From: Peptococcaceae bacterium 1109
GTDB lineage: Bacteria > Bacillota > Limnochordia > Darwinibacteriales > Darwinibacteriaceae
Assembly (NCBI GenBank): GCA_001028815.1
Contig: LDJB01000003.1
Span: forward strand, 110,850-174,849
Direction: 5' to 3'
Length of the DNA stretch: 64,000 nt
Part shown: piece by piece, positions 1-64,000 of the stretch
Position numbering within the stretch: the stretch's first letter is position 1
Layout of the letters: each line of letters opens with the position of its first letter
Notes under the pieces: generated by a model
Database searches by the model: none
What the model was told of the DNA's origin: nothing
Seen by the model: only the letters and a program-made list of their open reading frames with translations
Position numbers and translations under genes: made by a program

Positions 1-351
1 CACCCCTGAAAGCACTGAGGGGAGGAAGTAGATGGTGCGGAAGATATTCATCCCCTTAAGCCGGGAGTTGAGGAGCAAAGCCAGGAGCAGGCTTAAGACC
101 AGGACGCCCGGCACACTGAGTGCGGTGTAGTACACCGTGTTGTACAGAGATTTGTAAAACAGCGGGTCATCCATGATGGTGGTGTAGTTGTCCAGCCCGA
201 TCCAGATAGGCGGCTGGAAAACGTTGTACGCCGAGAAGCTGTAATACACTGAGAGCACAATTGGGCCTAACGTAAAGACCAGAAAGCCGATCACCCAAGG
301 AGAGATAAACAACAGCGCTGTCACTAAGTTTCGCTTTGTGGTCTTGGTCAT
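1..351 (-). CDS. carbohydrate ABC transporter permease (CUT1 family, MalF/UgpA-like); 3' end runs off the window
   Basis: Minus-strand ATG at 349-351 gives MTKTTKRNLVTALLFISPWVIGFLVFTLGPIVLSVYYSF... Revcomp of 1-60 reads LKGMNIFRTIYFLPSVLSGV, the conserved permease loop. Absent from the ORF track because it runs off the edge. Lies immediately downstream of the binding-protein gene. Confidence 0.75.
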   Translation of the reverse strand, partial: MTKTTKRNLVTALLFISPWVIGFLVFTLGPIVLSVYYSFSAYNVFQPPIWIGLDNYTTIMDDPLFYKSLYNTVYYTALSVPGVLVLSLLLALLLNSRLKGMNIFRTIYFLPSVLSGV

Positions 352-420
352 TTTGGCCACAGCCCTTCACCGCCTTTCGCGCCTTAGAAGATGGGGGGAG
401 AGAATCTCCCCCCGCTTAAC

Positions 421-1692
421 TTACCGATGGGTACGGTGCCACCGTGCCACTTCGTCTTCGTAGTTCTTTTGAGCGTCCCGAAGGGCTTGGTCTGGGTCCT
501 TCATGCCCTGGTATACTGCATCCAGCTCTGGGCTCAAGGAGCTGTCATACCAAGTGGGAGCTTCTAGTGAGAATGGACGGAAGCGGGACACTCCCATTTC
601 GTCGATCATGACCCGCCAGGATGGGTCGGCCATTAGCTCCTCATCGGTGGAACCGGCAATGGAGCCAACCAGGGACGAGTTCACCTTAGCGTACTCCGCT
701 TGAATCTCTGGAGACATGAGGTAAGATAGGAACCGCCATGCCGCCTCAGGATTCTTAGACTGGCTGGAAATCTCCAGGCTGAACCCGTTGCTCCAGCTGG
801 CGGGGGTGCCGTTGTGAGGCAGGCGGGCTACCCCAAACTCCATATCTGGTGCGTAGCGAAGGATAGTTTCCCGGAAGGTGTTGTTGTTCCCCACCATGGC
901 CACTTTGCCGATGAGGAACGGATCCATGGCATCGCCACCAAAGGTGGAGGTGAAGCTGGTAAGCTCCCTCAAGCCGTAAGTGTCCAGGAAGGACTTCACA
1001 TACTCCAGAGCTTCCACTGCTTCAGGGGTGTAGAGCTCGATCTTGCCTTCATCGTCAACCAGGGTGGCCCCGTTCTGCCAGGCGAAGATCCACCAGTACA
1101 TGTTACTCAGGTTAGGATGGAACCCGATTCTGGTGAGGCGCCCGTTGCTGTCCCGGGATGTCAACAGATCCGCGTACTCCTTTAGTTCATCCCAGGTCTG
1201 AGGGGGGCTCTCTGGGTCAAGGCCCACTTCCCGGAAAGCAGCCTTGTTGTAGTAAAGTACCCGCACGTCAGTCTCCCAGGGCATGGCGTAAACTTGGCCG
1301 TCCCAGATAATGACGGAATGGGTTGCTGGCCAGAATTCGTCCAAGGTAACACCTGACTGAGCCATATACTCATCCAAGGGGATGATCATATCCGCATGGG
1401 CTCTCTGCCCTACGTTCCCCAGGTCGTTCATGGCCACATCCGGGGCAATCCCTGCCGCGGTGGCTGTGGCGATCTTGGTCCAGTAATCCCAGAAGTTTAC
1501 GCCCAGGTCTTCCACGATAATATCAGGGTTAGCCTCGTTGAAGCGCCGCACAACATCCTTCATCCAACTCTGCACTTCGCCGCCGTCATAAATGTGCCAG
1601 AAGGTAATCTTAGTGGGAGCCGCTGAAACAACCATGCTCATTACCAGTACCGCCGAGAACGCCAACAGCCAAACCGAAACTCTCTTCCTCAT
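421..1692 (-). CDS. sugar ABC transporter substrate-binding protein with Sec signal peptide
   Basis: 423-aa ORF starting MRKRVSVWLLAFSAVLVMSMVVSAAPTKITFWHIYDGG, typical of a family-1 extracellular solute-binding protein. RBS GGGAGGAAAGGAGA lies directly upstream of the ATG. Confidence 0.8.
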   Translation of the reverse strand: MRKRVSVWLLAFSAVLVMSMVVSAAPTKITFWHIYDGGEVQSWMKDVVRRFNEANPDIIVEDLGVNFWDYWTKIATATAAGIAPDVAMNDLGNVGQRAHADMIIPLDEYMAQSGVTLDEFWPATHSVIIWDGQVYAMPWETDVRVLYYNKAAFREVGLDPESPPQTWDELKEYADLLTSRDSNGRLTRIGFHPNLSNMYWWIFAWQNGATLVDDEGKIELYTPEAVEALEYVKSFLDTYGLRELTSFTSTFGGDAMDPFLIGKVAMVGNNNTFRETILRYAPDMEFGVARLPHNGTPASWSNGFSLEISSQSKNPEAAWRFLSYLMSPEIQAEYAKVNSSLVGSIAGSTDEELMADPSWRVMIDEMGVSRFRPFSLEAPTWYDSSLSPELDAVYQGMKDPDQALRDAQKNYEDEVARWHRTHR

Positions 1693-1788
1693 TCTCCTTT
1701 CCTCCCTTTGAAGTTATGGCCAAAACCTATACTGAGCTGCGCTGAAGCTGTGTCTCCCTTCCCCCACCACCTCCCTTTAGTGTCAAAC

Positions 1789-4680
1789 TTACCGCACAAG
1801 CAGTGCCCGCAGGCAAAGGGTTTGATAGGGTTTGAGGGTGAGCTTGGGTGAGAGCTCCTCCCCTTCCACAATTAAGCCTGTAGGCGTAGATTTATGCAGG
1901 ACGGCCACGGTGTGGCCTGGAAAAAGCAGCTCCGTCTCTGAGGCCTTCCCCGCGAGTTCCTGCAGCCATACTAGATAGGCCCCGGGCTGGTCAAGTTTGA
2001 AAAAGTGAGTTACAGCCACATCTTCGTTGGTAGAGCAGATAGACCCCTCCGGCTCAGGGAGCCACTCGTTCTGGGTTTTCTGATCTGGGGTGAGGAAGAA
2101 CCCCACAAAAGGATGGTACACTTCCTGGGCAAAGCGGTGGGCATCCTTAAGCTCTACCCGTTCCCCGGACGTTAAGGCAAAGGCCAGTGTGAGCTTACTC
2201 CAAGCCCCGTGGCTGTGTCCGATCCGGAAGAACACCTTGCCTGTGCCAGGGGCCCACTTGCCCTTAAGAAATTGGTTAAACTTGATGCAATCATACTCCA
2301 CCACAGAGGCATCGCAGGAGGTTAGAACCACCCCACTCCCTTGGGAGTCTCTCAGGCTGATCCAGTCTTCCACCCCGTAGAAGTCCATACAGCTACCAGG
2401 GATCTGCCCCGAGGAACCGGGACTAGTCCAGGTCCCAGGGATAGCGTGATCCACCCTGGCAAACTGGGAGGCAAAGGGCAGTGCTACATAGTAAATCTGC
2501 TCAGGCGGCTTCAGGGCCCCAGGCAGGCGCTGGATGTGCAGTGCCAAGTCTACGCGCTTCACCTGGTGGTAGAGGGTGATCTCCCAGGTAAGGGAGAGCT
2601 CCGCTGCTAAACAGCTCCGCCGAACGATGGTAACCTGCGGCCCATCTGCAGCTAGCTCCGTACTGAGCTTACATCCCTCTTGGGGGACAACCGCCCGGAT
2701 ATCCCCTTGGTCAGGAACCCCTTCGTACAAGTCGTCCCGGGCCTGGAAATCCCCGCCAGGCAGATCACTGTTGGGCCGCCCTGGCTGGTACAGCACCACG
2801 CTGCCAAAGGGAAGTCTCCCCTCATCTAGGAGCGAGGCTCCTGTCTCCCTGTCCACGATCTGGGAAAGGGGCCGGCCGTCCCCGAGTTCGATGGTGTAGT
2901 AGTGATTAGCAAGGGCCTTTCCTCCTAAAACGGGCTGTTTTGCTGTTCCCGCCCTTGCCCTCACTGGGATGTCTTGCCAGCTAAAGGGCGGAACATCCTG
3001 AGCGTATCCCAGGTAGCACAGGCCCTCGTAGGCGAAGTGGCCCGCAAGGCGCTGCCAGTTGGGGTCTTGATCTAGCTCAGGGATAGGCTCGGCGCTATCC
3101 ACCCGCACCAAGCCTGGCCCCTTCTGATAGCTGGTACTTACCGCGATTACGCTTGGCTCCTTCGGCCGGGGTATCTTCTCTTCCACCCCTGCGGCAGCTG
3201 CTTCTGTAATCGCGGAAACCGCCTTCAGAGGCCGGCTTAAGTAAGCGAGCCCTTCCGCAGTGGCCTGAGCCTGTTTGTGCTGGCGAAAAGCGACCCACAC
3301 CCCTTTCAGCCCGCTGTGTTCATCAAAGGTGAGTAGATCGTCATAGGCCTCATCTAGGCTGGTATGGGGATAGGTATAAGCCTCGTTCACCATGTCCGCT
3401 AAGGTGGCCAGCCGTTCCGCCTGTTCCAGCTTGCGGTGGGCCCGGCGGGAGCGTGCCCCTTCCTCTGGATAGCCCGCCACAGAGGCTGCCCACCAGCTGG
3501 GCCAATCCCCTTCATACACGGGAAAGGCCTTTCCATACCTTGCTTCTAGCTCACTCAGAAACTCACTGGGGAGAGCGATCCTCAGTTTAGGCATTAGGTA
3601 AGCCTCGTTCCACAGCCGCACGATCTGCGCGGGCGCGGCCTGCAGTGGATCGTTGTCGAAGGCAACCTGGAGCAGCACAGCATCGTAAGGGTAACCGCTC
3701 CCTTCCAGCTCTGCAAGATGTACAGGGAGCTTGGCCGCGACAGCCTCCACACCCTCCAAAAGGCCATAGCGGGCCCCTTCGATATACGCCCAGCGTGGAT
3801 CGCCTGTATACCAGACAAGAAGCTCTTCCCCGCCCCGGGCCCGCCAATAAAACGGCCTGGGCGGCGGGTTACAACGATGAAAGGGAGCGCCAAAATTGTT
3901 GGGCGCCATGAAGAGATAACGCACTCCCGCACTTGCCAAGACAGGGATTACTCCCCAGGTGGCCCCAGGAATATCCGAAAGCATGGCGCTGGTAAGCGGC
4001 ACCCCCCGCCGCTTCCACCATTCCCCTTCCCAAGTGATGCGGTGCAGCTGATTGGTTCCTAAGATCTCAAAATGGTTGTGGAGGTAGCAGGCGGTGATCT
4101 CAATCCGCCCCGCCTTGGCCGCCTCAACTACCTGCTCCACTCGTTCAGGGGCCCTGGTTCGGCGGTAGTTTTGCAGCTGCCAGGTGTTCTCCACCGTCCA
4201 CTTAACCTGTGCCTCCTCTGGCCAGCTCCGGGTAGCAGAGATGGCCGCGAGTGCCAGATCCAGGTTCTTGCTGTGAATAGCCGCAGCCTCGCTGGGCGGG
4301 TGGGTAAAGCCCACATCGCAGTGGGAGTGGACTGCCACAAACACTTCCCACTCCCGGACAGGCTGAAGGTACTCCCTCTTAGTCGAGAGCTCTTCACCGG
4401 ATGGCCCCACTAAAGCAAAGGTATACTCCTGGGCTCTGTGCTCCAAGCCAACTTGGGCACGGACGTGTACCCTGGCGGTAGCCTTACCGGAGCCGCCTTC
4501 TCCTGGCCTCCACTTCAGGTTGTCAAAACACAGCTCTTCCCCGCAGCCGCGGATGTGCACTCCAAGGCCAGCAAGGGAGTTCCCTTTCTCGGAACCTTCT
4601 ACAGAAATCTCCACTAGTTGGCGGGGGCCCTGCTCTGTCTTGGCAACCAACTGCAAGGGCGTTACTTCCATCCGGTACAC
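1789..4680 (-). CDS. glycoside hydrolase family 38-like alpha-mannosidase; the listed ORF is over-extended upstream
   Basis: Motif VFVAVHSHCDVGFTH matches the GH38 HxHxDxGW signature, and the following block (RIEITACYLHNHFEI) aligns to lysosomal alpha-mannosidase. Likely start is GTG at 4680 (VYRMEVTPL) with GGAGGT 8 nt upstream, or ATG at 4671. The Arg-rich upstream 118 aa overlap the ROK kinase gene and are probably not translated. Confidence 0.6.
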   Translation of the reverse strand: MYRMEVTPLQLVAKTEQGPRQLVEISVEGSEKGNSLAGLGVHIRGCGEELCFDNLKWRPGEGGSGKATARVHVRAQVGLEHRAQEYTFALVGPSGEELSTKREYLQPVREWEVFVAVHSHCDVGFTHPPSEAAAIHSKNLDLALAAISATRSWPEEAQVKWTVENTWQLQNYRRTRAPERVEQVVEAAKAGRIEITACYLHNHFEILGTNQLHRITWEGEWWKRRGVPLTSAMLSDIPGATWGVIPVLASAGVRYLFMAPNNFGAPFHRCNPPPRPFYWRARGGEELLVWYTGDPRWAYIEGARYGLLEGVEAVAAKLPVHLAELEGSGYPYDAVLLQVAFDNDPLQAAPAQIVRLWNEAYLMPKLRIALPSEFLSELEARYGKAFPVYEGDWPSWWAASVAGYPEEGARSRRAHRKLEQAERLATLADMVNEAYTYPHTSLDEAYDDLLTFDEHSGLKGVWVAFRQHKQAQATAEGLAYLSRPLKAVSAITEAAAAGVEEKIPRPKEPSVIAVSTSYQKGPGLVRVDSAEPIPELDQDPNWQRLAGHFAYEGLCYLGYAQDVPPFSWQDIPVRARAGTAKQPVLGGKALANHYYTIELGDGRPLSQIVDRETGASLLDEGRLPFGSVVLYQPGRPNSDLPGGDFQARDDLYEGVPDQGDIRAVVPQEGCKLSTELAADGPQVTIVRRSCLAAELSLTWEITLYHQVKRVDLALHIQRLPGALKPPEQIYYVALPFASQFARVDHAIPGTWTSPGSSGQIPGSCMDFYGVEDWISLRDSQGSGVVLTSCDASVVEYDCIKFNQFLKGKWAPGTGKVFFRIGHSHGAWSKLTLAFALTSGERVELKDAHRFAQEVYHPFVGFFLTPDQKTQNEWLPEPEGSICSTNEDVAVTHFFKLDQPGAYLVWLQELAGKASETELLFPGHTVAVLHKSTPTGLIVEGEELSPKLTLKPYQTLCLRALLVR

Positions 4681-4694
4681 GGGCCGGCACCTCC

Positions 4695-5615
4695 TCAGCC
4701 TTGGAAGACGGCAAAGGCCGCTCCCTTGACGCCTGCATCTTCTAGATCTGCCCCGCGCCTCAGCTTCCCATTGGGGGCAAGGCGGCTTAGCCCTACCAGG
4801 ATTGGCTCCGCAAAGAGGTGGAGGCTCTTGGCGATGCTGCCTCCAAGGAGAAGGCAGTCGGGCTGAAACCTCTCGATAGGCCCAGCTAAGGCTTCCACGA
4901 ACATCTCTCCCCAAACCTGAAAGAGCTTCTGGCAGGCTGGGCAGCCCCCATCTGCTGCTGCGGCCAGTTCTGCAACATCTAATCCGTGGGGAAGCTCGGG
5001 GGCTTCCCCTTGCCTTTCCTGCCACAGGGTAAGAATCCCCCGGCGGGAGATATAGTCATCCACCCGCCCTGTGCGGTAGGGGAGGTTATATACATATCCG
5101 TTTTCACCAGCGCCAGGCACCGCGCTCTGAACCTGGCCGTCCACAAGGAACGCTGAACCACAGCCCGTGCCCAAGGTGATGGCCATCACCCGCCTAAAGC
5201 CCCGGGCTGCGCCAAACTGCCACTCCCCCAGGGCGAAAGCAGCCGCATCGTTCAAAAAGCGCATGGGCATCCCCTCAGGCAGCCCTAGGCGGCCCCGCAG
5301 TTCAGCCTGAAGGTTAACTCCATACAGTGCATCGTACTTCGCCACATTCTGCATCAGGCTGATACCCTGAGCATAGTCAAAGGGGCCAGGGATCCCCATC
5401 CCTACCCCAACAACGCCTTGGGGGGCAGCTTGCAGAACCGCTGCCATGCCCCTGGCAAGGTTGGCTAGGATGGTGTCTTTATCTTGGTGAGCTTGGGGAT
5501 CGAACTGATGCACAGGGCTTCTGAGCCTGCCCCCTGCATCCACCAGGGCAGCCCTGACTCCGGTGCCCCCCACATCCACCCCCAAAGCCAGGCGTGGTTG
5601 CGCGCAATCGGCCAT
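4695..5615 (-). CDS. ROK-family sugar kinase (glucokinase/mannokinase-like)
   Basis: 306 aa. N-terminal LGVDVGGTGVRAALVD sugar-kinase ATP motif and ITLGTGCGSAFLVDG ROK-like signature. No N-terminal HTH and no canonical CxCGxxGCxE zinc motif. Its stop overlaps the RBS of the GH38 gene. Confidence 0.6.
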   Translation of the reverse strand: MADCAQPRLALGVDVGGTGVRAALVDAGGRLRSPVHQFDPQAHQDKDTILANLARGMAAVLQAAPQGVVGVGMGIPGPFDYAQGISLMQNVAKYDALYGVNLQAELRGRLGLPEGMPMRFLNDAAAFALGEWQFGAARGFRRVMAITLGTGCGSAFLVDGQVQSAVPGAGENGYVYNLPYRTGRVDDYISRRGILTLWQERQGEAPELPHGLDVAELAAAADGGCPACQKLFQVWGEMFVEALAGPIERFQPDCLLLGGSIAKSLHLFAEPILVGLSRLAPNGKLRRGADLEDAGVKGAAFAVFQG

Positions 5616-5638
5616 CAGTACACCTTCTTACCTGCGAT

Positions 5639-7423
5639 TTAACGTTTGATGTACACCCGTACCAGTTGGCAAGGCTCGGGGCCTTCGTTGGTGATGGTGT
5701 ATGTCCCGCTCGCCGCGGGGATGACAAGACTTTCAAGGTAATGCATTTCCCAAGCGAACTTGGGGTCTTTTTCCAACGTAACTTGCACCTTTTCACCCTT
5801 AACCAGCACCAAGATTTCGAAGTAGCCGTTAGGAGTGTTAGTGAGCTGATCCGCTACGGTAAGGCGCCGGGTGCCGAAGAACGCCAGATGAGTTGTGCCA
5901 AACTCCTCTTCCCGGCCCCCTTCTTCTTCTCTCATCACCCTCGGCTCAGGGATCAGATGCTGCTTCACCCAACTGGTAGCCTTGCTGGTATCAAGGACTT
6001 CTAGGCCAAACTTAGAATTTATGGGCCGAGGCTTACCTGTAAGGTCGGGCCGGAGGTAATCGTAGAGCTTAAAAGTATACCAATAAGGTGTGGAGCTGAT
6101 CTCTAAGACTAGGTTATCTGCGCCGCTGCAGTGCACGGTTCCGGAGGGGATTAGGAAGTAATCCCCTTCCCTGGAGGGAAATGTGTTGACGTACTGGGAG
6201 ATATCAAAGGGCGTGTGGGATTGCTCAGCATGGTGAATGGCCTCCACAAAGCCTTCCACGGGAACATCTTCCCGCAGGCCTAGGTAGACCACAGACCCAG
6301 GCTTTGCCTCTACCACATAGTAGCTTTCGTTTTGGGCAAAGGGTTCTCCGAAGTTCTGCCGGATGAAGGCGTCATGGGGATGGACTTGGCAGCTTAGGTT
6401 GGTGCCACCCATGGTATCTAGGTAGTTGATGCGAACGGGGAAAAACTCGCCGAAATCCCGCTCTCCCTGCGTTCCCAGGATGGACTGGGCGCTGTAGGCC
6501 ATCACCAGGGAAAAGGGGACTTCAACAGCCTCACCCCCCTCAACCCCTAACAGGATGCTGTTTTCTGGTGCAACGATTTCAAAGTCCCAGGCAGAGTTAA
6601 TAAAGGAGTCATCCAGCCCAGCCGCTTCTTTCAAACGCTGCCCTCCCCAAACCCCTGGCTGGAAATAAGGCTTACAGCGGAAGGGCCGCTGGGAAGCCGC
6701 AGCGATCATCTCCTGCAATACCGAGCTCTTGACCAGCCGTGGCGCGGTTTGGCAGTTGGCATCCACGTACCACTCCACCATCGGGAGCATCTCCCGGCGG
6801 TAGCGTTCCAGGATGGGCCACTCCACATAATAGGCGTGCTTGTATTTCTGGCTAGCGCTGGCAGCAGCAGGCCTATCCGCCCCGGCCTCCGCCAAGTTAA
6901 TAAGATCTCCCTTCTGGCGGCGGGTGATTTCCTCCCGGGTTAAGTCCAGATAGAAACTAAAGTCCACCTCGCCTTTGGCCATAGCCTTCATGGCCCCAGG
7001 GCCAGCCACTACAATCAGTGTATGGGCTCCGGAGTCCTTGCTCTGGGCCGCGGCATCGCAGAGCTGCTGGAACTTCTCCCTGTCGAAGTATACGGCGATG
7101 TCCAAATCGCACACCCTGCCAAAGACAGGGTTATCTGTAAGGTATGGCTCAAATACCGCAGCGAGCTCAGCGGAGCTTCTAAGGGCTGCTGTGGTATAGT
7201 ACACTGCACTCTGAGGGTCACCTAGCTCCTTTAGGAGCGCTCCCACCACTTCAGGAAAGCCCACCCCCCACATGCCGTCTAAGGCCACGGTTACAGGGGT
7301 GCCTTGCCCTAAGAGGCCTGCGATTTTCTCTGCCATCTCCCGGTACCCAAGGGAAATGGGCTCTGGACACGATGTTTCCCATCTGTACACAACATTCACT
7401 GGCTTGGTACGCATCCCATTCAC
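5639..7423 (-). CDS. class I mannose-6-phosphate isomerase (cupin, C-terminal ~330 aa) fused to an N-terminal ~260-aa domain of unknown function
   Basis: C-terminal part carries KPYFQPGVWGGQRL and SCQVHPHD (PMI type I zinc-binding QxHPD motif) and a TVHCSG cupin block. N-terminal 260 aa (LDGMWGVGFPEVV..., DFSFYLDLTREEITRRQ) resemble no family I can name. 2-bp gap to the ROK regulator gene. Confidence 0.6.
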   Translation of the reverse strand: MNGMRTKPVNVVYRWETSCPEPISLGYREMAEKIAGLLGQGTPVTVALDGMWGVGFPEVVGALLKELGDPQSAVYYTTAALRSSAELAAVFEPYLTDNPVFGRVCDLDIAVYFDREKFQQLCDAAAQSKDSGAHTLIVVAGPGAMKAMAKGEVDFSFYLDLTREEITRRQKGDLINLAEAGADRPAAASASQKYKHAYYVEWPILERYRREMLPMVEWYVDANCQTAPRLVKSSVLQEMIAAASQRPFRCKPYFQPGVWGGQRLKEAAGLDDSFINSAWDFEIVAPENSILLGVEGGEAVEVPFSLVMAYSAQSILGTQGERDFGEFFPVRINYLDTMGGTNLSCQVHPHDAFIRQNFGEPFAQNESYYVVEAKPGSVVYLGLREDVPVEGFVEAIHHAEQSHTPFDISQYVNTFPSREGDYFLIPSGTVHCSGADNLVLEISSTPYWYTFKLYDYLRPDLTGKPRPINSKFGLEVLDTSKATSWVKQHLIPEPRVMREEEGGREEEFGTTHLAFFGTRRLTVADQLTNTPNGYFEILVLVKGEKVQVTLEKDPKFAWEMHYLESLVIPAASGTYTITNEGPEPCQLVRVYIKR

Positions 7424-7424
7424 C

Positions 7425-8630
7425 TCAACCTTTCTTGTTACTTCCCCCGAGCCTATGCTCGAACACCAGCGCTGCTGCGCCCATCAGGCTCGTATCTGCT
7501 AAGAAGACTGCCGGTTCAATGCGCAAGCCCTGGCGATGCAGTTCAGGCCCGCGATGGTGCAAGATGGGCTGCATAGCCTCAACCAGCAGGTCATAAACCC
7601 GGCTAAAGGCTCCCCCGATGTAAACCACATCAGGGGCGATAATCACGTTCAGCATACTCACCGCGATGGCAAGATAGCGCCCCGCCTCCCTGATGGCCTC
7701 TGCCGCCACATCATCCCCTGCCTGCGCTGCATCCATAATCTGACTTAAGGACTCCATCTGCGGTTCCGCGGCCCCTGCTGGCAGCAGTACCGTGGGACGG
7801 CCCAGGCGGATCTGATCGTTAATCCGCCGCACAAGGGCGGAGTAGGATATAAATGTCTCTAGGCAGCCAAATTGGCCGCAAGCGCAGCGCTCGCCCCTGG
7901 GGTCCACCACAGCGTGGCCGATGTCTCCCGCGGCGAAGTTCTTCCCTGCATGGACTCGTCCGTCCATAGCTAGGCCTACACCTACACCGTAGTCTACCAT
8001 CAAGAAGGCAATGGTCTGCTCTGGCTGGCTCGCCCGCCACCAGATTTCCGCCAAAGCCCCTAGGCGAGCGTCGTTATCGATGTGGACGGGAAGCCCTACC
8101 CCATCCTCCACCAGGTCTGCTAGAACCACCCCTTCACCGCCAATGTTAGGCGCCAAAGTGATGCGGTTTTCCTGATCCACAACCCCGGGGAAACTGATCC
8201 CGATCCCCTGGAGGTTAAATCCCTGCTCTCTGCAGTGTTTTAGGGCGGCGTTGATGGTGTTCCGCAGATGGGTGACAAACATCCCTCCACGAAAGCGGGC
8301 CGCGCCTACCACCTCTTTGTGAAGCACCTTTCCAGCAAGATCCACAACGGCCCAGGTGAGATCGTGCACCCCCACGTGGACTGCGAGAGCCCGGTTTGCC
8401 TCGCCGTTTAGGCAAAAAGCTTCGGCCCGGCGGCCGCCAGTTGTGACGGAGCGATCCGCAGGCTTAATTAATGACCTTTCCTGCAGTTCCCGGAAAATAG
8501 CAGAAACTGTGGGTACGGTGAGGCCTGTTTGTTCCACTACTCCGCTGCGGGTCAGCATCCCATGCCTCCGCAGCTGCTCTATAACGAGCCGTTGGTTTTC
8601 TGTGCGAATATCATGCTGCCGTATTGCCAT
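7425..8630 (-). CDS. ROK-family transcriptional regulator (NagC/XylR-like)
   Basis: N-terminal wHTH (LTRSGVVEQTGLTVPTVSAIFRELQE) plus ROK sugar-kinase fold with the CACGQFGCLETF zinc motif. 401 aa. Divergent from tetR. Confidence 0.85.
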   Translation of the reverse strand: MAIRQHDIRTENQRLVIEQLRRHGMLTRSGVVEQTGLTVPTVSAIFRELQERSLIKPADRSVTTGGRRAEAFCLNGEANRALAVHVGVHDLTWAVVDLAGKVLHKEVVGAARFRGGMFVTHLRNTINAALKHCREQGFNLQGIGISFPGVVDQENRITLAPNIGGEGVVLADLVEDGVGLPVHIDNDARLGALAEIWWRASQPEQTIAFLMVDYGVGVGLAMDGRVHAGKNFAAGDIGHAVVDPRGERCACGQFGCLETFISYSALVRRINDQIRLGRPTVLLPAGAAEPQMESLSQIMDAAQAGDDVAAEAIREAGRYLAIAVSMLNVIIAPDVVYIGGAFSRVYDLLVEAMQPILHHRGPELHRQGLRIEPAVFLADTSLMGAAALVFEHRLGGSNKKG

Positions 8631-8642
8631 TCTAAGTATCCT

Positions 8643-8658
8643 TTACAAAGTTTTGTAA
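8643..8658. promoter_or_regulatory. 7-2-7 inverted repeat TTACAAAgtTTTGTAA, candidate operator, 13 bp upstream of the ROK regulator start
   Basis: Perfect 7-bp arms read directly in the sequence, located in the divergent intergenic region between the ROK regulator and tetR. Confidence 0.35.
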
Positions 8659-8787
8659 CCTTATTATATTACACCCCCTGAAAATGTCAATAGTTTTGTG
8701 TTCTTTGTTGATCGACCGTTAACCAAGGGCCTGTTTTCTGCGAACTTTATAAATATGGTTTACTAAGTAAGGGTGCAGCGGGGTCTC

Positions 8788-8817
8788 TTGACCACTCTGG
8801 TCGAATTGTGCTACACT
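8788..8817 (+). promoter_or_regulatory. sigma70-like promoter for tetR: TTGACC, 18 bp, TACACT
   Basis: -35 TTGACC at 8788-8793 and -10 TACACT at 8812-8817, about 60 nt upstream of the TetR TTG start. Confidence 0.4.
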
Positions 8818-8876
8818 GAAATCGCCCAAGATGGTCTAGAAAGGGGGAGAGCACCATCAACGAGGCGTTTCAGAAG

Positions 8877-9512
8877 TTGGAACCTGAGAAGCAGCAGCGG
8901 ATCTGGGATGCCGTTTTGCGGGAGTTTGCAGCCAAGGGCTATAGGGATGCGTCCACCAACCGCATCGTAGAGGATGCGGGCATCGGCAAGGGCATGCTCT
9001 TTTATTACTTTAAGAACAAAGCAGAACTGTTTCGTTCCGCTTTAGTATACTGCCTTGACTACATCGAGGAGGAATATGTCCGAAGGCTGGACTTTAGTGA
9101 ACCAGATTTCATTGTCCGCTTCAGCAAGGCAGTGGAAGCCAAAATGGCCGCTTACCTTCGCAACCCGCTGCCCTTTACCTTCCTGGCAAGTTTCCACATC
9201 AACCGAGAAGCGGTTGAGATCGCTCCTGACCTCTATAGCCGGCTGCAGGAGATGGGAAACAAGGGCATGCAGGCCCTCTTTGCTGATGTAGACGTGAGCC
9301 TCTTCCGGGACGACGTTGCCCCTGAGCATATCCTGAACATCATCCGCTGGGTGATGGACGGTTGGAGCCAGGATATTATTGCCCATCTTGAGAGGGAAGC
9401 TTTGTTGGATTATGACTGGGAGTCCACCACTAAGAAGCTCTATGAGCTCTTCGCAGTCCTCAGAAAAGTTCTGTATAAGGAGGTCCAAAATGGCGATTCT
9501 AAAGGTCAGTAA
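8877..9512 (+). CDS. TetR/AcrR-family transcriptional regulator
   Basis: N-terminal IWDAVLREFAAKGYRDASTNRIVEDAGIGKGMLFYYFKNKAELF is a canonical TetR HTH. TTG start per the ORF track. 3' end overlaps the ABC ATPase gene by 23 bp. Confidence 0.85.
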   Translation: MEPEKQQRIWDAVLREFAAKGYRDASTNRIVEDAGIGKGMLFYYFKNKAELFRSALVYCLDYIEEEYVRRLDFSEPDFIVRFSKAVEAKMAAYLRNPLPFTFLASFHINREAVEIAPDLYSRLQEMGNKGMQALFADVDVSLFRDDVAPEHILNIIRWVMDGWSQDIIAHLEREALLDYDWESTTKKLYELFAVLRKVLYKEVQNGDSKGQ

Positions 9513-10374
9513 TGTCACGAAGCAGTTTGGGCACGTCACCGCCTTGGACGGCATCAGCTTTGAGGTTGGCCAAGGTGAAATCTACGGGTTTATCGGGCCT
9601 AATGGCGCGGGAAAGACCACCACAATCCGGATCCTCCTAGGGATCCTCAAAGCCACCAGCGGCTCTGCCCAAATCTTTGGCAGTGATGCATGGCAAGATG
9701 CAGTGGAAATCCACAAGCGGATTGCATATGTCCCAGGGGAAGTAAGCCTCTGGCCCAACCTTACTGGTGGGGAAGTAATCGACCTCTTTCTCAAACTACG
9801 GGGGGCCAACGGCCGACACAGTCGGGATGAACTGATCGAACGCTTTGACTTAGACCCCACCAAGAAATGCGGCACTTATTCCAAGGGTAACCGCCAGAAG
9901 GTCGCGCTCATCGCTGCCTTTGCCGTTGATGCGGAGCTCTATATCCTAGATGAGCCCACCTCGGGGCTGGATCCCTTGATGGAGATCGTTTTCCAGGAAT
10001 GCGTTCGGGAAGTGAAGGCGGCAGGTAAGAGCGTCTTCCTCTCCAGCCACATCCTCTCGGAAGTGGAGAAGCTCTGCGACCGGGTGAGCATTATCCGGCA
10101 AGGGAAAATCATCGAGTCAGGCTCCCTGAGAGAACTGCGCCACCTTACCAGGACTAGGGTTCGGGTGGAAACGGCCAGGCCCATTCAAAACCTGAGCCAA
10201 GTCCCGGGAGTGCATGATGTGGAAGCCTTTGAAAGGGGCGCAGCCTTCCAGGTAGACTCAGAACGGCTAGGCGAAGTCTTGCGGTACATTAGCGACTTTG
10301 ACGTCGTGGCCTTGGAAAGCGCCCCGCCCACCTTGGAAGAGCTGTTCATCCACCACTACCGGAGCTGGAGGTGA
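9490..10374 (+). CDS. ABC transporter ATP-binding protein
   Basis: Walker A GPNGAGKTTT, signature SKGNRQKVALIAAF, Walker B LYILDEPTSGLD. True start is ATG 9490 (MAILKVSNVTKQFG) with AAGGAGG 7 nt upstream; the track ORF from 9379 is over-extended. Confidence 0.85.
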   Translation: MAILKVSNVTKQFGHVTALDGISFEVGQGEIYGFIGPNGAGKTTTIRILLGILKATSGSAQIFGSDAWQDAVEIHKRIAYVPGEVSLWPNLTGGEVIDLFLKLRGANGRHSRDELIERFDLDPTKKCGTYSKGNRQKVALIAAFAVDAELYILDEPTSGLDPLMEIVFQECVREVKAAGKSVFLSSHILSEVEKLCDRVSIIRQGKIIESGSLRELRHLTRTRVRVETARPIQNLSQVPGVHDVEAFERGAAFQVDSERLGEVLRYISDFDVVALESAPPTLEELFIHHYRSWR

Positions 10375-11981
10375 ACAGGTTGCGCCACCTCTTTGCTAAT
10401 ACAGGAACTCTAGCCCGCTTCATCTGGCGGCGAGACCGTGTTCGGCTCCCTGTGTGGGTACTGTCTATCGCGGCGTTCTCCATATGCTTTGCCTCCATGT
10501 TTCCAAGCCTCTACCCCCCGGGGCCAGAGCGGGAGATAATTGCCCAGACCTTTGCCAATCCAGTGTTTATCTCCATGCTCGGTCCCGGCTATGGGCTGGC
10601 TGATTACCACATGGGAGCGATCATGGCCCACCAGATGCTTCTCTTTACTGCGGTGGTTGTGGCCATCATGAACATCCTCCTTACCATCCGCCATTCAAGG
10701 CGGGACGAAGAAGGGGGACGCATTGAGGTCATCCGCTCCCTGCCTGTGGGGAGGCTTGCCAACGCTGCCGCACTTATGCTGGTCCTTGCCGCCGGCAACA
10801 TCGTCTTGGGAATAGCCACCGGGGCAGGCCTGGCTCTCTTGGGCCTGGAAGGGATGGACTGGGCTGGATCGGTGACCTACGGCGCAGTACTGGCCGTTAC
10901 AGGCATGTGTTTTGCCGCCCTCACCCTCGTCTTTGCCCAGCTCACCGAAACGTCCAGGGCTACCATGGGATACGCCTTCGCCTTCTTAGGGCTGTCCTTC
11001 CTGCTCAGGGCAGTAGGTGATGTGAGCAGTGAACCCCTGTCCCTCATCTCCCCCTTAGGGCTGGTCTTGCGGGCACAGGTGTACGTAAGCAATTACTGGT
11101 GGCCCATCTTGATCACGTTTGTGGCTGCAGCAGCCTTGATCCTCCTGGCCTTTCGCCTCAACCTTGTGCGGGACTTGGGTGCAGGGTTCATTCCCGCCAG
11201 GCCAGGCAGAATGCACGCCTCGCCCTTCCTAAAGTGCACCTTAGGCCTTGTCTTCCGCCTGGAAAGGACCGTGATCATCGGCTGGGCCGTAGGCATGTTT
11301 GTCCTGGGGGCATCTTACGGTTCAGTCTTTGGAGAAGTCGAGACCTTTGTCCAAATAGGCGATCTTTACCAGCTGATGCTCCCAAGCGTTGAGGGGTTCT
11401 CCTTCACCGATCAGTTCGTAGCCATGCTCCTCGCGGTGATGTCTATGGCCGCGGCCATCCCCGCGCTCCTCATCATCCTTAAGCTCCGGGGTGAAGAGGG
11501 GGCGGGCCGCACAGAGCACCTCCTCTCCCGAGCTGTGTCCCGGGCCCAGATTATGGGCAGCTTCTTGGCAGCCGCGCTGGGATCCGCGGTAATCATGCAA
11601 GTCCTAAGCGTCCTGGGGCTGTGGTCTGCCGCCGCGGCGGTGGTGAGCGACCCCTTTTCCCTGGGAGAAGCCCTCCTGGCTTCGCTAACATACATCCCTG
11701 TGATCTGGGCCTTAGTGGGGCTGGCTGCGGCGCTCATCGGCTTTGCGCCCCAGCGTACCAACTTGGTCTGGCTCTACTTGGGCTACGCGTTCTTTACAGC
11801 CTACTTCAGAGCCCTGCTCCAGCTCCCTGAGTGGCTGGTTAAACTTACTCCCTGGGGCCACATTCCCAATATCCCCTTGGAAACAGTGAGCCCAGCTACG
11901 GTGGTGCTCATTCTCCTGGCGGCGATCGCCTTGATGGGGCTCGGGTTTGTGGGCTATGCCAAGCGAGACATATCCGGGTAA
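10371..11981 (+). CDS. ABC exporter permease (ABC-2-like, polytopic, 536 aa)
   Basis: Start overlaps the ATPase stop (ATGA-type coupling). About 10-12 predicted TM segments by hydrophobic stretches. Partner of the preceding ATPase. Confidence 0.7.
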   Translation: MNRLRHLFANTGTLARFIWRRDRVRLPVWVLSIAAFSICFASMFPSLYPPGPEREIIAQTFANPVFISMLGPGYGLADYHMGAIMAHQMLLFTAVVVAIMNILLTIRHSRRDEEGGRIEVIRSLPVGRLANAAALMLVLAAGNIVLGIATGAGLALLGLEGMDWAGSVTYGAVLAVTGMCFAALTLVFAQLTETSRATMGYAFAFLGLSFLLRAVGDVSSEPLSLISPLGLVLRAQVYVSNYWWPILITFVAAAALILLAFRLNLVRDLGAGFIPARPGRMHASPFLKCTLGLVFRLERTVIIGWAVGMFVLGASYGSVFGEVETFVQIGDLYQLMLPSVEGFSFTDQFVAMLLAVMSMAAAIPALLIILKLRGEEGAGRTEHLLSRAVSRAQIMGSFLAAALGSAVIMQVLSVLGLWSAAAAVVSDPFSLGEALLASLTYIPVIWALVGLAAALIGFAPQRTNLVWLYLGYAFFTAYFRALLQLPEWLVKLTPWGHIPNIPLETVSPATVVLILLAAIALMGLGFVGYAKRDISG

Positions 11982-11982
11982 A

Positions 11983-12010
11983 AGGAAAAGGCCCAGGTTG
12001 ATCCTGGACC
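11983..12010 (-). terminator. Rho-independent terminator downstream of the GntP-family gene (minus strand)
   Basis: Minus-strand RNA forms GGUCCAGG-AUCAA-CCUGGGCC (8-bp stem with one G-U) followed by UUUUCCUUUU. Confidence 0.45.
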
Positions 12011-12047
12011 TTACTTCAGAATCGATGTTCAGCTTGAGCTTGTGGGC

Positions 12048-13382
12048 CTAGACAAAAATGAGATACAAGATGGTGACGGTAATCAGCCCTACGATGCCCG
12101 TCACCAAGCTCGCAAGTGTTTGGAGGCGATATGCTTCCGATACCTTCATGTCGGAGAACTGGGCCACTACCCAGAAGTAGCTGTCGTTCGCGTGAGAGAC
12201 GGTCATGGCTCCTGCCCCAATGGCCATTACGGCCAGGGCAGGGCCGACCCCCCCAGCTAGTCCCAAGGCCCCTAGGATGGGCGAAACGATCCCCGCAGTA
12301 GTGATGATGGCTACCGTGGAGGACCCTTGCGCGGTCTTGATAGCAGCAGCCAAGATGAAAGGCAGCAGTATACCGAACTGCAAGCCAGAGAGGGACGAGG
12401 TAATGTAGTCTGCGATGGCAGTTTCTCGAAGGACTGCACCGAGGGCACCACCAGCCCCAGTGATGAGGATGATCATCCCCGCATCCTTCAGCCCCGCAGA
12501 AACCCAATCCCCCATCACCTCTCCCGTGAGCCGCTCCACTGTGAGGAACGCCAAGAACACCCCAATCAAGAGAGCTACATTGGGGTTCCCCACAAAACTG
12601 ATGAAGTTCCGCAGAGTCCCTGCGCCTAGGGGATTGGTGGGGTAATCTGCCACAGACTTAAGGGCAATGAGCACCACCGGCACCACAATGGGGGCAAAGG
12701 AGCGCACAGCCGAAGGCAAGTGCCGGGCTTCTCCCCCTGTTTCCTCCGCCATGGGCTTGGGGTCAATATGAACCCTCGCCCCATAGGTCTTGGCAAAGAT
12801 ATAACCAGCTAAGATGGTGGGAACTGATACGACTAGCCCCAAGAGGATTACTGTGCCTAAATCGGCCCCCAGAGTCCCCGCTGCAGCGATGGGGCCAGGG
12901 GTTGGAGGCACAAACACGTGGGTGGAATAGAGCCCCATGGAAAGAGCAACCGCGAACACTGCTAGCGACTGCTTAGACCGTGCCGCCAGAGACCTGTTTA
13001 GGGGGGATAGAATCACAAATCCCGAGTCACAAAATACTGGAATGGATACCACTCCGCCGGTGACGGCCATGGCGAGTGCGGAGCGTTCTTGCCCTACCAG
13101 CTTCAAGATGCTGTTGGCCATGACCAGGGCAGCACCGCTTTTTTCCATGATGTAACCCATGATCGTCCCCGCAGCGATCACAATTCCGATGCTTCCTAAG
13201 GTACTGCCAAAACCGGAGGTCATAGCGGAGACCACTTGTGCCGCGGGAACCCCGGCTAGAAGCCCCACGCCAAGCGTGGTCAAGAGCAGGACCAGGAATG
13301 GATGGAGCCGCACCCGGGCCGTCATCACCACGATGAACACTATTGCACCCAGGAGCAGAACGAGCAACCACGCACCTGTCAT
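12048..13382 (-). CDS. GntP-family permease (gluconate/glycerate:H+ symporter family)
   Basis: 444 aa, polytopic. N-terminus MTGAWLLVLLLGAIVFIVVMTARVRLHPFLVLLLTTLGVGLLAGVP is typical of GntP. Confidence 0.8.
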   Translation of the reverse strand: MTGAWLLVLLLGAIVFIVVMTARVRLHPFLVLLLTTLGVGLLAGVPAAQVVSAMTSGFGSTLGSIGIVIAAGTIMGYIMEKSGAALVMANSILKLVGQERSALAMAVTGGVVSIPVFCDSGFVILSPLNRSLAARSKQSLAVFAVALSMGLYSTHVFVPPTPGPIAAAGTLGADLGTVILLGLVVSVPTILAGYIFAKTYGARVHIDPKPMAEETGGEARHLPSAVRSFAPIVVPVVLIALKSVADYPTNPLGAGTLRNFISFVGNPNVALLIGVFLAFLTVERLTGEVMGDWVSAGLKDAGMIILITGAGGALGAVLRETAIADYITSSLSGLQFGILLPFILAAAIKTAQGSSTVAIITTAGIVSPILGALGLAGGVGPALAVMAIGAGAMTVSHANDSYFWVVAQFSDMKVSEAYRLQTLASLVTGIVGLITVTILYLIFV

Positions 13383-13398
13383 AGTGACACCCCTTTTG

Positions 13399-14529
13399 CT
13401 ATCTGTGCAGCCACAGCCGCATCACCTGGGCCGCTTGAAACTCCACTAATTCCGCAGTCTGGGCCATGGCCTCTTCGAGAGACAGTGGTTGGTTCAAAAC
13501 AGAAAAGCTTGCGGTGATCCCTTCTCCATGCAGTACGTCTGAATCTAAGGTGACAGTGCCCGCCAGTACGACTACAGGTACTCCTAAGCCCCGGCAGATG
13601 CGGCCAACTCCCACAGGGACTTTGCCGAAAGCTGATTGGGCATCGAACTTCCCTTCCCCTGTGAACACGAGGTCCGCGCCTTGCACCTGTTCCTCAAAGC
13701 GCAACACCTTAAGGACGAGCTGAATCCCTGAGACGAGCTTCCCCCCGAGGAGAGCCATAAGGCCCGCACCAAGGCCTCCTGCGGCTCCGGCGCCAGGAAC
13801 TGTTTCTACATCTCTTCCTAAGTCTTTCCGGATTACCTCTGCATAATTCCCCAAGGCTGCATCAAGCTGAGCCACCATCTCAGGAGTGGCCCCTTTCTGG
13901 GGCCCGTAGATGTGGGATGCCCCGGTTGGCCCAGTGAGGGGGTTATCCACATCGCACGCGACTTCAATGGTTACTGCCGCGAGCCTTGGGTCCAGCCCAG
14001 AAACGTCAATAGATGCCAAGCGGGCAAGCTCTCCACCACCTGAACCTAACTCCTTGCCTTCGCCATCCAGGAAGCGCACTCCCAGGGCCTGGGCCATCCC
14101 CATGCCCCCGTCGTTAGTGGCACTTCCCCCAATGCCGATCACCAGGTGATTACAGCCCAAGTCTAGGGCCCGGCCGATAAGCTCCCCCGTACCATATGTA
14201 GTCGTCACTAAGGGGTTGCGCTTGTCCGGGGGCACCAAGGTGAGGCCCGAAGCTTGGGCCATTTCGATGACCCCAGTTTGGCCATCTCCCAAAAGGCCTA
14301 GCTTGGCCCAGACCGGGGCTCCTAAAGGCCCGGTCACCTGAAACTCGTGGTATGTACCACCGCTTGCTTCCACCAACGATTCCACCAGCCCCTCACCGCC
14401 GTCGGAAAGGGGCAGAAGCACTGTTTCTGCCTCTGGTTCAACACGCTTTACTCCCCGCTGAATGGCTTCCCCCACTTCAGCTGCGGAGAGGCTGCCTTTA
14501 AACGAATCAGGGGCGATTACAACCCGCAC
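13399..14529 (-). CDS. glycerate kinase (GlxK/GarK family)
   Basis: MRVVIAPDSFKGSLSAAEVGEAI... N-terminus, 376 aa. Overlaps galU by 13 bp. Confidence 0.85.
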   Translation of the reverse strand: MRVVIAPDSFKGSLSAAEVGEAIQRGVKRVEPEAETVLLPLSDGGEGLVESLVEASGGTYHEFQVTGPLGAPVWAKLGLLGDGQTGVIEMAQASGLTLVPPDKRNPLVTTTYGTGELIGRALDLGCNHLVIGIGGSATNDGGMGMAQALGVRFLDGEGKELGSGGGELARLASIDVSGLDPRLAAVTIEVACDVDNPLTGPTGASHIYGPQKGATPEMVAQLDAALGNYAEVIRKDLGRDVETVPGAGAAGGLGAGLMALLGGKLVSGIQLVLKVLRFEEQVQGADLVFTGEGKFDAQSAFGKVPVGVGRICRGLGVPVVVLAGTVTLDSDVLHGEGITASFSVLNQPLSLEEAMAQTAELVEFQAAQVMRLWLHR

Positions 14530-15413
14530 GCAGGTCCCTCCTCAGAGCGTACCAGCTCTTTTAGGTATTCCCGAAAGGGGCCGTTCAAATCGGGGCGCTT
14601 TAGGGCAAGCTCCACCGTGGCTTGAAGAAAACCTAGTTTATCACCGACATCATAGCGCCGTCCCACAAAGTCCAGCGCGTACATGGGCTCCACATGCATT
14701 AATGTACGTAGGGCATCTGTAAGCTGGATTTCCCCGCCCACACCTGGCTCGGTCCTGGCGAGAATGGGGAAAATCTCAGGGGAGATAATGTACCGTCCTA
14801 AAATGGCCACGTTGGTGGGGGCTTCCTTTGGCGCCGGCTTTTCCACTAAGTCACTCACCTTGTATAACCTATCTTCTACCTCTTGGCCGCCGATAATACC
14901 ATACTTCCTCACATCCCTTGCGGGAACCTGCTGCACCCCAAGGACGCTGGCCCCTGTCTTGGCGTGGACGTCAATGAGCTGCTTCAAGCAAGGGTACTCT
15001 GGATTGTAAACCACATCGTCCCCGAGAAGCACGGCAAAGGGCTCATCCCCAACAAAGGCCTTGGCGCACAAAATCGCGTGCCCCAATCCCTTTGCCTCGT
15101 GCTGGCGGACATAGAACACGTCCGCAAGATTGGTGATAGCCTGAACTTCCTCAAGGCGTCCCTTCTGCCCCCGGGCCGACAGGTGGGCTTCCAACTCCAC
15201 GCTGGTATCAAAATGGTTTCCCAAGGCATCCTTGCCTCGCCCGGTGATGATCAAAATCTGCTCGATCCCCGAGGCCACCGCTTCCTCCACGATGTATTGA
15301 ATGGTGGGCTTATCTACGATAGGAAGCATCTCCTTGGGCACTGCCTTTGTAGCAGGCAAGAATCGTGTGCCCAGCCCTGCTGCGGGTATGACTGCTTTCC
15401 GAATCCTGGACAT
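14517..15413 (-). CDS. galU: UTP--glucose-1-phosphate uridylyltransferase
   Basis: KAVIPAAGLGTRFLPATKAVPKEMLPIVDKPTIQYIVEEA is the hallmark GalU N-terminus. 298 aa. Confidence 0.9.
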   Translation of the reverse strand: MSRIRKAVIPAAGLGTRFLPATKAVPKEMLPIVDKPTIQYIVEEAVASGIEQILIITGRGKDALGNHFDTSVELEAHLSARGQKGRLEEVQAITNLADVFYVRQHEAKGLGHAILCAKAFVGDEPFAVLLGDDVVYNPEYPCLKQLIDVHAKTGASVLGVQQVPARDVRKYGIIGGQEVEDRLYKVSDLVEKPAPKEAPTNVAILGRYIISPEIFPILARTEPGVGGEIQLTDALRTLMHVEPMYALDFVGRRYDVGDKLGFLQATVELALKRPDLNGPFREYLKELVRSEEGPACGL

Positions 15414-15417
15414 CTAA

Positions 15418-16590
15418 TCACCTTTCCTTGGCATGTTTTTCCACAAAGCGGGCCATGCGCCGCAGCGCCTCCTGGAGGCTTTCCAGGGAATAGGCATACG
15501 AACAGCGGATAAACCCTTCGCCGCTTTCCCCAAAGGCCGAGCCAGGGACCACGGCCACCCGCTCCTCCATGAGGAGATTGGTGCAGAACTCTTCTGAAGT
15601 CATCCCCAAATCCCTTACCCGGGGGAAAACGTAGAACGCGCCCTTGGGCTCAAAACAAGACAAACCCATGCTGCGGAAGCCCTGTACTAACACCCGGCGG
15701 CGGCGGTTGTATTCCTGCACCATCCGCTCCACTTCAGGCAGCCCGTGCCTTAGTGCTTCCACCGCCGCATACTGGCTCACGGTGGGTGCCGACATGATGG
15801 TATATTGATGGATCTTGGTCATGGCTTGCAGAAGTTCTCGGGGCCCGGCAGCATAACCAAGCCGCCAGCCTGTCATGGCAAAGGATTTGGAGAAGCCGTT
15901 GATCACCAGCGTGCGGTCGTACATCCCAGGGAGGGAAGCCATGGAAACGTGCTCAATGCCATACACCAGCTCGCTGTAGATCTCGTCGGTGATCACCAGT
16001 AAGCGATGCTCTGCTAGAGCCTTAGCAATTTTCTCCAGATCCGCCCGCTCCATCACTGCCCCTGTGGGGTTGTTTGGATAGCACAAGATCACAGCCTTAG
16101 TCTCGGGAGTGATATGGGGAACCAGATCCTCTGCGGTGAGGCGGAACTCCCGCTCCTCGTAAGTAGGCACCGCCACTGGGACTCCCCCGGCCATGATCAC
16201 CGCGGGGCGGTAAGACACGTAGGTGGGTTCGGGAATGATGACTTCGTCCCCGGGGTTAATCAGGGCCCGGAGGGCAAGGTCAATGGCCTCACTCCCCCCC
16301 ACCGTAACCAAGATCTGATCCTTCGGATCGTACTCGAGATGAAAGCGCCGTTCCAGATAGTTTGCGATCTCCACCCTCAGTTCCCACAGCCCCGCATTGG
16401 CGGTGTATGCAGTGCGCTTTTTCTCCAGGGAGTAGATGGCCTCATCCCGGACGTGCCACGGCGTAGCAAAATCTGGCTCGCCCACCCCTAGAGAAATGAC
16501 GTTTTCCATCTGGTTGGCGATATCAAAGAATTTGCGGATCCCCGACGGGTTAACCTCTTGAATGCGTTTGTTGAGCATCTCGCTGATCAT
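15418..16590 (-). CDS. PLP-dependent aminotransferase, class I/II (aspartate/aromatic aminotransferase-like)
   Basis: 390 aa with the LGVGEPDFATP motif and a fold-type I layout. Start overlaps the AsnC gene by 4 bp. Confidence 0.8.
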   Translation of the reverse strand: MISEMLNKRIQEVNPSGIRKFFDIANQMENVISLGVGEPDFATPWHVRDEAIYSLEKKRTAYTANAGLWELRVEIANYLERRFHLEYDPKDQILVTVGGSEAIDLALRALINPGDEVIIPEPTYVSYRPAVIMAGGVPVAVPTYEEREFRLTAEDLVPHITPETKAVILCYPNNPTGAVMERADLEKIAKALAEHRLLVITDEIYSELVYGIEHVSMASLPGMYDRTLVINGFSKSFAMTGWRLGYAAGPRELLQAMTKIHQYTIMSAPTVSQYAAVEALRHGLPEVERMVQEYNRRRRVLVQGFRSMGLSCFEPKGAFYVFPRVRDLGMTSEEFCTNLLMEERVAVVPGSAFGESGEGFIRCSYAYSLESLQEALRRMARFVEKHAKER

Positions 16591-17069
16591 AGCAGTATAT
16601 TCGGCCTTTCATCACTATGATTGCGCCCGAAGAGGCGGCCGTTCTGTTTGAATTTCTTCAAGACAAAGTGCGTTGTACAGCTCACCACCGAGTCCATCAC
16701 CGCGAGCTTGGTGGAGACAAACCGCGCGATATCCTGGATAGTTGCACCTTCTACCAGCACCATAAGGTCGAAGTCGCCAGAAACAAGGAACACCGCCTGT
16801 ACCTCTGGGAACTCAGCAATGCGCAGAGCTGTTTGGTCAAAGCCCGATCCACGTTGGGGAGTAACCTTTACCGCAATATGCGCAGTGACCAGCTCCCGGC
16901 CGGCCTTCTCCCAATCGATAAGGGTGTGGTAGCATACAATCACCCCTTCTTCCTCGAGGCGGCTGATCTCCGCCTGCACCGCTTCTTCAGTAGAATCCAG
17001 CATCACGGCGATTTGGGCAGCGCTGAGGCGGCTGTCCCCTTCTAGAATCTGCAGAATCTCTTGTCGCAA
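16587..17069 (-). CDS. Lrp/AsnC-family transcriptional regulator
   Basis: HTH LSAAQIAVMLDSTEEAVQAEISRLEEEGVI plus a C-terminal RAM domain. 160 aa. Confidence 0.85.
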   Translation of the reverse strand: MRQEILQILEGDSRLSAAQIAVMLDSTEEAVQAEISRLEEEGVIVCYHTLIDWEKAGRELVTAHIAVKVTPQRGSGFDQTALRIAEFPEVQAVFLVSGDFDLMVLVEGATIQDIARFVSTKLAVMDSVVSCTTHFVLKKFKQNGRLFGRNHSDERPNILL

Positions 17070-17156
17070 ATGCCCAGCTCCTCTCTGGCCTGAGTTTAAT
17101 TTGGTTACAGTTCGACGCGAAAAACAGAAGTCCTGGAAAGGACAAGCAAAAGCATA

Positions 17157-17185
17157 TTGACAGAGTTATCAGAATATTGTACTAT
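17157..17185 (+). promoter_or_regulatory. near-consensus sigma70 promoter: TTGACA, 17 bp, TACTAT
   Basis: -35 TTGACA at 17157-17162 and -10 TACTAT at 17180-17185. RBS AAGGAAGGAG at 17215-17224, then ATG 17231. Confidence 0.5.
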
Positions 17186-17230
17186 GTAGTTGCTAGCAAT
17201 CTGGGCCCAAACTAAAGGAAGGAGATTTGC

Positions 17231-17533
17231 ATGGGGAAGACAATCACTCGTTTCGTCGCCTTGCTCCTCGCCATCACTCTGCTGGTGCCAGTGGGGGCCT
17301 CCGCAGCGGCTGACACTCCCTTCGGCCCTGGGGCGGTACCCTTAAGCGATGCGGAAATGGCGGAAGTGGAAGGGGAATTCAGCCCCTTGGTCACCTCTGC
17401 TGTGGCTGGAGGCCTGATCAGCACCGCATCGTACTTAATCACCACCCCTGCCTCCCAGTGGACATTGGGAGGGGCAGTTCGCCACGCAATCGCCGGCGCC
17501 GTCAGCGGCCTGGCCGGATACTTCCTTCGGTAA
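17231..17533 (+). CDS. small secreted Gly/Ala-rich protein (100 aa) with Sec signal peptide; bacteriocin-like precursor candidate
   Basis: MGKTITRFVALLLAITLLVPVGASAAAD signal peptide, an acidic segment PLSDAEMAEVEGEF resembling the LSxxELxxIxGG double-glycine leader consensus, then a hydrophobic cationic core SPLVTSAVAGGLISTASYLITTPASQWTLGGAVRHAIAGAVSGLAGYFLR. Confidence 0.5.
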   Translation: MGKTITRFVALLLAITLLVPVGASAAADTPFGPGAVPLSDAEMAEVEGEFSPLVTSAVAGGLISTASYLITTPASQWTLGGAVRHAIAGAVSGLAGYFLR

Positions 17534-17544
17534 CATCACATGAA

Positions 17545-17571
17545 GAAGTGTGCCCGCCGGCAGCACACTTC
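17545..17571 (+). other. perfect 9-bp stem hairpin (GAAGTGTGC...GCACACTTC) between the peptide gene and the downstream membrane-protein gene
   Basis: Read directly in the sequence. No U-tract follows, so it is more likely an attenuator or RNA-stability element than a full terminator. Confidence 0.4.
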
Positions 17572-17597
17572 TCACCCCATTAGAAAGGAGCACTCCA

Positions 17598-17912
17598 TTG
17601 TCCACAGGAGAACTTATCCTCGCTTGGGCAGTCCTGTTCATCTTCACAGCGGCGTACGGCCTTTTGCGCCAGGGGAAACTGTCCCGGCAAGTGGTGGCCG
17701 TGGGCCTAGCTGCAGCTACAATCTTGGTGGCTGTGGGGGCAACCTTCCCTACCGAACCTGTAAGCTGGGGAAAGGTACTGATGCGCTGGGTGGTGCACTT
17801 TTCCCTCTTTACACTGGCCATCAGGGCATTTACCCGTTCCCCATGGCGGGACAGCCTAGGAGCTGGTTTCTTCAGCTCCACCTGCCTCACTCTGCTGCAG
17901 ATTCTCCTTTGA
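17598..17912 (+). CDS. small integral membrane protein (~104 aa, 3 predicted TM helices); immunity-protein-like partner of the upstream peptide
   Basis: TTG at 17598 preceded by AAAGGAG at 17584-17590. Hydrophobic segments LILAWAVLFIFTAAYGLL, VVAVGLAAATILVAVGA and WVVHFSLFTLAIRAF. Its 3' end overlaps the convergent EamA gene by 57 bp. Confidence 0.4.
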   Translation: MSTGELILAWAVLFIFTAAYGLLRQGKLSRQVVAVGLAAATILVAVGATFPTEPVSWGKVLMRWVVHFSLFTLAIRAFTRSPWRDSLGAGFFSSTCLTLLQILL

Positions 17913-18767
17913 CCCCTGCTGGAATATTATGAAGATCCCTGTCAGTATTAGTATTCCTCCCAATACTTCTAGGAATGCTGGAGGTTCCTTAAGGAGAATC
18001 ATGGCAAGTAGGGTGGCCCCAAGGGGTTCCCCCAAAATGCTCACGCTCACCATGGAGGTGGGCAAGTATTTTAAAGCCCAGTTTAGGCTGGTATGGCCAA
18101 TTACAGTAGAAACGAACGCCAAGAGAAACAAGCTCCGCCAAGTGCCAGCAGAGTAACCTGTAAGGGGCTGGCGGAAGACGAGGGCTGCGGCCAAAAGGAA
18201 CAGCGCGCTAAAGCCGTAGGCTGCTGCTCCGTAAAGGCCGACCGGGACAGTGCGCCTTACCACTCTGCCCACGAGGAAGTAGCTTGCGGCCATCACCGCT
18301 CCCCCCAGGGCCATGAGGTTGCCCGCGAGGCGGGAAGCCCCCCCTGCATCCCCTGCGAAAGCCACCACAGCGCTGCCTGTAAGGGCCAGAGCCAAACCAG
18401 CCCAGGTCCGGCCTGTAGGGATTTCTCCCAAGAGCAGGGCCCCGAAGACGGTGACAAACACGGGCTGGGTTGTGACCAGCACTACGGAGCTGGTGACGCT
18501 GGTGTGAAACAAGGACGTGTTCCACAAGGCAAAATGGAGGGCAAGAAAGAAACCCGCGAGAGCCAGTACGCCCCAGGGGATTGGGGTGGACTTCATACTC
18601 CGCAGGTCGTAGGCGGCCCAGGGCACCATCAAAAGCGCGGCAAAAGCCATGCGGTAAAAGGCAATCGCGATGGGATCTGCCTCCGCCTGGCGGATAAAGA
18701 CCGCCGCACCGGAAATGGCCAAAACGCCAAAGATGAGAATGAGGCGTACACTTAAGCGGTTGTTCAC
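17856..18767 (-). CDS. EamA/DMT-superfamily transporter
   Basis: 303 aa, 10 TM-like segments, internal duplication typical of EamA. Confidence 0.8.
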   Translation of the reverse strand: MNNRLSVRLILIFGVLAISGAAVFIRQAEADPIAIAFYRMAFAALLMVPWAAYDLRSMKSTPIPWGVLALAGFFLALHFALWNTSLFHTSVTSSVVLVTTQPVFVTVFGALLLGEIPTGRTWAGLALALTGSAVVAFAGDAGGASRLAGNLMALGGAVMAASYFLVGRVVRRTVPVGLYGAAAYGFSALFLLAAALVFRQPLTGYSAGTWRSLFLLAFVSTVIGHTSLNWALKYLPTSMVSVSILGEPLGATLLAMILLKEPPAFLEVLGGILILTGIFIIFQQGSKENLQQSEAGGAEETSS

Positions 18768-19390
18768 TGCTTGTTCTCCTCTTGCTTGCGCAGATACTCC
18801 CGAAGCATGGCCGTGACCACATCCAAGGCCACGGTGTTAAACCCGCCTTCCGGAACGATCAGATCAGCATATTTCTTCGACGGCTCCACAAAGGCTTCGT
18901 GCATGGGCTTAACCGTGTTCAGATACTGCTTCACCACCGATTCCATGGTGCGGCGCCGCTCTGTCACATCCCGCATCAAACGGCGGAGGATGCGTACATC
19001 TGGGTCGGTGTCAATAAACACTTTGATGTCCAGCTCTGCCCTGAGGGCCGGGTCATGGAGGAGCAAGATCCCTTCAACCAAGATGATGGGATAGGGTTCC
19101 ACTTCCACGAATCGATCGGTGCGGGTGTATTCCTTGAAGTCGTAGACAGGTACCCGCACCTTCTCCCCTGCCTTTAGCCGTTGGAGGTGCTCCACCAAGA
19201 GCGCGTTTTCAAAGGCGTCGGGATGGTCGTAGTTGATCTTCACCCGCTGTGCAAAACTAAGGTGTTCGTTGGCATAATAATACGAGTCCTGGGAAATGAT
19301 CACCGAATCATGCCGAATTGCCCTCTGCAGGGATTGGGCAAAAGTGGTCTTTCCCGAACCCGTCCCACCGGCAATACCTACAATTATCAT
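18764..19390 (-). CDS. udk: uridine kinase
   Basis: MIIVGIAGGTGSGKTTFAQSL P-loop and ILVEGILLLHDPALRAELDIKVFIDTD. True ATG at 19390 (208 aa). The track ORF extending to 19972 is an over-extension. Confidence 0.85.
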   Translation of the reverse strand: MIIVGIAGGTGSGKTTFAQSLQRAIRHDSVIISQDSYYYANEHLSFAQRVKINYDHPDAFENALLVEHLQRLKAGEKVRVPVYDFKEYTRTDRFVEVEPYPIILVEGILLLHDPALRAELDIKVFIDTDPDVRILRRLMRDVTERRRTMESVVKQYLNTVKPMHEAFVEPSKKYADLIVPEGGFNTVALDVVTAMLREYLRKQEENKQ

Positions 19391-19492
19391 CACATGTTCA
19401 CCTGTTCTTATCCGTGTTCTTCTGGGGGATTTGTGTTCTCCATCACTGCAAGGATTTCCTTCCCTTGCGTTGAACAATAATCCAGGAAGGGA

Positions 19493-20008
19493 GTGAATGG
19501 CGTGAAAAAGGCTGTATTTATTATTGCGGAACAAAACTTCCGAGACGAGGAATACCAAGTCCCCAAGGAAGTGCTGGAGAAAAGCGGGATAGAAGTTGTC
19601 ACCGCTTCCACCACCACCGGTGAGTGCGTGGGCAAGCTGGGCATGAAGGTTACCCCTGAGATGCTGGTGAAGGACATTGATCCAGCCCAGTTCGATGCTC
19701 TCATCTTCGTGGGCGGCGGCGGCTCGGAGCAGTACTTTAGCGACAAAACCGCACACGAGCTGGCCCATACAGCATATGATCAGGGGAAGATCGTTGGTGC
19801 CATCTGCATCGCCCCGGTGATCCTCGCCAATGCAGGGCTGCTTAAGGGGCGGACAGCTACCGTGTACCCCGACGGCGCGCCCATCCTCAAAGAGCAGGGA
19901 GCCAACTACACCGGCGGCACCGTGGAAGTGGACGGACGGATCATCACTGGCAACGGGCCAGAGGCGGCCCAAGCCTTCGGCGAAAAGCTAGCCCAGCTCC
20001 TCTCGTAG
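19493..20008 (+). CDS. DJ-1/PfpI-family protein
   Basis: AICIAPVILANAGLL with the nucleophile-elbow Cys, preceded by ALIFVGGGGSEQY. GTG start at 19493 per the track; the in-frame GTG at 19502 has a better-spaced RBS. Confidence 0.8.
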   Translation: MNGVKKAVFIIAEQNFRDEEYQVPKEVLEKSGIEVVTASTTTGECVGKLGMKVTPEMLVKDIDPAQFDALIFVGGGGSEQYFSDKTAHELAHTAYDQGKIVGAICIAPVILANAGLLKGRTATVYPDGAPILKEQGANYTGGTVEVDGRIITGNGPEAAQAFGEKLAQLLS

Positions 20009-20041
20009 TCAAACCCATGCCCCCGGATTCGGGGGCATGCA

Positions 20042-20563
20042 CTATTCTGCGAGGTAACCGCGCCTTTTCAGTTCTGCCAAGATCCTCGCCATGGTGCCTT
20101 CATCAGGGGCCTCAATAGTGTGGAGGTGGAGCCCATCGGTAAGGACCAAGAGGGGCTCTGCCTTTGCTGCCTGCATTTTCCCTACGAACTGCTCCACATC
20201 GGCCATGGTCCGGCATTGGAGGTTGCCGGTCATTTCCCCATAGAGGGGATGTTCCACTGTCACATCAACCACTGCGCCCCCTAGCTCAACCACTACGGCG
20301 AGCTCATCCTTGATTTCCCCCAAATCCTCCGAATGGCGCGCAGCAATGGTCCGCCGCAGGCCGGGCCCCGGCTTTGTTGGATAAAGCAGGTAGCCTTGGG
20401 GCGTGGCCATGATGTTCTCCCCTTGAGCCCGGAGGATTGCAATATCTGCCACCACCACCTGGCGGGTGACGCCAAACTCCTGGCTGAGCTGTGTGCCAGT
20501 TACGGGCTCCTTTGCCTGCTTCAGCACCTTCAGAATCTCTGCACGCCGCTTAGCAGTGCGCAT
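20042..20563 (-). CDS. niaR: NiaR/YrxA-like transcriptional repressor (HTH + 3H domain)
   Basis: 173 aa. N-terminal HTH RRAEILKVLKQAKEPVTGTQLSQEFGVTRQVVVADIAIL and a C-terminal His-containing 3H-type domain (HPLYGEMTG...HLHTIE). Divergent from a small membrane protein, as in niacin regulons. Confidence 0.7.
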   Translation of the reverse strand: MRTAKRRAEILKVLKQAKEPVTGTQLSQEFGVTRQVVVADIAILRAQGENIMATPQGYLLYPTKPGPGLRRTIAARHSEDLGEIKDELAVVVELGGAVVDVTVEHPLYGEMTGNLQCRTMADVEQFVGKMQAAKAEPLLVLTDGLHLHTIEAPDEGTMARILAELKRRGYLAE

Positions 20564-20602
20564 AATTTTCCCTCCACTTTCCCGGCACTTTCTTGCACCT
20601 TA

Positions 20603-20652
20603 ACACCGCTTGGTGTAATATAGTGTATAGTATACAGGTGTATATACAGGTG
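20603..20652. promoter_or_regulatory. candidate NiaR operator region: inverted repeat ACACCgcttGGTGT plus tandem TATACAGGTG-ta-TATACAGGTG
   Basis: Repeats read directly at 20603-20616, 20631-20640 and 20643-20652. ACAGGTG-type half-sites are reminiscent of described NiaR boxes. Confidence 0.4.
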
Positions 20653-20674
20653 CTGCAATACTTTCTGAAAAGGA

Positions 20675-21205
20675 ATGGTGCAAATGCAGAGGCAATCACG
20701 TGTCCGGGAAATGCTTTACGGCGCACTCTTAACAGGAATGGCCATTCTCATCCCTATAGCATTTCGGGGTTGGCTCCAAGTTTACCTGCCGCCCTTTTCC
20801 GCGACCATTGGCAGCCACGTCCCGTCCATGTTGGCTATGGCCATCAGCCCGTGGACCGCGGTCCTGGTGGGGGTAGGCTCAGGATTGGGCTTCCTCATCA
20901 CCCTGGATGCGGTGATCGCCGCCCGGGCCCTCACCCACGCGCTGTTCGGCGCTGCCGGGGCATACCTTATCCGCCGAGGCGTTCCCCTCTGGCAGGCCAT
21001 TCTCATTACCCTGCCCATTCACGCGCTCAGCGAGGCCTTGGTGGTAATGCCCTTCGGCTTTGATCTTTATACATCCTTAGTTGTAGTAGGTGTGGGAACG
21101 GCCCTCCACCACTGCGTAGATGGCCTGATAACCACTGCCCTCTCAGGGGCCCTGGACAAGGCAGGGGTCCCCTTGAGGCTCCAGCCCCGCACCGTAACCC
21201 GCTAA
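20675..21205 (+). CDS. small polytopic membrane protein, putative niacin/vitamin uptake component (NiaX / ECF S-component-like)
   Basis: 176 aa with 5-6 hydrophobic helices. Divergent from niaR and sharing its operator region. Function assigned by synteny only. Confidence 0.4.
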   Translation: MVQMQRQSRVREMLYGALLTGMAILIPIAFRGWLQVYLPPFSATIGSHVPSMLAMAISPWTAVLVGVGSGLGFLITLDAVIAARALTHALFGAAGAYLIRRGVPLWQAILITLPIHALSEALVVMPFGFDLYTSLVVVGVGTALHHCVDGLITTALSGALDKAGVPLRLQPRTVTR

Positions 21206-21241
21206 AAACAAAGCCCAGCTCCTCGAGCTGGGCTTTGTTTT
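21204..21241. terminator. bidirectional Rho-independent terminator
   Basis: AAAAACAAAGCCCAGCTC-ctc-GAGCTGGGCTTTGTTTT: GC-rich 12-bp stem flanked by an A-run and a T-run, exactly between the convergent stops at 21205 and 21240. Confidence 0.65.
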
Positions 21242-22388
21242 ACGCGAGAGCCGCCGTCGCCCGCTGCAGCAGCTCAATAATGGCGAGGTTCTGCGGGCAT
21301 ACCGATTCGCACTGGCCACAGGCGACACATTGATCCGCAGCCTTGTTTCCTTCAACAAGCTGCTTGTAGTGCCATTTCCCCTCTCCCGGCCGGTTGTAGA
21401 TTACGGAGCTGTTCCAGATGGCAAAGACGTCCGGAATCTCCACCCCTTGGGGGCACGGCAAGCAGTAGCGGCAGTCTGTGCACTTCACCATGGTCCGCTC
21501 CAAGAAAAACTCCTGAGCCTTCTTAAACAAGGCCAATTCTTCAGCTGTGAGGGAGTTGGGTGCAGCTTCAGACATGGTAGCAATATTGGCCTTCACCTCA
21601 TCGAGCGTCCCCATACCACTTAGGGCCACCGTCACTTCCGGGAAATTGCACACCCAGCGGAACGCCCAATCAGCGGCAGACCTGCCCGTGCCTGTTTGGT
21701 CCCAAAGGGCTTGGATTTCTGCGGGCATGTTTTTTGCCAGTTTGCCGCCTCGTAGAGGTTCCATGATCACTACCGCGAGCCCCTTTTCCGCGGCATAGCG
21801 GAGGCCTTCTACTCCTGCCTGGTAGTTTTCGTCCATGTAGTTTAACTGAATCTGACAGAAGTTCCAGTCATACGCGTCCACGATTTCCTTGAAAAGGCTG
21901 AGATCATCATGGAAGGAAAAGCCGGCGTACTTAATGCGCCCATCGGCCTTGGCCTGATCCAGGAACTCCAGAACGCTGCACCGCTTCACCGTCTGCCATG
22001 TATCCTTCCCCAAGGCGTGGAGAAGGTACATGTCAATATAGTCTGTCTGCAGCCGGTCCAGCTGTTCGTTTAAGTAAAGGTCGCAGTCTTCCCTGGTGTT
22101 CACCTTCCACACCGGGAGTTTCGTGGCGAGCTTCACCCGCTCCCGATATCCATCCTTGAGGGCAAGACCTAAGAAGACTTCGCTTTTCTCCTCGTGGTAC
22201 GGATATGCGGTGTCGAGATAGTCCACCCCGTTGTCGATGGCATACCGCACCATCTCCACTGCCTTATCGTAGTCGATCTTCCCCACCAGGCTATCAGGGG
22301 CTGGCTCCTCCACCGTAGGCAGGCGCATGCAGCCAAAACCAAGGAGTGATACGTCAAAATCTAGTTTTCCAAACTTCCTTCTCTGCAA
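21240..22388 (-). CDS. aldo/keto reductase with C-terminal 4Fe-4S ferredoxin-type domain
   Basis: AKR motifs (GFGCMRL, DTAYPYH) plus C-terminal CTDCRYCLPCPQG ... CVACGQCESVCP cluster-binding Cys motifs. Confidence 0.85.
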   Translation of the reverse strand: MQRRKFGKLDFDVSLLGFGCMRLPTVEEPAPDSLVGKIDYDKAVEMVRYAIDNGVDYLDTAYPYHEEKSEVFLGLALKDGYRERVKLATKLPVWKVNTREDCDLYLNEQLDRLQTDYIDMYLLHALGKDTWQTVKRCSVLEFLDQAKADGRIKYAGFSFHDDLSLFKEIVDAYDWNFCQIQLNYMDENYQAGVEGLRYAAEKGLAVVIMEPLRGGKLAKNMPAEIQALWDQTGTGRSAADWAFRWVCNFPEVTVALSGMGTLDEVKANIATMSEAAPNSLTAEELALFKKAQEFFLERTMVKCTDCRYCLPCPQGVEIPDVFAIWNSSVIYNRPGEGKWHYKQLVEGNKAADQCVACGQCESVCPQNLAIIELLQRATAALA

Positions 22389-22509
22389 TGTTATGCGCTC
22401 CCTTGTCCATCTAACATGTGTTTCGTTTAATATATTCGCACGTTCTCACAGGATCCCTGCCGCCTTTGCTCCCTAAGAAGCAGGGGATAAGCCCCCTCTC
22501 CTCGAACTA

Positions 22510-23728
22510 ATGTTCTTTGAGGTGAGAGAGATGTTGCTGTCGGTTGTGTTAGGGCTAGTTCTTGGGCTGATTGTGGGAGCCCTTGTTACCTATGCGCTTA
22601 TGGTGAAGCGCACCTCCCGGCTTCAAAGCGAGCTGGAAGTGGTGCGCCAGTTTAAAGAGCTAGATGCTCAGCGCCTTGCTCGGGTGGAAGAAGAGTTTCG
22701 CGATGCTTTCCAGGCCCTGGCGCAGGAGATCTTAGAAGCCAAGGCGGAGAGCTTCTCCCACCACAATGCCCGCCAGCTCCAAGCCATCTTGGAACCCTTG
22801 CGGGATCGCATCCGAGAATTTCAAGCCAAGGTGGAGGAAACCCACACGGAGAGTATGGCGAAAATCCAGTTTTTGGAGCATATTGGCCTGAGTATGTCTC
22901 AGGAGGCGGAGCGCCTTGCGAAAGCCCTTAAGGGGGGAAGTCAAGACCCAGGGAACCTGGGGAGAAGTCATCCTGGAGCGGATCTTAGAGGAGTCGGGCC
23001 TAAGAGAAGGGTACGAATACGTCCTCCAAGGGGAAGGCCTAGACCTGCGCAACCAGCAAGGCAACCGCATCCGCCCAGATGTGGTCATTAGACTTCCCCA
23101 AGGCCGGCATGTGATCGTCGACGCCAAAGTTTCGCTGGTGGCTTACGAACGCTATGTTAACAGCTCTGAGCCCGAGGAACAGGCCAAAGCAGGGGCTGAC
23201 TTAGTGCGGTCCATTAAAGCCCATATTGACGGGCTCCACAGCCGGGCGTACCAGCACCAGCCGGAGATGAACTCCCCTGATTACGTCGTGCTGTTTATGC
23301 CCCTGGAGGGGGCCTTAGCCACTGCCCTCAGCCTTGATCCAGAGCTCACCAGTTATGGGTGGAAGCAGGGCGTGGTCCTTACCACTCCCACCACGCTCAT
23401 GGCGACCTTAGGCATCATCGCCCACCTTTGGCGCCAAGAAAACCAACAGGCACACGCCCTCGAAATTGCCCGCCAGAGCGGCGCCCTGTATGATAAGTTC
23501 GTAGGGTTTGTGGCCTCGTTAGAGGAAGTGGGCAAGCACATCGAGCGCTCCCAAACGGCTTACCAAAAAGCCTATAACCAGCTTAAGACCGGCCGGGGCA
23601 ACCTCATTGCCCGGGCCGAAGGGTTACGGGACATGGGCGCGGCGGCATCAAAACGCCTGCCGGATGGCCTAGTTGAAGCGGCTCTCGATGGTGACAGCAT
23701 GCATTCCCCTGTTGAAGCAGAGGTATAG
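22510..23728 (+). pseudogene. rmuC: DNA recombination protein RmuC, split by a +1 frameshift in a G6 run (22932-22937)
   Basis: The track gives two overlapping ORFs (22510..23091 and 22916..23728). Frame 1 ends ...AKALKGG; frame 2 continues EVKTQGTWGEVILERILE, the conserved RmuC block. Removing one G restores ALKGEVKTQGTWGEV in one frame. Confidence 0.75.
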
Positions 23729-23772
23729 TAGGGATAACAAGAGACCCAGCCCAGAAAGGACCGGGACGTAAT

Positions 23773-24360
23773 TTGAACAGAGCCAGTACGATTATCCAGA
23801 ACGTGATCGACGATATCCAAACCCCCATTACATTCGGGGAGTTCATGGCAAAACTGCAGGACAAAGGGTTTGCGCTGTTAATCATCGCGGCATCCTTGGT
23901 GGTCCTCATCCCCACCCCGCCAGGCCTTAACTTCTTCTCAGGGCTCTTCGTGCTGGTGTGGGCTGTGCAGCGGGTTCTAGGAAAGCAAACTCCCTGGATG
24001 CCACGGTTTGTGAGGAACAAAGAAGTATCCCCAGAGTTCCTCCGGTTTATCCGGGACAAGGGGGTGCCGTACCTCGTCAAACTAGAACGGTTCTTGCCCA
24101 AGACAAGCGCTGCCAGTATGGCCAATCCCTTTGAGACGAAAGCGGCCTCTGTGATCCTCTTGGCCATGGCCGTCTTGACGGTCATGCCCACACCGTTCCT
24201 TAATACCATCCCCGCCGCGGTGATTACCCTTGTGGGCCTAGGAATGCTCAACGGCAATCGCTATATTATCTGGACCAGCTTCTTCGCGGGGCTGGTGGCC
24301 AGTGCCATCATCGTGAACGTCCTTTGGTTCAGCACCGACTTCCTGCTGGGGCTGTTCTAG
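23773..24360 (+). CDS. exoD: exopolysaccharide synthesis ExoD-family membrane protein
   Basis: 195 aa. FALLIIAASLVVLIPTPPGLNFFSGLFVLVWAVQ is typical of ExoD. Confidence 0.7.
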   Translation: MNRASTIIQNVIDDIQTPITFGEFMAKLQDKGFALLIIAASLVVLIPTPPGLNFFSGLFVLVWAVQRVLGKQTPWMPRFVRNKEVSPEFLRFIRDKGVPYLVKLERFLPKTSAASMANPFETKAASVILLAMAVLTVMPTPFLNTIPAAVITLVGLGMLNGNRYIIWTSFFAGLVASAIIVNVLWFSTDFLLGLF

Positions 24361-24362
24361 CC

Positions 24363-25058
24363 CTAGATGTTGGGGATCTGCCAGTCAACTTCCTCCATCC
24401 CCTGTGCCTTGAGAAAAGCATTGGCCTGGGAAAAATGCCTACAGCCGAAAAAGCCCCTGAACGCAGAGAGAGGGCTGGGATGGGCCGCGGTGAGCACCAA
24501 GTGGCGGCGATTGGTCAAAAGGCGCTCCTTGGCCTTGGCAGGATTGCCCCACAGCATGAATACCATCGGCTCTGGCCTCTCATTCAGACGCTGGATCACG
24601 CTATCGGTAAACTGCTCCCACCCTTTCCCGCGGTGGGACCCTGCCTGCCCTGCCCGCACCGTGAGGCTGGCATTGAGGAGCAGCACCCCCTGCTTCGCCC
24701 AGGGGATGAGGCAGCCGTTGTTCGGAGTATAACAGCCCAGGTCATCCTGGAGCTCCTTGAAGATGTTTACTAATGAACGTGGAATGGGTACCCCTGGCTT
24801 AACGGAAAAAGCCAGCCCGTGGGCTTGTCCCGGGCCATGGTATGGATCTTGCCCTAAGATAACCACCTTGATCTGAGAATAGGATGCAAGCTTTAGCGCC
24901 TCAAAGATCTCGTACATATCCGGGTAGATTGTCCGGATATAGTATTCCCGCTTGAGAAACTCCCGCAGGTTAAGGTAGTACGGCTGGCGGAATTCGTCGG
25001 CAAGCAGTTCATCCCACTCATTCCCTAAGTTAACCATTCGGCCATCACCACAAATCAC
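24363..25058 (-). CDS. ung: uracil-DNA glycosylase, family 1
   Basis: VVILGQDPYHGPGQAHGLAFSV and LLLNASLTVRAGQAGSH motifs. Start overlaps the upstream ORF by 4 bp. Its stop lies 2 bp from the convergent exoD stop. Confidence 0.9.
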   Translation of the reverse strand: MICGDGRMVNLGNEWDELLADEFRQPYYLNLREFLKREYYIRTIYPDMYEIFEALKLASYSQIKVVILGQDPYHGPGQAHGLAFSVKPGVPIPRSLVNIFKELQDDLGCYTPNNGCLIPWAKQGVLLLNASLTVRAGQAGSHRGKGWEQFTDSVIQRLNERPEPMVFMLWGNPAKAKERLLTNRRHLVLTAAHPSPLSAFRGFFGCRHFSQANAFLKAQGMEEVDWQIPNI

Positions 25059-27280
25059 CGTTTTTCCAAGAAATCCATGAGCGTTTGGTAAATGTCCCCG
25101 GTCCCCGCCTCGCCATTACTGAGGATGGTAACCTCTTGCTCCAGGGCTGGGATCACGCTTGTCACCATGCTGGATCCAGGCCCTGTGCCCCACACTGTGT
25201 AGGACGTTAAGCCGTTCCTAGTCCTGCTGGCAAAGGGCCGCAGAACTTCTGGCAAAACCGCCTCTGAGACCAAATCTCCGCCCAGCAATGCCCACCAGAA
25301 CCTATGCAGATCGTCCGCGGTGGTATACGCTCCGCCGCTTGGCCCCCCTTGCAGGGGAACAGCCAGTATGTTTTCCACCCACTCAGAGCCTGAGGACAGA
25401 TACCCCACCGCAGTGCCTTCTGGCAGTTGATTGAGAAGATAGTAGCCTGTGCTTGCCATTCCCACTGGAGTGAAAATGCGGGCCGCTGCAAACGCGGCAA
25501 AAGGCTCTTCCGCATGTGCTTCCACAATCCGCCCCACAAGTTCCAGGCGCTGCTCAAGGCCTTCCCCATCGGAGAAGAGCTCCGCTATGGTAAGGTCCCT
25601 TGCCCAAGGAGGAAGCCCATCCCTTAAGCAGCACAGGGCTGGGGTGTTAAATGTAAACTTCCCTTCATCGGCCAGGAGTGCTGCGGCCACCGCAGTGAAA
25701 ATCCGGCTCCCCGAGGCCATGTTAAAGCGAGTATTGGACGTGTTGGGCACTGCAAACCTCCGGCTCGCGAAGCCGTAGGTTCCGGAGAAGATTTGCTCTT
25801 GGCCTTCCCACACCTTGATCACACCGGCAAAGGCTGGGTCGATCTGGGCTTCGCTAAAGCCCGCCACCCCCAGGCGTTCCACCGTATTTGGGCTGAGCTC
25901 AAACACTTCGTCAAGGCGCGGGACAATCGTCCTCAACCCCAGCTTGTCTGTAATGTCCTGGGCAAATTCCCGGGCCACTGACTTCTCCCCATGGACTACA
26001 AAGACTCTTTTCACGTCTTTGAACTCACCCAACCAGCCCATGAGGGCCTCCCGGTCGCCGTGCGCGGAAAACCCGGTGATGGTATGGATTTTTGCCCGCA
26101 CCCGCACCTGCTCTCCGTGGATACGGACCTCCTTCGCTCCATCTTGCAGCTGCCTTCCTAAGGTCCCTTCAGCTTGGTAGCCGATGAGGAGCACCGCTGC
26201 CTCGGGACGCCAAAGGTTGTGCCTGAGATGGTGCTTGATGCGTCCCGCATCGCACATTCCGCTGGCAGAAATGATAATAGCTCCGCCCCGGATATCATTG
26301 AGGCGCTTAGAGTCTTCCACGCTTTGGGTGTAGTGCAGCCCCGCAAACTCGAAGGGTGAACGGCCTTCCTCAAGCATAGTGCGGGTTTCGAAGTCAAAGA
26401 AGGCCTGGTGCTTTCGGAAGATCTCCGTGGCCGAGGTGGCTAGGGGGCTATCCACATAAACCTTCACAGGGGGGATTTCCCCTACATCTAACAGCTTCCG
26501 CAGTTCATGGAGGAGGTCCTGGGTGCGGCCTAAGGCGAAGGCGGGGATCAAAAGGTTCCCACCTCTGGCCATGGTCTCCCGCACAACCTCTGCCAGGCGC
26601 TCTCGGCGGTTTTCCCGGTCTTGGTGCAGGCGAGTACCGTAGGTGGACTCTACAATCACATAATCCGCATCTTGAAGGAAGGTGGGATCCTGGACGATGG
26701 GCTGATCGAGGTTTCCCATATCCCCAGAGAACACTAACTTCACCGTGCCCCCCTCTTCAGTGACCCACACTTCCACCAAGGCCGCACCGAGGATATGGCC
26801 TGCATCCCGCATGCGGATGGCCAGGCCAGGGAGGATTTCCACCCTCTCATCGTAGACCATGGGCCGGAACTGCGCTAGAGTCTTGTCCGCATCTGCCTTC
26901 GTGTAGATGGGCTCTAGAAGGGGCTTGCCCTGCCTGCTTAAGCGGCGGTTCTTCCGCTCAACCTCCGCTTCTTGGATGTAGGCAGAATCAGGCAGCATGA
27001 TCGTGCACAAGTCCGCGGTAGCATCCGTTGCATAAATAGGCCCGGAAAACCCGTGCTTGACGAGCTTGGGCAGAAGGCCGCTGTGATCAATGTGGGCATG
27101 GGTTAAGATCACCGCATCGATTTCTAGCGGGTTAAACGGAAAGCTGCCGTAGTTGCGCTCCTTCAGTTCCCGGGGCCCATGGAACATCCCACAGTCCACC
27201 AACACCTGATAAATCCCGAACCGCAGCAGAAAACAGGAACCGCTCACTGTCTCTGCCGCGCCTAAGAACTCCAGCTGCAC
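25055..27280 (-). CDS. beta-CASP metallo-beta-lactamase-fold ribonuclease (N-terminal ~470 aa) fused to a C-terminal degenerate serine-beta-lactamase-like domain (~270 aa)
   Basis: N-terminal part: ILTHAHIDHSGLLP (HxHxDH) and a beta-CASP layout ending GFSAHGD. C-terminal part aligns to class-C beta-lactamase/PBP-like proteins, but SxxK is SGSR and the KTG box is WGTG. One continuous 741-aa frame. Confidence 0.7.
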   Translation of the reverse strand: MQLEFLGAAETVSGSCFLLRFGIYQVLVDCGMFHGPRELKERNYGSFPFNPLEIDAVILTHAHIDHSGLLPKLVKHGFSGPIYATDATADLCTIMLPDSAYIQEAEVERKNRRLSRQGKPLLEPIYTKADADKTLAQFRPMVYDERVEILPGLAIRMRDAGHILGAALVEVWVTEEGGTVKLVFSGDMGNLDQPIVQDPTFLQDADYVIVESTYGTRLHQDRENRRERLAEVVRETMARGGNLLIPAFALGRTQDLLHELRKLLDVGEIPPVKVYVDSPLATSATEIFRKHQAFFDFETRTMLEEGRSPFEFAGLHYTQSVEDSKRLNDIRGGAIIISASGMCDAGRIKHHLRHNLWRPEAAVLLIGYQAEGTLGRQLQDGAKEVRIHGEQVRVRAKIHTITGFSAHGDREALMGWLGEFKDVKRVFVVHGEKSVAREFAQDITDKLGLRTIVPRLDEVFELSPNTVERLGVAGFSEAQIDPAFAGVIKVWEGQEQIFSGTYGFASRRFAVPNTSNTRFNMASGSRIFTAVAAALLADEGKFTFNTPALCCLRDGLPPWARDLTIAELFSDGEGLEQRLELVGRIVEAHAEEPFAAFAAARIFTPVGMASTGYYLLNQLPEGTAVGYLSSGSEWVENILAVPLQGGPSGGAYTTADDLHRFWWALLGGDLVSEAVLPEVLRPFASRTRNGLTSYTVWGTGPGSSMVTSVIPALEQEVTILSNGEAGTGDIYQTLMDFLEKR

Positions 27281-27353
27281 CCCAACACCTTCTTTATCTA
27301 AGTGTTAAGTAATGGTTCGACCCCCGACAGTGGGATTCCTGTTGTAAAAACCC

Positions 27354-29117
27354 TTATTTCGCTAACGCTTCCTTGAGTGCAAAGGCAAGAAAGCCTGCAC
27401 AGGTCGCAAAGGCTGCCCCGGTCATGCATTCCCCCGTCTCCTCGTGGACGCTTTCGCAGGCGATACCATTATCCAGCTCGGTCCTGCTGAGGTGGCGAAG
27501 GGCTTGCTCCGTGTTGCCGCTCAAGAGGCTGTTGCAGATGGACAACACCCATGGGTGGGGCGCATGCGCACAGCCGATTTCCGCGATGGGCTTGCCCGCG
27601 AAGGAGTACTTGTACTCCGGATCGCGAATCACCGCCACTGTGTTCCGATAGATCTCATCGTAAGCGCTGCAGAACCCATACCACGGCAGAAGCAAGAGGC
27701 TCCCCGGAGGTTCGTCGTAGATGTCCCACGCCCCCTCCAGATCAACTGACCAAGCGAAGACCTTCTTTCCATTGTACACCTTCACGCACTGCTGGTAGAT
27801 GGCATCCTTCACTCGCTGGGCTTCTTCGAGCAGGGGGAGGCCGTAGAGTTCCTGCAGGTCGGTGAGGATCCGCCACACCAAGACGTTATCGTAGGTGAGG
27901 TACTTGTAGGTGTGCATATCGTCGGTGGGCTGGAGGAAGGTTTCGTAAAGGTGGGTTCCTGGGTGCCTCTTAGTCTTAAGGATCCTGAGGATGCGCTCCA
28001 CTCCCCTGCGCACATGGGCCTCCTCCAAAATGATGCGATCCCCCGTCCTGTCCACATAGCGCTTCAAAGCGATAATGGGGGCACACAGCTCATCCAGCTC
28101 AAATCCAGGTTCCAGCACCGTTCCATCAATAAACCTACTGTGAATCCCCACGTTCTTGATCTGCCTGGTAAATGTGTAGTCAAGCATTTCCCTAGCATAC
28201 TCTGGGTCCGCCATCAAGATGGCAGGAAAGCTCCACAGCAAGCTGTCCCGGTCCCAGTAGGCTGCGGAAACGTAGTAGCGGGGGCTCCTGGAGGTAACTA
28301 GGCAGAATTCTTCTGTATCCAAGGTAATGCCTGAGCCAAAGAAGAAGCTAAAGAACATATTGAGATTGAGGAGCTCCTGGAGGTGCTCATGGCCAACCCT
28401 TTGGATGCGCTGGGCCAGCCAGCGCTGGGTCTTGGCATACTCCTCTGCCCATCCCTGGCGAAGCATCTCTTTTGCAGCCGTGCTGGCAGCTACTTCTTCG
28501 TACCCCACACCCCAGTACACATCCAAGGTGGCCTCCTCGCCTGGAGCTAGATGGACCGTGCGGGTGATCTCAAACCGGATGCTGTCGTCCTGGCCGTGGC
28601 TGTACTTCCACTCTGCCTTCTCTGCCATGGGTGCCAGGGAAAACAGGGGAAGCCCGGTGCGAAAATCCATGACGAAGGCGTGGTTCCAACCGCTTGCGTA
28701 GGCGTGCTTTTCACCTTTAACAGGCTTGTTTTCATTCACTGCGTGCCAAACTTCCCCAAAACACCCCTCAAAGCCCAAGCAGACCTCCACAGGGTCACAA
28801 GCCCTCGCTGTTAAGCGGTAGATAAAGCCCCGCTCGCCTAAGGGTGCTAAGATGCACCCTTCGAAGGCGACGCCCTGGCCAGGCCCGGAGAAGCGTGGAA
28901 TCCAGTATTGGTCCCTATCCCAGTTGAGTTCAGCAAAATCCACAGGCTGGCCGTCCACCGCGGCCATGGGCCTGAGGAGGGGTTCCTCCCCCGCTCCCTT
29001 CACATGCAGCATACCCTTGGCCCGCATGTGGAGGAAGGTGAGCCCCTCAAGAGCGCCATCCTCCCTGATGGTTGGCAGGGAGATAAACTCGTTGCTCGTT
29101 ACGTAATACTTGGTCAT
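27354..29117 (-). CDS. (alpha/alpha)6-barrel glycoside hydrolase, GH15-like (glucoamylase/trehalase/GH125-type WxRDS fold)
   Basis: 587 aa with an N-terminal beta-rich region followed by AAYWDRDSLLW (WxRDS motif of GH15-type six-hairpin glycosidases). Start overlaps the GH31 gene by 4 bp. Family assignment is tentative. Confidence 0.45.
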   Translation of the reverse strand: MTKYYVTSNEFISLPTIREDGALEGLTFLHMRAKGMLHVKGAGEEPLLRPMAAVDGQPVDFAELNWDRDQYWIPRFSGPGQGVAFEGCILAPLGERGFIYRLTARACDPVEVCLGFEGCFGEVWHAVNENKPVKGEKHAYASGWNHAFVMDFRTGLPLFSLAPMAEKAEWKYSHGQDDSIRFEITRTVHLAPGEEATLDVYWGVGYEEVAASTAAKEMLRQGWAEEYAKTQRWLAQRIQRVGHEHLQELLNLNMFFSFFFGSGITLDTEEFCLVTSRSPRYYVSAAYWDRDSLLWSFPAILMADPEYAREMLDYTFTRQIKNVGIHSRFIDGTVLEPGFELDELCAPIIALKRYVDRTGDRIILEEAHVRRGVERILRILKTKRHPGTHLYETFLQPTDDMHTYKYLTYDNVLVWRILTDLQELYGLPLLEEAQRVKDAIYQQCVKVYNGKKVFAWSVDLEGAWDIYDEPPGSLLLLPWYGFCSAYDEIYRNTVAVIRDPEYKYSFAGKPIAEIGCAHAPHPWVLSICNSLLSGNTEQALRHLSRTELDNGIACESVHEETGECMTGAAFATCAGFLAFALKEALAK

Positions 29118-31729
29118 TTTCTTTCCTCCACTCTCATGAGCGTGCCTGCAAGGCCTCTGCCACAGAGCTGCACCGCATCGCCTGGAGTGAGAGCATCCAC
29201 CACCAGGACTTCCTTCACCGGCCCTGTACCTCTCACCGTGCCCCCATTGTATTCTAAGTCATTGCCTAGATCGTCTTGGAACCCCAGGGCATCGCCCCCA
29301 AAGCACAGGAAGGCCAAGATTTCGTACCCATCTAGCTTGTTGGATACGCCGCCCTGAGGCGAGCAGGCCCCCATGATGCGGGCTTTGTTTAGGTGGACAG
29401 GCAAGACTGCTCCGTCACGCACAAACAGGGGGACTTGGTGAAGTGGGCAGGTATAGTCGATCTCCCTTCCTCCGGTGAACACTTCTCCGGTGAAGAAATC
29501 GTGCCACGTGCCCTGGGGAAGGTACACCCGCCGCCCTTCTGCCCCTTCCTCCAGCACAGGGGCGACTAGCAGATCCCTGCCGAACATGTACTGGTCGTGC
29601 ACGGTCCATGCCCGGGAGTCCTCGGGGTAATCGATGGCTAGGTGAGCCATGAGGGGCCGAGCGGACTGGGCGCAGTGGACTGCTTCCTGGTAGATATATG
29701 GGAGGAGGTTCATGCGCAGGTTGGCAAAGAGCCGGTACACCTCCATGACTTCTGGATCGTTATACAGATCAGCAATGTTCCACGGGCTGCGGTCGTTGAC
29801 CCACCGGGCACGGTCGGTGTAGAAGAACTGGCCGCTCCGGGGCTCTGCGTGCCACTGCATCACAGGGCTGAGCGCGGCGAAGGCGGTGGAGCGCTTGTAA
29901 AGCTCGGGGCTGGGGAAATCCCCCGCGAATCCGGCCATATCAAAGCTCCAGAAGGGGATGCCGGACAGGCCTGCGGAAAGGCCAGCTGTCATCTGAGCCC
30001 GCAGTTCACTCCATGTGCTTCTCTGGTCCCCTGCCCAATGGATGGGCACGGTTTGGGCCCCTGTATGGCCTGCCCGGGAGAAGGTGATGCCGTCCTCTAG
30101 GTGCTCCCGGAGAAAGCCGTGGTAAGCCCTAATGTACTGCATGGGGTACTCATTGTGGGCAGTGTCCCCTAATTGGCCGTCGTACGTTTTTGTGGTATCG
30201 CCAAAGAGGAACTCTCCCCCGTCGGTCTTAAAACCCTTTACCCCTAGGTCTTTCACAAGGTAGGCTCGCTTATCAAACCACCACTTAACCGCCTCAGGAT
30301 TGGTAAAATCCAGGAGCAAACTGCCCTTAAACCAATTCTCTGGGATGCGGTAAGGAGTGCCGTCTTCGTTTAGAACGCAGTATCCCATCTTGATGGCATA
30401 GGCCTCATCGTCTTGAAGCTGCTGGCACGCATCGGGGGTGTACTTAATCACAGGGATCTGCCATAAAACAAGGTTTAAGCCCGCCTTTCGCACCGCCTCA
30501 GCCATGAGTTTGGGATCGGGCCACTTCCCACCTTCAGGGAAGTTGAAATCTGCCAAGCGGATGGGCCGATCTTGGGGAAGGGGCTCATACTGGGCATCGT
30601 TGAAGATGTAGAAGGTATGTTCATCGCTCCATGCCTCGAGCACCATGGCAGTGGCAGGCAGTTCATATTGCTCTAGGGCCTTAAGCTGCTCTAAGGTTTC
30701 TTCTTGAGTGTTCCAGCCGTTCGCGGAGATCCAAAGCCCTAAAGCCCACTTCGGGGGAAGCACAGCTTTGCCTGTGAGGCGGTGTAGATCTTTTAGCAGG
30801 GACTGGGGGCTGCCGAAAAGCCACCATTCCTCATACAGCACACCTTGGGGGGCGGTGCGGCACTCTAGGGTAAGCCCTGAGGCCCCATGGTAGGTGATCA
30901 AGCGCTTACTGCTGGAATACCAACCGAAGCCCAGGTCTGTAAGGAAAAATGGGATGGGGATGTAGCTGTACTCTCCTTGGCTGGTGAACTTCTCCACAAC
31001 CGAAAGGACAGTGCTGAGGCCCTTTTGGTCCACTTGGTTGAAGCGCTCCCCTAGCCCGAAGATGTGCCTGACAGGGGTTTGTACGTGGTACTTAATCTCC
31101 CGCACCGACCCGTCTTTAGCGCACAAGAGCTCTAGCTCCGCAAAATCCACCTGCACAAGTGCTGCGCCTTCCCGCCGTACTTCCCATCCTGCACCGGTAA
31201 TCTCCAGGGTCTCTGCAGGGGAAAGCTGAACCTTCACTGACTCCACAGCTTCCCCTGGCGCTGCCCCATCCTTTTCCAATACCCGAATGCGAAGGCCGTT
31301 ATCCCAGCTGAACTCCACAGCTGTTTCGGGGAAAATAGCCCAAGCGCTGTTCTCTCCCTGGTACAACAGGGCAGGCGCGCTAAGCCCCCTGCGCTCGACG
31401 ACGGAGAAGTTGTAATACGGAGTGACTTCCACCTCAGTACTGCCTTCCACAGAAAAGCGGTAGCTCACATCTGCCAACTCGTGAAAGGGCCCCAGGGAGA
31501 AAGAGAAGTAGTGGGAATCCTGGGCGGCCCCTTGGAAAGCCTCCCCCGGGACGGGGGGCATGGGGCTGCCGTCCTGTCTCCACTCAAGGACAGCCCGCAC
31601 TGGGCTCTCCGCCCCTTCTACCTTAATTTGGACTACTACCTCTTCACCTTTTAGGGGCATGTAGGGCCTGCGCTGAAAGGCGCAGTCCTGGATGGGTTCT
31701 AGCCCAGGGGGTACGTGCTTGATCTGCAT
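29114..31729 (-). CDS. glycoside hydrolase family 31 (alpha-glucosidase / alpha-xylosidase-like)
   Basis: 871 aa. GVKGFKTDGGEF (GH31 nucleophile region, compare GxDGxWxDMNE) and IPFWSFDMAGF (GH31 acid/base region). Confidence 0.7.
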   Translation of the reverse strand: MQIKHVPPGLEPIQDCAFQRRPYMPLKGEEVVVQIKVEGAESPVRAVLEWRQDGSPMPPVPGEAFQGAAQDSHYFSFSLGPFHELADVSYRFSVEGSTEVEVTPYYNFSVVERRGLSAPALLYQGENSAWAIFPETAVEFSWDNGLRIRVLEKDGAAPGEAVESVKVQLSPAETLEITGAGWEVRREGAALVQVDFAELELLCAKDGSVREIKYHVQTPVRHIFGLGERFNQVDQKGLSTVLSVVEKFTSQGEYSYIPIPFFLTDLGFGWYSSSKRLITYHGASGLTLECRTAPQGVLYEEWWLFGSPQSLLKDLHRLTGKAVLPPKWALGLWISANGWNTQEETLEQLKALEQYELPATAMVLEAWSDEHTFYIFNDAQYEPLPQDRPIRLADFNFPEGGKWPDPKLMAEAVRKAGLNLVLWQIPVIKYTPDACQQLQDDEAYAIKMGYCVLNEDGTPYRIPENWFKGSLLLDFTNPEAVKWWFDKRAYLVKDLGVKGFKTDGGEFLFGDTTKTYDGQLGDTAHNEYPMQYIRAYHGFLREHLEDGITFSRAGHTGAQTVPIHWAGDQRSTWSELRAQMTAGLSAGLSGIPFWSFDMAGFAGDFPSPELYKRSTAFAALSPVMQWHAEPRSGQFFYTDRARWVNDRSPWNIADLYNDPEVMEVYRLFANLRMNLLPYIYQEAVHCAQSARPLMAHLAIDYPEDSRAWTVHDQYMFGRDLLVAPVLEEGAEGRRVYLPQGTWHDFFTGEVFTGGREIDYTCPLHQVPLFVRDGAVLPVHLNKARIMGACSPQGGVSNKLDGYEILAFLCFGGDALGFQDDLGNDLEYNGGTVRGTGPVKEVLVVDALTPGDAVQLCGRGLAGTLMRVEERK

Positions 31730-31751
31730 ATCATCGCTCCTTGCATATAAT

Positions 31752-31795
31752 CGAAAAAGGGGGCAGCCCAGAACCGCCCGGCGCTGGGTGCCCCC
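31752..31795 (-). terminator. intra-operon hairpin/attenuator after the binding-protein gene
   Basis: On the minus strand: GGGGGCAGCCCAG ... CUGGGUGCCCCC (12 bp, one bulge) followed by UUUUUCGA, between the SBP stop (31809) and the GH31 start (31729). Confidence 0.45.
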
Positions 31796-31808
31796 TTGTG
31801 ATGCACCC

Positions 31809-33053
31809 TTAGAGAGAGATCCGTGCCTCTACTTCCGCTTGGGCCGCATCTAGCGCTTCTTGAGGAGTCATGAAGCCGTCCCGGGCTTCGCCCAAGTAGC
31901 GCCCTACGATATCAGACAGCTCTGCAAACTGCTCCACTACCGGCGGAGTCACCAAGTACTGCAGGGATTCAAACACTGCCGCCTTGTTCTCCGGCGGGGT
32001 AGTAGCGGCGTACATCTCTAGAATATCCTCGTGGGTCACGGCAGGCAGTTCCCAACCGGCCTTCACCCTGATTTCCGCAGCTTCCTTGCTGGTAGAGAGA
32101 AACTCGATCCAGCGGAATGCTGCCTCTGGCTGCTTAGTGTTGTGCCCGATCACCAACCCGTTGGCGAAGAAGTGGGTGGCCTTCGCGGTGTTGCCAGGCT
32201 CCACAGCAATGTCCCAGTCGAAGTCGCAGTTGGCGGTCATGTACGGGAACGCCCAGCTCCCTGTGACCAGCATCCCCAGGCGGCCGGCAGCAAAGAGATC
32301 CCAGTCGCCCATGCCGGAAAGCTGCTCCTCGGTGGGCATAACATTGTACTTCTGCACCCGGTCCACCATGTACTGCAGGGTCTCCACGTTCTCAGGGCGG
32401 TTAATGGTAAACTCGGACCCATCTTCGCTCAAGAGGCTGCCGCCGTTTTGGCGCACAACTTTGTAGAACTCGTGGAACTGGATGGGCTGGAAGATGCCGA
32501 AGATGTCATCTCCTAAAGCCCTGATCTTCTTTGCCGCCTCCAGCTGATCCCACCACGTCCACTCACTGGTGGGGTACTCAACCCCGGCCCGATCAAAGAG
32601 GTCCTTGTTGTAGAGGACAATCACGTTGGAGAAGCTGAAGGGCAGGCCGTACTGGACGCCATCCACTTGGAAAGCAGCCAGGGCATTTGGATCAGAGACG
32701 CTCTGATCAAAGCCCGTCTTTGCCATCAACTCCTCAAGGGGCATAACCGTGCCCTTGGAGGCATAAGCTGCGAAGTTTTCGAAGTTCAGTTCAAAGGCGT
32801 CGGGAATGTTGCCCCCCACTACGCTTGTCATGAGCCGGACGAAATAGTCGCCATAGCCGATAGTCTCAATATTCACCTTAATGTCTGGGTTCTGCGCCTC
32901 GAAGATCTCCTTCATTGCCTGAAGGTTCCCCTCGTTTTCCCCACTGGACGAGAAGTTGAGGAAGTTGATTGTAACGGGCTGAGCCAGTGAGGTGCCTACC
33001 AGTGCCAACACAACTACCAACGCCGCCACCAATATCAGACTGAAACGTTTCAC
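31809..33053 (-). CDS. sugar ABC transporter substrate-binding protein (CUT1) with signal peptide
   Basis: Best start is GTG at 33053 (MKRFSLILVAALVVVLALVGTSLAQP) with AAAGGAGG 8 nt upstream. The track ORF starts at an upstream M (33098). Confidence 0.8.
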   Translation of the reverse strand: MKRFSLILVAALVVVLALVGTSLAQPVTINFLNFSSSGENEGNLQAMKEIFEAQNPDIKVNIETIGYGDYFVRLMTSVVGGNIPDAFELNFENFAAYASKGTVMPLEELMAKTGFDQSVSDPNALAAFQVDGVQYGLPFSFSNVIVLYNKDLFDRAGVEYPTSEWTWWDQLEAAKKIRALGDDIFGIFQPIQFHEFYKVVRQNGGSLLSEDGSEFTINRPENVETLQYMVDRVQKYNVMPTEEQLSGMGDWDLFAAGRLGMLVTGSWAFPYMTANCDFDWDIAVEPGNTAKATHFFANGLVIGHNTKQPEAAFRWIEFLSTSKEAAEIRVKAGWELPAVTHEDILEMYAATTPPENKAAVFESLQYLVTPPVVEQFAELSDIVGRYLGEARDGFMTPQEALDAAQAEVEARISL

Positions 33054-33109
33054 TTGCCATTCCTCCTTTGTGTTTGCTTGCACAGGACCGAAGTTCACAC
33101 AACCGTTTC

Positions 33110-33937
33110 TTAGCCTTTAATCCCCCCTATACTCAGACCTTGTTCAAAGTGTTTTTGAGCAAAGAAATACAGGATCAGGATGGGCAGCATGGAGATAAGC
33201 CCTCCAGCCATCAGCAAGTTGTACTGGTTGCCATACTGGGTGTTGAGCAAGCTTAAGCCCACTGGCAAGGTCATCTTGGCACGGTCGGTGAGGACAATTA
33301 GGGGCCAGAGATAGTCATTCCAAGCACCCATAAAGGTGATTACGCTTAAAGCTGATAAGACCGGTTTGCTTAAAGGAACAATGATCCGGACATAAATTGC
33401 GGCGTAACCGGCTCCGTCAATCAAAGCTGCTTCTGATAAAGCATCGGGGATGCCCCGCATGTTCTGGCGGAGGAGGAAGACAGCAAAGGCGTTGAAGACA
33501 GAAGGGGCTAAAATCCCCAGGAAGGAGTTGAGCAGGCCGAGGTAGCGCAGGACTAGGAAGTTGGGGATCATGGTTACCTGGCCCGGGATCATCATGGTCA
33601 TAAGAAACAATGTGAAGAGCGTATCTCGCCCCCTAAAGGGGATCTTGGCAAAGACATACGCGGCCATGGACGAGGACAGAACTACAATGGCTGTGGTGGC
33701 ACTAGCCACAAACAAGCTGTTAAAGATGGCCCTCCCAAAGGGAAACAGGGAGAACAACCGCTCATACGCATCGAAACTCACAGGGCTTGGAATCCACTGC
33801 ACCGGCAGGACCAACAATGCCCCACGGGCCTTAAGGGATGTGGATACCATCCAGAAGAACGGCATAAGGTTGAAGAACGCAATTATGCTGGCAAAGAGGT
33901 AAAACCCCAACCGCCGGATTTGCTCTCTACGACTCAT
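33110..33937 (-). CDS. carbohydrate ABC transporter permease (MalG/UgpE-like)
   Basis: 275 aa, six TM segments with the EAAxIDGA signature (EAALIDGAGY). Confidence 0.85.
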   Translation of the reverse strand: MSRREQIRRLGFYLFASIIAFFNLMPFFWMVSTSLKARGALLVLPVQWIPSPVSFDAYERLFSLFPFGRAIFNSLFVASATTAIVVLSSSMAAYVFAKIPFRGRDTLFTLFLMTMMIPGQVTMIPNFLVLRYLGLLNSFLGILAPSVFNAFAVFLLRQNMRGIPDALSEAALIDGAGYAAIYVRIIVPLSKPVLSALSVITFMGAWNDYLWPLIVLTDRAKMTLPVGLSLLNTQYGNQYNLLMAGGLISMLPILILYFFAQKHFEQGLSIGGIKG

Positions 33938-34796
33938 AGTGGACCCACCTTTTCTGGAGCTGGAGCTGGATCAACGTTGCCGCGAAGATAAACACGAACA
34001 GAATCCAGGAGTAGCTTGCAGCATAGCCCATCTTGTAATACCGGAATGCGTAGTTGTAAATCCGCTCCACAAACACCTGGGTGGCGCCGCCTGGGCCCCC
34101 TTCGGTCATTACCATAACTTGGGGAAAGAGCTGGAACGAGTTGATTACCGAAATTATGGTCACGAAGAACAGGGTGGGCGTGACCAAGGGGACAGTAATC
34201 CTGGTAAGCTTCTTAAACCAGTTGGCCCCGTCAATTTCCGCAGCCTCATAGTAGCTGGTGTCAATCCCCTGCAGCCCGGCGAGGATAATCAGGGCAAAGT
34301 AGCCCACGTCCTTCCACACACTTGCCAGAACAATCCCCGGCATGGCCCAGCTCTTGCTGTGCAGCCAGCTCGGGCCTGTGATTCCGGCCATGCCCAAGAT
34401 GGCATTGATCGCCCCGTACCTCGGATTGAGCAGCCACTTCCACAGAAGGGCCGCGGCAACCCACGACGTTAAGACAGGGACATAGTAGATAGTGCGGTAA
34501 AGGCCCACCCCTGGGTACTTGTTGTTAAGCAGCACCGCAACCAAGAGCGATGCCCCGAGGATCAAGGGGATATACAAGGCTATAAAGTACAAAGTGTTGC
34601 CCAACACCCGGGGGAACTCTTCGTTCTGGATAATATCCCTGAAGTTTTTCAGCCAGTGGAACTTGGGCGCGCCGCCGATCACATCCCACTCTGTCAAGCT
34701 GAGGTATAGTGATGTGCCAATGGGAATGATAGAGAACAGCAGCAGCCCCACCAAGCTGGGGAGGAGAAAGAAGAAGATGGTTAAGCGCCGGTTCAT
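33927..34796 (-). CDS. carbohydrate ABC transporter permease (MalF/UgpA-like); in this assembly read through from the upstream ROK regulator
   Basis: Starts MNRRLTIFFFLLPSLVGLLLF at ATG 34796 and contains EAAEIDGANWF. No stop codon separates it from the regulator frame; a C6 run at 34804-34809 sits at the junction. Confidence 0.75.
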   Translation of the reverse strand: MNRRLTIFFFLLPSLVGLLLFSIIPIGTSLYLSLTEWDVIGGAPKFHWLKNFRDIIQNEEFPRVLGNTLYFIALYIPLILGASLLVAVLLNNKYPGVGLYRTIYYVPVLTSWVAAALLWKWLLNPRYGAINAILGMAGITGPSWLHSKSWAMPGIVLASVWKDVGYFALIILAGLQGIDTSYYEAAEIDGANWFKKLTRITVPLVTPTLFFVTIISVINSFQLFPQVMVMTEGGPGGATQVFVERIYNYAFRYYKMGYAASYSWILFVFIFAATLIQLQLQKRWVHYES

Positions 34797-36026
34797 GCCT
34801 AATCCCCCCGGTTTAAAAATTGGTGCCCGGTAGATCTGGTTTACAACCAAGGCACAGGTTCCAATCAGCCACACATCCTCCCCGGTGCTGCACACCTTTA
34901 GCTGGACAGGCTGCTGTTTCTTGGCGAAAAAGTTAGTGGCTAGTTCCAGTTCTATGCCTCGCAAAAGGTGCTTGCCTCCGCGAATCCCCTCACCCCCCAA
35001 AATGATGGCTGCAGGGTTGAAAAGATTGACCAAGTTCTTCAGGCCAATCCCGAGGTTTTGGCCTTGTTTATAGATTATGCTCTGCGCGCAGCGGTCCCCC
35101 TGCTCCGCAGCTTCATACACATCATTGATGGTCAGGGAATCAGAATCCCCCAGGATAGTCGGGACTCCTAAGGCGATGTGGCGCTTTACTTCGCTTAAAG
35201 CAAAGTGGTCGGACGCGTACATTTCCAAGCATCCCCGCTGCCCGCAGTAACAAGGGGCTCCCTCATGCTGGATCACAAGGTGCCCAAACTCACCTGCCCC
35301 GCCGTGTTCCCCCCGGAAAACCTGGCCATCGATGACGATACCCAGGCCAACGCCTACCCCCACCGTCACCCCAAGGAAACTGCTGTGGTGGGGCACCATC
35401 CCTGTCCAAACTTGCGCGAGGGCAAAGGTGTTGGCATCGTTCTCCACGATTACAGGCACATCAAAGTGGCGGCTAACTGGGGTGAAGTCAAACTCATCCC
35501 AGGCTAAGATGGGACTGTATAAAACCTTGCCATGGGCCTGGTCCACCAAGCCTGAAACGGCGATGCCGATACCTACCAGCGGCGCACTGTTTACATCGCC
35601 TTCCAAAAGGCCGCTGATGTTATCTATAAGAAGCTGATTGAGGGCGGCACTATCTGCCTCAGGGGGAAGCTCTGCTGCAGCCTTCTGCTGAATCTTGCCT
35701 AAGAGGTTCATCCGGCTGAACAAAATGCGGGTTGGTTCGATTTTGATACCCACCACTGCGGCAACAGATCCGTTAAACTCCAGCATGGTTGGTTTGCGCC
35801 CACCACTAGACTCCCCTGCCCCCGTCTCCACAACCAGGCCATCATCCATAAGCTCATCGATGATATACGTGATAGTAGACAGCCCCAGCTCCGTATAGCG
35901 GGCAAGGTCCGCCCGGGACATGGGCCCGTGCAACCTCAAATGGTTGATCACTAAGATGCGGTTGTGCTCCTTAATTCGCTTCCGGTTGCCACCGCGCAGC
36001 TGCCTCACAATGCACCATCCGTCCAT
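34797..36026 (-). CDS. ROK-family transcriptional regulator (HTH + sugar-kinase-like domain), fused in frame to the downstream permease in this assembly
   Basis: HTH MSRADLARYTELGLSTITYIIDELMDDG and ROK zinc motif CYCGQRGCLEMY. With one C fewer in the C6 run the frame ends ...APIFKPGD-TAG and the permease ATG follows 2 nt later. Confidence 0.75.
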
Positions 36027-36140
36027 CTTTTTTCAATGCTTGACAATACCTGCGGGATTAACTGGGGTATTCGCCCTACAACTCCACTCCGCCGGTCAGT
36101 TTCAGCATAACATACTTCAATCATTGAAGCAAGTTAAATG

Positions 36141-36173
36141 TAAAAAAGAGAAGCCCTGTGTTAATCACAAGGC
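36141..36173 (-). terminator. Rho-independent terminator downstream of the GH94 gene
   Basis: Minus-strand RNA GCCUUGUG-AUUAA-CACAGGGC (one mismatch) followed by UUCUCUUUUUUAC, about 25 nt after the stop at 36196. Confidence 0.45.
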
Positions 36174-36195
36174 TCCCCTCAGGATCTAAATCTGC

Positions 36196-38637
36196 CTAGC
36201 CCAGCACAACCTGGACTTTATGCACCTTTTCATCATCAAAGAGGGGCAGGTGGTTCCCGGTGATAGGCTCGCCATCTACAGTGATTTGGGCAACGCCCCT
36301 GCAAACGTGCTTGGGGTTTAGGACTTCTATTTCATACTGAGTGCCCCTAAAGGTGCGGCTCACCGTGAACCCGTCCCACTCCTTAGGGATACACGGGTCG
36401 ATGCGAAGGCCGTCATAGTCGGGCTGGATCCCTAAAATAGCCTGGGCTATAGCCACATAGTTCCACGCGGCTGTCCCTGTGAGCCAGGAGTTCTTAGCTT
36501 CGCCGTGATTCTTGCCGTCCCTGCCCCCGATCATTTGCGCGTAAACATAGGGCTCTAACCGGTGAACTTCCGACCGATCCTCTACATATGCGGGGGCAAT
36601 CTTCTTGTAAAGCTCAAAGGCCCGGTTCCCCCGCCCCAGCTTGGTCTCGGCGATCATAATCCATGGATTGTTGTGGCAGAAGATCCCCGCATTCTCCTTA
36701 TACCCAGGGGGATAAGACGAAATCTCCCCGAGGTTCAGGTAGTACTTGGAATACGGCGGAGCCTGAAGGACAATGCCGTAGGGCGTTTCCAGCCTCTGTT
36801 CCACCGCATCTAAGGCCTGCTGTGCATGGCCCGTGTCCAGCCCAATGCCAGCCATGACACAAAATCCTTGCGGCTCAATGAAGATCTGCCCCTCTTCACA
36901 CTCCTTGCTTCCCACCTTTTCCCCAAAGGCGTCGTAGGCCCGGAGAAACCACTCCCCATCCCAGCCATGCTGGAGCACCGCAGCAGCCATCTGTTCCATG
37001 TTCTCCCGGGCTTTCTGAGCTTCCTCGTGGAACCCTTTCCGCTCTAACATGGCGATGAAATCGGGGGCTGCGTAAACGAACAACCCAGCAATAAACACCG
37101 ACTCTGCCACAGGCCCTTCACTGGGCCCCGTGGTCTGGAACGATTCCCCTGGCTCCTCTGAGAAGCAGTTGAGGTTGAGGCAGTCATTCCAGTCTGCCCT
37201 GCCGATTAAGGGTAGGCCATGTGGCCCCAAGTTATTGACCACATGGTAAAAGGAGCGCCTGAGGTGTTCCAGGAGCGTCCCTTGATTGCTCGGATCACTG
37301 TTGAAAGGGACCAGCTCATCAAGGATGTCCAGATCCCCTGTTTCCTTAATGTATGCTGCGGTGCCAACGATCAGCCAGAGAGGATCGTCGTTAAACCCTG
37401 AGCCAATGGCGTTGTTCCCTTTCTTTGTCAGCGGCTGGTATTGATGATACGCACTCCCATCGGGGAATTGGGTAGAAGCCAGATCCAAAATGCGCCGCCG
37501 GGCCCGCTCAGGCACTTGGTGGACGAACCCCAAAAGGTCTTGGTTGGAGTCGCGAAAGCCCATGCCCCGGCCAATACCTGATTCGAAATACGAAGCGCTC
37601 CGGGACAAGTTGAAGGTGGCCATACACTGATAGGGGTTCCAGATGTTCACCATGCGGTCGAGCTTAGGATCGCCTGTCTTAACCTGGTACTTACCCAAAA
37701 GCTCGTCCCAGTAAGCCCTCAGCTCGGCCAGGGCCGCCTCTACCTGCTCGTCTTCGGAAAAACGGCTCTGCATGGCTTTGGCTCTGGCCTTGTTGATCAC
37801 GCCCGGGCGCTCCCATTTCTCCTCCTTGGGGTTCTCCACATACCCCAGGACGAAGATGAGGGATTGCATTTCTCCAGGGGCAAGCTCTAACTCCACGCAG
37901 TGGGACCCAATGGGAGCCCAGCCGCTGGCAAGAGAGTTCCCCGGTTTTCCCGCAAGGGGTGCCTGCGGTTCGTGAAACCCGTTGTACAACCCTATGAAGG
38001 TATCCCGTTCGGTGTCAAACCCCGCAACTGGGCGGTTTACCCAGAAAAAGGCGTAGTGGTTGCGGCGCTCCCGGTACTCGGTCTTGTGGTAAATCCCTGA
38101 GCCTTCCACCTCCACTTCCCCAGTACTGAAGTTCCGCTGGAAGTTGGTCATATCATCGTAAGCATCCCACAGGCAAAACTCCACGAAGGAGAAGATTTGG
38201 ATCCTTTTCACCGCAGCGCTGTGGTTGGTAAGCCGCAGCCGCATAACCTCTCCTGTAAAGCCGAGGGGGACAAAGAAAAGCTGCTCCACCTCAAGGCCGC
38301 CCCGGGATCCTGTGATCACTGTGTAACTTAAGCCATGACGGCATACATAGCTGTCCAAGGGCTGCTTCATCGGCCTATAGCTTGGGGTCCAGCAGTCTTC
38401 CCCATCGCGAATGTAGAAGTAGCGGCCGCCGCTGTCCAGCGGTACGTTGTGGTAACGGTAGCGGGTCAGCCGCCGCAGGCGGGCATCTTGGTAGAAGGAG
38501 TAGCCTCCCGCAGTATTCGAGATCAGGCTAAAGAAGTCTTCTGTGCCTAAGTAGTTTATCCAAGGATAGGGTGTGTTTGGTGTAGTGATTACGTACTCCC
38601 GCCTAGTGTCATCAAAGTACCCAAACTGCATACTCAC
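36196..38637 (-). CDS. cellobiose phosphorylase-like GH94 disaccharide phosphorylase
   Basis: 813 aa. N-terminus [29 protein letters not shown] is the classic cellobiose phosphorylase start, and the [14 protein letters not shown] block is present. Confidence 0.85.
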
Positions 38638-38646
38638 CCTCCTCTG

Positions 38647-39690
38647 CTATTTCTCGCAGCCCACCTTAAAGACAGTTGTATGGCGATACACATCCCCTGC
38701 TCGCAAGATGGGGGATGGGAAGCTAGGCTGGTTGATGGAGTCGGGGTAGTATTGGGTCTCCAGGCAAAAGCCGGAGCGCCGAGGATATGCCCGTCCCCCT
38801 TTCCCCTCCTGCCCAGTGAGGTGGTTGCCGCTGTAAAACTGCATGCCTGGCTTAGTAGTGTAGACCTCTAACACCCGCCCGCTGCCAGGGTGGCGGACCT
38901 CTGCGGCTTTTTCTAGATCAGGCCCTGTACGCCGCAGGATGAAATTGTGGTCGTAGCCCTGCCCGTTCTTGAGCTGAGGATGATCCTCATCGATCTCTGC
39001 ACCAATCAACTTCCCAGCCCGGAAATCGAAGGGGGTGCCTCCCACCTCCTCGATCTCCCCAGTGGGAATGCAGTGAGGGTCTACGGGAACGAATTGATCC
39101 GCATTAATCTTCAGGACATGATCGAGGATGGTACCGTGGCCGTGGCCTGCTAGATTGAAATAGGCATGGTTGGTCAGGTTCACGATGGTATCTGCATCGC
39201 TCGTTGCGGTGTAGTCGATGACAAGCTCACCGTTTTCCTTGAGTGTGTACACCACCTTTACCTCAAGGTTTCCAGGATAGTTCTCTTCCCCATCGGGGCT
39301 GAAGTAAGTAAAGGCACAGGACGCAGCCTCGCCTTCCTCCGCGGCCCAGATCTTGTGGGAGAACCCTTGCTTGCCTCCATGGAGGTGGTTTTCTCCGTCG
39401 TTCTTGGCGAGGTGGTAACCTCTGCCATTTAGTTCAAAGTACGCTCCGCCGATGCGGTTCGCGTATCTTCCCACCACGGCCCCTAAGTAGCCTGGCTGAA
39501 CCTGGTATCCACCAACATCCTCATAGCCTAGAAGAATATCTCCCAGGGTGCCTTCTTTATCTGGTGCGAGCCAGGAAACCAAAGTTGCCCCATAGTTAGT
39601 GATGGAGACTTCCATGCCTCCGTTGGTCAAAGTAAACAGCTCCACAGGCTGTCCGTCCACTGCCCCGAATGGGCGGCGCTTCACTCCCAT
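38647..39690 (-). CDS. galM: aldose 1-epimerase (galactose mutarotase)
   Basis: 347 aa with GYEDVGGY..., HGGKQGFSHKIW and TNHAYFNLAGHG motifs. Confidence 0.9.
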   Translation of the reverse strand: MGVKRRPFGAVDGQPVELFTLTNGGMEVSITNYGATLVSWLAPDKEGTLGDILLGYEDVGGYQVQPGYLGAVVGRYANRIGGAYFELNGRGYHLAKNDGENHLHGGKQGFSHKIWAAEEGEAASCAFTYFSPDGEENYPGNLEVKVVYTLKENGELVIDYTATSDADTIVNLTNHAYFNLAGHGHGTILDHVLKINADQFVPVDPHCIPTGEIEEVGGTPFDFRAGKLIGAEIDEDHPQLKNGQGYDHNFILRRTGPDLEKAAEVRHPGSGRVLEVYTTKPGMQFYSGNHLTGQEGKGGRAYPRRSGFCLETQYYPDSINQPSFPSPILRAGDVYRHTTVFKVGCEK

Positions 39691-39760
39691 AAGCTTTCCC
39701 TCCCTTTAATCACTGCCTTACCTACCCAATATTCCATAAACACCCAGGCTTTCCTGCCCA

Positions 39761-39787
39761 AAAAGAAAAGCCCCCCTCCCCGGGGGT
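39761..39787 (-). terminator. GC-rich hairpin plus U-run after the outer-membrane protein gene
   Basis: Plus strand reads AAAAAGAAAAG-CCCCCC-tcccc-GGGGG; on the minus-strand RNA a C/G stem is followed by CUUUUCUUUUU. Confidence 0.45.
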
Positions 39788-39818
39788 ACCCGGTGGAGGA
39801 GAGCTCTCCCTGTCAGTG

Positions 39819-41060
39819 TTAGAAGTGGAGCCCCAAGGTAAGTGCCAGGCCTAAGCCTTTTCCTTCCTTGAGAACTAGCGAATGGAGGTTCTTTGCAGCA
39901 AGCTGCAGTTCGAATTGGTCAAAGTGCACTCCTACACCTGCATCCAGCATCAGCTGGGTTTTCTGCGAATAGCTGGCACCCACAGTGATGGGGATAAAAG
40001 GCAAAGGCCTGTACTCTACTTCCCCGCCAAACAGGGTGTCAGAAGTACCCGACTCATACCTGGTGTGGCGTACGCTCCCCCGCAGGGTAACCTGCTTGTC
40101 AAAGGCATACTCCAGCCCGAAGCGCACCCGCACAGGCAGCTTCCAGGTGATATCCTCCGCAGATCCTTCCTCTTCACCCAGCTCTTCCCCGTCGGCGAAC
40201 TCGAACTCAAACTCATTGGTCTCTGAGTTATAGCCCACCCGAGCGAGGTCCCATTCACCTTCTTTGCTCCAACGCCGCTCTTTCACATCGGTCCACACGA
40301 CTTGCCCGATGTTTTCCACACTCACATCTACCCCTAGGCGTGGGGTGATCTGCGCTGCTATGCCTGCATCAAAGGCCCAACCCTGCCCCTTCTGGGAGTG
40401 CAGGACGGATACGTCTAGATCCCGGCTTACTACCCGGGTGCCGCCATCGTCTTCGAAATAGGCGATGGTGCCGTTGAAGTCGGTTTCCCCGTAGGCGAGG
40501 CCGTAGAGGTACCGGCCGGAGATGCCCACTACTACGTCTTCAACGGGGAGATCCACGAACTGTGCTAAGGAGAAGGCTGCGGAGAGGCCGCCCTGAGCGT
40601 AGGCTCCCCCCTGCCCCTGGACTCCCGCGAGATCGATCTCAGCGTCCCCCGCTTCCAGCTCTTCCAAGGTTACGCCCTTGAAGGCCAGCTCAGCCAGTTC
40701 GCGTGGGATACGGGCTTCCGCTTCTCCCTGAGCGCCACCGTAAATGCGGAAGTTGTTGTACTGCACGTAGACGCCAGGATCGGTATAGACGTTTACCATC
40801 AACCCGTCCTCCGCGATGGACTGGGCTACTGCCAGACGTTGTTCCTCGGTCCAATGTTTGTTAAGCAAGCCCAGGAGTCGGTACCCAAAGGAGTTAGACG
40901 CCGTTTCGCCATAGAGGGAGATCCCTACAGCAAATCCACCGTCAGTGTCCACAGCCGCCGGGTTGTGGGCGAGAGCTGTACCGCCCAAGCCTGCCACAAC
41001 TAGAGCAATCAGAAGGACTAGGAATACTTGCCTTGATTTCACGGCCCTACCCCCATTCAT
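39819..41060 (-). CDS. outer-membrane beta-barrel protein (porin/FadL-like), signal peptide, C-terminal Phe
   Basis: Start ATG 41060 (MNGGRAVKSRQVFLVLLIALVVAGLGGTALA) forms an ATGA overlap with the upstream lipoprotein stop. Alternating hydrophobic strands (VRVRFGLEYAF, LMLDAGVGVHF) and the terminal LGLALTLGLHF ending in Phe are a classical OMP signature. Confidence 0.6.
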   Translation of the reverse strand: MNGGRAVKSRQVFLVLLIALVVAGLGGTALAHNPAAVDTDGGFAVGISLYGETASNSFGYRLLGLLNKHWTEEQRLAVAQSIAEDGLMVNVYTDPGVYVQYNNFRIYGGAQGEAEARIPRELAELAFKGVTLEELEAGDAEIDLAGVQGQGGAYAQGGLSAAFSLAQFVDLPVEDVVVGISGRYLYGLAYGETDFNGTIAYFEDDGGTRVVSRDLDVSVLHSQKGQGWAFDAGIAAQITPRLGVDVSVENIGQVVWTDVKERRWSKEGEWDLARVGYNSETNEFEFEFADGEELGEEEGSAEDITWKLPVRVRFGLEYAFDKQVTLRGSVRHTRYESGTSDTLFGGEVEYRPLPFIPITVGASYSQKTQLMLDAGVGVHFDQFELQLAAKNLHSLVLKEGKGLGLALTLGLHF

Positions 41061-43345
41061 TGATTTACCTTGATGAGCATGTCGGCCCAAATTCTGTACT
41101 GAAACTTATCCGCAGGTGCGATGGAAATGGGCATCTCACCAGTGCGCCCTTCTTTCGCCAGGGCGACACGCACCCGCATCTTGCCGCCTTGCTTGAGGAA
41201 GTCCTGCACATCTTCATCAACATCCAGTTCAAAGAGGGCGGTTTTCGCCTCAACGGCCCGGCCCGCATCGTTGGTCGCCGCGGCAGGAATGAGGCCTAGC
41301 TCGATGGTATAGGCATCGTCCCAGTTATCCTCATCGGGATCTGTGGACAGATCTAGCCATGCTTCAACGCCCAGCGGGATGCCGTTTGTAACCTCAGCAA
41401 ACAGGGCCGGCTTAGCGATAAACTCCAAACCCTTCTCTAGATCTGCCTGCTGGGCCACTTCCTGCTTGCCCAGGACCAAATCCTCGAACTCCTCATCGTA
41501 GTCGATGGTGAATGTGCTGCTGATTTCCACCTCCACAGTCACCTCAATGACTTCATCCAAATCGATGGCAATGGGCTCCTCAGGATCGCTCGCTACCTCA
41601 ATGCTTCCAGCCAGGGCGAGCTGCTGCGGTTCGGAGCCCAGGATGGCTAACCAATCCTCTGCCTCAGCGGTGTAAGTAGTGGTAATGCCATCGGGATCCG
41701 TTTCAGGATTGCTTAAGGTTACTGTGTATTCCTGGCTATCTGCCCCGATTACGGTCAGCTCCAGGCTGCTGAGATCAAGGGGAATCCCTGAGGGGTTCTT
41801 CAGGATGACCTGCATTTTCAGGCCGATGCCTGACAGCCAATCAAACAGCCCACTGATATCCCCCAGGCCTAGATCAAATTCCACAGGCTCGATCTCTAAG
41901 TCTTCCACGTCGATAGACTGAGGATCGATAAGCACTGTCGCCTCTGAAAGAACGATGCCCTCAAAGGACACGGTGGCAGTTACTGTGTCTCCGTCGAACT
42001 CGAGGGTGTCGCCCTCAACGTCAACCGTAACGGAGATCTCATCCTCAGCAGAGAGAACAACGCCTGCAAGATCAAAGACGTTATCATCGATTACGGTCAA
42101 GGCTTCCGAACCGCTGCTGCCCACAATCTCCACGTCAGTAACTTGCAGCGCTCCTTGGGTCAAGCCTTCGAAGGTGAAACGCAGTTCGCCTTCCTCAATT
42201 GTCAGGCTGAGGAAGCCGTTGTCTTCTGCCAGCTCATCCATGGCTTGAGTGATGGTTATGGAGTCAAAAGCACCTTGGCTGGTCACTGCCTTCACAACAT
42301 AATCAACCAAGGTCACATCCACCTGGCGTTCGTTCTCGGGCAGCGTGGATATAAGGCCTTGTTCAGGTTCGATTTCCCCTTGGATGGTGATGGTCATGCC
42401 ATTTTCCAGGGTAATTCCTGCCAAGCCGTCAACTCCTAAAATGTCATCGGCGCCCACCAGAACGCCCGTCAAGGAGACTTCTCCCTGAGCAGTCAGGTAG
42501 GGTTCTACCTCCAATGTTCCTGCATCGAAGGTTACGGAGTCAAAGGCCAGGCCGCTTAGGGAGACGTCGAACTCAAAGCCGATGGGCTCTTCAGTTTCCA
42601 ACCCTTCCACATGGGTGGCGACCAAGTCTCGAAGCTTCACCGTTATAATCAGGCTGCCCGCAGGTGGGTCCTCCCCGCCAATTATACTCAGCGTTAGAGG
42701 GCCTTCAATGGGGCCTGAGAGCGAAACAGCTTTCTCATCCGGCTGCTCTGGCAGGAGCGTTAGCAACGCCCAAGCTGCATCTGAGATGCCATCAACGGCC
42801 ATGGACTCTAGGGACAGAGATTCGGTGCCAACATACTCTAGCTCGATGACCAGGTTCCCCTCGGTGAGTTCTATTCTTTCAAAGGGAAGAACTATGTCCT
42901 CAGATACCTCCCATGGGGCAATTGCGGGAATCTCTATCTCTTCATCGTACAGCGTCATGTCATCCAGTTCTACAGCGATTTCCGGCAGGTCCAAGGTAAT
43001 GGAGCCCACATCATCCACAAACTCATCTTGGCCCACTTCTACTTCCACTTCAAATTCGGTTGGGAGAAGTTCTCCTGCTTCTGCCACTTCTCTTACTTCT
43101 ACTTGGACAGAATCGCTGAACTGCATTACCAGAGGTTCATCTTCATCGTAATCTTCTGGCAGGTAATCGCTGAGATACTCTTCGGCCAGTTCACCAACGG
43201 TAACCTCCCCGGCGATCAGGGGTACTTGCACGGGGACATCCCAGGATGGCCCGATGCGGCCGGTAACAGGATTCTTCAAGCAACCGGTGAGTGCCACTGT
43301 GAGGATTAGCAACGCTGTTAGCAAGATTTTCGTGTTTCGCACCAT
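41057..43345 (-). CDS. large highly acidic lipoprotein (762 aa, lipobox LTGC) of unknown function
   Basis: MVRNTKILLTALLILTVALTGC is a signal peptide with lipobox. The sequence is dominated by D/E-rich low-complexity stretches (EDYDEDEPL, TEFEVEVEVGQDEF, DYDEEFEDL). Translationally coupled to the OMP gene. Confidence 0.6.
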   Translation of the reverse strand: MVRNTKILLTALLILTVALTGCLKNPVTGRIGPSWDVPVQVPLIAGEVTVGELAEEYLSDYLPEDYDEDEPLVMQFSDSVQVEVREVAEAGELLPTEFEVEVEVGQDEFVDDVGSITLDLPEIAVELDDMTLYDEEIEIPAIAPWEVSEDIVLPFERIELTEGNLVIELEYVGTESLSLESMAVDGISDAAWALLTLLPEQPDEKAVSLSGPIEGPLTLSIIGGEDPPAGSLIITVKLRDLVATHVEGLETEEPIGFEFDVSLSGLAFDSVTFDAGTLEVEPYLTAQGEVSLTGVLVGADDILGVDGLAGITLENGMTITIQGEIEPEQGLISTLPENERQVDVTLVDYVVKAVTSQGAFDSITITQAMDELAEDNGFLSLTIEEGELRFTFEGLTQGALQVTDVEIVGSSGSEALTVIDDNVFDLAGVVLSAEDEISVTVDVEGDTLEFDGDTVTATVSFEGIVLSEATVLIDPQSIDVEDLEIEPVEFDLGLGDISGLFDWLSGIGLKMQVILKNPSGIPLDLSSLELTVIGADSQEYTVTLSNPETDPDGITTTYTAEAEDWLAILGSEPQQLALAGSIEVASDPEEPIAIDLDEVIEVTVEVEISSTFTIDYDEEFEDLVLGKQEVAQQADLEKGLEFIAKPALFAEVTNGIPLGVEAWLDLSTDPDEDNWDDAYTIELGLIPAAATNDAGRAVEAKTALFELDVDEDVQDFLKQGGKMRVRVALAKEGRTGEMPISIAPADKFQYRIWADMLIKVNQ

Positions 43346-43467
43346 TACACCTCATTTCATTTCGTAGTGTGTTGATAATAAATTCCACAACGCGCAGGAT
43401 TCCCCTGCGCCTAGATAAAAAACACCTGACTTTTGTGCGAAATGCACACTTGTCACGTTGGATGCCT

Positions 43468-44289
43468 TTAGACACCTGGATAGGCTTGAAATCCCCCATC
43501 CACGACTACTACAGTACCTGTTACAAAGCGGCTGGCATCTGAAGCAAGCCAAATCAAGGCCCCAACCAGCTCTTCTGCTTCTCCAAAGCGGCCCATGGGG
43601 GTGTGATCCACAATCAGCTGGCCCCGTTCGGTATACTCGCCATTTGGCTTGATCACCAGATCCCGGTTTTGATCCGCGATGAAGAAGCCTGGGGCGATGG
43701 CGTTTACACGGATCCCAGGGGAGAACTCTTGAGCCATATAGACGGCCATCCACTGGGTGAAGTTATTGATAGCGGCCTTCGCCGCAGCATAGGGCATCAC
43801 CCGGGTCATAGGCCTAAATGAAGCCGCGGAAGAAATGTTCACAACAGCACCTGAACCCTGCTTGGCCATCTCAGCCCCAAAAATGCGGGTTGGGATCACA
43901 GTGCCTAAGAGGTTCAGATCAAGAATATCCTTCAAAGCCTGCAAATCCAGATCGAAAAACGTTTGATCCTTCGTGGTGATGGCTTCCGCCTTGTTGCCCC
44001 CCGCGCCGTTTACGAGGATGTCTACGCGCCCGAAGGCTGCCATCACCTGGTCCCTGGCTGCTTTAATGCCTTCTTCGTCAAGGACGTTGGCGGTGACGCC
44101 GATCGCTTCGCCCCCCTCCCCCTTAATCCGGTCTACCATCTGGCCGACTTTGGCCTGGGTCCGGCCTAGGATGGCCACCTTGCAACCAGCCGCTGCCAGG
44201 GCACGAGCCATGGTCCCGCACAGGACTCCGCTCCCACCGGTGATCACGGCAGTACGGCCCGCAACGCTAAACAGTTCGTACACGTTCAT
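43468..44289 (-). CDS. SDR-family oxidoreductase
   Basis: TAVITGGSGVLCG Rossmann motif and a YxxxK-type active-site layout. True ATG at 44289 (273 aa). Confidence 0.8.
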   Translation of the reverse strand: MNVYELFSVAGRTAVITGGSGVLCGTMARALAAAGCKVAILGRTQAKVGQMVDRIKGEGGEAIGVTANVLDEEGIKAARDQVMAAFGRVDILVNGAGGNKAEAITTKDQTFFDLDLQALKDILDLNLLGTVIPTRIFGAEMAKQGSGAVVNISSAASFRPMTRVMPYAAAKAAINNFTQWMAVYMAQEFSPGIRVNAIAPGFFIADQNRDLVIKPNGEYTERGQLIVDHTPMGRFGEAEELVGALIWLASDASRFVTGTVVVVDGGFQAYPGV

Positions 44290-44479
44290 GCTGAACACCC
44301 TCTCCCGCGGCCTCCCCGTTCTGGGGAGGACGCCGCTGTTTTCGGACACACTAACCTCACAGCAGGAGAAACTGCTGGGGATGCAAAAGCATGGTACGTA
44401 TTACGTTCTGCGCCTCTATTCCATTTCCTTCCCATTAGTTAGACTTCGCGAAAAAAACCCAAAAGGAAGTGATTACTTC

Positions 44480-45037
44480 ATGGAACACCGTGCAGTCTTC
44501 CTCGACCGAGATGGCGTCCTAAATCGATCTATCGGCAAGCGCCCCCCAAATACCCCTGAGGAGCTGGAAATGCTGCCAGGGGCCGCCAAGGCAGTAAAAG
44601 AGCTTAACGATGCAGGCTTCAAAGTGTTTGTTGTGACCAATCAAGGGGGAGTTGCCTTAGGGTATATGACCAAAGAAGACCTAGAAGCAATCCACGCCCG
44701 GCTCCAGGAGGAAGTGGCCCGGGAAGGAGGAGTCATTCACGAGATCGCAGCGTGCACTCACCGTCCATGGGCTAAGTGCAATTGCCGGAAACCAAAACCG
44801 GGCATGCTGATTCAGCTCGCCCGGCGACACAAGATCGATTTGGAAAACAGTTTTATGGTTGGCGACAGGGAGATGGATATCCTCGCTGGCCAAGGGGCCG
44901 GTACCACCACTATCCTAGTAGGTGATGGAGAAGAAGAAACGACCGCAGACTACGCAGTGGCAGACCTTGCGGAAGCCGCTAGGCTAATTATTGAGCAGCT
45001 CGGGCCACAGCTTCCACCGCAAGGAGGTAAGAGTTAA
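44480..45037 (+). CDS. gmhB: D-glycero-D-manno-heptose 1,7-bisphosphate phosphatase (HAD-IIIA, GmhB-like)
   Basis: FLDRDGVLN, the [18 protein letters not shown] zinc motif and [13 protein letters not shown] at 44480. The track ORF from 43973 is an over-extension antisense to the SDR gene. 3' end overlaps convergent aroQ by 50 bp. Confidence 0.7.
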
Positions 45038-45428
45038 CGCCAAACCCACTGATCTGGCCCATGCACACAGGGGCGATCACAGAGGTGTGGCGAAAGGGTT
45101 CCCGCGCGTAGATGTTGCTCATGTGAACCTCAACAGTCTTTAGCCCCACAGCGCCAATCGCGTCCCGCAGGGCATAGCTGTAGTGGGTTAGGGCCCCAGC
45201 GTTGATAATCAGCCACTCAAACCTGCCATGGGCTGCATGAATGCGGTCAATGATGGCTCCTTCATGGTTAGACTGGAAGAACTCTAGTTCTAAGCCCAGT
45301 TCTCCCCCGCGCTCTGCCATGAAAGCGTTTACTTCTTCCAAGGTCAAGTTCCCGTAAATCTGAGGTTCCCTTAAGCCCAAGAGGTTGAGGTTGGGCCCGT
45401 GAACTACCAAAACACGCTTTTTAGCCAT
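44988..45428 (-). CDS. aroQ: 3-dehydroquinate dehydratase, type II
   Basis: [22 protein letters not shown] ... [18 protein letters not shown] is the canonical type II DHQase sequence. Confidence 0.9.
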
Positions 45429-46263
45429 TTCCTTTCAACTCCTGCAGTGATGCTAAGACTTGCCAGATGGCTTCCTCTGGAACGGGACGCCCCAGCCAGA
45501 ACTCCTGGGCTGCAGCAGCTTGGAAGACTAACATGGGGAGCCCGTTGAGGACCTTTAGGCCTAGTTCCTGCCCTTGGCGGAGAAGCCTGGTCTGGGGCGG
45601 GTTGTAGATCAGGTCGTAAACACACGTGACGCCCTTGAGATCCTCCAGATTGATTGGGCGCTCTCCTTGAGGCGCGCCCATCCCAACGGGGGTGGCATTT
45701 ACCACCACATCATATGTTCCCTGGGAAAGATTAACCCAGGGAAGGGCCGCGATCTCAAGGTGCGGGAAGCGGGACGTAATTTCTTCTGCCAGCCCCTCTG
45801 CAGTGGACAAAGTGCGGCTGCCAATGGTTAGGCTGCAGCCCATCTCCGCGAGTTCGTAGGCTGCCACTCGAGCCGCTCCCCCCGCCCCCAAGAGGAGTAC
45901 CGCTGAACCTGCAAGTTCCCAGCCCAAAAGCTGCAAGCCTGCAGTAAACCCCGCCCCATCCGTATTGTGGCCTATAAGCTTCCCTGCCTCGCACTTCACC
46001 GTGTTCACTGCTCCATACCGCTCGGCGGCGGGAGTAAGCTCGTCCACCAGATCCATGACTGCCCGTTTGTGGGGAATGGTAATGTTGAACCCCCGGAAGT
46101 TGCCCCGGAGGATATCCACTGCCCCCTCGAGCTGCCTAGGGGTAATATGCAGGGCGATGTAGGCGCTGCCCTCAAAGCCCTGCATCTGAAACAGCTGAGT
46201 GTGGATTATCGGTGACCAACTCTGGGCGATGGGATCACCTACCACCCCGTACAGATTCTGCAC
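45421..46263 (-). CDS. aroE: shikimate dehydrogenase
   Basis: [17 protein letters not shown] ... GFNITIPHK ... [12 protein letters not shown]. Confidence 0.9.
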
Positions 46264-46276
46264 AGAAGCACCTCTT

Positions 46277-48160
46277 TCATCCTTGCTCAGTGAGCACTGA
46301 AATGATCTCCCTTAGAGTTTGGCTAGCATCGCCCTCAACAAACAAACAGTGAGGCATGTTGTAAAGGGCATTGGGCACACCTGCATAGCCAGGGGATCTG
46401 TCAAGGTTGCAAACCACCACATGCCTGGCATCGCTCACACTTAAGATAGGCATTCCATAGATGGGAGTCCCTTCTGCCGTTTGCGCGGCGGGATTAACCA
46501 CGTCATTGGCCCCCACAACTAATACCACATCCGTACTGCTAAACTCAGGATTGATTTCATCCAGTGTGTAGAGCATGTCGTAAGGTATGTCAACCTCCGC
46601 AAGAAGGACATTCATATGGCCTGGCATTCGCCCTGCCACAGGGTGGATCCCGATTTTAACCTGGATGCCGCGGCCTTGCAGGACATCCACCAGCTCCCTC
46701 ACTTGGTGCTGAGCTGCAGCGAGGGCCATGCCGTAGCCAGGGACGATTATCACTTGCTCTGCTTGGGAAAGGAACTTCCCAGCCTCAGCGGAGGGCCTTC
46801 CGCCCGCCACTTCCTTTTGAGGCTGTCTAAGGAAACCCAAGACCTTCTCCAAAGTCTCTTTGGCATCGCCTAAAAGGAGGCTCACATGGGGCTCTTCGTA
46901 AAGGGAATTAGGAACTCCTGCATAGCCAGGCTGGGTGTCGTAGTTAAGCACCATGACGTGCTTGGCCAGATCCGCCCGGATAATGGGCATCCCATAGATG
47001 GGAGTGCCTGGTTGAGCCATAGCCGCAGGGTTCACCACATCATTTGCCCCTACCACGATGGCAAGATCGGCCCCAGGAAGGAACTCATTGATGGCCTCCA
47101 TATCGTGTAGCTTCTCGTAAGGAACATCCACCTCAGCAAGGAGGACATTCATATGTCCCGGCATGCGCCCTGCCACGGGATGAATGCCCACCTTCACCTC
47201 TTTATGGCCCGCCTCAAGCAGATCGATGAGCTCCTTCACCTGAAGCTGGGCTTGAGCTACGGCCATGCCGTAACCAGGAATAATGGCCACCCGCTCAGCT
47301 TCAGCCAGGGCCTGCTCCCACTGGCAAGCAGAAGCTGCCTGGGTGGGGGCTTCCAGCCCTGATTCCCGAGAAGGGGTACCTGTCACAGTAGTGCGCCCCG
47401 TCAAAATGCTCAAGAGGCTGCGGTTCATTGCCCTGCACATGATCTGCGTTAAGATAAACCCAGAGGCCCCAACAATCCCGCCCACTGCCACCAGAAGCGG
47501 ATTCTTAAGTGGAAAGCCCGCGATCGCTCCCGCGACGCCCGACAGAGAGTTCAACAGAGAGATGGTAATGGGCATGTCTGCTCCGCCCACCCGCATGGTA
47601 AGCAGGACTCCAAAGACCAGTGCGAGGATGAGCTGTACGAACGCTGCGGTGCGCCCTGCAAAGAAAAGTGAAGCCAAGGATAGCACCGTCACCACCGTAA
47701 CCACTGCGGCGTGCCGGGGTAGTTCCTGGGGCCTTTGGCTTACTACGCCATGGAGCTTGGCTGCTGCCAGCGCACTGCCGCCAAACGTTAGGGCTCCTAC
47801 TGCAATTGTAAGCCCCGTGGTAAAATGGGCAAAGGCCCCCACCGCTTCCCCTTGGAGGGCAAGGACCAAGCCCACCAGTGCCGAGGCACCGCCCCCAAGC
47901 CCGTTTAGGGCTGCCACCATCTGGGGCATCTGGATCATCAGAACCTTTACCGCGGCAACCCAGCCCAGGGCTGTCCCTACCCCGAGCCCCGCCCAAAGGA
48001 GGGGATAGGTAAGGATGCCTGCTTCAAGCAAAGCAACAGCGATGGCTGCTAGCATCGCGCCCGCGCCTAAGGCGTTTCCCAGAACTGCAGTCTTGGGGGA
48101 ACTCATTAACTTAATCCCGTAGAGCATCAAGGCAGCGAAGCACAGGAGAAGGTAGTTCAC
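46277..48160 (-). CDS. pntB: NAD(P) transhydrogenase subunit beta with tandemly duplicated dIII (NADP(H)-binding) domain
   Basis: 627 aa instead of ~460: a TM domain (~250 aa) is followed by two ~155-aa copies of the dIII domain (IIPGYGMAVAQAQ...GRMPGHMNVLLAEV...VVGANDVVNPAA... and IVPGYGMALAAAQ...GRMPGHMNVLLAEV...VVGANDVVNPAA...). Copies lie at about 46841-47305 and 46301-46765. Confidence 0.85.
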   Translation of the reverse strand: MNYLLLCFAALMLYGIKLMSSPKTAVLGNALGAGAMLAAIAVALLEAGILTYPLLWAGLGVGTALGWVAAVKVLMIQMPQMVAALNGLGGGASALVGLVLALQGEAVGAFAHFTTGLTIAVGALTFGGSALAAAKLHGVVSQRPQELPRHAAVVTVVTVLSLASLFFAGRTAAFVQLILALVFGVLLTMRVGGADMPITISLLNSLSGVAGAIAGFPLKNPLLVAVGGIVGASGFILTQIMCRAMNRSLLSILTGRTTVTGTPSRESGLEAPTQAASACQWEQALAEAERVAIIPGYGMAVAQAQLQVKELIDLLEAGHKEVKVGIHPVAGRMPGHMNVLLAEVDVPYEKLHDMEAINEFLPGADLAIVVGANDVVNPAAMAQPGTPIYGMPIIRADLAKHVMVLNYDTQPGYAGVPNSLYEEPHVSLLLGDAKETLEKVLGFLRQPQKEVAGGRPSAEAGKFLSQAEQVIIVPGYGMALAAAQHQVRELVDVLQGRGIQVKIGIHPVAGRMPGHMNVLLAEVDIPYDMLYTLDEINPEFSSTDVVLVVGANDVVNPAAQTAEGTPIYGMPILSVSDARHVVVCNLDRSPGYAGVPNALYNMPHCLFVEGDASQTLREIISVLTEQG

Positions 48161-48444
48161 TCGCTACCACCCCCGCTTCTAAACATCTTGAGCATACGGT
48201 GGGTTACAAGAAAGCCCGCCACAACATTGATGGTGGCAAAGACAATTGCCAAGAAGCCTAGGAAGCGCCGGCCAGTGGTGATTGCCCCAGCCGCAGCCAA
48301 GAGTGCCCCTACTACTGTAATGCCCGACAGGGCGTTCATGCCAGACATAAGGGGCGTGTGCAAAAGGCTGGGCACTTCACTGATTACCCTGTAACCCAGT
48401 AACGTTGCCACGACTAGGATGGCTATGAGCAATAAGTAGCTCAC
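48157..48444 (-). CDS. pntAB: NAD(P) transhydrogenase subunit alpha part 2 (membrane segment)
   Basis: 95 aa with three hydrophobic helices. Overlaps both neighbours by 4 bp. Confidence 0.8.
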   Translation of the reverse strand: MSYLLLIAILVVATLLGYRVISEVPSLLHTPLMSGMNALSGITVVGALLAAAGAITTGRRFLGFLAIVFATINVVAGFLVTHRMLKMFRSGGGSE

Positions 48445-49631
48445 ACAGCTCCCTCCCCGTGAGCCCGCATGGCTTCGAGGGTGCCTGAGTGGACAATTTG
48501 CCCGTTGTGCGTCACCAGGCTGGCGGCAATAATCTCATCCGCGAGGTTCAGTTCCACCTTCCCATCGTGAACCAGGTGGCTCACGAAGTGGAGCACGTTC
48601 TTAGCGAAGAGCATGGTGGCGCTCACCGGCACAGTGCCCGGAATGTTCTGAGTCCCATCGATCACCACGCCACCGTGCTCAATAATCTCTCCTGCCCTGG
48701 CCAAGGCGCAGTTGCCCCCTTGGTCAATGGAAATGTCCACAATGACCGAACCAGGGCGCATGGTTTCCACCATCTCCTGAGTGACAAGGACAGGTGCCTC
48801 ATGGCCTGGAACTAAGGCAGAAAGGATCACGATATCGGCCTCGGAAACCGCGGGAGCTATTGCTTCCTGCTCCTTCTTTAGCCACTCCTCAGGCAAAAGC
48901 TTGGCGTAGCCACCTTCCCCGATGGCTAGTTCGCTTGGAATGGGGAGCTCAATAATCCTGGCTCCCAGGCTCTTGGCCTGTTCTGCCGCATCCGGCCGTA
49001 CATCCGCGGCTTTTGTCACTGCACCTAAGCGCTTCGCGGTGGCAATGGCCTGCAGCCCAGCAACTCCAGCTCCGATCACCACCACCTGCGCAGGCTGCAC
49101 CATACCCACAGCGGTGCCCAGCATGGGCAAGAATTTAGGTAGGCGGTTAGCTGCGGAGATCACCGCCTTGTAGCCTGCCACAGTACTCATGGAGGTCAAT
49201 GCATCCATCGTCTGTGCTCTGGAAATCCGAGGGATGGAGTCTAGGGTAAGGGCAATGACCCCTCGGCGTGCAAGCTCCTGCACGATGCCATGATTTGCAG
49301 GAGCCGCGGGGTGAAGGAAGGTGATGAGTACTTGACCTTCCCTGAGAAGCTCTACTTCACTAACGCCCAGTTCCACGTTGAACGCAGGCTGCTTCACTTT
49401 CAGAACAACCTGAGCTGCTTGGACGAGCTCCCTCACGTCGGAGCAGATCTCCGCCCCCACCGCCCGATACTCATCGTCGCTGATGTAGGCGCCTAACCCT
49501 GCGCCCTTCTGCACGAGGACCCGGGCACCGTCCTTAACTAACTGGGCTGCAGTTTCGGGAGTCACCGCCACACGGCGTTCCCCCGCTAAGATTTCCTTTG
49601 GTATCCCAATCGTCAGGCCTGTAAATTTCAT
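48441..49631 (-). CDS. pntAA: NAD(P) transhydrogenase subunit alpha part 1 (dI, alanine dehydrogenase-like)
   Basis: MKFTGLTIGIPKEILAGERRVAVTPE plus the NAD-binding VVIGAGVAGLQAIATAKRLGA. True ATG at 49631 with GGAGGGAAGGAC immediately upstream. Confidence 0.85.
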   Translation of the reverse strand: MKFTGLTIGIPKEILAGERRVAVTPETAAQLVKDGARVLVQKGAGLGAYISDDEYRAVGAEICSDVRELVQAAQVVLKVKQPAFNVELGVSEVELLREGQVLITFLHPAAPANHGIVQELARRGVIALTLDSIPRISRAQTMDALTSMSTVAGYKAVISAANRLPKFLPMLGTAVGMVQPAQVVVIGAGVAGLQAIATAKRLGAVTKAADVRPDAAEQAKSLGARIIELPIPSELAIGEGGYAKLLPEEWLKKEQEAIAPAVSEADIVILSALVPGHEAPVLVTQEMVETMRPGSVIVDISIDQGGNCALARAGEIIEHGGVVIDGTQNIPGTVPVSATMLFAKNVLHFVSHLVHDGKVELNLADEIIAASLVTHNGQIVHSGTLEAMRAHGEGAV

Positions 49632-49741
49632 GTCCTTCCCTCCATCAAGCACGATTCTTTGAAGCCGCTTGATATAATTCGCACTCTGCGGTGAATTTCC
49701 TTTACATCTAGATAAACATTTTTCTATACGGGTTGGCAAAC

Positions 49742-49780
49742 AAAAGGCCCTAGTGGCACATATCCCAATGCACTAGGGCC
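49742..49780 (-). terminator. Rho-independent terminator after ddh
   Basis: Perfect 10-bp stem GGCCCTAGTG ... CACTAGGGCC immediately after the stop (49790), followed on the minus-strand RNA by UUUUGUUUG. Confidence 0.55.
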
Positions 49781-49789
49781 ATTCTCGCC

Positions 49790-50764
49790 TTACACCAGCC
49801 TTCGAATAAGGGCATCGGTGTCTCCAGGGAGAAAGTCAATCAGGGGGATTTGGATCATGGTATAGGCCCCAGGAGCCTGTTTCATGCTTGCCCGTGCCGC
49901 AGAGACCATGACCTGGCTGGTCAGGGCAGGGTTGTTGATCCGCATTTCCCACCTAAACTGCTGATTGTGGGTCTCACCAGAAACCCCTTTACGCTCCATC
50001 ACCACTCCGTGCCCAACGTCCCTTAGGGCAGCCGCATTTTCCACCACAAAGACGTGGGTTTCGTCATGGGCAAAATAAGGATCGGCCTTGATTCCCGCCT
50101 CTACCTTAGCTGGATCAGCCTCCGGCTCCAGGGTGACGTAAACCATGCGCCGGTGAATCCCAGTTCCCAGGGGTATGGTAAGTGACAGGGCGTCCCTCAC
50201 CCCATCTACGTCCTTAGCCGCAACGCTGTGCCCCATACTCATGCCTGGGCCGAAGTTTGTGTAGGTAATCCCCTTTGGCGCCATGAGCTCTAGCAAGGCC
50301 CGGAGGATGGAGTCAGTACCCGGGTCCCAGCCGGCAGAGATCACTGCCACAGCGTTGTGTTCCTTCGCCGCAGCATGGAGCCTCAGGCGCACATCTGCTA
50401 AATCTTGATGGATGTCGTAACTGTCCACTGTGTTGATCCCCTGGGCTAAAATCTCCTCCGCGAGCTTGGGCACAACCCGCGTGGGAGTGCAGAGCAGGGC
50501 AACGTCCACACAGCCCAACTCTTGCAGGGAACTCACCACAGGTGTCCCTGCCAGTTCTGGGGGAAGCTCGCCCTTGAGGGAGGCGGAGCGCCGTACCACA
50601 CCTACCAGTTCCATGTCTGGGGCTGCTCTCACAGCCTCCACTGCGTACCTTCCGATGTTGCCATAGCCTACAACTGCTGCTTTTATCACAGCAAACACCT
50701 CGCTCTCAGGTTGCCTGTTTAGTATTCCGCATACCCCTGCCCCATACCTGCTAGCGAGTTCCAA
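49790..50764 (-). CDS. ddh: meso-diaminopimelate D-dehydrogenase
   Basis: [11 protein letters not shown] ... [11 protein letters not shown] ... [11 protein letters not shown] ... [10 protein letters not shown], in register with Corynebacterium/Symbiobacterium Ddh. Real start may lie ~25 codons inside the listed ORF. Confidence 0.8.
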
Positions 50765-50782
50765 GACAAAAAAGCTCAGGCT

Positions 50783-51262
50783 TTAGCGCCTGAGCAAGCC
50801 CCGGTAGATTCCAGGGGATGAATCGGGGATGGGTATAGCACCGACAGTCTTCGCGTAAAACTCCACTGGCCCTGCCCCGCCAATAGCAGCATAGGCATAG
50901 CCAAGCTCTCTAAGGCCCTCCATAGCTGCCATGAGCAGCGCTTTGCCGATGCCCCGGCCTCGATAGGCGGGATCAACGCCGGTAGGCCCAAAGAAGGCCT
51001 TGTTGGTCGCTTCATAGCAGGCAAAGCCTGCAATCTTCTGCTGGGCTTCATCCACCGCGATTATGCAGGTGCTGGGGAGATTGCACATGGCCACATCCGC
51101 CTCGCTCATCCAGCCTTCCCCGAAAAACTCCTTGATCCAATCTAAGACCACATGCTTTTCAGGGGCAATGGCCCGGCGGATAGTGATACCCTGTTCTTCC
51201 ATCTTAGCCATAATGGGGCGTGAATCAGGTAGATCGTACAGTCTTACCAGCATATCAGGCAC
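50783..51262 (-). CDS. GNAT-family N-acetyltransferase
   Basis: 159 aa with the acetyl-CoA-binding motif AYRGRGIGKALL. Confidence 0.8.
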   Translation of the reverse strand: MPDMLVRLYDLPDSRPIMAKMEEQGITIRRAIAPEKHVVLDWIKEFFGEGWMSEADVAMCNLPSTCIIAVDEAQQKIAGFACYEATNKAFFGPTGVDPAYRGRGIGKALLMAAMEGLRELGYAYAAIGGAGPVEFYAKTVGAIPIPDSSPGIYRGLLRR

Positions 51263-51283
51263 AGCAGTTCATCTCCCTGTCGT

Positions 51284-52162
51284 TTAGTCGGTGATTTGCT
51301 TTACCATATGGCTGCCTAGTTCGTATGTGAACCGCAGGCACGGCCCGTGTAGTTCATGGGGAAGGCCGTGGAGGAAGTTGTGGATTTCAAAGGTAAAACA
51401 GCCGCTGTAGCCAATGTCCTTCAAGGCTTCCAAAATAGGTTCCCAGGCAATGGAACCATAGTAGGGGGCCAGGTGGTCGTCGTTTGTCCCCCAGTTATCG
51501 TTGATGTGCAGGGCTTTCAAGCGGCTCCCCACCCGGCGAAGTGCGGAGGGCTGATCCACTTTGGCCATATTGGCATGGCCCGTATCCCAGCACACTCCAA
51601 ACAAGGGATCGCCTAGGGCATCAACAAGCTCAATGAGCTCTTCTACGGAACTGCAGTAGCGGCGCTCGGGGCCGCTTTCGATCATGTTTTCAATGGCAAT
51701 ACCCACATTGTGCTTGGCTGCCAGTTCCCCATAGCGCTTATATGCTTCCAGGTTCGCTTTGAAGGAATCTGCATAGGAATACCACGTTTCATCCCTGACG
51801 GTGCCTGGGTGAATCACCAGCCACTTTACTCCCATAATGCCCGCGCCCACAATAGAACGGCGCACAAGCTCTTCATTGAACTCCCACTGGCTCGCTGGCG
51901 TCCTCGTCCAATCAAAGAAGTGGGCATGGCCCTGGTACCACTCTAGGCCCAGCTCATCAGCGACCTCTTTGTTGCGCTTGACCCAGTCTTCCCAATCTGG
52001 CTGGGTAAGGGGGCGGTCCTGCGTGGAATAGCTGCAAAACCCCATGTCCAGCACTTCGTAGCCTGCCGCCGCGCAAGCCCGGATGCTCTCTTCCAACGTG
52101 TAGAACAGCTCCGAACCCCAACGGACATACTCGTGGATTGATGTTGAAGTAGATACTTTCAT
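51284..52162 (-). CDS. sugar phosphate isomerase/epimerase (xylose isomerase-like TIM barrel)
   Basis: 292 aa with a TIM-barrel AP-endonuclease-2-like layout (WVIHPG, CWDTGHANM). Confidence 0.7.
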   Translation of the reverse strand: MKVSTSTSIHEYVRWGSELFYTLEESIRACAAAGYEVLDMGFCSYSTQDRPLTQPDWEDWVKRNKEVADELGLEWYQGHAHFFDWTRTPASQWEFNEELVRRSIVGAGIMGVKWLVIHPGTVRDETWYSYADSFKANLEAYKRYGELAAKHNVGIAIENMIESGPERRYCSSVEELIELVDALGDPLFGVCWDTGHANMAKVDQPSALRRVGSRLKALHINDNWGTNDDHLAPYYGSIAWEPILEALKDIGYSGCFTFEIHNFLHGLPHELHGPCLRFTYELGSHMVKQITD

Positions 52163-53274
52163 GCCAGCTTCCTTCCCTCTGCTACCGCGGCATCCACTAT
52201 GCGGCGCATCTCATCATATTGTGCCTCCATATCCGCGACCAGCTTAAACTGGGTGCGGGCCCGATCAAGATTGTGATTAGGCCGGTGAATGCGGAAGTAC
52301 CTGTCGCCGTTGAGGTGGTCCTCAAGGAAGCGCATCCCGCACTCAAGAGTAATTAACCTTGCGGAAAAAGCCAAAAGCTCCAGTTCAGCAGGGGTCATAA
52401 AATCCACACCGTTGCTCAAATACCCCTGGGTAAACTCTTGGAACAACATGATATCAAAATTCACTTTTCTCAGGTCTTGCTCATCTTCCGGTGCCGTGCT
52501 AGCTCCAAATCGGATAGCATCACCAAAGTCGTAGAGGTAGGAGCCGGGCATCACCGTGTCCAGATCTAAGACGCAGATCCCTTCGCCGGTGGCATCGTCG
52601 ATTAAGATGTTGTCAAACTTGGTGTCGTTGTGGGCAACGCGCACGGGGATGCTGCCACTAGCGATCCCTTCCTCCACGGGTTTTGTGTCTTCCGCCCGGG
52701 AAAGGACAAACTCTACTTCTTGCTGCACCTCCTTCAGACGCCCGCAGCGGTCTGCTTCTACCGCTCTGCGGAAGTTTTCCAGACGCTTGGGAGTATTGTG
52801 GAAGTCAGGAATGGTCTCGTAGAGCGTTTCCGCGGGGAAATCCCGGAGCAGCTGCTGGAAGCGGCCAAAGGCCTTCCCTGCATGGTAGAAATGGGCGGGG
52901 TTCTGCACAACTTGGTAGGTCTGGGCCCCCTCAATAAACTTGTAAGCACGCCATACCTCACCATCTTCCACCACGTATATTGCCCCTTCCCAGGTAGGGA
53001 TGAGGTTGAGGGTTTCCCGCTCCGGATCACCGCCGTTCTCCACAATCTTCCGGCGCAGATGGGCCGTGACCGCCTGAATGTTGGCCATCACTTCCTCTGG
53101 GTTTTTAAAGACGTTCTGATTGATCCTCTGCAGGATGTATCTCACCTGAGAACCATCCTCTACCCGGCAGCTCACCACATATGTGTCGTTGATATGCCCA
53201 CTTTGGCAGAGGTGGGCCTCAGCAAACTGCCCTGAAAGCTGAAATCTCTGTGCAACATTCCGCAATTTCTCCAA
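52159..53274 (-). CDS. phosphotransferase-family kinase (APH/ChoK-like), possible sugar 1-kinase (NahK-like)
   Basis: VRVAHNDTKFDNILID ... ICVLDLDTV matches the APH catalytic loop HxDxxxxN and DxD. 371 aa. 4-bp overlap with the downstream isomerase gene. Confidence 0.6.
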   Translation of the reverse strand: MEKLRNVAQRFQLSGQFAEAHLCQSGHINDTYVVSCRVEDGSQVRYILQRINQNVFKNPEEVMANIQAVTAHLRRKIVENGGDPERETLNLIPTWEGAIYVVEDGEVWRAYKFIEGAQTYQVVQNPAHFYHAGKAFGRFQQLLRDFPAETLYETIPDFHNTPKRLENFRRAVEADRCGRLKEVQQEVEFVLSRAEDTKPVEEGIASGSIPVRVAHNDTKFDNILIDDATGEGICVLDLDTVMPGSYLYDFGDAIRFGASTAPEDEQDLRKVNFDIMLFQEFTQGYLSNGVDFMTPAELELLAFSARLITLECGMRFLEDHLNGDRYFRIHRPNHNLDRARTQFKLVADMEAQYDEMRRIVDAAVAEGRKLA

Positions 53275-53306
53275 AGTGCATCTCTCCTCCCGGGGTATGT
53301 ACCCCT

Positions 53307-55214
53307 TTACTGGCCCGCCTCATCCACAGTGGAATCTGCAGCGGCCGCGGCTTCGCCCGCACCTGTCCCTGCGTCCCGCGGCGATGCCCCCGGCCGGACA
53401 AGCTTGAATTCGGGGAGGAAACGCTTGATGAACCCTTCTACTTCCCCTTCTCCACTTGGCAGGACTCCCCGGCCAAATGCCCGCAGAGTCTCCTCGATCA
53501 AGTCCGTATCCAGCTCAGTAGGCTTAGCCACGAAGATGCGCTCATTCGCGGTAGCCGTGGTCCCTTCCTCAGCGGTGAGGAGCTCCTCAAAGAGCTTCTC
53601 CCCAGGGCGCATACCTGTGATCTTGATTGGAATATCTGCCCCGGGTTCAAAACCAGAAAGGCGGATGAGAGTCTTCGCCAAATCCATAATCCTCACGGGC
53701 TCGCCCATATCCAGCACAAAGATCTCGCCACCCTTTGCAAGGGCGCCTGCTTGGATGATGAGCTGCACCGCTTCAGGAATGGTCATGAAGTAGCGGATCA
53801 TGCGATCATCGGTAACTGTAACAGGCCCGCCCGCGGCAATCTGCTTCTTAAACAGCGGCACCACACTACCCCGGCTGCCCAGGACGTTGCCAAAGCGCAC
53901 TGCTACGAACTTGGTGTGGCTGGCTCTGTCAAGGTGCTGGATGATCATCTCCGCGATGCGCTTAGATGCCCCCATAACACTGGTGGGGTTCACTGCTTTG
54001 TCTGTGGATACCAGGACAAAAGTGCTGGTGCCAAACAAGTTCGCCGCTTGGGCCACAAAATAGGTGCCCATGGCGTTGTTTTTAATAGCCTCCTCTGGGT
54101 TGACCTCCATCAGGGGCACGTGCTTGTGAGCGGCTGCGTGGAACACTACATGTGGCCGATACTTCCTAAAGACATCGGTCACAGCGGCCCGGTCCCGGAT
54201 ATCCTTCACCAGCGGCACAATGGGCACCTCGGTCGTGCTTCGAAGTTCCAGTTCAATATCATAGACGTTGTTTTCGCAGATATCCAGCATCAACAGCTTG
54301 CTGGGTTTATATGCAACAATCTGGCGGCAGAGTTCGGACCCGATGGATCCACCTGCTCCAGTCACCAGGACCACCTTATCGGCTATGTATCCAGCGATAC
54401 CATCCAGATCCAGTTGGACTGGTTCCCGGCTGAGAAGGTCCTCCACCTGCACGTCTCGAATCTCGTTCACCGTCACGTTCCCATCGATAAGGTCGAAGAC
54501 CCCAGGCAGTATCTTGATCTTGGCGTGGGTTTCCTGGCAGATCGCGACGATCTCCCGGAGTACACTGCGCTTGACGGAGGGCATGGCAATTACCACTTCC
54601 TCCACTCGGTACTCCCTGACAACCTGAGGAATAGAATGCCGCTGCCCCAAGATGGGGAAACCGAAGATCTGCTTGTTTTGCTTTTCCAGGTCGTCGTCAA
54701 TGAAGCCGACAATGTGTACCTCATCACGGTAATGGTTGCGCAGTTCACGGGCGACCAACACCCCGCCGTCCCCCGCGCCGATGATCAGCACAGGCTTGCC
54801 TTTACCCTGGCGTCGCAGGGCAGTGCGCCCATCGCGCAAAATCCGCCACCCAAGGCGCGACCCACCTACAAAAAAGATAGACAGGAGCCACTCGAGAGCG
54901 ATGACGCTCCTAGGTATGGGCTGCTGCAGCACAGCGAAGGCTGCAAAGCCCGCCACCACCGTTCCTACGGTCACGGCCTTGATGGTTGTTACCAGTTCGC
55001 CGATACTTGCATACTGCCACACACTATTATACATTCCTAAAAGATGAAATGAGACCAAACGCAAAGCCACGAGCGACAACACAAAGGGTACGAAAGCCGC
55101 CCTGAGCTGCCCTGGAAAACCCTCAAACCGCAGGAGGACGGCAGCCAAAGCGGCGGCTACGGTTAGTAGTGCATCGACCCCGATCATGATGTACTGACGT
55201 ATAAGCTTGTCCAC
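53307..55214 (-). CDS. membrane-anchored nucleotide-sugar 4,6-dehydratase (PglF/CapD/WbpM-like)
   Basis: Four N-terminal TM helices, then Rossmann motifs VLIIGAGDGG and VLVTGAGGSIGSELCRQI and a short-chain dehydratase core. 635 aa. Confidence 0.8.
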   Translation of the reverse strand: MDKLIRQYIMIGVDALLTVAAALAAVLLRFEGFPGQLRAAFVPFVLSLVALRLVSFHLLGMYNSVWQYASIGELVTTIKAVTVGTVVAGFAAFAVLQQPIPRSVIALEWLLSIFFVGGSRLGWRILRDGRTALRRQGKGKPVLIIGAGDGGVLVARELRNHYRDEVHIVGFIDDDLEKQNKQIFGFPILGQRHSIPQVVREYRVEEVVIAMPSVKRSVLREIVAICQETHAKIKILPGVFDLIDGNVTVNEIRDVQVEDLLSREPVQLDLDGIAGYIADKVVLVTGAGGSIGSELCRQIVAYKPSKLLMLDICENNVYDIELELRSTTEVPIVPLVKDIRDRAAVTDVFRKYRPHVVFHAAAHKHVPLMEVNPEEAIKNNAMGTYFVAQAANLFGTSTFVLVSTDKAVNPTSVMGASKRIAEMIIQHLDRASHTKFVAVRFGNVLGSRGSVVPLFKKQIAAGGPVTVTDDRMIRYFMTIPEAVQLIIQAGALAKGGEIFVLDMGEPVRIMDLAKTLIRLSGFEPGADIPIKITGMRPGEKLFEELLTAEEGTTATANERIFVAKPTELDTDLIEETLRAFGRGVLPSGEGEVEGFIKRFLPEFKLVRPGASPRDAGTGAGEAAAAADSTVDEAGQ

Positions 55215-55291
55215 CCCAGACCCTCCTTAGGAAATCCCATTCCTAATTTTACGTATTCTAGGTAAGCCTGGGGATTCCTGTCTTTACTTAG

Positions 55292-56608
55292 TCAGTTTGT
55301 GCACCCAAGCACTTTATCCCTCTCAGGGTCACAGAAAACCACTTTTTTCGCCTTTTTCTCACTGATCTGCTCCTGGTAAGCGGCCTCTGCTTCACCGCGG
55401 CAGCCTGGGCAAGCATTCCAAGGCAGCATCACTGCCACTGTGGCATAGGCGTAGCGATCAGAGCGGGATTCCACTAGCTCCCACCCAGCACAGCTGCTGC
55501 ACAACCTGATCTTGCCATTTTGGGTTTCAGTGATACCCGCCGTATCGTAGTAAACCATCCTCTTACGCTCGAAAAACTTACCTTTGCCGAAGTGGGCCTC
55601 CAGGTCCACCCCTTTCCGCCCTGCCCACATCTGGCCAAGCTCATCTACGAGCCAGGCAATGTGGTCCGTCACCCTCTGGGCCTGCCGTGGCTTAACGCGC
55701 TCCAGGTCTGGCTCCACAACCTGGCTGTAATCTAGGCCAGCTAGAGCAAGGAGAATCCCTAGGTTCACATACGGCAGTGCCCCTTCCACAGAGTACCCCC
55801 CTTCCAGCACCACAATATCTGGCTGCAAGAGCTCTGTAAGGCGGGCATAGCCTTGGGCAGTGACTTCCATATTGGCCAGCGGGTCCGTGAAATGGTTGTC
55901 TTGCCCCGCCCCGTTGACCACTATGTCCGGCTGCCACTCCTTAAGGATGGGCAGGACCAAGTTTTCGATAACATAGAGAAGGCCGCCATCCCCAGTGCCC
56001 GGGGGAAGGGGCACATTCACGGTCAGCCCAAAGGCGCCGGGCCCGCCCCGCTCATTCATGAACCCCGTACCAGGATAGAGAGTTCGGCCATCTTGATGGA
56101 GGGAGATATGGAGGACATTTGGGTCGTTGTAGTAGATGTCCTGGGTGCCGTCGCCGTGGTGGACATCAGTATCCACAATCGCGATCTTGGCCTGGGGCCC
56201 AAGCTGCTGGCGGATGTGCTCCACCATGACCGCCTCGTTGTTCACCAGGCAAAACCCCCGGGCCCCATGGACGAAGCGCATACTGTGGTGGCCTGGCGGG
56301 CGTACTAGGGCACAGGCCCGTTTTTCTGTCCCGCGAAGGACTAAGTCAGCGGCGGCAATGGCACCACCTGCAGCGATGCGATGGGATTCGGTGAGGTGAG
56401 CCCGGATATTTGGCACAAACACATGGGCCCGGGAGAGCTCGTGATCCGTGGCGAGCCTGGGGCGGTATTCCCGGAACTCAGGCAAGTCCAGCAGGCCTTC
56501 CTCTTCAATCTGATCCCTTGTATATAGGAGGCGCTCTTCCCGCTCGGGATGGTCTGGGGTGATACACCAGTCAAAGGCAGGGAAGAATATCAAGCCGACA
56601 CTCTTCAT
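55292..56608 (-). CDS. histone-deacetylase-family amidohydrolase (AcuC/HDAC-like) with C-terminal Cys-rich extension
   Basis: HDAC motifs RPPGHH, VDTDVHHGDGTQ and LEGGYS. C-terminal ~90 aa carry CSSC ... CPGC ... C...C. ATGA overlap with the upstream gene. Confidence 0.75.
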   Translation of the reverse strand: MKSVGLIFFPAFDWCITPDHPEREERLLYTRDQIEEEGLLDLPEFREYRPRLATDHELSRAHVFVPNIRAHLTESHRIAAGGAIAAADLVLRGTEKRACALVRPPGHHSMRFVHGARGFCLVNNEAVMVEHIRQQLGPQAKIAIVDTDVHHGDGTQDIYYNDPNVLHISLHQDGRTLYPGTGFMNERGGPGAFGLTVNVPLPPGTGDGGLLYVIENLVLPILKEWQPDIVVNGAGQDNHFTDPLANMEVTAQGYARLTELLQPDIVVLEGGYSVEGALPYVNLGILLALAGLDYSQVVEPDLERVKPRQAQRVTDHIAWLVDELGQMWAGRKGVDLEAHFGKGKFFERKRMVYYDTAGITETQNGKIRLCSSCAGWELVESRSDRYAYATVAVMLPWNACPGCRGEAEAAYQEQISEKKAKKVVFCDPERDKVLGCTN

Positions 56609-58302
56609 CTGACGCCCTCCTCTCCGGTAATGCGCTGCGCGCTAGGGCGGATCTGGGCGTGCATGTGAAAAATGCGTCCCACTGTGTAAAAGCCCCGCAC
56701 GATGTTAAAGCTTTCCTCTGAGACAATGTCCATGTCCTGTGGCTCCCCTAGGCCCACTTCCCTTGCGTACTCTCGGAGCTTGCCTAAGGCACGGTCCCTT
56801 GCCTTGCGCTGGTCAAAGAGGGCCGGCCGCTCGATCTCTTGGAAGATTCCCATCTCCGGTATACTCAAACTGCGCAGGGCTGTATCGGCATAGAGAGTAA
56901 GGCCGATGGTGGGCCGGGCCGCGGCTGCGCCAATCGCGTTCGCACTCGCGCTGTGGGGCAGGATCTCCAAAGGCAGCTGGAGCGCCTCTCCCACTGGCCT
57001 CATGAAGGCTGGGGCTGGTGTGCCCAGGCAGGTAATGACCTCCGGCCTCAGGTGCGGGGTTTCTAAGAACTCCGCGAGGGTGTAGACGGGCTGGCCTTCC
57101 AGCTCACCATAGAGCTTGTGGATGGCGGCGCACAATTGGCTGACGAAGGCGTTCACTACTCGCTCCGCGGCCGCCTCCCAGCTCAGCCCTGCTCGAGCCC
57201 CTAACTCCTTTAACGCTCCAACGGCCCGGGAACGATCCCCAAGGGATACCCTTCCCAAGGCGACTACTGCATCGGTTGGGGTGGGCCTTGTGCCGCCAAG
57301 GCAAACAGGGGAGCCTGCCCGGCTGGGGCCGATGCGAAACCTAGTGCCGCCTTCCTCGCTATCTATAATGTGGATCTCGCTATCCCCTCCAAGGCCTATG
57401 GACCGGGAGAGTATGGCAGGCACAGCAGTGGGATACCCCCCAATTACTGCTCCCTCCCGGGCATAAAGGGGCTGGCCTTGTACTATCACTGCGAGATCGG
57501 TGGTAGTACCGCCGATGTCCACAACCACCATGCTTTTCCCTTGATGGGACGTTAAGGCCAGGGCTGCCATGGTGCTGGCTGCGGGCCCAGATAAAATGCT
57601 TTCAATGGGGAGGCTGCGGGATTGGGCGAGGGTCATGGTGCCTCCATCGGCCTTGAGGATGCGCACACTCCCCAAGCCCTCACCAAGGCTCTCCACTGCA
57701 TCCGCGAACTTCCGCTGGGCCTTGGCCACCTGAGAGTTTAGGTGCGCGGTGACCACCCGCCGGGGAAAGCCCAAGCGGGGGGCGGCCTTATGGCCCACAG
57801 ATATGTGAGAGAATTTCAGCTTCCCATTATGTACAGCATCAAGGACAGCTTGCTCTAAACTGGGATTCCGCTGAGAGAATTTTCCAACTATGGCCAGGGC
57901 CTCTGCCCCGCCTCGCTGAGCTTCCCTCGCCGCGGCAGCAGCTTCCTTCGGCTCGCACTCTGCAACCACCCGGCCCCGGTGATCCACGTATCCCGGCAAA
58001 GGAAAAAGGGGAAAATCTAGGCCGTGGAGGCGCAGATCCACCCCTGGCCCGGGGATCACCACCGCGGCAGTGGCGGTTCCCCGCCCTTCCACGATGGTGT
58101 TGGTGGTGAGGGTCGTAGAGAGCTGCAGATTTACAGGGCCCTTTAGAGGACACGCTGCCTTCAGCTCATCTAATACCGCCTTAGTACTGGCCACCAGGTC
58201 CCCGTGGTCTGTGGGTACTTTGGCTACTGCTAAGACTCTGCCCTCGCCAATAACCGTGCCGTCGGTATTTGTTCCCCCAACATCGATCCCGATGGTATAC
58301 AC
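56605..58302 (-). CDS. hydantoinase/oxoprolinase-family protein (HyuA-like, ASKHA fold)
   Basis: MYTIGIDVGGTNTDG N-terminus and a second VVDIGGTTTD motif. GTG start at 58302 with GGAGGT 9 nt upstream, inside the 3' end of purD. Confidence 0.7.
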   Translation of the reverse strand: MYTIGIDVGGTNTDGTVIGEGRVLAVAKVPTDHGDLVASTKAVLDELKAACPLKGPVNLQLSTTLTTNTIVEGRGTATAAVVIPGPGVDLRLHGLDFPLFPLPGYVDHRGRVVAECEPKEAAAAAREAQRGGAEALAIVGKFSQRNPSLEQAVLDAVHNGKLKFSHISVGHKAAPRLGFPRRVVTAHLNSQVAKAQRKFADAVESLGEGLGSVRILKADGGTMTLAQSRSLPIESILSGPAASTMAALALTSHQGKSMVVVDIGGTTTDLAVIVQGQPLYAREGAVIGGYPTAVPAILSRSIGLGGDSEIHIIDSEEGGTRFRIGPSRAGSPVCLGGTRPTPTDAVVALGRVSLGDRSRAVGALKELGARAGLSWEAAAERVVNAFVSQLCAAIHKLYGELEGQPVYTLAEFLETPHLRPEVITCLGTPAPAFMRPVGEALQLPLEILPHSASANAIGAAAARPTIGLTLYADTALRSLSIPEMGIFQEIERPALFDQRKARDRALGKLREYAREVGLGEPQDMDIVSEESFNIVRGFYTVGRIFHMHAQIRPSAQRITGEEGVR

Positions 58303-59570
58303 AGAGTTCCGACCTCCAATCCCTTCAGCCCAATATCTGTGCGGTAGTGGGCTTGGGGAAAACTGATGCGCTCCACCAGGGCATAGGCCCGCTCTCGGGC
58401 AGTCCTAAGATCAGGCCCGAGCGCGCAAGCGCTGAGCACCCGCCCGCCGCTGCTGAGGAGCTGCCCGTCCTTGATGGTGGTCCCCCCGTGGAACACCATC
58501 TCGTAATCCTTCAGGGGCGGCACGGCTAGGGGAATCCCCTGGGCGTATTCTCCTGGATAGCCAGGAGCGGCCATCACAACGCATACCGCTGGGGAAGGGT
58601 CCCACTCAAGGGCCAACTCCTCAAGGCGCCCGTGGGCGCAGGCTTCCAGTACTGCCAGCAAGTCAGATCTGAGGCGAAGCATCAGGGCTTGAGCTTCTGG
58701 ATCTCCAAAGCGCACGTTAAACTCTAATACCTTGGGCCCTGCCGCGGTGATCATCAAGCCAACGAACAATACCCCTGTATAGGGAGTGCCCCGCCTGGCC
58801 ATGGCTTCAAGGAGGGGGCGGACAACTCGGGACAGCGTCTCCTCTTCTAGCTCCTTTGTCCAAAAAGGTGGCGGCGAGTAGGTACCCATACCACCCGTAT
58901 TGGGCCCTTGATCCCCATTGTAAGCCCGTTTGTGATCTTGAACTGCCCCAAGGGGGACAGCAGTGCCGCCGGCACAGAGGCAGAAGAAGCTCACTTCATA
59001 TCCTTCCAAGTATTCTTCAATGACGATCCGCCTCCCTGCCTCCCCCAGTGCCCAAAAGGCCGTATCCACCGCTTGGCACCCCTCCTCGTAGTCTCTAGCG
59101 ATAAACACTCCCTTCCCCGCGGCCAAGCCATCGGCTTTGATAACACAGGGATAGGCCGTGTTTTTGAGAAAGACCTTCGCTGCCTCCCCATCTCCAAATA
59201 CCCGCCACTGAGCTGTGGGGATCCCTGCCTCAGCCATAACTTCCTTCGCGAAGGCCTTACTGCACTCTAACTGGCTTGCGGCAAGGGTTGGGCCGAAAGC
59301 TGGGACCCCCGCGGCCTGAAGAGCGTCTACAAGGCCCATGCTCAGAGGTTCTTCCGAACCCACTACTACAAGGTTGATCCCTTCTGCTACAGCAAAGTCC
59401 ACTAAAGCGGAGATGTGGGTGTGGGAAAGGGAGACGCTCATTTCGGGCACGCCGCCGTTCCCAGGTGCCACCAGGACCGTGGGGCGCGCAGGGCTCTGCT
59501 GAAGCTTCCACGCCAAGGCGTGTTCTCGCGCCCCCTTTCCCACTACCAGCACCTTCTTGCGCATAAGCAT
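58230..59570 (-). CDS. purD: phosphoribosylamine--glycine ligase
   Basis: KVLVVGKGAREHALAWKL, ATP-grasp motifs, HYRTDIG near the C-terminus. Carries a ~30-aa C-terminal tail that overlaps the next gene by 73 bp. Confidence 0.9.
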   Translation of the reverse strand: MLMRKKVLVVGKGAREHALAWKLQQSPARPTVLVAPGNGGVPEMSVSLSHTHISALVDFAVAEGINLVVVGSEEPLSMGLVDALQAAGVPAFGPTLAASQLECSKAFAKEVMAEAGIPTAQWRVFGDGEAAKVFLKNTAYPCVIKADGLAAGKGVFIARDYEEGCQAVDTAFWALGEAGRRIVIEEYLEGYEVSFFCLCAGGTAVPLGAVQDHKRAYNGDQGPNTGGMGTYSPPPFWTKELEEETLSRVVRPLLEAMARRGTPYTGVLFVGLMITAAGPKVLEFNVRFGDPEAQALMLRLRSDLLAVLEACAHGRLEELALEWDPSPAVCVVMAAPGYPGEYAQGIPLAVPPLKDYEMVFHGGTTIKDGQLLSSGGRVLSACALGPDLRTARERAYALVERISFPQAHYRTDIGLKGLEVGTLCIPSGSMLGEQIPTARLLARAES

Positions 59571-59576
59571 CCTCCT

Positions 59577-61097
59577 TTAGTGCTTAAAGTGGCGCCTACC
59601 CGTGAACACCATGATGAGGCCTGCCTTGTCCGCCGCGGCAATTGACTCTTCATCCCGGATGGAACCGCCTGGTTGGATGATAGCCCTGATGCCCGCGGCA
59701 GCGGCAGCCTCCACAGTATCCGGGAAGGGGAAGAAGGCATCGGAGGCGAGGTATGCCCCTTTGGCCTGGGCGTCTGCTTGTTCGAGGGCGATTTCGGCTG
59801 CTCCCACCCGGTTCATCTGGCCTGCTCCTACTCCTAAAGCTTGGCCATTCTTCGCCACTACAATCGCGTTGGATTTGACGTGCTTCACCACTTTCCAGGC
59901 AAACTCTAGTTCCACCCAGTCCTCCGGGCTCGGAGCCTGAGCTGTTACAACCTGCCACGCCTCTCGGCTTGTTGTGCCCACATCCCAGTCTTGGACCAGG
60001 TAGCCTCCATCGATGGTACGGATCTGCTTGGCAGGGCGCCTAGCCCCTCCCATCTTGCCCACAGACAGGAGGCGGAGGTTTTTCTTTTGCTCAAAAACCG
60101 CCCGTGCCTCTAAAGTGAAACCTGGTGCCACAATCACTTCGAAAAAGTGTTTAGCCATTTCCTGGGCTGTGGCCCCGTCCACCACCTGGTTGCACGCGAC
60201 AATCCCGCCAAAGGCAGAGACTGGATCGCCTTGAAGGGCCCGTATGTAGGCCTCTTCCAGGGTATGCCCAACCGCGGCGCCGCACGGGTTGGTGTGCTTA
60301 ACGACAACGCACGCAGGAGCGTCAAACTCCTGAACTGCCGCCCACGCGGCATCAGAATCCATCCAATTGTTGTACGACAGCTCTTTCCCTTGGAGCTGCT
60401 GGCTGCTAGCAAGGGTCCCTTGGCTCTCGCCTACTCGGTAAAGGGCTGCTCGTTGCGAGGGGTTCTCCCCATAGCGCAGGTCTTGAACCTTCTCTGCATC
60501 TTCAAGAGCAAGGAGCTCTTCTTCGCCCAAATAGGCCGCGATTGCTTGGTCATATCGGGCGGTATGGGAAAAAGCTTCCCAGGCAAGGCGCCTGCGCAAA
60601 TCTTGAGGCACCTCCCCTCCCTCCCTAAGTTCGTCCAGGACAGGGCCGTACTGGGCAGGGTTCACAATCACTGTCACCCGCTCGAAGTTCTTCGCGGCGG
60701 CCCGGACCATGGTGGGCCCACCGATGTCGATCTGCTCCACCGCCTCCGCAAGGCAGGCTCCCTTGGCCACCGTTTCCTGGAACGGATAGAGGTTCACCGC
60801 CACCACATGGATCATCCCAATCCCGTGGGCAGCAAGTTCCCCCTCATGATCGGGGATGCCTCGGGCAAGGATGCCCCCGTGGATTTTGGGGTGAAGAGTC
60901 TTAACCCTGCCCCCGAGGATTTCGGGGAACCCTGTCACGTCACTGACAGGAGTGACGGGGACTCCCGCCTGTGTAAGCTCTTTGGCTGTGCCGCCGGTGG
61001 AGATAATCTCATAGCCCAGTTCATGAAGGCCTTGGGCAAATTCCACCACACCAGTTTTGTCCCACACACTGATCAACGCTCGCTTAGCCACGTGCAC
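59577..61097 (-). CDS. purH: bifunctional AICAR transformylase / IMP cyclohydrolase
   Basis: [41 protein letters not shown] is the canonical PurH N-terminus. 506 aa. Confidence 0.95.
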   Translation of the reverse strand: MHVAKRALISVWDKTGVVEFAQGLHELGYEIISTGGTAKELTQAGVPVTPVSDVTGFPEILGGRVKTLHPKIHGGILARGIPDHEGELAAHGIGMIHVVAVNLYPFQETVAKGACLAEAVEQIDIGGPTMVRAAAKNFERVTVIVNPAQYGPVLDELREGGEVPQDLRRRLAWEAFSHTARYDQAIAAYLGEEELLALEDAEKVQDLRYGENPSQRAALYRVGESQGTLASSQQLQGKELSYNNWMDSDAAWAAVQEFDAPACVVVKHTNPCGAAVGHTLEEAYIRALQGDPVSAFGGIVACNQVVDGATAQEMAKHFFEVIVAPGFTLEARAVFEQKKNLRLLSVGKMGGARRPAKQIRTIDGGYLVQDWDVGTTSREAWQVVTAQAPSPEDWVELEFAWKVVKHVKSNAIVVAKNGQALGVGAGQMNRVGAAEIALEQADAQAKGAYLASDAFFPFPDTVEAAAAAGIRAIIQPGGSIRDEESIAAADKAGLIMVFTGRRHFKH

Positions 61098-61683
61098 TTC
61101 TCCTTTCTGGCCTCTCCAGTCCCTCCGCCACTAGCTGAAGCGCCTTTGGATAGAGGCGGTGTTCCGCTTCCAGGATCCGCTCTGAGAGGCTCTCCAATGT
61201 ATCATGGGGGAGTACAGGAACTGCCTCCTGCGAGATAATGGGCCCACTGTCCACCCCTTCGTCCACGAAGTGGACAGTGCAGCCGCTCACCTTCACCCCA
61301 TAGGCTAGGGCTTGGCTCTGGGCATTAAGCCCAGGGAAAGCGGGGAGGAGTGAAGGATGGATGTTAAGGATGGGGCAGCCCAGTGCTTGAATAAACCCCG
61401 GGCTCAGAATTCGCAGATAACCCGCTAAGGCCACAATGTCTACTTCGAGCTCCTGCAGCCACCGGAGGATAGCTGCCTCGTGGGCCCTGCGGTTCTCGTA
61501 CTGCCGGGGCGGAAAAACGGCTGCGGGGATCCCAGCCGCTTCTGCCCTGGCTAAGGCTTGGGCTTCAGGCCGGTCTGAGGCCACCCCCACAATTTCCAAG
61601 GTGAGGGCCCCAGATCGCACTGCCTCAATGATTGCCTGGAGATTGCTGCCCCGCCCGGAAGCAAGGACTGCGAGGCGCTTCAT
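61084..61683 (-). CDS. purN: phosphoribosylglycinamide formyltransferase
   Basis: [15 protein letters not shown], the HxSLLP motif ([10 protein letters not shown]) and the conserved Asp region. Confidence 0.9.
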
Positions 61684-62690
61684 TTGTACCTCACTCCCTC
61701 CCCTGGCTCCACAGTGCCCAGCACCACTGGGGACTCCCCGGCCTCAGTCAGCGCTGCCCAAGCCGCGGGGCGCTCCTCTGGGCTTACAACCACCGCATAA
61801 CCGATCCCCATGTTGAAGGTGCGATACATCTCAGCGTCTGGGACCTGCCCGAGTTTTTGTATGAGGCGGAAAATGGGGGGCACGTCCCAGGCAGGCTGGA
61901 TAGTAAGGCCAAGCCCTGGAGGGAGTATCCGGGCGATGTTCTCTATAAGGCCCCCGCCGGTGATGTGGGCCATCCCTTTAACCCTCGCCTTACCTAAGAG
62001 CCCAAGGATGGGTTTGACGTATATCCGGGTGGGCCGCAGCAGAGTTTCACCTAAGGGTTCGCCCAGTTCCCTTACTACTGCCCTCAAGTCCTGCCCAGCA
62101 AACACCCGCCGTACCAAGGAGTACCCGTTGCTGTGCAATCCGCTTGAGGAAAGGCCGATCACCACATCCCCCGCAGCGATGCTGCTCCCATCGATAATAT
62201 CCTGGCGGTTAACCACACCCACAGCGAAGCCCGCCACATCATACTCTCCCGGCCGGTAAAAGCCAGGCATTTCCGCTGTTTCGCCCCCTAGAAGGGCGCA
62301 TCCCGCTTCCTTACAGCCTTGAGCCACCCCCTGCACCACTGCCGCGGCTTCGTCAGGGTTCAGCTTACCCACTGCCAGGTAATCTAAGAAAAACAGCGGC
62401 TCGGCCCCGTGGGTGAGGATGTCGTTGACACACATGGCCACAGCGTCGATACCAATGGTGTGGTGCTTGTTTAGGGAAAAGGCCAGCTTGAGTTTTGTCC
62501 CAACCCCATCTGCCCCAGAAACGAGCACTGGGTCAGGGTACTTTCTCAAGTCAAGCTGGAACATGCCGCCAAAACCGCCGATACCTCCCACCAACCCAGG
62601 GCGGGCCGTCTCCCTAACCAGAGGCTTGATAAGCTCCACAACCTTGTTCCCTGCGTCAATATCCACCCCGCTCTCCCGGTAGGTAAGGCT
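61680..62690 (-). CDS. purM: phosphoribosylformylglycinamidine cyclo-ligase (AIR synthetase) domain, read in frame with purF (no start or stop codon at the junction)
   Basis: [22 protein letters not shown] ... is the PurM N-terminus. It follows the PurF C-terminal [10 protein letters not shown] motif directly in the same 754-aa ORF. Confidence 0.8.
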
Positions 62691-64000
62691 CTTGGCCTCT
62701 TGGGCAGGGCACTGCCCCGTAAAGCATGCCATGCACACGGGCCTGTCCCCTAAAGCTCGCCGCAGGCCTCCTTCCGAGAGGTAGTGAAGGGAATCTGCAC
62801 CCACGAGCTCCCGGATCTCCTCCACGTCCAGGCGGCTGGCGATAAGGGTTTCCCGCTCGGTGGTATCCATCCCGTAAGGGCAGGGGTGGCGCACTGGGGG
62901 CGAGCTTACTAGGAGGTGTACCTCTGCAGCGCCAGCCCTTTTCACCAGCTCGATTAACTTGGAGCTGGTGGTTCCCCGCACAATGGAGTCGTCCACCATC
63001 ACTACCCTCTTCCCCTTGAGGAAACGTACATTGGCGTTGAGCTTGATCTTCACGGCCACTTCCCGCATGGCTTGGGTGGGTTGGATGAAGGTTCGCCCCA
63101 CGTAGCGGTTCTTCATTAGCCCTTCAGCAAAGGGTATTCCCGAGGCCTCCGCGTAGCCCAGGGCTGCCGCGGTACCTGAATCAGGAACGGGAATCACCAC
63201 GTCCGCCCCGATGGGGTGCTCCCGAAAAAGCTCCCTTCCCATTGCCGCCCGGCTTTCTCCCACGTTGAGTCCATCGATGGAGCTGTCAGGGCGGGCGAAA
63301 TAGACGTACTCAAAGGAGCACGGTGCCAAGGTGTGTGCCTGGGGCCCGCGGTAGGAGGTGAGCCCCGCTGGCCCGATGGCCACCACTTCTCCAGGAGCTA
63401 CGTCTCGGACAAACTCTGCTCCGATGGTATCCAGTGCACAGCTTTCAGAAGCTAGGCAGAAGAACTCTCCCAGCTTGCCGATGCACAGCGGCCTGATCCC
63501 ATGTGGGTCTCGCATGCCCACTACATAATCTTCCGTCATGAACACAATCCCATAGCCTCCCTGGAGCCTGCCCATGACATGCAGCGCGGCCTTAGGCATA
63601 CTCTCCCCAGTGCTTTGGGCCAAGAGGTGAATAACCAGCTCTCCATCACAGGTTGATTGAAAGACTGTCCCCCATCCCGCGAGCTCTGACCGGAGCTGAT
63701 CGCCATTTGCCAGCCTGCCGTTCATGGCCAGAGCAAGCATCCCCCGGCCGCTGTACACCACTAAGGGCTGGATGTTGGCCAGCTGAAATGACTCCCGAGT
63801 GGAATAGCGCACGTGGCCGAGGGCCATTACGGGGCGAGAACCGGGGAAGCTGGCCAAGGCCTGTAACTGATCGCCGCTAAACACCTCACTGACTAAACCC
63901 CCGAGCCTTGTGCACCTGAATTTGACGCCCATCGGACACAGCAATCCCGGCGCTTTCCTGCCCCCGGTGCTGGAGGGCGTAGAGCCCGTAGTAGGTGAGG
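62691..64000 (-). CDS. purF: amidophosphoribosyltransferase; 5' end beyond window, frameshifted near 63898-63908, 3' end fused to purM
   Basis: The frame entering from 64000 reads [37 protein letters not shown]-stop (stop at 63886-63888). The adjacent frame continues GLVSEVF ... through the PRTase and CMACFTG motifs. A C5 run at 63898-63902 sits at the junction. Confidence 0.75.

Follow-up and report, generated by a model that had tools for sequence, protein, structure and literature searches.

What do two small adjoining genes, here called ORF-A and ORF-B, encode in an uncultured biogas-reactor bacterium of the class Limnochordia? The first-pass annotation proposed a bacteriocin/immunity-like pair for this locus, which lies in a 64-kb stretch of DNA analysed as a whole (the window). 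Our analysis suggests that the cassette is probably an accessory, two-gene putative toxin/immunity pair with an unusual precursor. The more specific reading, in which ORF-A is a Sec-exported bacteriocin-like membrane peptide and ORF-B its immunity-like membrane partner, is one to which we give not quite an even chance.

Expression signals and gene layout

The cassette and its surroundings comprise the following features.

17157–17185, + strand: sigma-70-type promoter TTGACA-17-TACTAT, located by consensus scan (−35 TTGACA at 17157–17162, −10 TACTAT at 17180–17185, spacing 17 nt), with the conserved spacer TTATCAGAATATTGTA
17192–17208, + strand: two palindromic hexamers in the 5′UTR, GCTAGC(A) at 17192–17198 and GGGCCC at 17203–17208
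17217–17224, + strand: ribosome-binding site of ORF-A, GGAAGGAG, read from the sequence and conserved in alignments
17231–17533 (stop included), + strand: ORF-A, a 100-aa pre-pro-peptide with ATG at 17231 and 8 close homologues
17545–17571, + strand: hairpin GAAGTGTGC-N9-GCACACTTC, with a perfect 9-bp stem, a 9-nt loop and no U-tract
17584–17590, + strand: ribosome-binding site of ORF-B, AAAGGAG, read from the sequence
17598–17912, + strand: ORF-B, 104 aa with a TTG start that the homologue P0009 shares
17856–18767, − strand: EamA gene, convergent, overlapped by the 3′ end of ORF-B over 57 nt

The near-consensus promoter lies exactly where the first-pass annotation had placed it and is conserved in both clades compared. 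The number of matches to its consensus is close to chance in 2 kb (1 found, 0.8 expected). The −35 box, spacer and −10 box are nearly invariant across 6 lineages of two clades although synonymous sites are saturated (dS > 1), and this near-invariance indicates that the promoter is real. Remnants of the −35 box persist even at the scars left by deletion of the cassette. An AsnC-family regulator encoded upstream was considered as the regulator of this promoter and rejected, because sister clades keep the promoter and have no AsnC gene. In the 5′UTR, the GCTAGC(A) and GGGCCC hexamers are invariant in 6–8 lineages, and RNAalifold detected no conserved RNA fold. No Rfam match was obtained at the locus, even with permissive thresholds, or across the whole 64-kb window, and no tRNA genes were found. 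The ribosome-binding site of ORF-A, which had been called strong, is present and conserved; the separate site claimed for ORF-B also stands, and the GAAAGGA at this position is invariant within the window clade.

Between the two genes we recovered the perfect 9-bp stem described earlier, which is unique in the window and reaches 10 bp if a flanking A-T pair is counted. Its fold energy is −17.5 kcal/mol, with a z-score of only −1.7. All 27 nt are invariant in 5 lineages of the window clade save two loop positions, and sister clades carry a different hairpin at the same place with compensatory outer pairs (covariation). The order of gene, hairpin and small membrane-protein gene, which had been likened to the classic layout of bacteriocin loci, is kept in 13 of 14 lineages, with the hairpin absent in L014. 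Neither the promoter motif nor the hairpin has a further copy in the 64-kb window, so they are neither repeat elements nor a regulon signal within 64 kb.

Architecture of the ORF-A precursor

The 100-aa reading frame was confirmed, and its dN/dS of 0.07–0.17 indicates a real gene. The precursor divides into three segments.

17231–17311, + strand: Sec-type signal peptide, residues 1 to about 25–27, assigned by inspection, with cleavage after ASA or AAA
17312–17377, + strand: acidic pro-region ending at residue 49 (net charge −6), which holds the double-glycine-leader-like helix PLSDAEMAEVEGE as well as a PFG motif that never varies
17378–17530, + strand: 51-aa core F50–R100, a Gly/Ala/Ser/Thr-rich helical hairpin assigned by AlphaFold2 (AF2) and composition; cleavage after Glu49 would give the peptide FSPLVTSAVAGGLISTASYLITTPASQWTLGGAVR a non-tryptic N-terminus at F50

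The features of the claimed Sec signal peptide, judged by eye without a dedicated predictor, are an n-region with K3 and R7, an h-region with a Kyte-Doolittle (KD) mean of 2.34 and an ASA/AAA site at residues 23–27. AF2 predicts a helix at residues 2–25. The segment has no lipobox, no Cys and no twin-arginine motif, and its signal-peptide property is kept while its sequence diverges. Matches to DUF7534 fall within the signal peptide and were rejected.

A conserved 23-aa pro-region separates the signal peptide from the core. It contains the leader-like motif LSDAEMAEVEGE (residues 38–49), in which positions −12, −8, −7, −4 and −2 are L, E, M, V and G; a scan of the six-frame ORFs in the 64-kb window gave no second copy. 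The first-pass annotation had matched this stretch to the LSxxELxxIxGG leader pattern. Its agreement at positions −12, −8, −7, −4 and −2 is a conserved family feature and not chance, with L38, E42 and G48 invariant or nearly so in the ORF-A family; the agreement fails at the residue before the putative cleavage point, which is Glu and not Gly. This −1 Glu is found throughout the window clade and argues against canonical C39 cleavage in the window lineage, while sister lineages have Gly-Ala before an aromatic +1 residue, a canonical C39 site. Lying behind a Sec signal peptide, the leader-like segment would be extracytoplasmic.

The core proved to be cationic and Gly/Ala-rich as described, with a length of 51 aa after Gly48-Glu49 instead of 49. 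This Gly-zipper hairpin is the most conserved part of ORF-A and carries the turn motif YLITTPxSxW, a conserved R84 and eight small-xxx-small motifs. The AF2 model places helices at residues 40–71 and 79–99 (pLDDT about 90) and runs the leader-like helix into core helix 1 without a break. Helix 1 is of borderline stop-transfer hydrophobicity (KD 1.45), and helix 2 is amphipathic (KD 1.10, hydrophobic moment 0.86) and too polar for a standard transmembrane segment.

ORF-A belongs to no Pfam or NCBIfam family, and none of the bacteriocin families matches it at E ≤ 1. A sequence profile search of the PDB returned nothing, and the best Foldseek match in the PDB had an E value of 1.3. The glycine-zipper families PF05433, PF13441 and PF13488 do not match ORF-A, and single relatives match them weakly (E 0.01–0.08). 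We rejected a Pfam Ntox14 match (E 0.13), as just 2 of 20 members match and Ntox14 is an alpha+beta domain (PMC3482391).

The membrane partner ORF-B

ORF-B encodes a four-helix membrane protein that is non-enzymatic, evolves fast and is the dedicated partner of ORF-A. It had been described as a three-helix protein; hydropathy instead gives four peaks, corresponding to four hydrophobic helices. AF2 likewise predicts four helices in a low-confidence model (pLDDT 57, two-sequence alignment) that we used just for the helix count. An alignment of 9 sequences leaves just 4 positions without variation. As a putative immunity gene, ORF-B is co-transcribed and always co-inherited with ORF-A, and the reported 57-bp overlap with the convergent EamA gene is as claimed. 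A Pfam Tim17 match (E 0.0047) was rejected because it was obtained with just 1 of the 9 ORF-B proteins. By hhalign, ORF-B has no homology to the small membrane ORFs beside distant relatives of ORF-A (probability below 2%).

Distant relatives of ORF-A

The ORF-A family is tiny: a profile search of 1.84 billion representatives yielded 30 matches (about 30 clusters), and a profile scan with a 150-aa family subgroup yielded a single locus. Family members share the signal peptide, PFG, the motif L(S/T)xxE(M/L)xEV(E/D)G and the YLxTTPxSxW hairpin. The first-pass annotation had named widespread housekeeping homologues lacking a partner membrane gene as a finding that would speak against its reading; none appeared, and the family is small and always partnered. 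A small membrane-protein gene follows every relative examined and is non-homologous between branches; four additional contexts likewise have a small membrane ORF without homology behind the relative. The distant homologue L011 adjoins an ECF sigma factor gene.

Two lines of comparison connect the family, at a distance, with class II bacteriocins. First, 5 of 32 family members match Pfam PF10439 (Bacteriocin_IIc) at E ≤ 0.1, all below threshold; the best match, P0019, scores 25.0 bits against a gathering score of 27.1 (E 1.8e-5) and spans leader and core, and in relatives the pro-region aligns with the leader part of this model. Second, P0028 is homologous to ORF-A (hhalign 96.7%) and has a 31-aa leader that ends in EVNGG and leaves no room for a signal peptide; a 90-aa ORF with three transmembrane helices follows. 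The ORF-A pro-region aligns with this true double-glycine leader. The family leader motif, the sub-threshold matches and the double-glycine homologue lend partial support to the first-pass idea of a bacteriocin/immunity-like pair, and the absence of any bacteriocin-model match to ORF-A itself counts against it.

A further connection leads to Rhs proteins. The ORF-A core is homologous to residues 106–150 of P0037, the first Rhs C-terminal module (hhalign 95.5%, 47% identity). In P0036 and P0037 the hairpin lies directly after the end of the Rhs core and before PT-HINT and a nuclease-like domain; given this order in P0037, the hairpin may be an entry module there and not the toxin. In the gammaproteobacterial-type loci L015 and L062, homologous signal-peptide-bearing precursors are clustered with small transmembrane ORFs, an outer-membrane barrel and a Peptidase_C39 protein. 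This peptidase bears a signal peptide (domain score 73–74 bits), finds its best NCBIfam match in FapD at 72 bits against an equivalog cut-off of 330 and also resembles FilB. The barrel resembles FapF weakly, at a marginal score below the equivalog cut-off.

Inheritance and loss across Limnochordia

The A-B cassette occupies a single chromosomal slot in Limnochordia and is vertically inherited, not mobile. Of the lineages compared, 14 carry both genes and 7 lack both; neither gene ever occurs alone. The flanks of the slot diverge down to 65% identity, the cassette is single-copy and GC content is flat. Lineages without the cassette are interspersed on the flanking-gene tree, and deletion scars mark at least four independent losses, indicating that the cassette is dispensable. 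Both genes evolve faster than the flanks: the mean pairwise distance reaches 0.53 in A and 0.69 in B, compared with 0.24 in the aminotransferase gene next to them, and the partial correlation of A with B is 0.48. No orphan immunity genes were found in the Limnochordia lineages compared, and no ORF-A homologue was found on plasmids or phages. ORF-A and ORF-B have no match in PADLOC or PHROGs, and the protein accessions of the cassette are not mentioned in the literature or metaproteome supplements searched.

This history bears on the choice between a toxin and a resident component. Long vertical inheritance of a single copy at one slot is less typical of bacteriocin loci, and the selection acting on A and B is purifying rather than diversifying. 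The main alternative, somewhat less probable than the bacteriocin-like reading, is that ORF-A, once its signal peptide has been cleaved, remains in the cytoplasmic membrane of the producer. There it would form an N-out/C-out hairpin whose acidic tail lies in the periplasm and would form a complex with ORF-B, the pair being a small, dispensable envelope or stress module of bacteriocin-like ancestry that has ceased to serve as a weapon. Vertical inheritance at one core-genome slot, single copy number, flat GC content and purifying selection on A and B would all fit such a complex, as would the strong promoter, which every examined lineage keeps although no gene for a dedicated regulator was seen beside the cassette. 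A basic residue just past the turn, R84 (or K), fits a cytoplasmic loop, and helix 1, at KD 1.45, is a borderline stop-transfer segment. The −1 Glu and the continuous helix predicted by AF2 speak against cleavage, and no exporter or protease is found in the parts of the window examined in a host that is diderm. Against a resident complex stand the at least four independent deletions, the polarity of amphipathic helix 2, and the homologues behind true double-glycine leaders, in Rhs toxins and in export-machinery clusters. The distant homologues also have non-homologous partners, which is unusual for a structural complex, and a cleavable signal peptide is uncommon on small hairpin membrane proteins. 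Were the resident complex the right answer, the cassette would merely be a small lineage-specific membrane complex of modest interest.

Comparison with known systems

For the toxin/immunity reading, class II bacteriocins (PF10439, class IIb-like peptides with GxxxG and class II microcins) offer a first comparison. ORF-A shares with them L(−12), E(−8), M/L(−7), V/I(−4) and G(−2); its core is likewise Gly/Ala-rich, cationic and helical with small-xxx-small motifs, and a small membrane-protein gene lies directly downstream. It differs in having a Sec signal before the leader-like segment and Glu at −1. A class II precursor has an N-terminal leader cleaved after GG, GA or GS, whereas the motif of ORF-A sits behind a Sec-type signal, and family models of the PF10439 or TIGR01847 type do not match it. 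Class II loci also usually encode a C39 ABC exporter, and none was found within the 64-kb window or the syntenic loci: tblastn detected no C39 domain in the window, and the gene lists of the syntenic loci contain none. Nor was an obvious exporter or outer-membrane channel seen in the Pfam results for ten window ORFs, a minority of the total, or in the syntenic gene lists. Unlike class II loci, the cassette has no nearby peptidase-containing ABC transporter in the parts examined, and it is passed on vertically in the chromosome of a diderm Firmicute.

Sec-dependent peptides provide a second comparison. In SdpC/SdpI of Bacillus subtilis and the enterocin P type, a signal peptide drives export, the hydrophobic membrane-active product undergoes further proteolysis, and immunity is conferred by a polytopic membrane protein; SdpI also signals through SdpR. 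By analogy, ORF-A would resemble this type in its signal peptide, additional proteolysis and polytopic membrane partner. The cassette has no known sequence similarity to these systems and no SdpR-like regulator. In enterocin P-type precursors no pro-region separates the mature peptide from its signal peptide. ORF-A has such an intervening region and belongs to no Pfam or NCBIfam bacteriocin family, which sets it apart from Sec-dependent class II bacteriocins of the enterocin P and lactococcin 972 type.

Polymorphic toxins include short helical glycine-zipper modules that depolarise membranes, namely the pore former Tse5-CT from an Rhs C-terminus, the CdiA-CT ionophores, whose CdiI partners are small membrane proteins, and Tox-WTIP (PMC11630599, PMC3482391). 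These modules act from the periplasmic face, and their immunity proteins are small, polymorphic and integral to the membrane (PMC11630599, PMC3482391). The ORF-A core is homologous to the segment after the Rhs core in P0036 and P0037 and can be likened to these modules by description. ORF-A itself is a stand-alone Sec-exported 100-aa protein with no Rhs, CdiA, LXG, PAAR or T6SS context.

The Fap system of Pseudomonas, an amyloid hybrid secretion system, uses the periplasmic C39 peptidase FapD, whose substrate is still unknown, and the outer-membrane channel FapF (PMC5557850). L015 and L062, which are only distant relatives of the window cassette, likewise cluster Sec-exported precursors with an exported C39 peptidase and an outer-membrane barrel. 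Their putative substrates differ from amyloid repeat proteins in being helical peptides of the Gly-zipper kind that carry a canonical leader-like site. The first-pass annotation had offered an envelope or sheath component as its alternative, and in this form ORF-A would be an abundant surface fibre or sheath block handled in a Fap-like way, with ORF-B as an assembly or anchoring factor. We regard this as improbable. An abundant product would accord with the strong promoter and with a hairpin that stabilises the transcript, and the peptidase of the gammaproteobacterial-type relatives is most similar to FapD/FilB beside a weakly FapF-like barrel, but that FapD similarity amounts to 72 of 330 bits, the FapF similarity is marginal, and no FapD/FapF-like genes occur around the window cassette or its syntenic relatives, so that the Limnochordia cassette has no Fap-like neighbours. 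The core, moreover, is confidently predicted to be an alpha-helical hairpin, not beta or amyloid, without Asn/Gln-rich repeats, and repeated cassette loss and homology to Rhs toxin modules also count against a fibre.

Double-glycine leaders also serve peptide pheromones (competence and bacteriocin-inducing), and L011 lies beside an ECF sigma factor gene, yet an exported signalling pro-peptide whose cleaved acidic or core part is sensed by or through ORF-B is very improbable, given a conserved neighbourhood with no histidine kinase or response regulator, a 51-aa Gly-zipper hairpin that is most conserved and toxin-like rather than pheromone-like, and an ORF-B with just 4 invariant residues and no sensor-like domain.

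Proposed mode of action and implications

If the cassette is a toxin/immunity pair, Sec would export the ORF-A precursor, which would then lose its signal peptide. The acidic pro-helix could keep the cationic hairpin from acting until an extracytoplasmic protease cuts the pro-helix away near Gly48; in the gammaproteobacterial-type relatives this protease may be the FapD-like exported C39 peptidase. The freed hairpin would insert into a cytoplasmic membrane from its outer face, oligomerise via its small-xxx-small motifs and dissipate the membrane potential, while ORF-B would bind it in the membrane of the producer and block its action. The mRNA hairpin might protect or partly terminate the ORF-A transcript, giving more A than B. 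The Limnochordia class of the host is diderm, so Sec export alone would leave the peptide in the periplasm, and this scheme does not explain how the outer membrane is crossed.

More tentatively, these proteins may represent a class of double-glycine-type pro-peptides not described before, with Sec export followed by extracytoplasmic maturation, the diderm enzyme being an exported FapD-like C39 peptidase and the product a Gly-zipper hairpin membrane toxin that also forms the first module of Rhs C-termini. Double-glycine leaders are normally read intracellularly by the peptidase of an ABC transporter. If such a class exists, one precursor would combine a Sec signal peptide with a double-glycine leader, two export logics that are normally separate, and with the Limnochordia cassette a bacteriocin-like system would for the first time have been proposed in diderm Firmicutes. 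The uncharacterised class of exported FapD-like peptidases would gain its first clear substrate type, which would suggest what these C39 enzymes cleave. The same helical hairpin would also connect small secreted bacteriocins with entry or pore modules of large Rhs toxins. A competition factor of this kind, kept in some lineages and deleted in others, could shape biogas community structure; ‘Peptococcaceae bacterium 1109’, the host and a member of Limnochordia, is among the most abundant organisms of agricultural biogas plants (PMC6731289).

Organization and transcription signals of the cassette

We examined ORF-A, the gene for a small pre-pro-peptide predicted to be exported, and ORF-B, the gene for its membrane partner just downstream, which together form the A-B cassette. 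The region comprises the following features.

17157-17185: ORF-A promoter, TTGACA-17-TACTAT, read from the sequence and conserved between clades
17163-17179: promoter spacer, TTATCAGAATATTGTA, almost as conserved as the -35 and -10 hexamers
17192-17198 and 17203-17208: palindromic 5'UTR hexamers GCTAGCA and GGGCCC, invariant in all lineages of both clades
17231-17533: ORF-A, 100 aa, ATG start
17545-17571: hairpin, GAAGTGTGC-N9-GCACACTTC, directly after the ORF-A stop codon
17598-17912: ORF-B, 104 aa, TTG start
17856-18767: EamA gene, convergent to ORF-B (PF00892, E 3e-39)

The whole layout described in the first-pass annotation was recovered at the coordinates given there: the near-consensus promoter, the ribosome-binding site GGAAGGAG followed by the ATG at 17231, the 100-aa reading frame, the perfect hairpin, the AAAGGAG site before the TTG at 17598, and the 57-nt overlap between the 3' end of ORF-B and the EamA gene. 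Both genes are under purifying selection (dN/dS 0.07-0.17 for ORF-A and 0.16-0.39 for ORF-B; 0.03-0.12 for flanking genes), and both are real genes.

One promoter-like match was found in 2 kb versus 0.8 expected, which by itself is no more than chance. The -35 box, the -10 box, most of the spacer, the two 5'UTR hexamers and the ribosome-binding site are invariant or nearly so across two clades. Since this near-invariance persists although synonymous sites are saturated (dS > 1) even among the five closest lineages, the promoter is real beyond chance. The spacer is partly palindromic (ACAAT-N9-ATTGT in most lineages), and this together with its conservation suggests a putative operator overlapping the promoter; no second copy of the spacer occurs within the window. 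The gap between the two 5'UTR hexamers differs among lineages (4-8 nt), no conserved RNA fold accounting for them was found, and they could be protein-binding or processing sites. An AsnC/Lrp-family regulator gene (16587-17069, minus strand) diverges from ORF-A in the window clade only. It is unlikely to control ORF-A, since sister clades lacking it retain the same promoter, with an aminotransferase gene directly upstream of ORF-A.

The hairpin has a fold energy of -17.5 kcal/mol, with a z-score against shuffled sequences of only -1.7. A stable GC-rich hairpin follows the ORF-A stop codon in 13 of 14 lineages, L014 being the exception. Within the window clade its 27 nt are invariant save two loop positions; hairpins of sister clades take the form CCCAGG-tetraloop-CCTGGG or GAGCCCGG...CCGGGCTC; their outer pairs have changed in a compensatory manner, and their loops are GNRA-like. 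A canonical intrinsic terminator is excluded because a U-tract never follows in the lineages with the hairpin. The structure would instead stabilise the RNA 3' end or act as a partial barrier, raising the A:B ratio.

ORF-A belongs to a small precursor family with a leader-like pro-region

ORF-A had no family match in Pfam, NCBIfam, PADLOC, PHROGs or PDB. A word-based homology search returned only eight close relatives. Each is a hypothetical protein from a biogas or digester metagenome, and cluster members carry the names "Limnochordia bacterium" and "Peptococcaceae bacterium 1109". Of 1.84 billion representative proteins searched with a profile, only 30 matched at E <= 1e-3. These homologues share one architecture: a signal peptide, a PFG motif, an acidic helix L(S/T)xxE(M/L)xEV(E/D)G, an aromatic residue, a Gly/Ala-rich helix, the turn motif YLxTTPxSxW, and a second helix G..R.A.AGAVSG. 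AlphaFold2 modelled ORF-A as a helical hairpin (helices 40-71 and 79-99; core pLDDT about 90). The net charge is -6 for the pro-region and +2 plus one His for the core, which is 53% Gly/Ala/Ser/Thr and contains eight small-xxx-small motifs.

Double-glycine leaders are defined by positions -12, -8, -7, -4 and -2 relative to the cleavage site. The acidic helix carries L, E, M/L, V/I and G at these positions, and a search through every six-frame ORF in the window found the motif a single time. The proposed double-glycine-like leader holds at all five positions and fails at -1, which is Glu instead of Gly; the core after Gly48-Glu49 measures 51 aa, not the 49 aa first given. The -1 Glu is confined to the window clade, and eight sister lineages have Gly-Ala, a canonical C39 site.

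The cassette is co-inherited, fast-evolving and dispensable

The A-B slot is the same in all relatives down to 36% identity, with the aminotransferase upstream (plus the AsnC-family gene in the window clade) and EamA, uridine kinase, DJ-1, NiaR-like regulator, membrane protein, aldo-keto reductase and RmuC genes downstream. GC content is level throughout the cassette region, and no ORF-A homologues were found on plasmids or phages. Both genes outpace their flanks in divergence across six loci.

Identity to the window at six loci (%)
Flanking genes (approximate): 88, 88, 82, 80, 65, 65
ORF-A: 84, 73, 72, 62, 38, 36
ORF-B: 66, 66, 50, 43, undetectable, undetectable

Over 13 lineages the pairwise distance averaged 0.53 for A and 0.69 for B, against 0.24 for the aminotransferase, and A and B co-diverge, with a partial correlation of 0.48 after controlling for the aminotransferase.

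A metagenome scan anchored on a downstream lineage-specific gene added 44 loci, which with the earlier ones gave a fully covered slot in 21 lineages. A and B were both present in 14 and both absent in seven, never one alone, and the absences are interspersed on the aminotransferase tree. In three empty slots the upstream region is intact to the -35 box and then breaks; these are independent deletion scars.

L031 4590-4800: empty slot
L049 5185-5400: empty slot
L037 5525-5700: empty slot, EamA gene also missing

Joint presence and absence, interspersed absences and broken empty slots together indicate that the cassette is an ancestral, dispensable unit deleted at least four times. Some sister lineages carry extra genes near the slot (L014 6555-8077; L010 1261-1641), one of them STIV_B116-like, and L014 also encodes, between its uridine kinase and DJ-1 genes, a 159-aa protein that weakly matches Gly_zipper (PF26273).

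ORF-B was initially read as a three-TM protein. We found four hydrophobic segments (Kyte-Doolittle means 2.0, 2.3, 1.5 and 1.5), and AlphaFold2 likewise gave four helices at low confidence. Only W10, A40, P51 and W64 are invariant, none suggestive of catalysis. A small polytopic membrane ORF follows the ORF-A relative in every context examined (L011, L015, L016, L017 and L062), and the three tested (L011, L015, L016) showed no homology to ORF-B (hhalign below 2%). Conservation of position and not of sequence, as seen here, is typical of immunity genes.

Links to known toxin systems

Five family members gave sub-threshold matches to the Pfam family Bacteriocin_IIc. The best, P0019, reached 25.0 bits (E 1.8e-5), where the gathering score is 27.1; its match spans profile positions 7-58 of 59, so leader and core both align. 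P0019 retains a signal peptide, and its site is Gly-Gly. ORF-A itself has no HMM match, its leader is not N-terminal and no C39 transporter turned up in the 64-kb window, which places it outside Bacteriocin_IIc as a bacteriocin-like peptide with an immunity-like partner. The relative P0028 matches the close-clade profile with an hhalign probability of 96.7%; an upstream stop codon on its contig excludes a signal peptide, and its 31-aa leader ending in EVNGG precedes an uncalled 90-aa three-TM ORF.

In two Rhs proteins from the representative library (P0036 and P0037), a hairpin homologous to the ORF-A core directly follows the Rhs core end PVTEIDPDG (hhalign probability 95.5%, 47% identity over 45 columns). 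P0037 continues beyond the hairpin with a pretoxin-HINT domain (E 4.6e-15) and a URI/GIY-YIG-like nuclease tail, and here the hairpin may serve the nuclease as a module for membrane entry.

Two divergent gammaproteobacterial-type loci encode clearly homologous, signal-peptide-bearing precursors, such as P0027 (...LSEQEMRETEGAFW...YLWSTPVSQWSLSGTGR...), within a conserved cluster.

L015 247-3870: gammaproteobacterial-type cluster
L062 380-3730: gammaproteobacterial-type cluster

The cluster comprises an outer-membrane barrel (Phenol_MetA_deg, 27 bits; FapF-like), the double-glycine-like precursor, one or two small TM proteins, a DUF2059-like protein, and a Peptidase_C39 protein (73-74 bits) with its own signal peptide, whose top NCBIfam match is FapD, at a score well short of the equivalog threshold. 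In the Pseudomonas Fap system, FapD serves as the periplasmic C39 peptidase; what it cleaves is not yet known (PMC5557850). These loci resemble that system in their signal-peptide-bearing FapD-like peptidase and FapF-like barrel, and may offer a clue to the substrate class of periplasmic C39 peptidases. That ORF-A is itself a Fap-like structural subunit seems improbable.

Export and interpretation

We tentatively interpret ORF-A/B as an accessory competition cassette, consisting of a Sec-exported, double-glycine-leader-derived Gly-zipper hairpin peptide and a dedicated immunity-like membrane partner. Demonstrated here are the homologies, the architecture, the joint inheritance, the dispensability and the fast co-divergence of A and B; the steps that follow are proposals. 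Limnochordia possess an outer membrane (PMC11456536, citing Taib et al. 2020), so Sec export would leave ORF-A on the periplasmic side of the cytoplasmic membrane and not in the medium. Once ORF-A is exported, the pro-region would be removed, the core could insert into or depolarise membranes, ORF-B would neutralise the peptide, and the peptide would escape across the outer membrane.

The bacteriocin/immunity pair originally proposed is partly supported, by the toxin-family links and the co-inherited membrane partner. For the window lineage, the main gap in a toxin reading is that the 64 kb yielded no C39 domain, and the ten window ORFs scanned against Pfam no obvious barrel or exporter; the second is the -1 Glu of the window clade. 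The main rival, a domesticated, dispensable resident membrane complex, is less likely, and a signalling peptide is highly improbable.

Other genes in the window

About 5 kb upstream of ORF-A (8877-11981, plus strand) lie genes for a TetR regulator, a DrrA-like ABC ATPase and a 536-aa membrane protein, whose linkage to ORF-A is not conserved. In L011, a non-syntenic relative, the ORF-A homologue is immediately preceded by an ABC-2 transporter pair (3230-5324) encoded on its own strand. The mechanical 402-aa ORF at 18764-19972 (minus strand) is too long; the start of the conserved uridine kinase (PRK family), shared with all relatives, is at 19390, which gives a protein of 208 aa. At 20042-21205, a NiaR-like regulator (HTH_11 + 3H) adjoins a conserved 176-aa polytopic membrane protein that has no Pfam family and is possibly a vitamin or niacin transporter; its gene is a good lineage-specific anchor for retrieving Limnochordia contigs. 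The window is also rich in glycoside hydrolases (GH38, GH125 and GH31; 1792-5025 and 27357-31729, minus strand), with a ROK-family gene, which is consistent with a digester organism that lives by degrading polysaccharides or mannosides.

What the first reader, a model, noticed from the sequence alone, without database searches (positions are those of the whole stretch)
25055..27280. Fusion of a beta-CASP metallo-beta-lactamase RNase with a catalytically degenerate serine-beta-lactamase-fold domain, translationally coupled to ung
One uninterrupted 741-aa frame joins an N-terminal beta-CASP nuclease domain (HAHIDHSG plus GFSAHGD, similar to Thermus-type CPSF-like RNases) to a C-terminal domain that aligns to class-C beta-lactamase/PBP-like proteins. 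The nucleophile motif SxxK has become SGSR and the KTG box has become WGTG, so the second domain is probably a binding or regulatory module. The gene overlaps uracil-DNA glycosylase by 4 bp, hinting at a nucleic-acid repair or processing role. Both beta-lactamase folds (metallo and serine) in one polypeptide is an architecture I do not recognise.
Basis: partly seen in the sequence, partly recalled or inferred. Interest (0 to 1): 0.6.

Follow-up and report, generated by a model that had tools for sequence, protein, structure and literature searches.

The report
RNase fused to dead PBP-like domain
A real gene, conserved in one group of uncultured Bacillota (several records are named Limnochordia), joins an intact metal-dependent RNA-cutting enzyme to a shrunken, catalytically dead copy of the penicillin-binding-protein fold; it is a new accessory-domain variant of a known RNase family, not a new kind of system.

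Summary
The 741-aa ORF (25055-27280, minus strand) is real. The identical protein occurs in several independent assemblies. 45 protein clusters (51-84% identical, 705-766 aa) share the architecture and form one clade.

[quoted passage not shown] Its closest solved relative is Thermus TTHA0252. All seven catalytic motifs are invariant, including the RNA-type His in motif C.

Residues 484-741 fold with high predicted confidence as a serine beta-lactamase/PBP domain derived from a leaderless 3TG9-like family. The SxxK lysine is lost in 45/45 members. The segment carrying YxN is deleted (45-85 residues). Box 3 reads V-W-G. The domain is acidic and under purifying selection, and mostly fold-core residues are conserved. 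It stands where non-fused sister proteins carry a ~60-aa helical tail.

My best reading is an active RNase with a non-catalytic docking or assembly module.

ung follows on the same strand in all seven fused lineages and in none of 83 non-fused loci. However, it belongs to a larger syntenic block, and the 4-bp overlap depends on an unlikely GTG start (ATG at 25037 is likelier, leaving a 17-nt gap).

This is a new variant of a known kind, of moderate interest.

The parts
25055..27280 (-). Whole fusion gene, 741 aa, GTG start, TGA stop
   Evidence: ORF list. It is identical to HHT73645.1 / MGI6639946.1 and to full-length copies in JGI, Logan and ENA assemblies.
27286..27292 (-). Shine-Dalgarno-like GAAGGTG, 5 nt before the GTG start
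   Evidence: Read directly from the sequence. The N-terminus MQLEFLGAAE matches the start of the homologues.
26684..27247 (-). Metallo-beta-lactamase core (residues 12-199), with motif 1 D29, motif 2 H61-x-H63-x-D65-H66 (27083-27100), motif 3 H162 and motif 4 D187
   Evidence: Pfam Lactamase_B E 4.5e-12. All of these residues are invariant in 25 family members. They align with TTHA0252.
26147..26524 (-). Beta-CASP insertion domain (residues 253-378). Motif A, E211, lies just upstream of it.
   Evidence: Pfam PF10996, 137.9 bits against a cutoff of 27.7.
25919..26107 (-). RMMBL 'RNA specificity' segment (residues 392-454), with motif B H407 (26060-26062) and motif C H430 (25991-25993)
   Evidence: Pfam PF07521 E 8.7e-18. 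H407 and H430 are invariant.
25832..25894 (-). Inter-domain linker (residues 463-483)
   Evidence: In the full-length AF2 model residues 471-478 have pLDDT below 50, and pTM is 0.62 against 0.92 for the C-domain alone. The linker is variable in the family alignment.
25058..25831 (-). Degenerate serine-beta-lactamase/PBP-fold domain (residues 484-741)
   Evidence: PF00144 84.8 bits. phmmer against 3tg9 gives E 1e-30. The AF2 model has pLDDT 93.8, and the Foldseek top hit is 3tg9 with TM 0.83 and E 7e-21.
25703..25714 (-). Remnant of SxxK: S523-G-S-R526
   Evidence: The Lys column holds 0 Lys in 45 fused proteins (E, Q, H, R, N, D). The Ser is kept in 37/45. All 13 free-standing relatives keep S and K.
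25553..25564 (-). Deletion junction (around G574/L575) where the YxN-bearing segment of the all-alpha subdomain is missing
   Evidence: 53 residues separate the Lys column from the next core helix here, against 101-104 in the 3tg9-like relatives. Other fused members have 19-30.
25187..25195 (-). Remnant of box 3 (K/H-T/S-G): V696-W697-G698
   Evidence: Column counts in alignment A2.
24363..25037 (-). ung (family-1 uracil-DNA glycosylase), probable ATG start at 25037, SD sequence GGTGAT at 25044-25049. The alternative GTG at 25058 would overlap the fusion gene by 4 nt.
   Evidence: NCBIfam uracil-DNA glycosylase equivalog, 327 bits, with the alignment starting at ORF residue 9. Sequence read. 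Orthologue N-termini. The adjacency is present in 7/7 fused lineages.

Best explanation
The gene encodes a cytoplasmic zinc-dependent beta-CASP ribonuclease of the TTHA0252 / CPSF73-like subfamily, expected to be a 5'-3' exonuclease with some endonuclease activity. In one bacterial clade its usual short helical C-terminal tail was replaced, in a single event, by a leaderless 3TG9-like penicillin-binding-protein/beta-lactamase-fold domain. That domain then lost its catalytic lysine and the whole YxN wall of the active site, and it shrank from about 330 to 245-280 residues. It is kept by selection as a folded, acidic, non-catalytic module on a flexible linker.

The most likely role of this module is the one that C-terminal domains play in other beta-CASP nucleases: self-association or docking to a partner, which sets where and on what the RNase acts. 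It is unlikely to perform chemistry or to bind RNA generically. The gene is probably co-transcribed with ung.

Shown here: the architecture, intact RNase motifs, dead hydrolase motifs, the predicted fold, purifying selection, a single origin, and the conserved ung neighbour. Inferred: RNase activity (by homology to TTHA0252), the docking or assembly role, and co-transcription.
For: - N-domain: Pfam Beta-Casp, RMMBL and Lactamase_B all score above threshold. The best solved relative is RNase TTHA0252, E 6e-86 over residues 5-434.
- MBL motifs 1-4 and beta-CASP motifs A, B and C (D29, H61/H63/D65/H66, H162, D187, E211, H407, H430) are invariant in 25 members.
- TTHA0252 degrades RNA 5'-3' and its disruption changes global mRNA levels (PMC4229858).
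- C-domain: 3tg9 gives E 1e-30 by sequence. The AF2 model has pLDDT 93.8 and pTM 0.92. The Foldseek top hits are 3tg9, R61 DD-peptidase, ClbP and class C enzymes, all with probability 1.00.
- Lys is 0/45, the YxN segment is absent in 44/45, and box 3 is hydrophobic.
- Most columns conserved in at least 40 of 45 fused proteins are also conserved in intact relatives, so they are probably fold-core residues. Only a few are fused-specific: E636, Y694, P701 and N722-G-E724.
- In the closest pair, C-domain pN is 0.17 against pS 0.74, which indicates purifying selection. Its non-synonymous divergence is about 2-3 times that of the N-domain.
- The mean net charge of the C-domain is -8.5 and its mean pI is 5.3.
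- The 45 fused proteins are monophyletic against 70 non-fused proteins on an N-domain neighbour-joining tree.
- Non-fused orthologues carry a ~60-85-aa helix-like tail at the same position.
- The linker has low confidence in the full-length model.
- ung follows on the same strand at -23 to +117 nt in 7/7 fused lineages.
Against: - No activity, oligomeric state or binding partner has been measured for any member.
- The docking or assembly role is argued only by analogy and by exclusion.
- The nucleophile Ser is still present in 37/45 members, and an Arg sits at +2 or +3 from it in most, so a residual ligand-binding pocket is not excluded.
- Synonymous sites are saturated in every pair, so dN/dS values are only qualitative.
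- I had no model coordinates and therefore could not map conservation onto a surface.
- No promoter or terminator evidence bears on co-transcription.
Confidence: 0.7

Rival explanations
1. The pseudo-PBP domain is a small-molecule sensor. What remains of the old substrate groove would bind a D-amino-acid, peptide or muropeptide-like metabolite and switch the RNase allosterically.
For: The Ser of SxxK is retained in 37/45 members, with a nearby Arg at +2 (35/45) or +3 (6/45). The domain is under purifying selection. PF00144 proteins are ligand-binding enzymes by ancestry.
Against: One whole wall of the pocket (the YxN segment, 45-85 residues) is deleted, and the size of the deletion differs between subclades (19-58 residues remain). 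Most conserved columns are shared with intact relatives, which fits fold-core residues rather than a new pocket. The C-domain is only about 30% identical between subclades, which is hard to reconcile with a fixed ligand.
Confidence: 0.15
2. The protein works with Ung in DNA repair or nucleic-acid clean-up. The acidic pseudo-PBP domain would dock Ung, or the nuclease would process abasic or uracil-containing strands. The fusion and the operon would then be two parts of one innovation.
For: ung is directly downstream on the same strand in 10/10 fused loci (7 lineages) and in 0/83 non-fused loci within the flanks held (4-5 kb where the contig allows). True overlaps of 10 and 23 nt occur in two lineages. 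RmuC is also nearby. The C-domain is acidic.
Against: Motif C is His and the RMMBL domain is present. By the established classification of beta-CASP families (recalled, not checked here), these mark RNA-acting members, while SNM1/Artemis have Val. The adjacency lies inside a longer syntenic block of unrelated genes shared by the whole clade, so it is a single inherited event. Spacing is not conserved, and in this window the overlap is doubtful.
Confidence: 0.1
3. The C-terminal domain is a decaying relic with no function of its own, carried along because it is harmless.
For: It evolves 2-3 times faster than the N-domain and has shrunk progressively: 279 aa in the window's subclade against 243-259 aa in most others. 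In the table, 9 of the 45 fused clusters have no PF00144 hit on record.
Against: No member of the 45 clusters has lost the domain or acquired stops within it. pN is far below pS. AF2 predicts a compact, very confident fold. Fold-core residues are invariant over sequences only about 30% identical.
Confidence: 0.04
4. The continuous frame is an assembly or indel artefact that joins two separate genes.
For: A few cluster members are split or short, for example P0297 plus P0298 on one ENA contig, and P0046-P0049.
Against: The identical 741-aa sequence is recorded from NCBI and ENA. Four further full-length 741-aa variants in the same 90% cluster come from JGI, Logan and ENA contigs. The fusion is in frame in 45 clusters down to 51% identity, some of them seen on 165-270 contigs. 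Six other loci translate through the junction.
Confidence: 0.01

Closest known systems
Thermus thermophilus TTHA0252 (PDB 2dkf/3iek), a bacterial CPSF73-like beta-CASP RNase
   Same: The MBL + beta-CASP + RMMBL core aligns over residues 5-434 at E 6e-86, with all catalytic motifs shared. [quoted passage not shown]
   Different: TTHA0252 is 431 aa and has no C-terminal domain. The window protein also has a ~25-residue helical insertion (about residues 100-124, EVERKNRR...) that TTHA0252 lacks, plus the 280-aa linker and pseudo-PBP domain.
Non-fused orthologues in other Bacillota/Clostridia (e.g. Desulfofundulus kuznetsovii, Calderihabitans, Moorella; 515-548 aa)
   Same: They are 52-58% identical over residues 1-460 to 1-490, with the same insertion and motifs. 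They are the sister group in the N-domain tree.
   Different: They end in a ~60-85-aa helix-like tail with no Pfam hit instead of a PF00144 domain, and they are not next to ung.
PDB 3TG9 'penicillin-binding protein' of Bacillus halodurans and its 335-355-aa leaderless relatives (PF00144, MEROPS S12-type fold)
   Same: This is the best sequence match (E 1e-30) and the best structural match (TM 0.83) of the C-domain. The two share fold-core residues. The relatives are too short to carry a signal peptide.
   Different: The relatives keep SxxK and YxN and are about 330 aa. The fused domain has lost Lys, the YxN segment and about 12 residues before box 3. To my knowledge no function has been described for the 3TG9 family itself.
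Beta-CASP nucleases with C-terminal recruitment domains: Cas14 (type VII CRISPR), CPSF73/INTS11, RNase J
   Same: The design is the same: a conserved MBL/beta-CASP nuclease followed by a variable C-terminal domain. From published work on these systems (recalled, not tested here), that domain mediates dimerisation or docking to a complex. The Cas14 model is the best NCBIfam hit for residues 1-480, and the Cas14 structure 8yhd matches at E 4e-56.
   Different: The Cas14 score is 415 against a cutoff of 800, and the Cas14 C-terminal part (profile positions 455-612) is not matched. There is no PADLOC hit and no repeat array within 10-40 kb. None of these families uses a PBP-fold domain.

Membership tests
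Beta-CASP ribonucleases (MBL superfamily; CPSF73 / TTHA0252-like) | MBL motifs 1-4: Asp, HxHxDH, His, Asp | tested here: met
   D29, H61-A-H63-I-D65-H66, H162 and D187 are all invariant in alignment A1 and align with TTHA0252.
Beta-CASP ribonucleases (MBL superfamily; CPSF73 / TTHA0252-like) | Beta-CASP insertion domain with motifs A (Asp/Glu), B (His) and C (His in RNA-acting members, Val in the SNM1/Artemis DNA nucleases) | tested here: met
   PF10996 scores 137.9 bits against a cutoff of 27.7, and PF07521 RMMBL scores 64.5 against 21.6. E211, H407 and H430 are invariant. The His/Val rule is established knowledge recalled from the original description of the family; it was not checked here.
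Beta-CASP ribonucleases (MBL superfamily; CPSF73 / TTHA0252-like) | Metal-dependent RNA cleavage | not testable with these tools
   Inferred from homology to TTHA0252.
Serine beta-lactamase / PBP / DD-peptidase family (PF00144, class C type) | Homology and fold | tested here: met
   PF00144 scores 84.8 bits against a cutoff of 27. 3tg9 gives E 1e-30. The AF2 model has pLDDT 93.8, and Foldseek assigns probability 1.00 to 3tg9, R61, ClbP and AmpC-type structures. The fold is predicted, not solved.
Serine beta-lactamase / PBP / DD-peptidase family (PF00144, class C type) | SxxK: nucleophile Ser and general-base Lys | tested here: not met
   The window reads S-G-S-R. Lys is 0/45 in the fused family and Ser is 37/45. 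Relatives are 13/13 for S and K.
Serine beta-lactamase / PBP / DD-peptidase family (PF00144, class C type) | YxN (Tyr150-type) motif | tested here: not met
   The segment is deleted: a gap in 44/45 fused proteins, with 53 residues instead of 101-104 between the flanking elements in the window protein.
Serine beta-lactamase / PBP / DD-peptidase family (PF00144, class C type) | K/H-T/S-G box on strand beta3 | tested here: not met
   The aligned positions are V696-W697-G698. The fused family has I/V/M/L at the K/H position. The closest intact relatives read L-E-G.
Cas14 (type VII CRISPR-Cas effector nuclease) | NCBIfam NF045584 equivalog score, Cas14 C-terminal domain, and a cas7/cas5/CRISPR neighbourhood | tested here: not met
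   The score is 415 bits against a cutoff of 800, and only profile positions 1-454 of 612 are matched. No PADLOC model matches. There are no tandem repeats at 10-40 kb. The neighbours are ung, glycoside hydrolases and RmuC.
RNase J | TIGR00649 / RNase J models | tested here: not met
   17 bits against a cutoff of 400.
Archaeal aCPSF1 / FttA | TIGR03675 score and N-terminal KH domains | tested here: not met
   302 bits against a cutoff of 580. The match covers only profile positions 177-629, so the KH region is absent.

The most novel reading that the evidence does not exclude
The dead PBP-fold domain is a purpose-built docking surface that physically couples RNA decay to another process. The most concrete candidates are Ung, its conserved operon partner (with the acidic domain occupying a nucleic-acid-binding surface), or a cell-wall-precursor-like ligand. 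Either would make this a pseudoenzyme-regulated RNase with no described counterpart.
Probability: 0.1. Interest if true: 0.6.

Novelty: new variant of a known kind. Interest (0 to 1): 0.4.

Why it matters
Beta-CASP nucleases get their biological specificity from accessory domains: KH domains in aCPSF1, C-terminal domains in CPSF73/INTS11, RNase J and Cas14. Here a bacterial lineage recruited a very different scaffold for that position, a penicillin-binding-protein fold stripped of its chemistry.

This is a clean natural example of pseudoenzyme birth. The intact 3TG9-like family is the likely source, and two stages of reduction are visible among the fused proteins.

It also carries a practical annotation warning. 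The protein is labelled 'serine hydrolase' in some records and plain 'MBL fold metallo-hydrolase' in others. Neither label is accurate.

It does not open a long-standing question. These organisms appear here only as metagenome-assembled sequences, so any function would have to be worked out with recombinant protein.

Tried and rejected
- The genome-contig scan with the full-length alignment was swamped by non-fused beta-CASP genes. The patterns chosen came from the N-domain.
- dN/dS could not be quantified because synonymous sites are saturated (pS at least 0.61 in all pairs). Only the pN versus pS contrast is usable.
- The promoter and terminator scans gave nothing above the shuffled background.
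- Four literature searches found no description of the architecture.
- The exhaustive representative search with the C-domain (collected) listed free-standing and tandem PF00144 proteins but no other beta-CASP fusion. The 700-1165-aa hits I checked are tandem PF00144 proteins. The short single-stretch hits (P0165, P0175, P0214) keep SxxK and are not members.
- Oddly, neither that search nor the word-index search with the C-domain returned full-length fused family members. The count of 45 clusters therefore rests.
- A defence-system reading (Cas14, Apyc1) was rejected.
- A generic RNA-binding role for the C-domain was rejected because the domain is acidic.
- There is no second copy of either domain in the window.
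Full report
**1. The observation**

The ORF list shows one open frame at 25055..27280 on the minus strand, 741 aa, with a GTG start. GAAGGTG lies 5 nt upstream of it. Base composition across the gene and its flanks is even, at GC 0.54-0.63.

Pfam places Lactamase_B (residues 12-199), Beta-Casp (253-378, 137.9 bits), RMMBL (392-454, 64.5 bits) and PF00144 Beta-lactamase (84.8 bits, two stretches) on the one polypeptide. The downstream ORF is a family-1 uracil-DNA glycosylase, scoring 327 bits against the NCBIfam equivalog.

**2. The fusion is real**

The identical 741-aa sequence is recorded from NCBI and ENA (HHT73645.1, MGI6639946.1). Four further full-length 741-aa variants in the same 90% cluster come from JGI, Logan and ENA contigs.

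Forty-five clusters (at 90% identity) of 705-766 aa carry the same architecture at 51-84% identity. Some were seen on 165-270 contigs. Where named, they come from Bacillota or Limnochordia MAGs. Six other loci translate straight through the junction. A few split or short versions exist on single contigs and look like local assembly errors or contig ends.

On a neighbour-joining tree of the N-domain, the 45 fused proteins form one bipartition against 70 non-fused relatives. The window's N-domain is at least 66% identical to every fused member and at most 58% identical to any non-fused one. This points to a single fusion event followed by vertical inheritance.

**3. The N-terminal domain**

- The best solved relative is RNase TTHA0252 of Thermus thermophilus, at E 6e-86 over residues 5-434. 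Archaeal aCPSF1, Cas14, CPSF73 and INTS11 follow.
- MBL motifs 1-4 (D29; H61, H63, D65, H66; H162; D187) and beta-CASP motifs A-C (E211, H407, H430) are invariant in the family alignment.
- By the established classification of the family (recalled, not checked here), a His in motif C together with the RMMBL segment marks RNA-acting members.
- TTHA0252 has 5'-3' exo-RNase activity, is non-essential, and shapes global mRNA levels (PMC4229858).
- The top NCBIfam hit is the Cas14 model, but at 415 bits against a cutoff of 800 and without the Cas14 C-terminal part. There is no PADLOC hit and no repeat array nearby. This is shared ancestry, not membership.
- The same core family is widespread in bacteria at 44-57% identity.

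**4. The C-terminal domain**

- By sequence its best solved relative is 3TG9, a 356-aa 'penicillin-binding protein' from Bacillus halodurans, at E 1e-30. That match comes in two blocks separated by a large gap in the query.
- With a 58-sequence alignment, AlphaFold2 gives pLDDT 93.8 and pTM 0.92 for residues 463-741.
- Foldseek returns 3tg9 (E 7e-21, TM 0.83), followed by R61 DD-peptidase, ClbP, D-amino-acid amidase, DltE, FmtA and class C beta-lactamases, all with probability 1.00.
- The fold assignment is therefore sound, though it rests on a prediction.

**5. Catalytic machinery**

I aligned the 45 fused proteins with 13 free-standing relatives.

| Feature | Fused (45) | Free-standing relatives |
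|---|---|---|
| SxxK Ser | 37 keep it (others T, L, P) | all 13 keep it |
| SxxK Lys | 0 keep it (E, Q, H, R, N, D) | all 13 keep it |
| YxN segment | gap in 44 | Tyr in all 13 |
| Residues between Lys column and next core helix | 19-58 (53 in the window protein) | 101-104 in the nine 3TG9-like relatives, 93-95 in the other four |
| Box 3 | I/V/M/L at the K/H position | L-E-G in the nearest relatives, H-G-G in the more distant four |

- About 12 further residues are missing before box 3 in the fused proteins.
- The domain cannot be a serine hydrolase.
- The window's subclade (279-284 aa) is less reduced than most others (243-259 aa), so the reduction happened in steps.

**6. The C-domain is maintained by selection**

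- In the closest pair (window versus L092) non-synonymous divergence in the C-domain is 0.17 against 0.74 synonymous. In the N-domain the figures are 0.085 and 0.62. Synonymous sites are saturated, so the contrast is only qualitative.
- Of the 41 columns conserved in at least 40 of 45 fused proteins, 22 are also conserved in the intact relatives. Examples are G486, G503, F528, P620, A624, G626, Y627, N637, D657, W662, G698 and G702. I read these as fold-core positions.
- The clearest fused-specific positions are E636, Y694, P701 and N722-G723-E724.
- The domain is acidic, with mean charge -8.5 and pI 5.3, which argues against generic RNA binding.
- In the full-length model both domains fold, but the linker (residues 471-478) falls below pLDDT 50 and pTM drops to 0.62. 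The model therefore gives no confident relative placement of the two domains.
- Non-fused sister proteins (515-548 aa) carry a ~60-85-aa helix-like tail with no Pfam hit at exactly this position.
- The exhaustive representative search with the C-domain found only free-standing or tandem PF00144 proteins and no other architecture carrying the degenerate form.

**7. Context**

- ung follows on the same strand in all seven fused lineages examined: the window, L001, L004, L011, L066, L092 and L093.
- It is found in none of the 83 non-fused loci, within the flanks held (4-5 kb where the contig allows).
- Spacing varies: overlaps of 23 and 10 nt in L004 and L001, and gaps of 29, 37, about 35 and 117 nt elsewhere.
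- In the window, the GTG at 25058 would give the 4-nt overlap. Three points favour ATG 25037 and a 17-nt gap:
  - The ung profile alignment starts at ORF residue 9.
  - Orthologous Ung proteins start at MV(N/T)LGN(E/D)W.
  - ATG 25037 has a GGTGAT SD sequence 6 nt upstream.
- Beyond ung, the order RmuC, aldo-keto reductase/4Fe-4S, a ~175-aa protein, HTH_11/3H, PRK and EamA is conserved across the clade, while the upstream side varies.
- The pair is therefore probably co-transcribed. The linkage is a single inherited event inside a syntenic block, which makes it weak evidence for a shared function.

**8. Interpretation**

The best-supported reading is an active TTHA0252-type RNase whose helical tail was replaced once by a leaderless 3TG9-like PBP-fold domain. 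That domain was then reduced to a non-catalytic scaffold. By analogy with the C-terminal domains of RNase J, CPSF73/INTS11 and Cas14 (recalled from published work, not tested here), I think self-association or partner docking is its most likely role.

I rate the descriptive core as very likely and the specific role at roughly 40%. The rivals, in order:

- A ligand sensor. This is possible, because Ser and a nearby Arg persist.
- A functional partnership with Ung in DNA metabolism. The RNA-type motifs and the block synteny argue against it.
- A functionless relic. Purifying selection argues against it.
- An assembly artefact. This is excluded.

**9. Novelty**

Four searches of the held literature found no description of a beta-CASP-PF00144 fusion. 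The proteins are in public databases under generic names.

It is a new accessory-domain variant of a known nuclease family and a tidy case of pseudoenzyme formation. It is restricted to one clade seen here only in metagenome assemblies. I score interest at 0.4.

Noticed in passing
window 22510-23728 (+): RmuC is split over two overlapping frames: 22510-23091 (193 aa, RmuC profile positions 2-70) and 22916-23728 (270 aa, profile positions 58-290). The orthologue in L092 is one intact 395-aa gene. This points to a frameshift (pseudogene or assembly error) somewhere in 22916-23091.
   Followed up: partly
P0092, P0054, P0051, P0072 (loci L007, L009): Non-fused orthologues of the RNase in other Bacillota/Clostridia end in a ~60-85-aa helix-rich, coiled-coil-looking tail with no Pfam hit, at the position taken by the PBP-like domain in the fused clade. 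Its function is unknown.
   Followed up: partly
P0121-P0129, PDB 3tg9: The leaderless 335-355-aa 3TG9-like PF00144 family keeps SxxK and YxN, but its box 3 reads L-E-G-x-D instead of K/H-T/S-G. It is an uncharacterised subfamily with an unusual third motif.
   Followed up: no
window 17856-25058; L001, L004, L092, L093: A block of about 8 kb (ung, RmuC, aldo-keto reductase with a 4Fe-4S domain, a ~175-aa protein with no Pfam hit, HTH_11/3H regulator, PRK-family kinase, EamA transporter) keeps its order across proteins only 53-55% identical. An ExoD gene is inserted in the window and in L093, and a subtilase in L093.
   Followed up: partly
window 18764-19972 (-): This ORF is listed as 402 aa, but the PRK domain covers only residues 197-381. 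Orthologues are 204-218 aa and are followed by a separate STIV_B116-like gene. Either the start is over-extended or two genes are merged here.
   Followed up: no
window 27354-31729 (-): Upstream of the fusion gene lie a GH125-like protein (587 aa, weak partial hit) and a GH31 glycosidase (871 aa). In relatives this side instead holds GH94/aldose epimerase, shikimate-pathway or ABC-transporter genes, so the fusion gene sits at a synteny breakpoint.
   Followed up: partly
P0141, P0152, P0154, P0162, P0170, P0181, P0201, P0233: There are many 700-1165-aa proteins with two PF00144 domains in tandem, some with ORF_12_N or DUF3471. They are related to the same 3TG9-like group. None contains a beta-CASP domain.
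   Followed up: partly
P0049 (688 aa), P0046, P0047; P0297 + P0298: Several database entries of this family are truncated, frameshifted, or fused to the upstream aldose-epimerase gene. They look like assembly or gene-calling artefacts and could mislead architecture counts.
   Followed up: no

Follow-up and report, generated by a model that had tools for sequence, protein, structure and literature searches.

A gene for an SPase-II-type lipoprotein directly precedes a gene for a DUF5723-family beta-barrel on the minus strand of the window, the 64,000-nucleotide stretch of Peptococcaceae bacterium 1109 DNA analysed here, and the two genes are linked, closed by a terminator and adjacent in divergent relatives. 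Because they occur together in almost all relatives found, their products probably form an envelope complex without an earlier description. Tentatively, and with a probability of roughly 40%, we read the pair as a two-gene outer-membrane module in which the barrel would dock, and perhaps export, its own lipoprotein within a 1:1 complex.

The lipoprotein gene (41057..43345, minus strand; stop codon TGA 41059-41057) encodes 762 residues from ATG 43345, or possibly from GTG 43342. Its N-terminus, MVRNTKILLTALLILTVALTGC, contains a signal peptide and lipobox over residues 1-22 (43280..43345, minus strand), read from the sequence as MVRNTKILLTALLILTVALTG followed across the cleavage site by C, with an L-T-G-C lipobox at Cys22. 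By inspection, the order MVRNTK-ILLTALLILTVA-LTGC presents the positive n-region, hydrophobic h-region and lipobox ([LVI][ASTVI][GAS]C) of a bacterial lipoprotein (Lgt/LspA substrate). An earlier note on this DNA had already placed both reading frames and the signal peptide with its LTGC lipobox, and the positions hold on the minus strand. Asp and Glu make up 21.5% of the protein and Lys and Arg 3.7%, giving a net charge of about -136, compared with a mean Asp plus Glu content of 11.7% (sd 2.7, maximum 15.9) in the other 25 window genes. The same note had described the protein as packed with Asp/Glu low-complexity segments, a description that is overstated: only 38 residues, signal peptide excluded, are of low complexity in a SEG-like test, acidic runs extend to four residues at most, and the AlphaFold2 model is all beta (pLDDT 83.9), with beta-sandwich domains predicted one after another, several of which are tandem duplicates. 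The lipoprotein is thus extremely acidic yet predicted with confidence to be folded.

Sequence searches returned no match for the lipoprotein in Pfam, NCBIfam or the PDB, and its family is rare, with 38 representatives among 1.84 billion proteins; judged by these searches, it is the founder of an undescribed family. Among 22-25 family members, the lipobox cysteine, Cys22, never varies, and conservation of Gly21 reaches at least 90%. Conservation in the family peaks in the near-invariant segment that directly follows the cysteine (residues 23-49, LKNPVTGRIGPSWDVPVQVPLIAGEVT; 43199..43279, minus strand), which is 81% identical among long forms and 59% identical against distant forms, carries a Trp35 found in 25/25 family sequences, and includes a long strand predicted by AlphaFold2 at residues 34-49. 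Since ordinary lipoprotein tethers are poorly conserved, a post-Cys segment kept at 81% identity is probably a contact or sorting element, and we propose that it serves in barrel docking or export. The middle region (residues 74-360; 42266..43126, minus strand) consists of extra beta-sandwich modules and is variable: its domains are the least conserved (28-39% identical), and it is missing from short forms of 460-520 residues, which match profile positions 1-55 and about 360-749 only. Internal hhalign comparisons, in which Dc (253-360) aligns to D2 (362-482) at 94.5% and Db to D2 at 74%, indicate that this region arose partly through tandem duplication, and syntenic close relatives differ in form, 762 residues in the long version versus about 470 in the short one. 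Such duplication-driven variation in domain number suggests a spacer or stalk. The conserved C-terminal core (residues 362-762, domains D2-D4; 41060..42262, minus strand) ends in ...YRIWADMLIKVNQ, the terminus W.E....VN[KQ] being common to the whole family, and D4, its last domain, is 61% identical among long forms. The lipoprotein changes faster than its barrel: lipoprotein identities of 46, 37 and 19% go with identities of 70, 64 and 28%, respectively, in the cognate barrels. One lineage has its lipoprotein cut by a stop codon beside an intact barrel, so the lipoprotein may be dispensable there.

The second gene (39819..41060, minus strand; 413 residues from ATG 41060, stop codon 39821-39819) encodes a member of an outer-membrane beta-barrel family, as judged by its match to Pfam DUF5723 (PF18990; 68.9 bits against a cutoff of 26.8, E = 8.5e-19), and the barrel of a relative at 90% identity is named 'DUF5723 family protein' by NCBI. 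Each of the 11 diverse homologues gives a DUF5723 match when the threshold is loosened to E <= 10 (best 1.5e-22), while the barrel of locus L016 has no such match at E <= 0.1; weak matches of the homologues fall in other outer-membrane-barrel families only. In NCBIfam, the window barrel matched no family at E <= 1, nor did three distant partner barrels at E <= 1e-5. A signal peptide read from the sequence spans residues 1-31 (...GLGGTALA/HNPAAV; 40968..41060, minus strand), and an N-P-A motif lies at residues 33-35 (40956..40964, minus strand), at the N-terminus of the mature barrel; N33 and P34 are the same in all of 11 barrels, the most distant at 22% identity. The C-terminal strand, GLGLALTLGLHF (39822..39854, minus strand), ends in a terminal Phe and resembles a BAM beta-signal; none of the residues F413, G402 and L395 varies among 11 diverse homologues. 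AlphaFold2 models the barrel as almost entirely beta, with a pLDDT of only 55.7, and every Foldseek match of this weak model at E <= 0.001 is an outer-membrane barrel, members of the FadL family being retrieved first (TodX, TbuX, FadL and CymD; TM about 0.43). Both the assignment as an outer-membrane barrel and the ...LGLALTLGLHF ending with a Phe signature had been put forward in the earlier note; its further statement that neither protein has family motifs stands for the lipoprotein and falls for the barrel, a clear DUF5723 member.

At the junction (...CAATGAATGG), the lipoprotein stop and the candidate barrel start share an ATGA (41057..41060, minus strand), in which ATG 41060-41058 overlaps TGA 41059-41057, as had been reported, though an in-frame GTG (41042-41040) is equally plausible as the barrel start. 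This GTG has GGGGG 7 nt upstream, yields 407 residues and is the start used in NCBI records KLU39301 and MGI6639955; with it a 14-nt gap takes the place of the overlap, and the genes are tightly linked with either start. The barrel length of 423 residues given previously resulted from an upstream TTG at 41090 and is corrected to 413 or 407. The two-gene unit is closed by an intrinsic-terminator-like hairpin with a U-run (39758..39816, minus strand; site 39786-39771), with a dG of -41.2 kcal/mol over 39816-39758 and a z of -5.3 against shuffles, so that the hairpin and the discrete operon described before are both retained, the latter as a discrete, tightly linked pair closed by its terminator.

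Conservation of the arrangement was followed with local HMMs, which place a DUF5723-type barrel gene directly after the lipoprotein gene in 15 of the 16 distinct loci that have downstream DNA; the possibility, raised with the original observation, that the pair is never co-conserved is thereby set aside. Adjacency persists to about 19% lipoprotein identity, holds for the weakest family match (P0049, E = 8e-4), and is kept in loci with wholly different neighbours (L001, L012, L013, L016 and L018). In relatives, the spacing at the junction extends from an overlap of 4 nt to a gap of 60 nt, and in most loci start and stop overlap or come close to abutting. A conserved third gene beside the pair is not seen in the loci compared, and one family member, P0044 (L014/L015), is without an adjoining barrel gene. 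Around the pair in the window, as in close relatives, lie sugar-utilisation genes, comprising an aldose epimerase, a GH94 phosphorylase, a ROK regulator, an ABC sugar transporter and a mannonate oxidoreductase.

The envelope in which such a pair would operate can be deduced from taxonomy. Proteins encoded in the window are identical to their counterparts in Peptococcaceae bacterium 1109, and a 'Limnochordia bacterium' MAG has counterparts of at least 90% identity. The GTDB genus of the host is '1109'. Strain 1109 is placed by GTDB in Limnochordia, family DTU010 (PMC8225771); an outer membrane is visible by TEM in cultivated Limnochordia, and outer-membrane marker genes are present in 46/46 UBA genomes of the class (PMC11456536). 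By this membership the host is a diderm Firmicute, in agreement with what the earlier note had supposed from the window. The note's other marker of an outer membrane, the neighbouring 'gmhB', is weak evidence: it scores 157 bits against a cutoff of 178 in the GmhB equivalog model NF006506 and 112.6 against 149.6 in TIGR00213, passes only generic HAD-IIIA and histidinol-phosphatase domain models, and is a conserved neighbour among close relatives only. The Lol lipoprotein-export system is reported to be confined to Gracilicutes and absent in Terrabacteria (PMC10628300), and published surveys place Limnochordia in a group without Lol. In Carboxydochorda, an S-layer was observed by TEM, yet no S-layer gene was found (PMC11456536).

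Under the proposed docking module, both proteins would be produced in matched amounts, BAM would insert the barrel into the outer membrane via its C-terminal Phe signal, and the lipoprotein would be acylated at Cys22. A conserved 'base', made up of the near-invariant post-Cys segment (C-LKNPVTGRIGPSWDVPVQVPLI) and the conserved C-terminal domain, would allow the lipoprotein to dock on the barrel, or the barrel to hand it across the outer membrane, and the lipoprotein would as a result be localised to the outer membrane in a lineage for which the Lol pathway is reported absent. The hyper-acidic, fast-evolving beta-sandwich modules, variable in number, would extend outwards, most likely at the surface of the cell to judge by their composition and evolutionary rate, where they could provide a polyanionic coat or a stalk that binds cations or ligands; on this view the lipoprotein would travel as passenger, with the barrel as its dedicated anchor or translocon. 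The earlier note's suggestion of a lipoprotein-export or lipoprotein-plugged-barrel system stays plausible. A more far-reaching claim is quite improbable, namely that DUF5723 barrels serve diderm Terrabacteria as dedicated translocons and anchors which, independently of Lol, bring the cognate lipoprotein to the cell surface. If true, it would represent a novel type of system for displaying lipoproteins on the surface or secreting them, and the acidic lipoprotein could be the surface coat or an S-layer component of Limnochordia.

Other arrangements would also account for a conserved pair. It is rather unlikely that the barrel lets a hydrophobic or otherwise poorly diffusing nutrient pass as a FadL-like passive channel, with the lipoprotein as a surface lid or antenna that captures the substrate, in the manner of SusD/SusC, BtuG/BtuB or TbpB/TbpA. 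The first-ranked FadL matches of the weak model, the invariant N-P of an NPA-like motif, weak matches of single barrel homologues to Toluene_X (E = 0.019) and Phenol_MetA_deg, the sugar-utilisation genes around the pair in the window and close relatives, and the rule that nutrient capture in Bacteroidota and Neisseria relies on a barrel paired with a surface lipoprotein all point towards uptake; however, the pair persists without sugar genes in the five loci with different neighbours, the window barrel lacks significant sequence similarity to FadL/Toluene_X, the lipoprotein-assisted importers known so far work with TonB-dependent barrels, no lipoprotein partner is known for FadL channels, and a charge of -136 with variable repeated modules suits a stalk or coat more than a defined ligand-binding lid.

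Quite improbable is a trans-envelope role, in which the lipoprotein would be held in the outer leaflet of the cytoplasmic membrane, span the periplasm and bind the periplasmic face of the barrel, linking both membranes or feeding the barrel from below. With Lol reported absent in Terrabacteria (PMC10628300), retention at the inner membrane would be the default fate of the lipoprotein, an elongated multi-domain beta protein whose length varies in whole modules resembles a periplasmic ruler, and the strict 1:1 gene linkage is equally consistent with this role. The most conserved elements lie, however, within about 12-27 residues of the lipid anchor and in the C-terminal domain, a pattern that suggests an anchor-proximal base rather than a distal tip as the functional contact; the long and short forms of close relatives differ by about 300 residues, whereas periplasm width should be constant, and rapid divergence and such acidity are seen more typically in exposed proteins. 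Chance co-transcription of two genes without a shared function, one for an ordinary lipoprotein of secreted or adhesin-like type and one for an ordinary porin-like protein, is very improbable: although P0044 lacks an adjoining barrel and an intact barrel is kept in the lineage with the truncated lipoprotein, order and orientation are the same in 15/16 distinct loci spanning about 19-100% identity and unrelated contexts, with start and stop overlapping or nearly abutting in most.

Several known systems resemble the docking module in outline. In Slam/type XI secretion, a DUF560 barrel is encoded beside its lipoprotein cargo (TbpB, fHbp, HpuA), recognises a conserved domain of that cargo and brings it to the surface independently of the general pathway, so that a dedicated outer-membrane barrel adjoins a lipoprotein in both cases; the window barrel, however, has no DUF560 or TPR match (Pfam, NCBIfam, E <= 1), the cargo here is a beta-sandwich chain rather than a handle-plus-barrel lobe, and the host, in place of a Proteobacterium, is a Firmicute from a lineage reported to lack Lol. 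The T9SS offers the same gene order, a large surface protein (type-B CTD cargo) followed by the small cognate anchoring barrel PorP/SprF, as well as PorV, a shuttle with a FadL-like fold. Its cargo is a CTD protein and not a lipoprotein, the window barrel has no match to PorV or PorP/SprF in NCBIfam (E <= 1) or Pfam, and Bacillota are not known to have a T9SS. Adjacent barrel and lipoprotein genes are likewise shared with SusC/SusD, BtuB/BtuG, TbpA/TbpB and LptD/LptE, all 1:1 outer-membrane complexes, in which the importer barrels are TonB-dependent transporters (plug, 22-stranded) and the remaining barrel is LptD. Pfam and NCBIfam gave no Plug, TonB_dep_Rec or SusD match and no LptD (OstA) or LptE domain, and the window barrel has only about 380 mature residues; nor is there an SLH match in Pfam, as in OmpM, the SLH and porin tether of diderm Firmicutes. 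PDB entry 4h3w (BDI_1231, a putative secreted protein of Parabacteroides distasonis from structural genomics) also counts among the closest known relations.

Closest in predicted fold are FadL, TodX and TbuX, the best structural matches of the low-confidence model, of similar size (about 400 residues). FadL/Toluene_X proteins are 14-stranded barrels with an N-terminal hatch carrying NPA, to which the invariant N-P(-A) near the N-terminus may be compared, although in the window barrel NPA stands at the very start of the mature protein. The likeness is one of resemblance only, as there is no match to PF03349 at E <= 1 and no PDB sequence match; 1/11 barrel relatives matched Toluene_X. Functional study of the FadL NPA motif is indicated by the titles of PDB entries 2r4l, 2r4n and 2r4o. 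For DUF5723 itself, the searchable literature mentions a predicted 16-stranded barrel of Brachyspira pilosicoli and a protein in Porphyromonas gingivalis outer-membrane vesicles and describes neither function nor partner protein; the window pair adds a conserved upstream lipoprotein that is absent from published mentions of the family.

Since Lol is reported absent in diderm Firmicutes and other Terrabacteria, this lipoprotein-barrel cassette, rare yet strictly conserved, is a concrete, testable candidate for the route by which their lipoproteins are delivered to the outer membrane or retained there. At minimum, the pair would reveal a new outer-membrane complex and give the orphan family DUF5723, which also occurs in Spirochaetes and Bacteroidota, including P. 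gingivalis vesicles, its first conserved partner. Few organisms in agricultural biogas plants are as abundant as the uncultured host (PMC6731289), and its surface proteins therefore bear on the ecology of anaerobic digesters and on the interpretation of digester metaproteomic data.

The genes for an acidic lipoprotein and a predicted outer-membrane barrel form a tightly linked, discrete and widely co-conserved pair in the window, in a host belonging to a diderm lineage. ORF reading places the two co-oriented genes on the minus strand at 43345..39819, with the lipoprotein gene (43345..41057, 762 aa) leading directly into that of the barrel. The lipoprotein stop, TGA at 41059-41057, shares bases with an ATG at 41060-41058 that would start a 413-aa barrel, and an in-frame GTG at 41042, with GGGGG 7 nt upstream, provides the alternative 407-aa start used by the NCBI records. 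The ATGA overlap reported in the earlier note therefore has an equally possible rival in the GTG start, which leaves no overlap, and the 423-aa barrel of the same note stems from an upstream TTG at 41090 that is incompatible with the ATGA start. Whichever start holds, the gap between the genes is at most 14 nt. A terminator-like hairpin and U-run 3' of the barrel gene (39816-39758; dG -41.2 kcal/mol, z = -5.3 against shuffles) close the unit ahead of the aldose 1-epimerase gene that comes next, and with the tight linkage they bear out the earlier view of a discrete two-gene operon.

Adjacency in relatives was surveyed through gene contexts, local HMMs for each of the two families and two collection scans; of these scans, the one of the genome collection, run with barrel patterns, returned only 3 loci, and the metagenome scan, made with a narrower alignment, 7. 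A DUF5723-type barrel gene lies immediately 3' of a lipoprotein-family gene in 15 of the 16 distinct loci with downstream DNA (window/L002/L019, L001/L021, L003-5, L006, L007, L008, L009, L011, L012, L013, L016, L017, L018, L023 and L025), at junctions that vary between a 4-nt overlap and a gap of 60 nt. The pairing extends to the family protein P0026, which shares about 19% identity with the window lipoprotein and lies on a 40% GC contig, and to the weakest family match, P0049 (E = 8e-4), so that the co-conservation anticipated earlier is upheld. At the exception, L014/L015, a radical-SAM gene comes next; the lipoprotein-family member there, P0044 (L014:1458-3557, L015:329-2428; 699 aa), matches the family weakly (E = 8.5e-5) and is the sole one found without an adjoining barrel.

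The surroundings of the pair are shared by the window and its close relatives, both upstream (aroE, aroQ, HAD phosphatase, SDR) and downstream (aldose epimerase, GH94, ROK, ABC genes), and are entirely different in L001, L012, L013, L016 and L018. The two genes are therefore a conserved unit with which nothing else co-travels, and this conservation gives the cassette an interest beyond that of one unusual operon. In the L001/L021 lipoprotein orthologue, an in-frame TAG (L001:9661-9663 = L021:5939-5941) replaces Glu in '...PALFAEV...' and removes the last 107 residues, with the barrel gene intact; the 441-kb contig was independently assembled from two JGI samples, and the stop could reflect a nonsense mutation, a pseudogene or a split gene.

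The lipoprotein opens with MVRNTKILLTALLILTVALTGC, in which a canonical n-region and h-region precede the L-T-G-C lipobox noted earlier, and its lone cysteine is that of the lipobox. Asp+Glu account for 21.5% of its residues and Lys+Arg for 3.7% (net charge about -136); Asp+Glu content averages 11.7% in the window's other 25 genes (sd 2.7, max 15.9) and is 14-21% in all clear family members. The earlier description of low-complexity acidic segments was overstated, as only 38 low-complexity residues lie outside the signal peptide and acidic runs do not exceed 4 residues. An AlphaFold2 model built from a 22-sequence alignment (pLDDT 83.9, pTM 0.60) consists of several all-beta domains with long strands; because of this confident fold and the few low-complexity residues, an acidic low-complexity or disordered protein was discarded as a description.

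Neither the lipoprotein nor ten more distant relatives have a Pfam, NCBIfam or PDB sequence match, PDB sequence searches with lipoprotein profiles gave nothing meaningful, and Foldseek against the PDB returned only non-specific multi-domain beta matches (TM about 0.1). Searched with a profile, 1.84 billion representative proteins yielded no more than 38 relatives at E <= 1e-3; a word-indexed homologue search found only 4-8, with one added by a 22-sequence profile. The protein is the founder of an undescribed family. Short forms (460-520 aa) retain what corresponds in the window protein to residues 1-55 and about 360-762, and the extra region of the long forms (~750 aa) holds duplicates of a core module, with profile-profile values of 94.5% for 253-360 vs 362-482 and 74% for 155-250 vs 362-482. 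Conservation is strongly polarised along the chain: the 28-residue post-Cys stretch CLKNPVTGRIGPSWDVPVQVPLIAGEVT shows 81% identity within the long forms and 59% when these are compared with distant forms, whereas the last domain reaches 61% and the middle modules 28-39%, and Cys22 and Trp35 are invariant in all 25 sequences. In every comparison, divergence is faster in the lipoprotein than in its own barrel (46 vs 70%, 37 vs 64% and 19 vs 28% identity).

The barrel protein has a signal-peptide-like N-terminus, in which ...GGTALA precedes HNPAAV, and ends in GLGLALTLGLHF. It falls clearly within Pfam DUF5723 (PF18990; 68.9 bits vs cutoff 26.8), and the NCBI pipeline already names a 90%-identical relative 'DUF5723 family protein'. 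At a loose threshold (E <= 10), each of the 11 diverse barrel partners has a DUF5723 match (best 1.5e-22), and their only other weak matches are outer-membrane-barrel families (OMP_b-brl, TraF_2, Phenol_MetA_deg, Toluene_X); the L016 barrel has no Pfam match at E <= 0.1 and aligns to the barrel profile with hhalign (92% over 324 columns). Among the residues invariant down to 22% identity are the terminal Phe and, within an N-P-A motif at the N-terminus of the mature protein, N33-P34.

An eight-sequence AlphaFold2 model of the barrel is nearly all beta and of low confidence (pLDDT 55.7), and the Foldseek ranking it yields in the PDB, led by TodX, TbuX, FadL and CymD (TM about 0.43) ahead of other outer-membrane barrels, is therefore a lead rather than a result; PDB sequence searches with barrel profiles gave no link to FadL or any solved structure. 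The literature mentions DUF5723 only twice, and in passing, as a barrel of 16 predicted strands in Brachyspira and as a protein in P. gingivalis vesicles, and literature searches on DUF5723, PF18990, 4H3W/BDI_1231, the NCBI protein accessions and the MAG accession yielded nothing functional. With a pI of about 4.5, the mature barrel is acidic like its partner. An acidic insert, EFEFEFADGEELGEEEGSAED, occupies barrel residues 283-303 (gene at 39822-41060, minus strand) and is kept in close relatives.

The earlier note's diderm reading of the host is largely right, as is its view of the pair as an undescribed system. Several window proteins have identical counterparts in the MAG 'Peptococcaceae bacterium 1109' and share at least 90% identity with those of another MAG, which carries the label 'Limnochordia bacterium'; GTDB places strain 1109 in Limnochordia, family DTU010, genus 1109 (PMC8225771). 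Limnochordia is one of three diderm Firmicutes lineages, with outer-membrane marker genes in 46 of 46 UBA Limnochordia genomes and an outer membrane seen by TEM in cultivated members (PMC11456536). The NCBI filing under Clostridia/Peptococcaceae would wrongly suggest a monoderm. The gene formerly read as gmhB (44480-45037, plus strand) encodes a HAD-IIIA/histidinol-phosphatase-domain protein that falls under both NCBIfam GmhB cutoffs (157 vs 178 bits and 112.6 vs 149.6), and it was dropped as an outer-membrane marker because of these scores; the diderm argument does not need it. Strain 1109 is highly abundant in biogas plants (PMC6731289), and neither protein of the pair is in the list of a biogas metaproteome supplement.

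Functionally, the pair resembles modules that join a barrel to a cognate lipoprotein, such as Slam with its surface lipoproteins, SusCD, TbpAB and LptDE, as well as the T9SS PorP/SprF barrels with their cargo. Pfam and NCBIfam detected none of the defining domains of these systems in the pair, which was therefore not assigned to any of them; PorV and OmpM were likewise set aside for want of domain matches. Our tentative reading, a computational one to which we give a probability of about 0.4, is that the two proteins form a 1:1 complex at the outer membrane, in which the barrel would serve as dedicated anchor, and possibly also translocon, of the lipoprotein. Contact may be made through a base formed by the conserved C-terminal domain together with the near-invariant segment that follows the Cys, and the fast-evolving acidic modules, variable in number, would point outward and make up a polyanionic stalk or coat.

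A possible but less probable arrangement is an uptake channel of FadL type, for which the lipoprotein would be the substrate-capturing lid: it draws on the fold lead and on the sugar genes that surround the pair in close relatives, yet that context is lost elsewhere, the barrel is not of TonB type and the domain variation looks spacer-like. The Lol pathway of lipoprotein export to the outer membrane is reportedly confined to Gracilicutes (PMC10628300), and its absence would suit a lipoprotein anchored in the inner membrane and bridging the periplasm to the barrel; we consider this unlikely, given that the conserved element adjoins the lipid anchor and that close relatives differ in length by roughly 300 residues. 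That the genes are mere neighbours is highly improbable in view of their adjacency in 15 of 16 loci. Compared with these alternatives, anchoring by the barrel remains the preferred reading.

Directly upstream of the pair, the SDR gene (43468-44349, minus strand) matches NCBIfam 'D-mannonate oxidoreductase' (374.6 bits vs 281), a role in sugar-acid metabolism rather than the envelope, and is syntenic in close relatives only. Rfam and tRNA scans of the 64-kb window found no Rfam family and no tRNA gene. At 33927-36026 (minus strand), a ROK-family regulator (aa 93-395) and an ABC permease domain (aa 478-694) share one 699-aa ORF; these are two genes with a 4-nt overlap in L004 and L011, and the window therefore shows a fusion of the genes, or else a frameshift or a difference in assembly. 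PntB, the transhydrogenase beta subunit (46277-48160, minus strand), has 627 aa against the ~460 aa of the Pfam PNTB model (456 positions), with two PNTB-matching stretches and a PGYGMA...PY-containing stretch that occurs twice; it seems to carry a tandem duplication of the NADP(H)-binding C-terminal domain, and the length is similar in relatives (627 aa in L002, 629 aa in L003).
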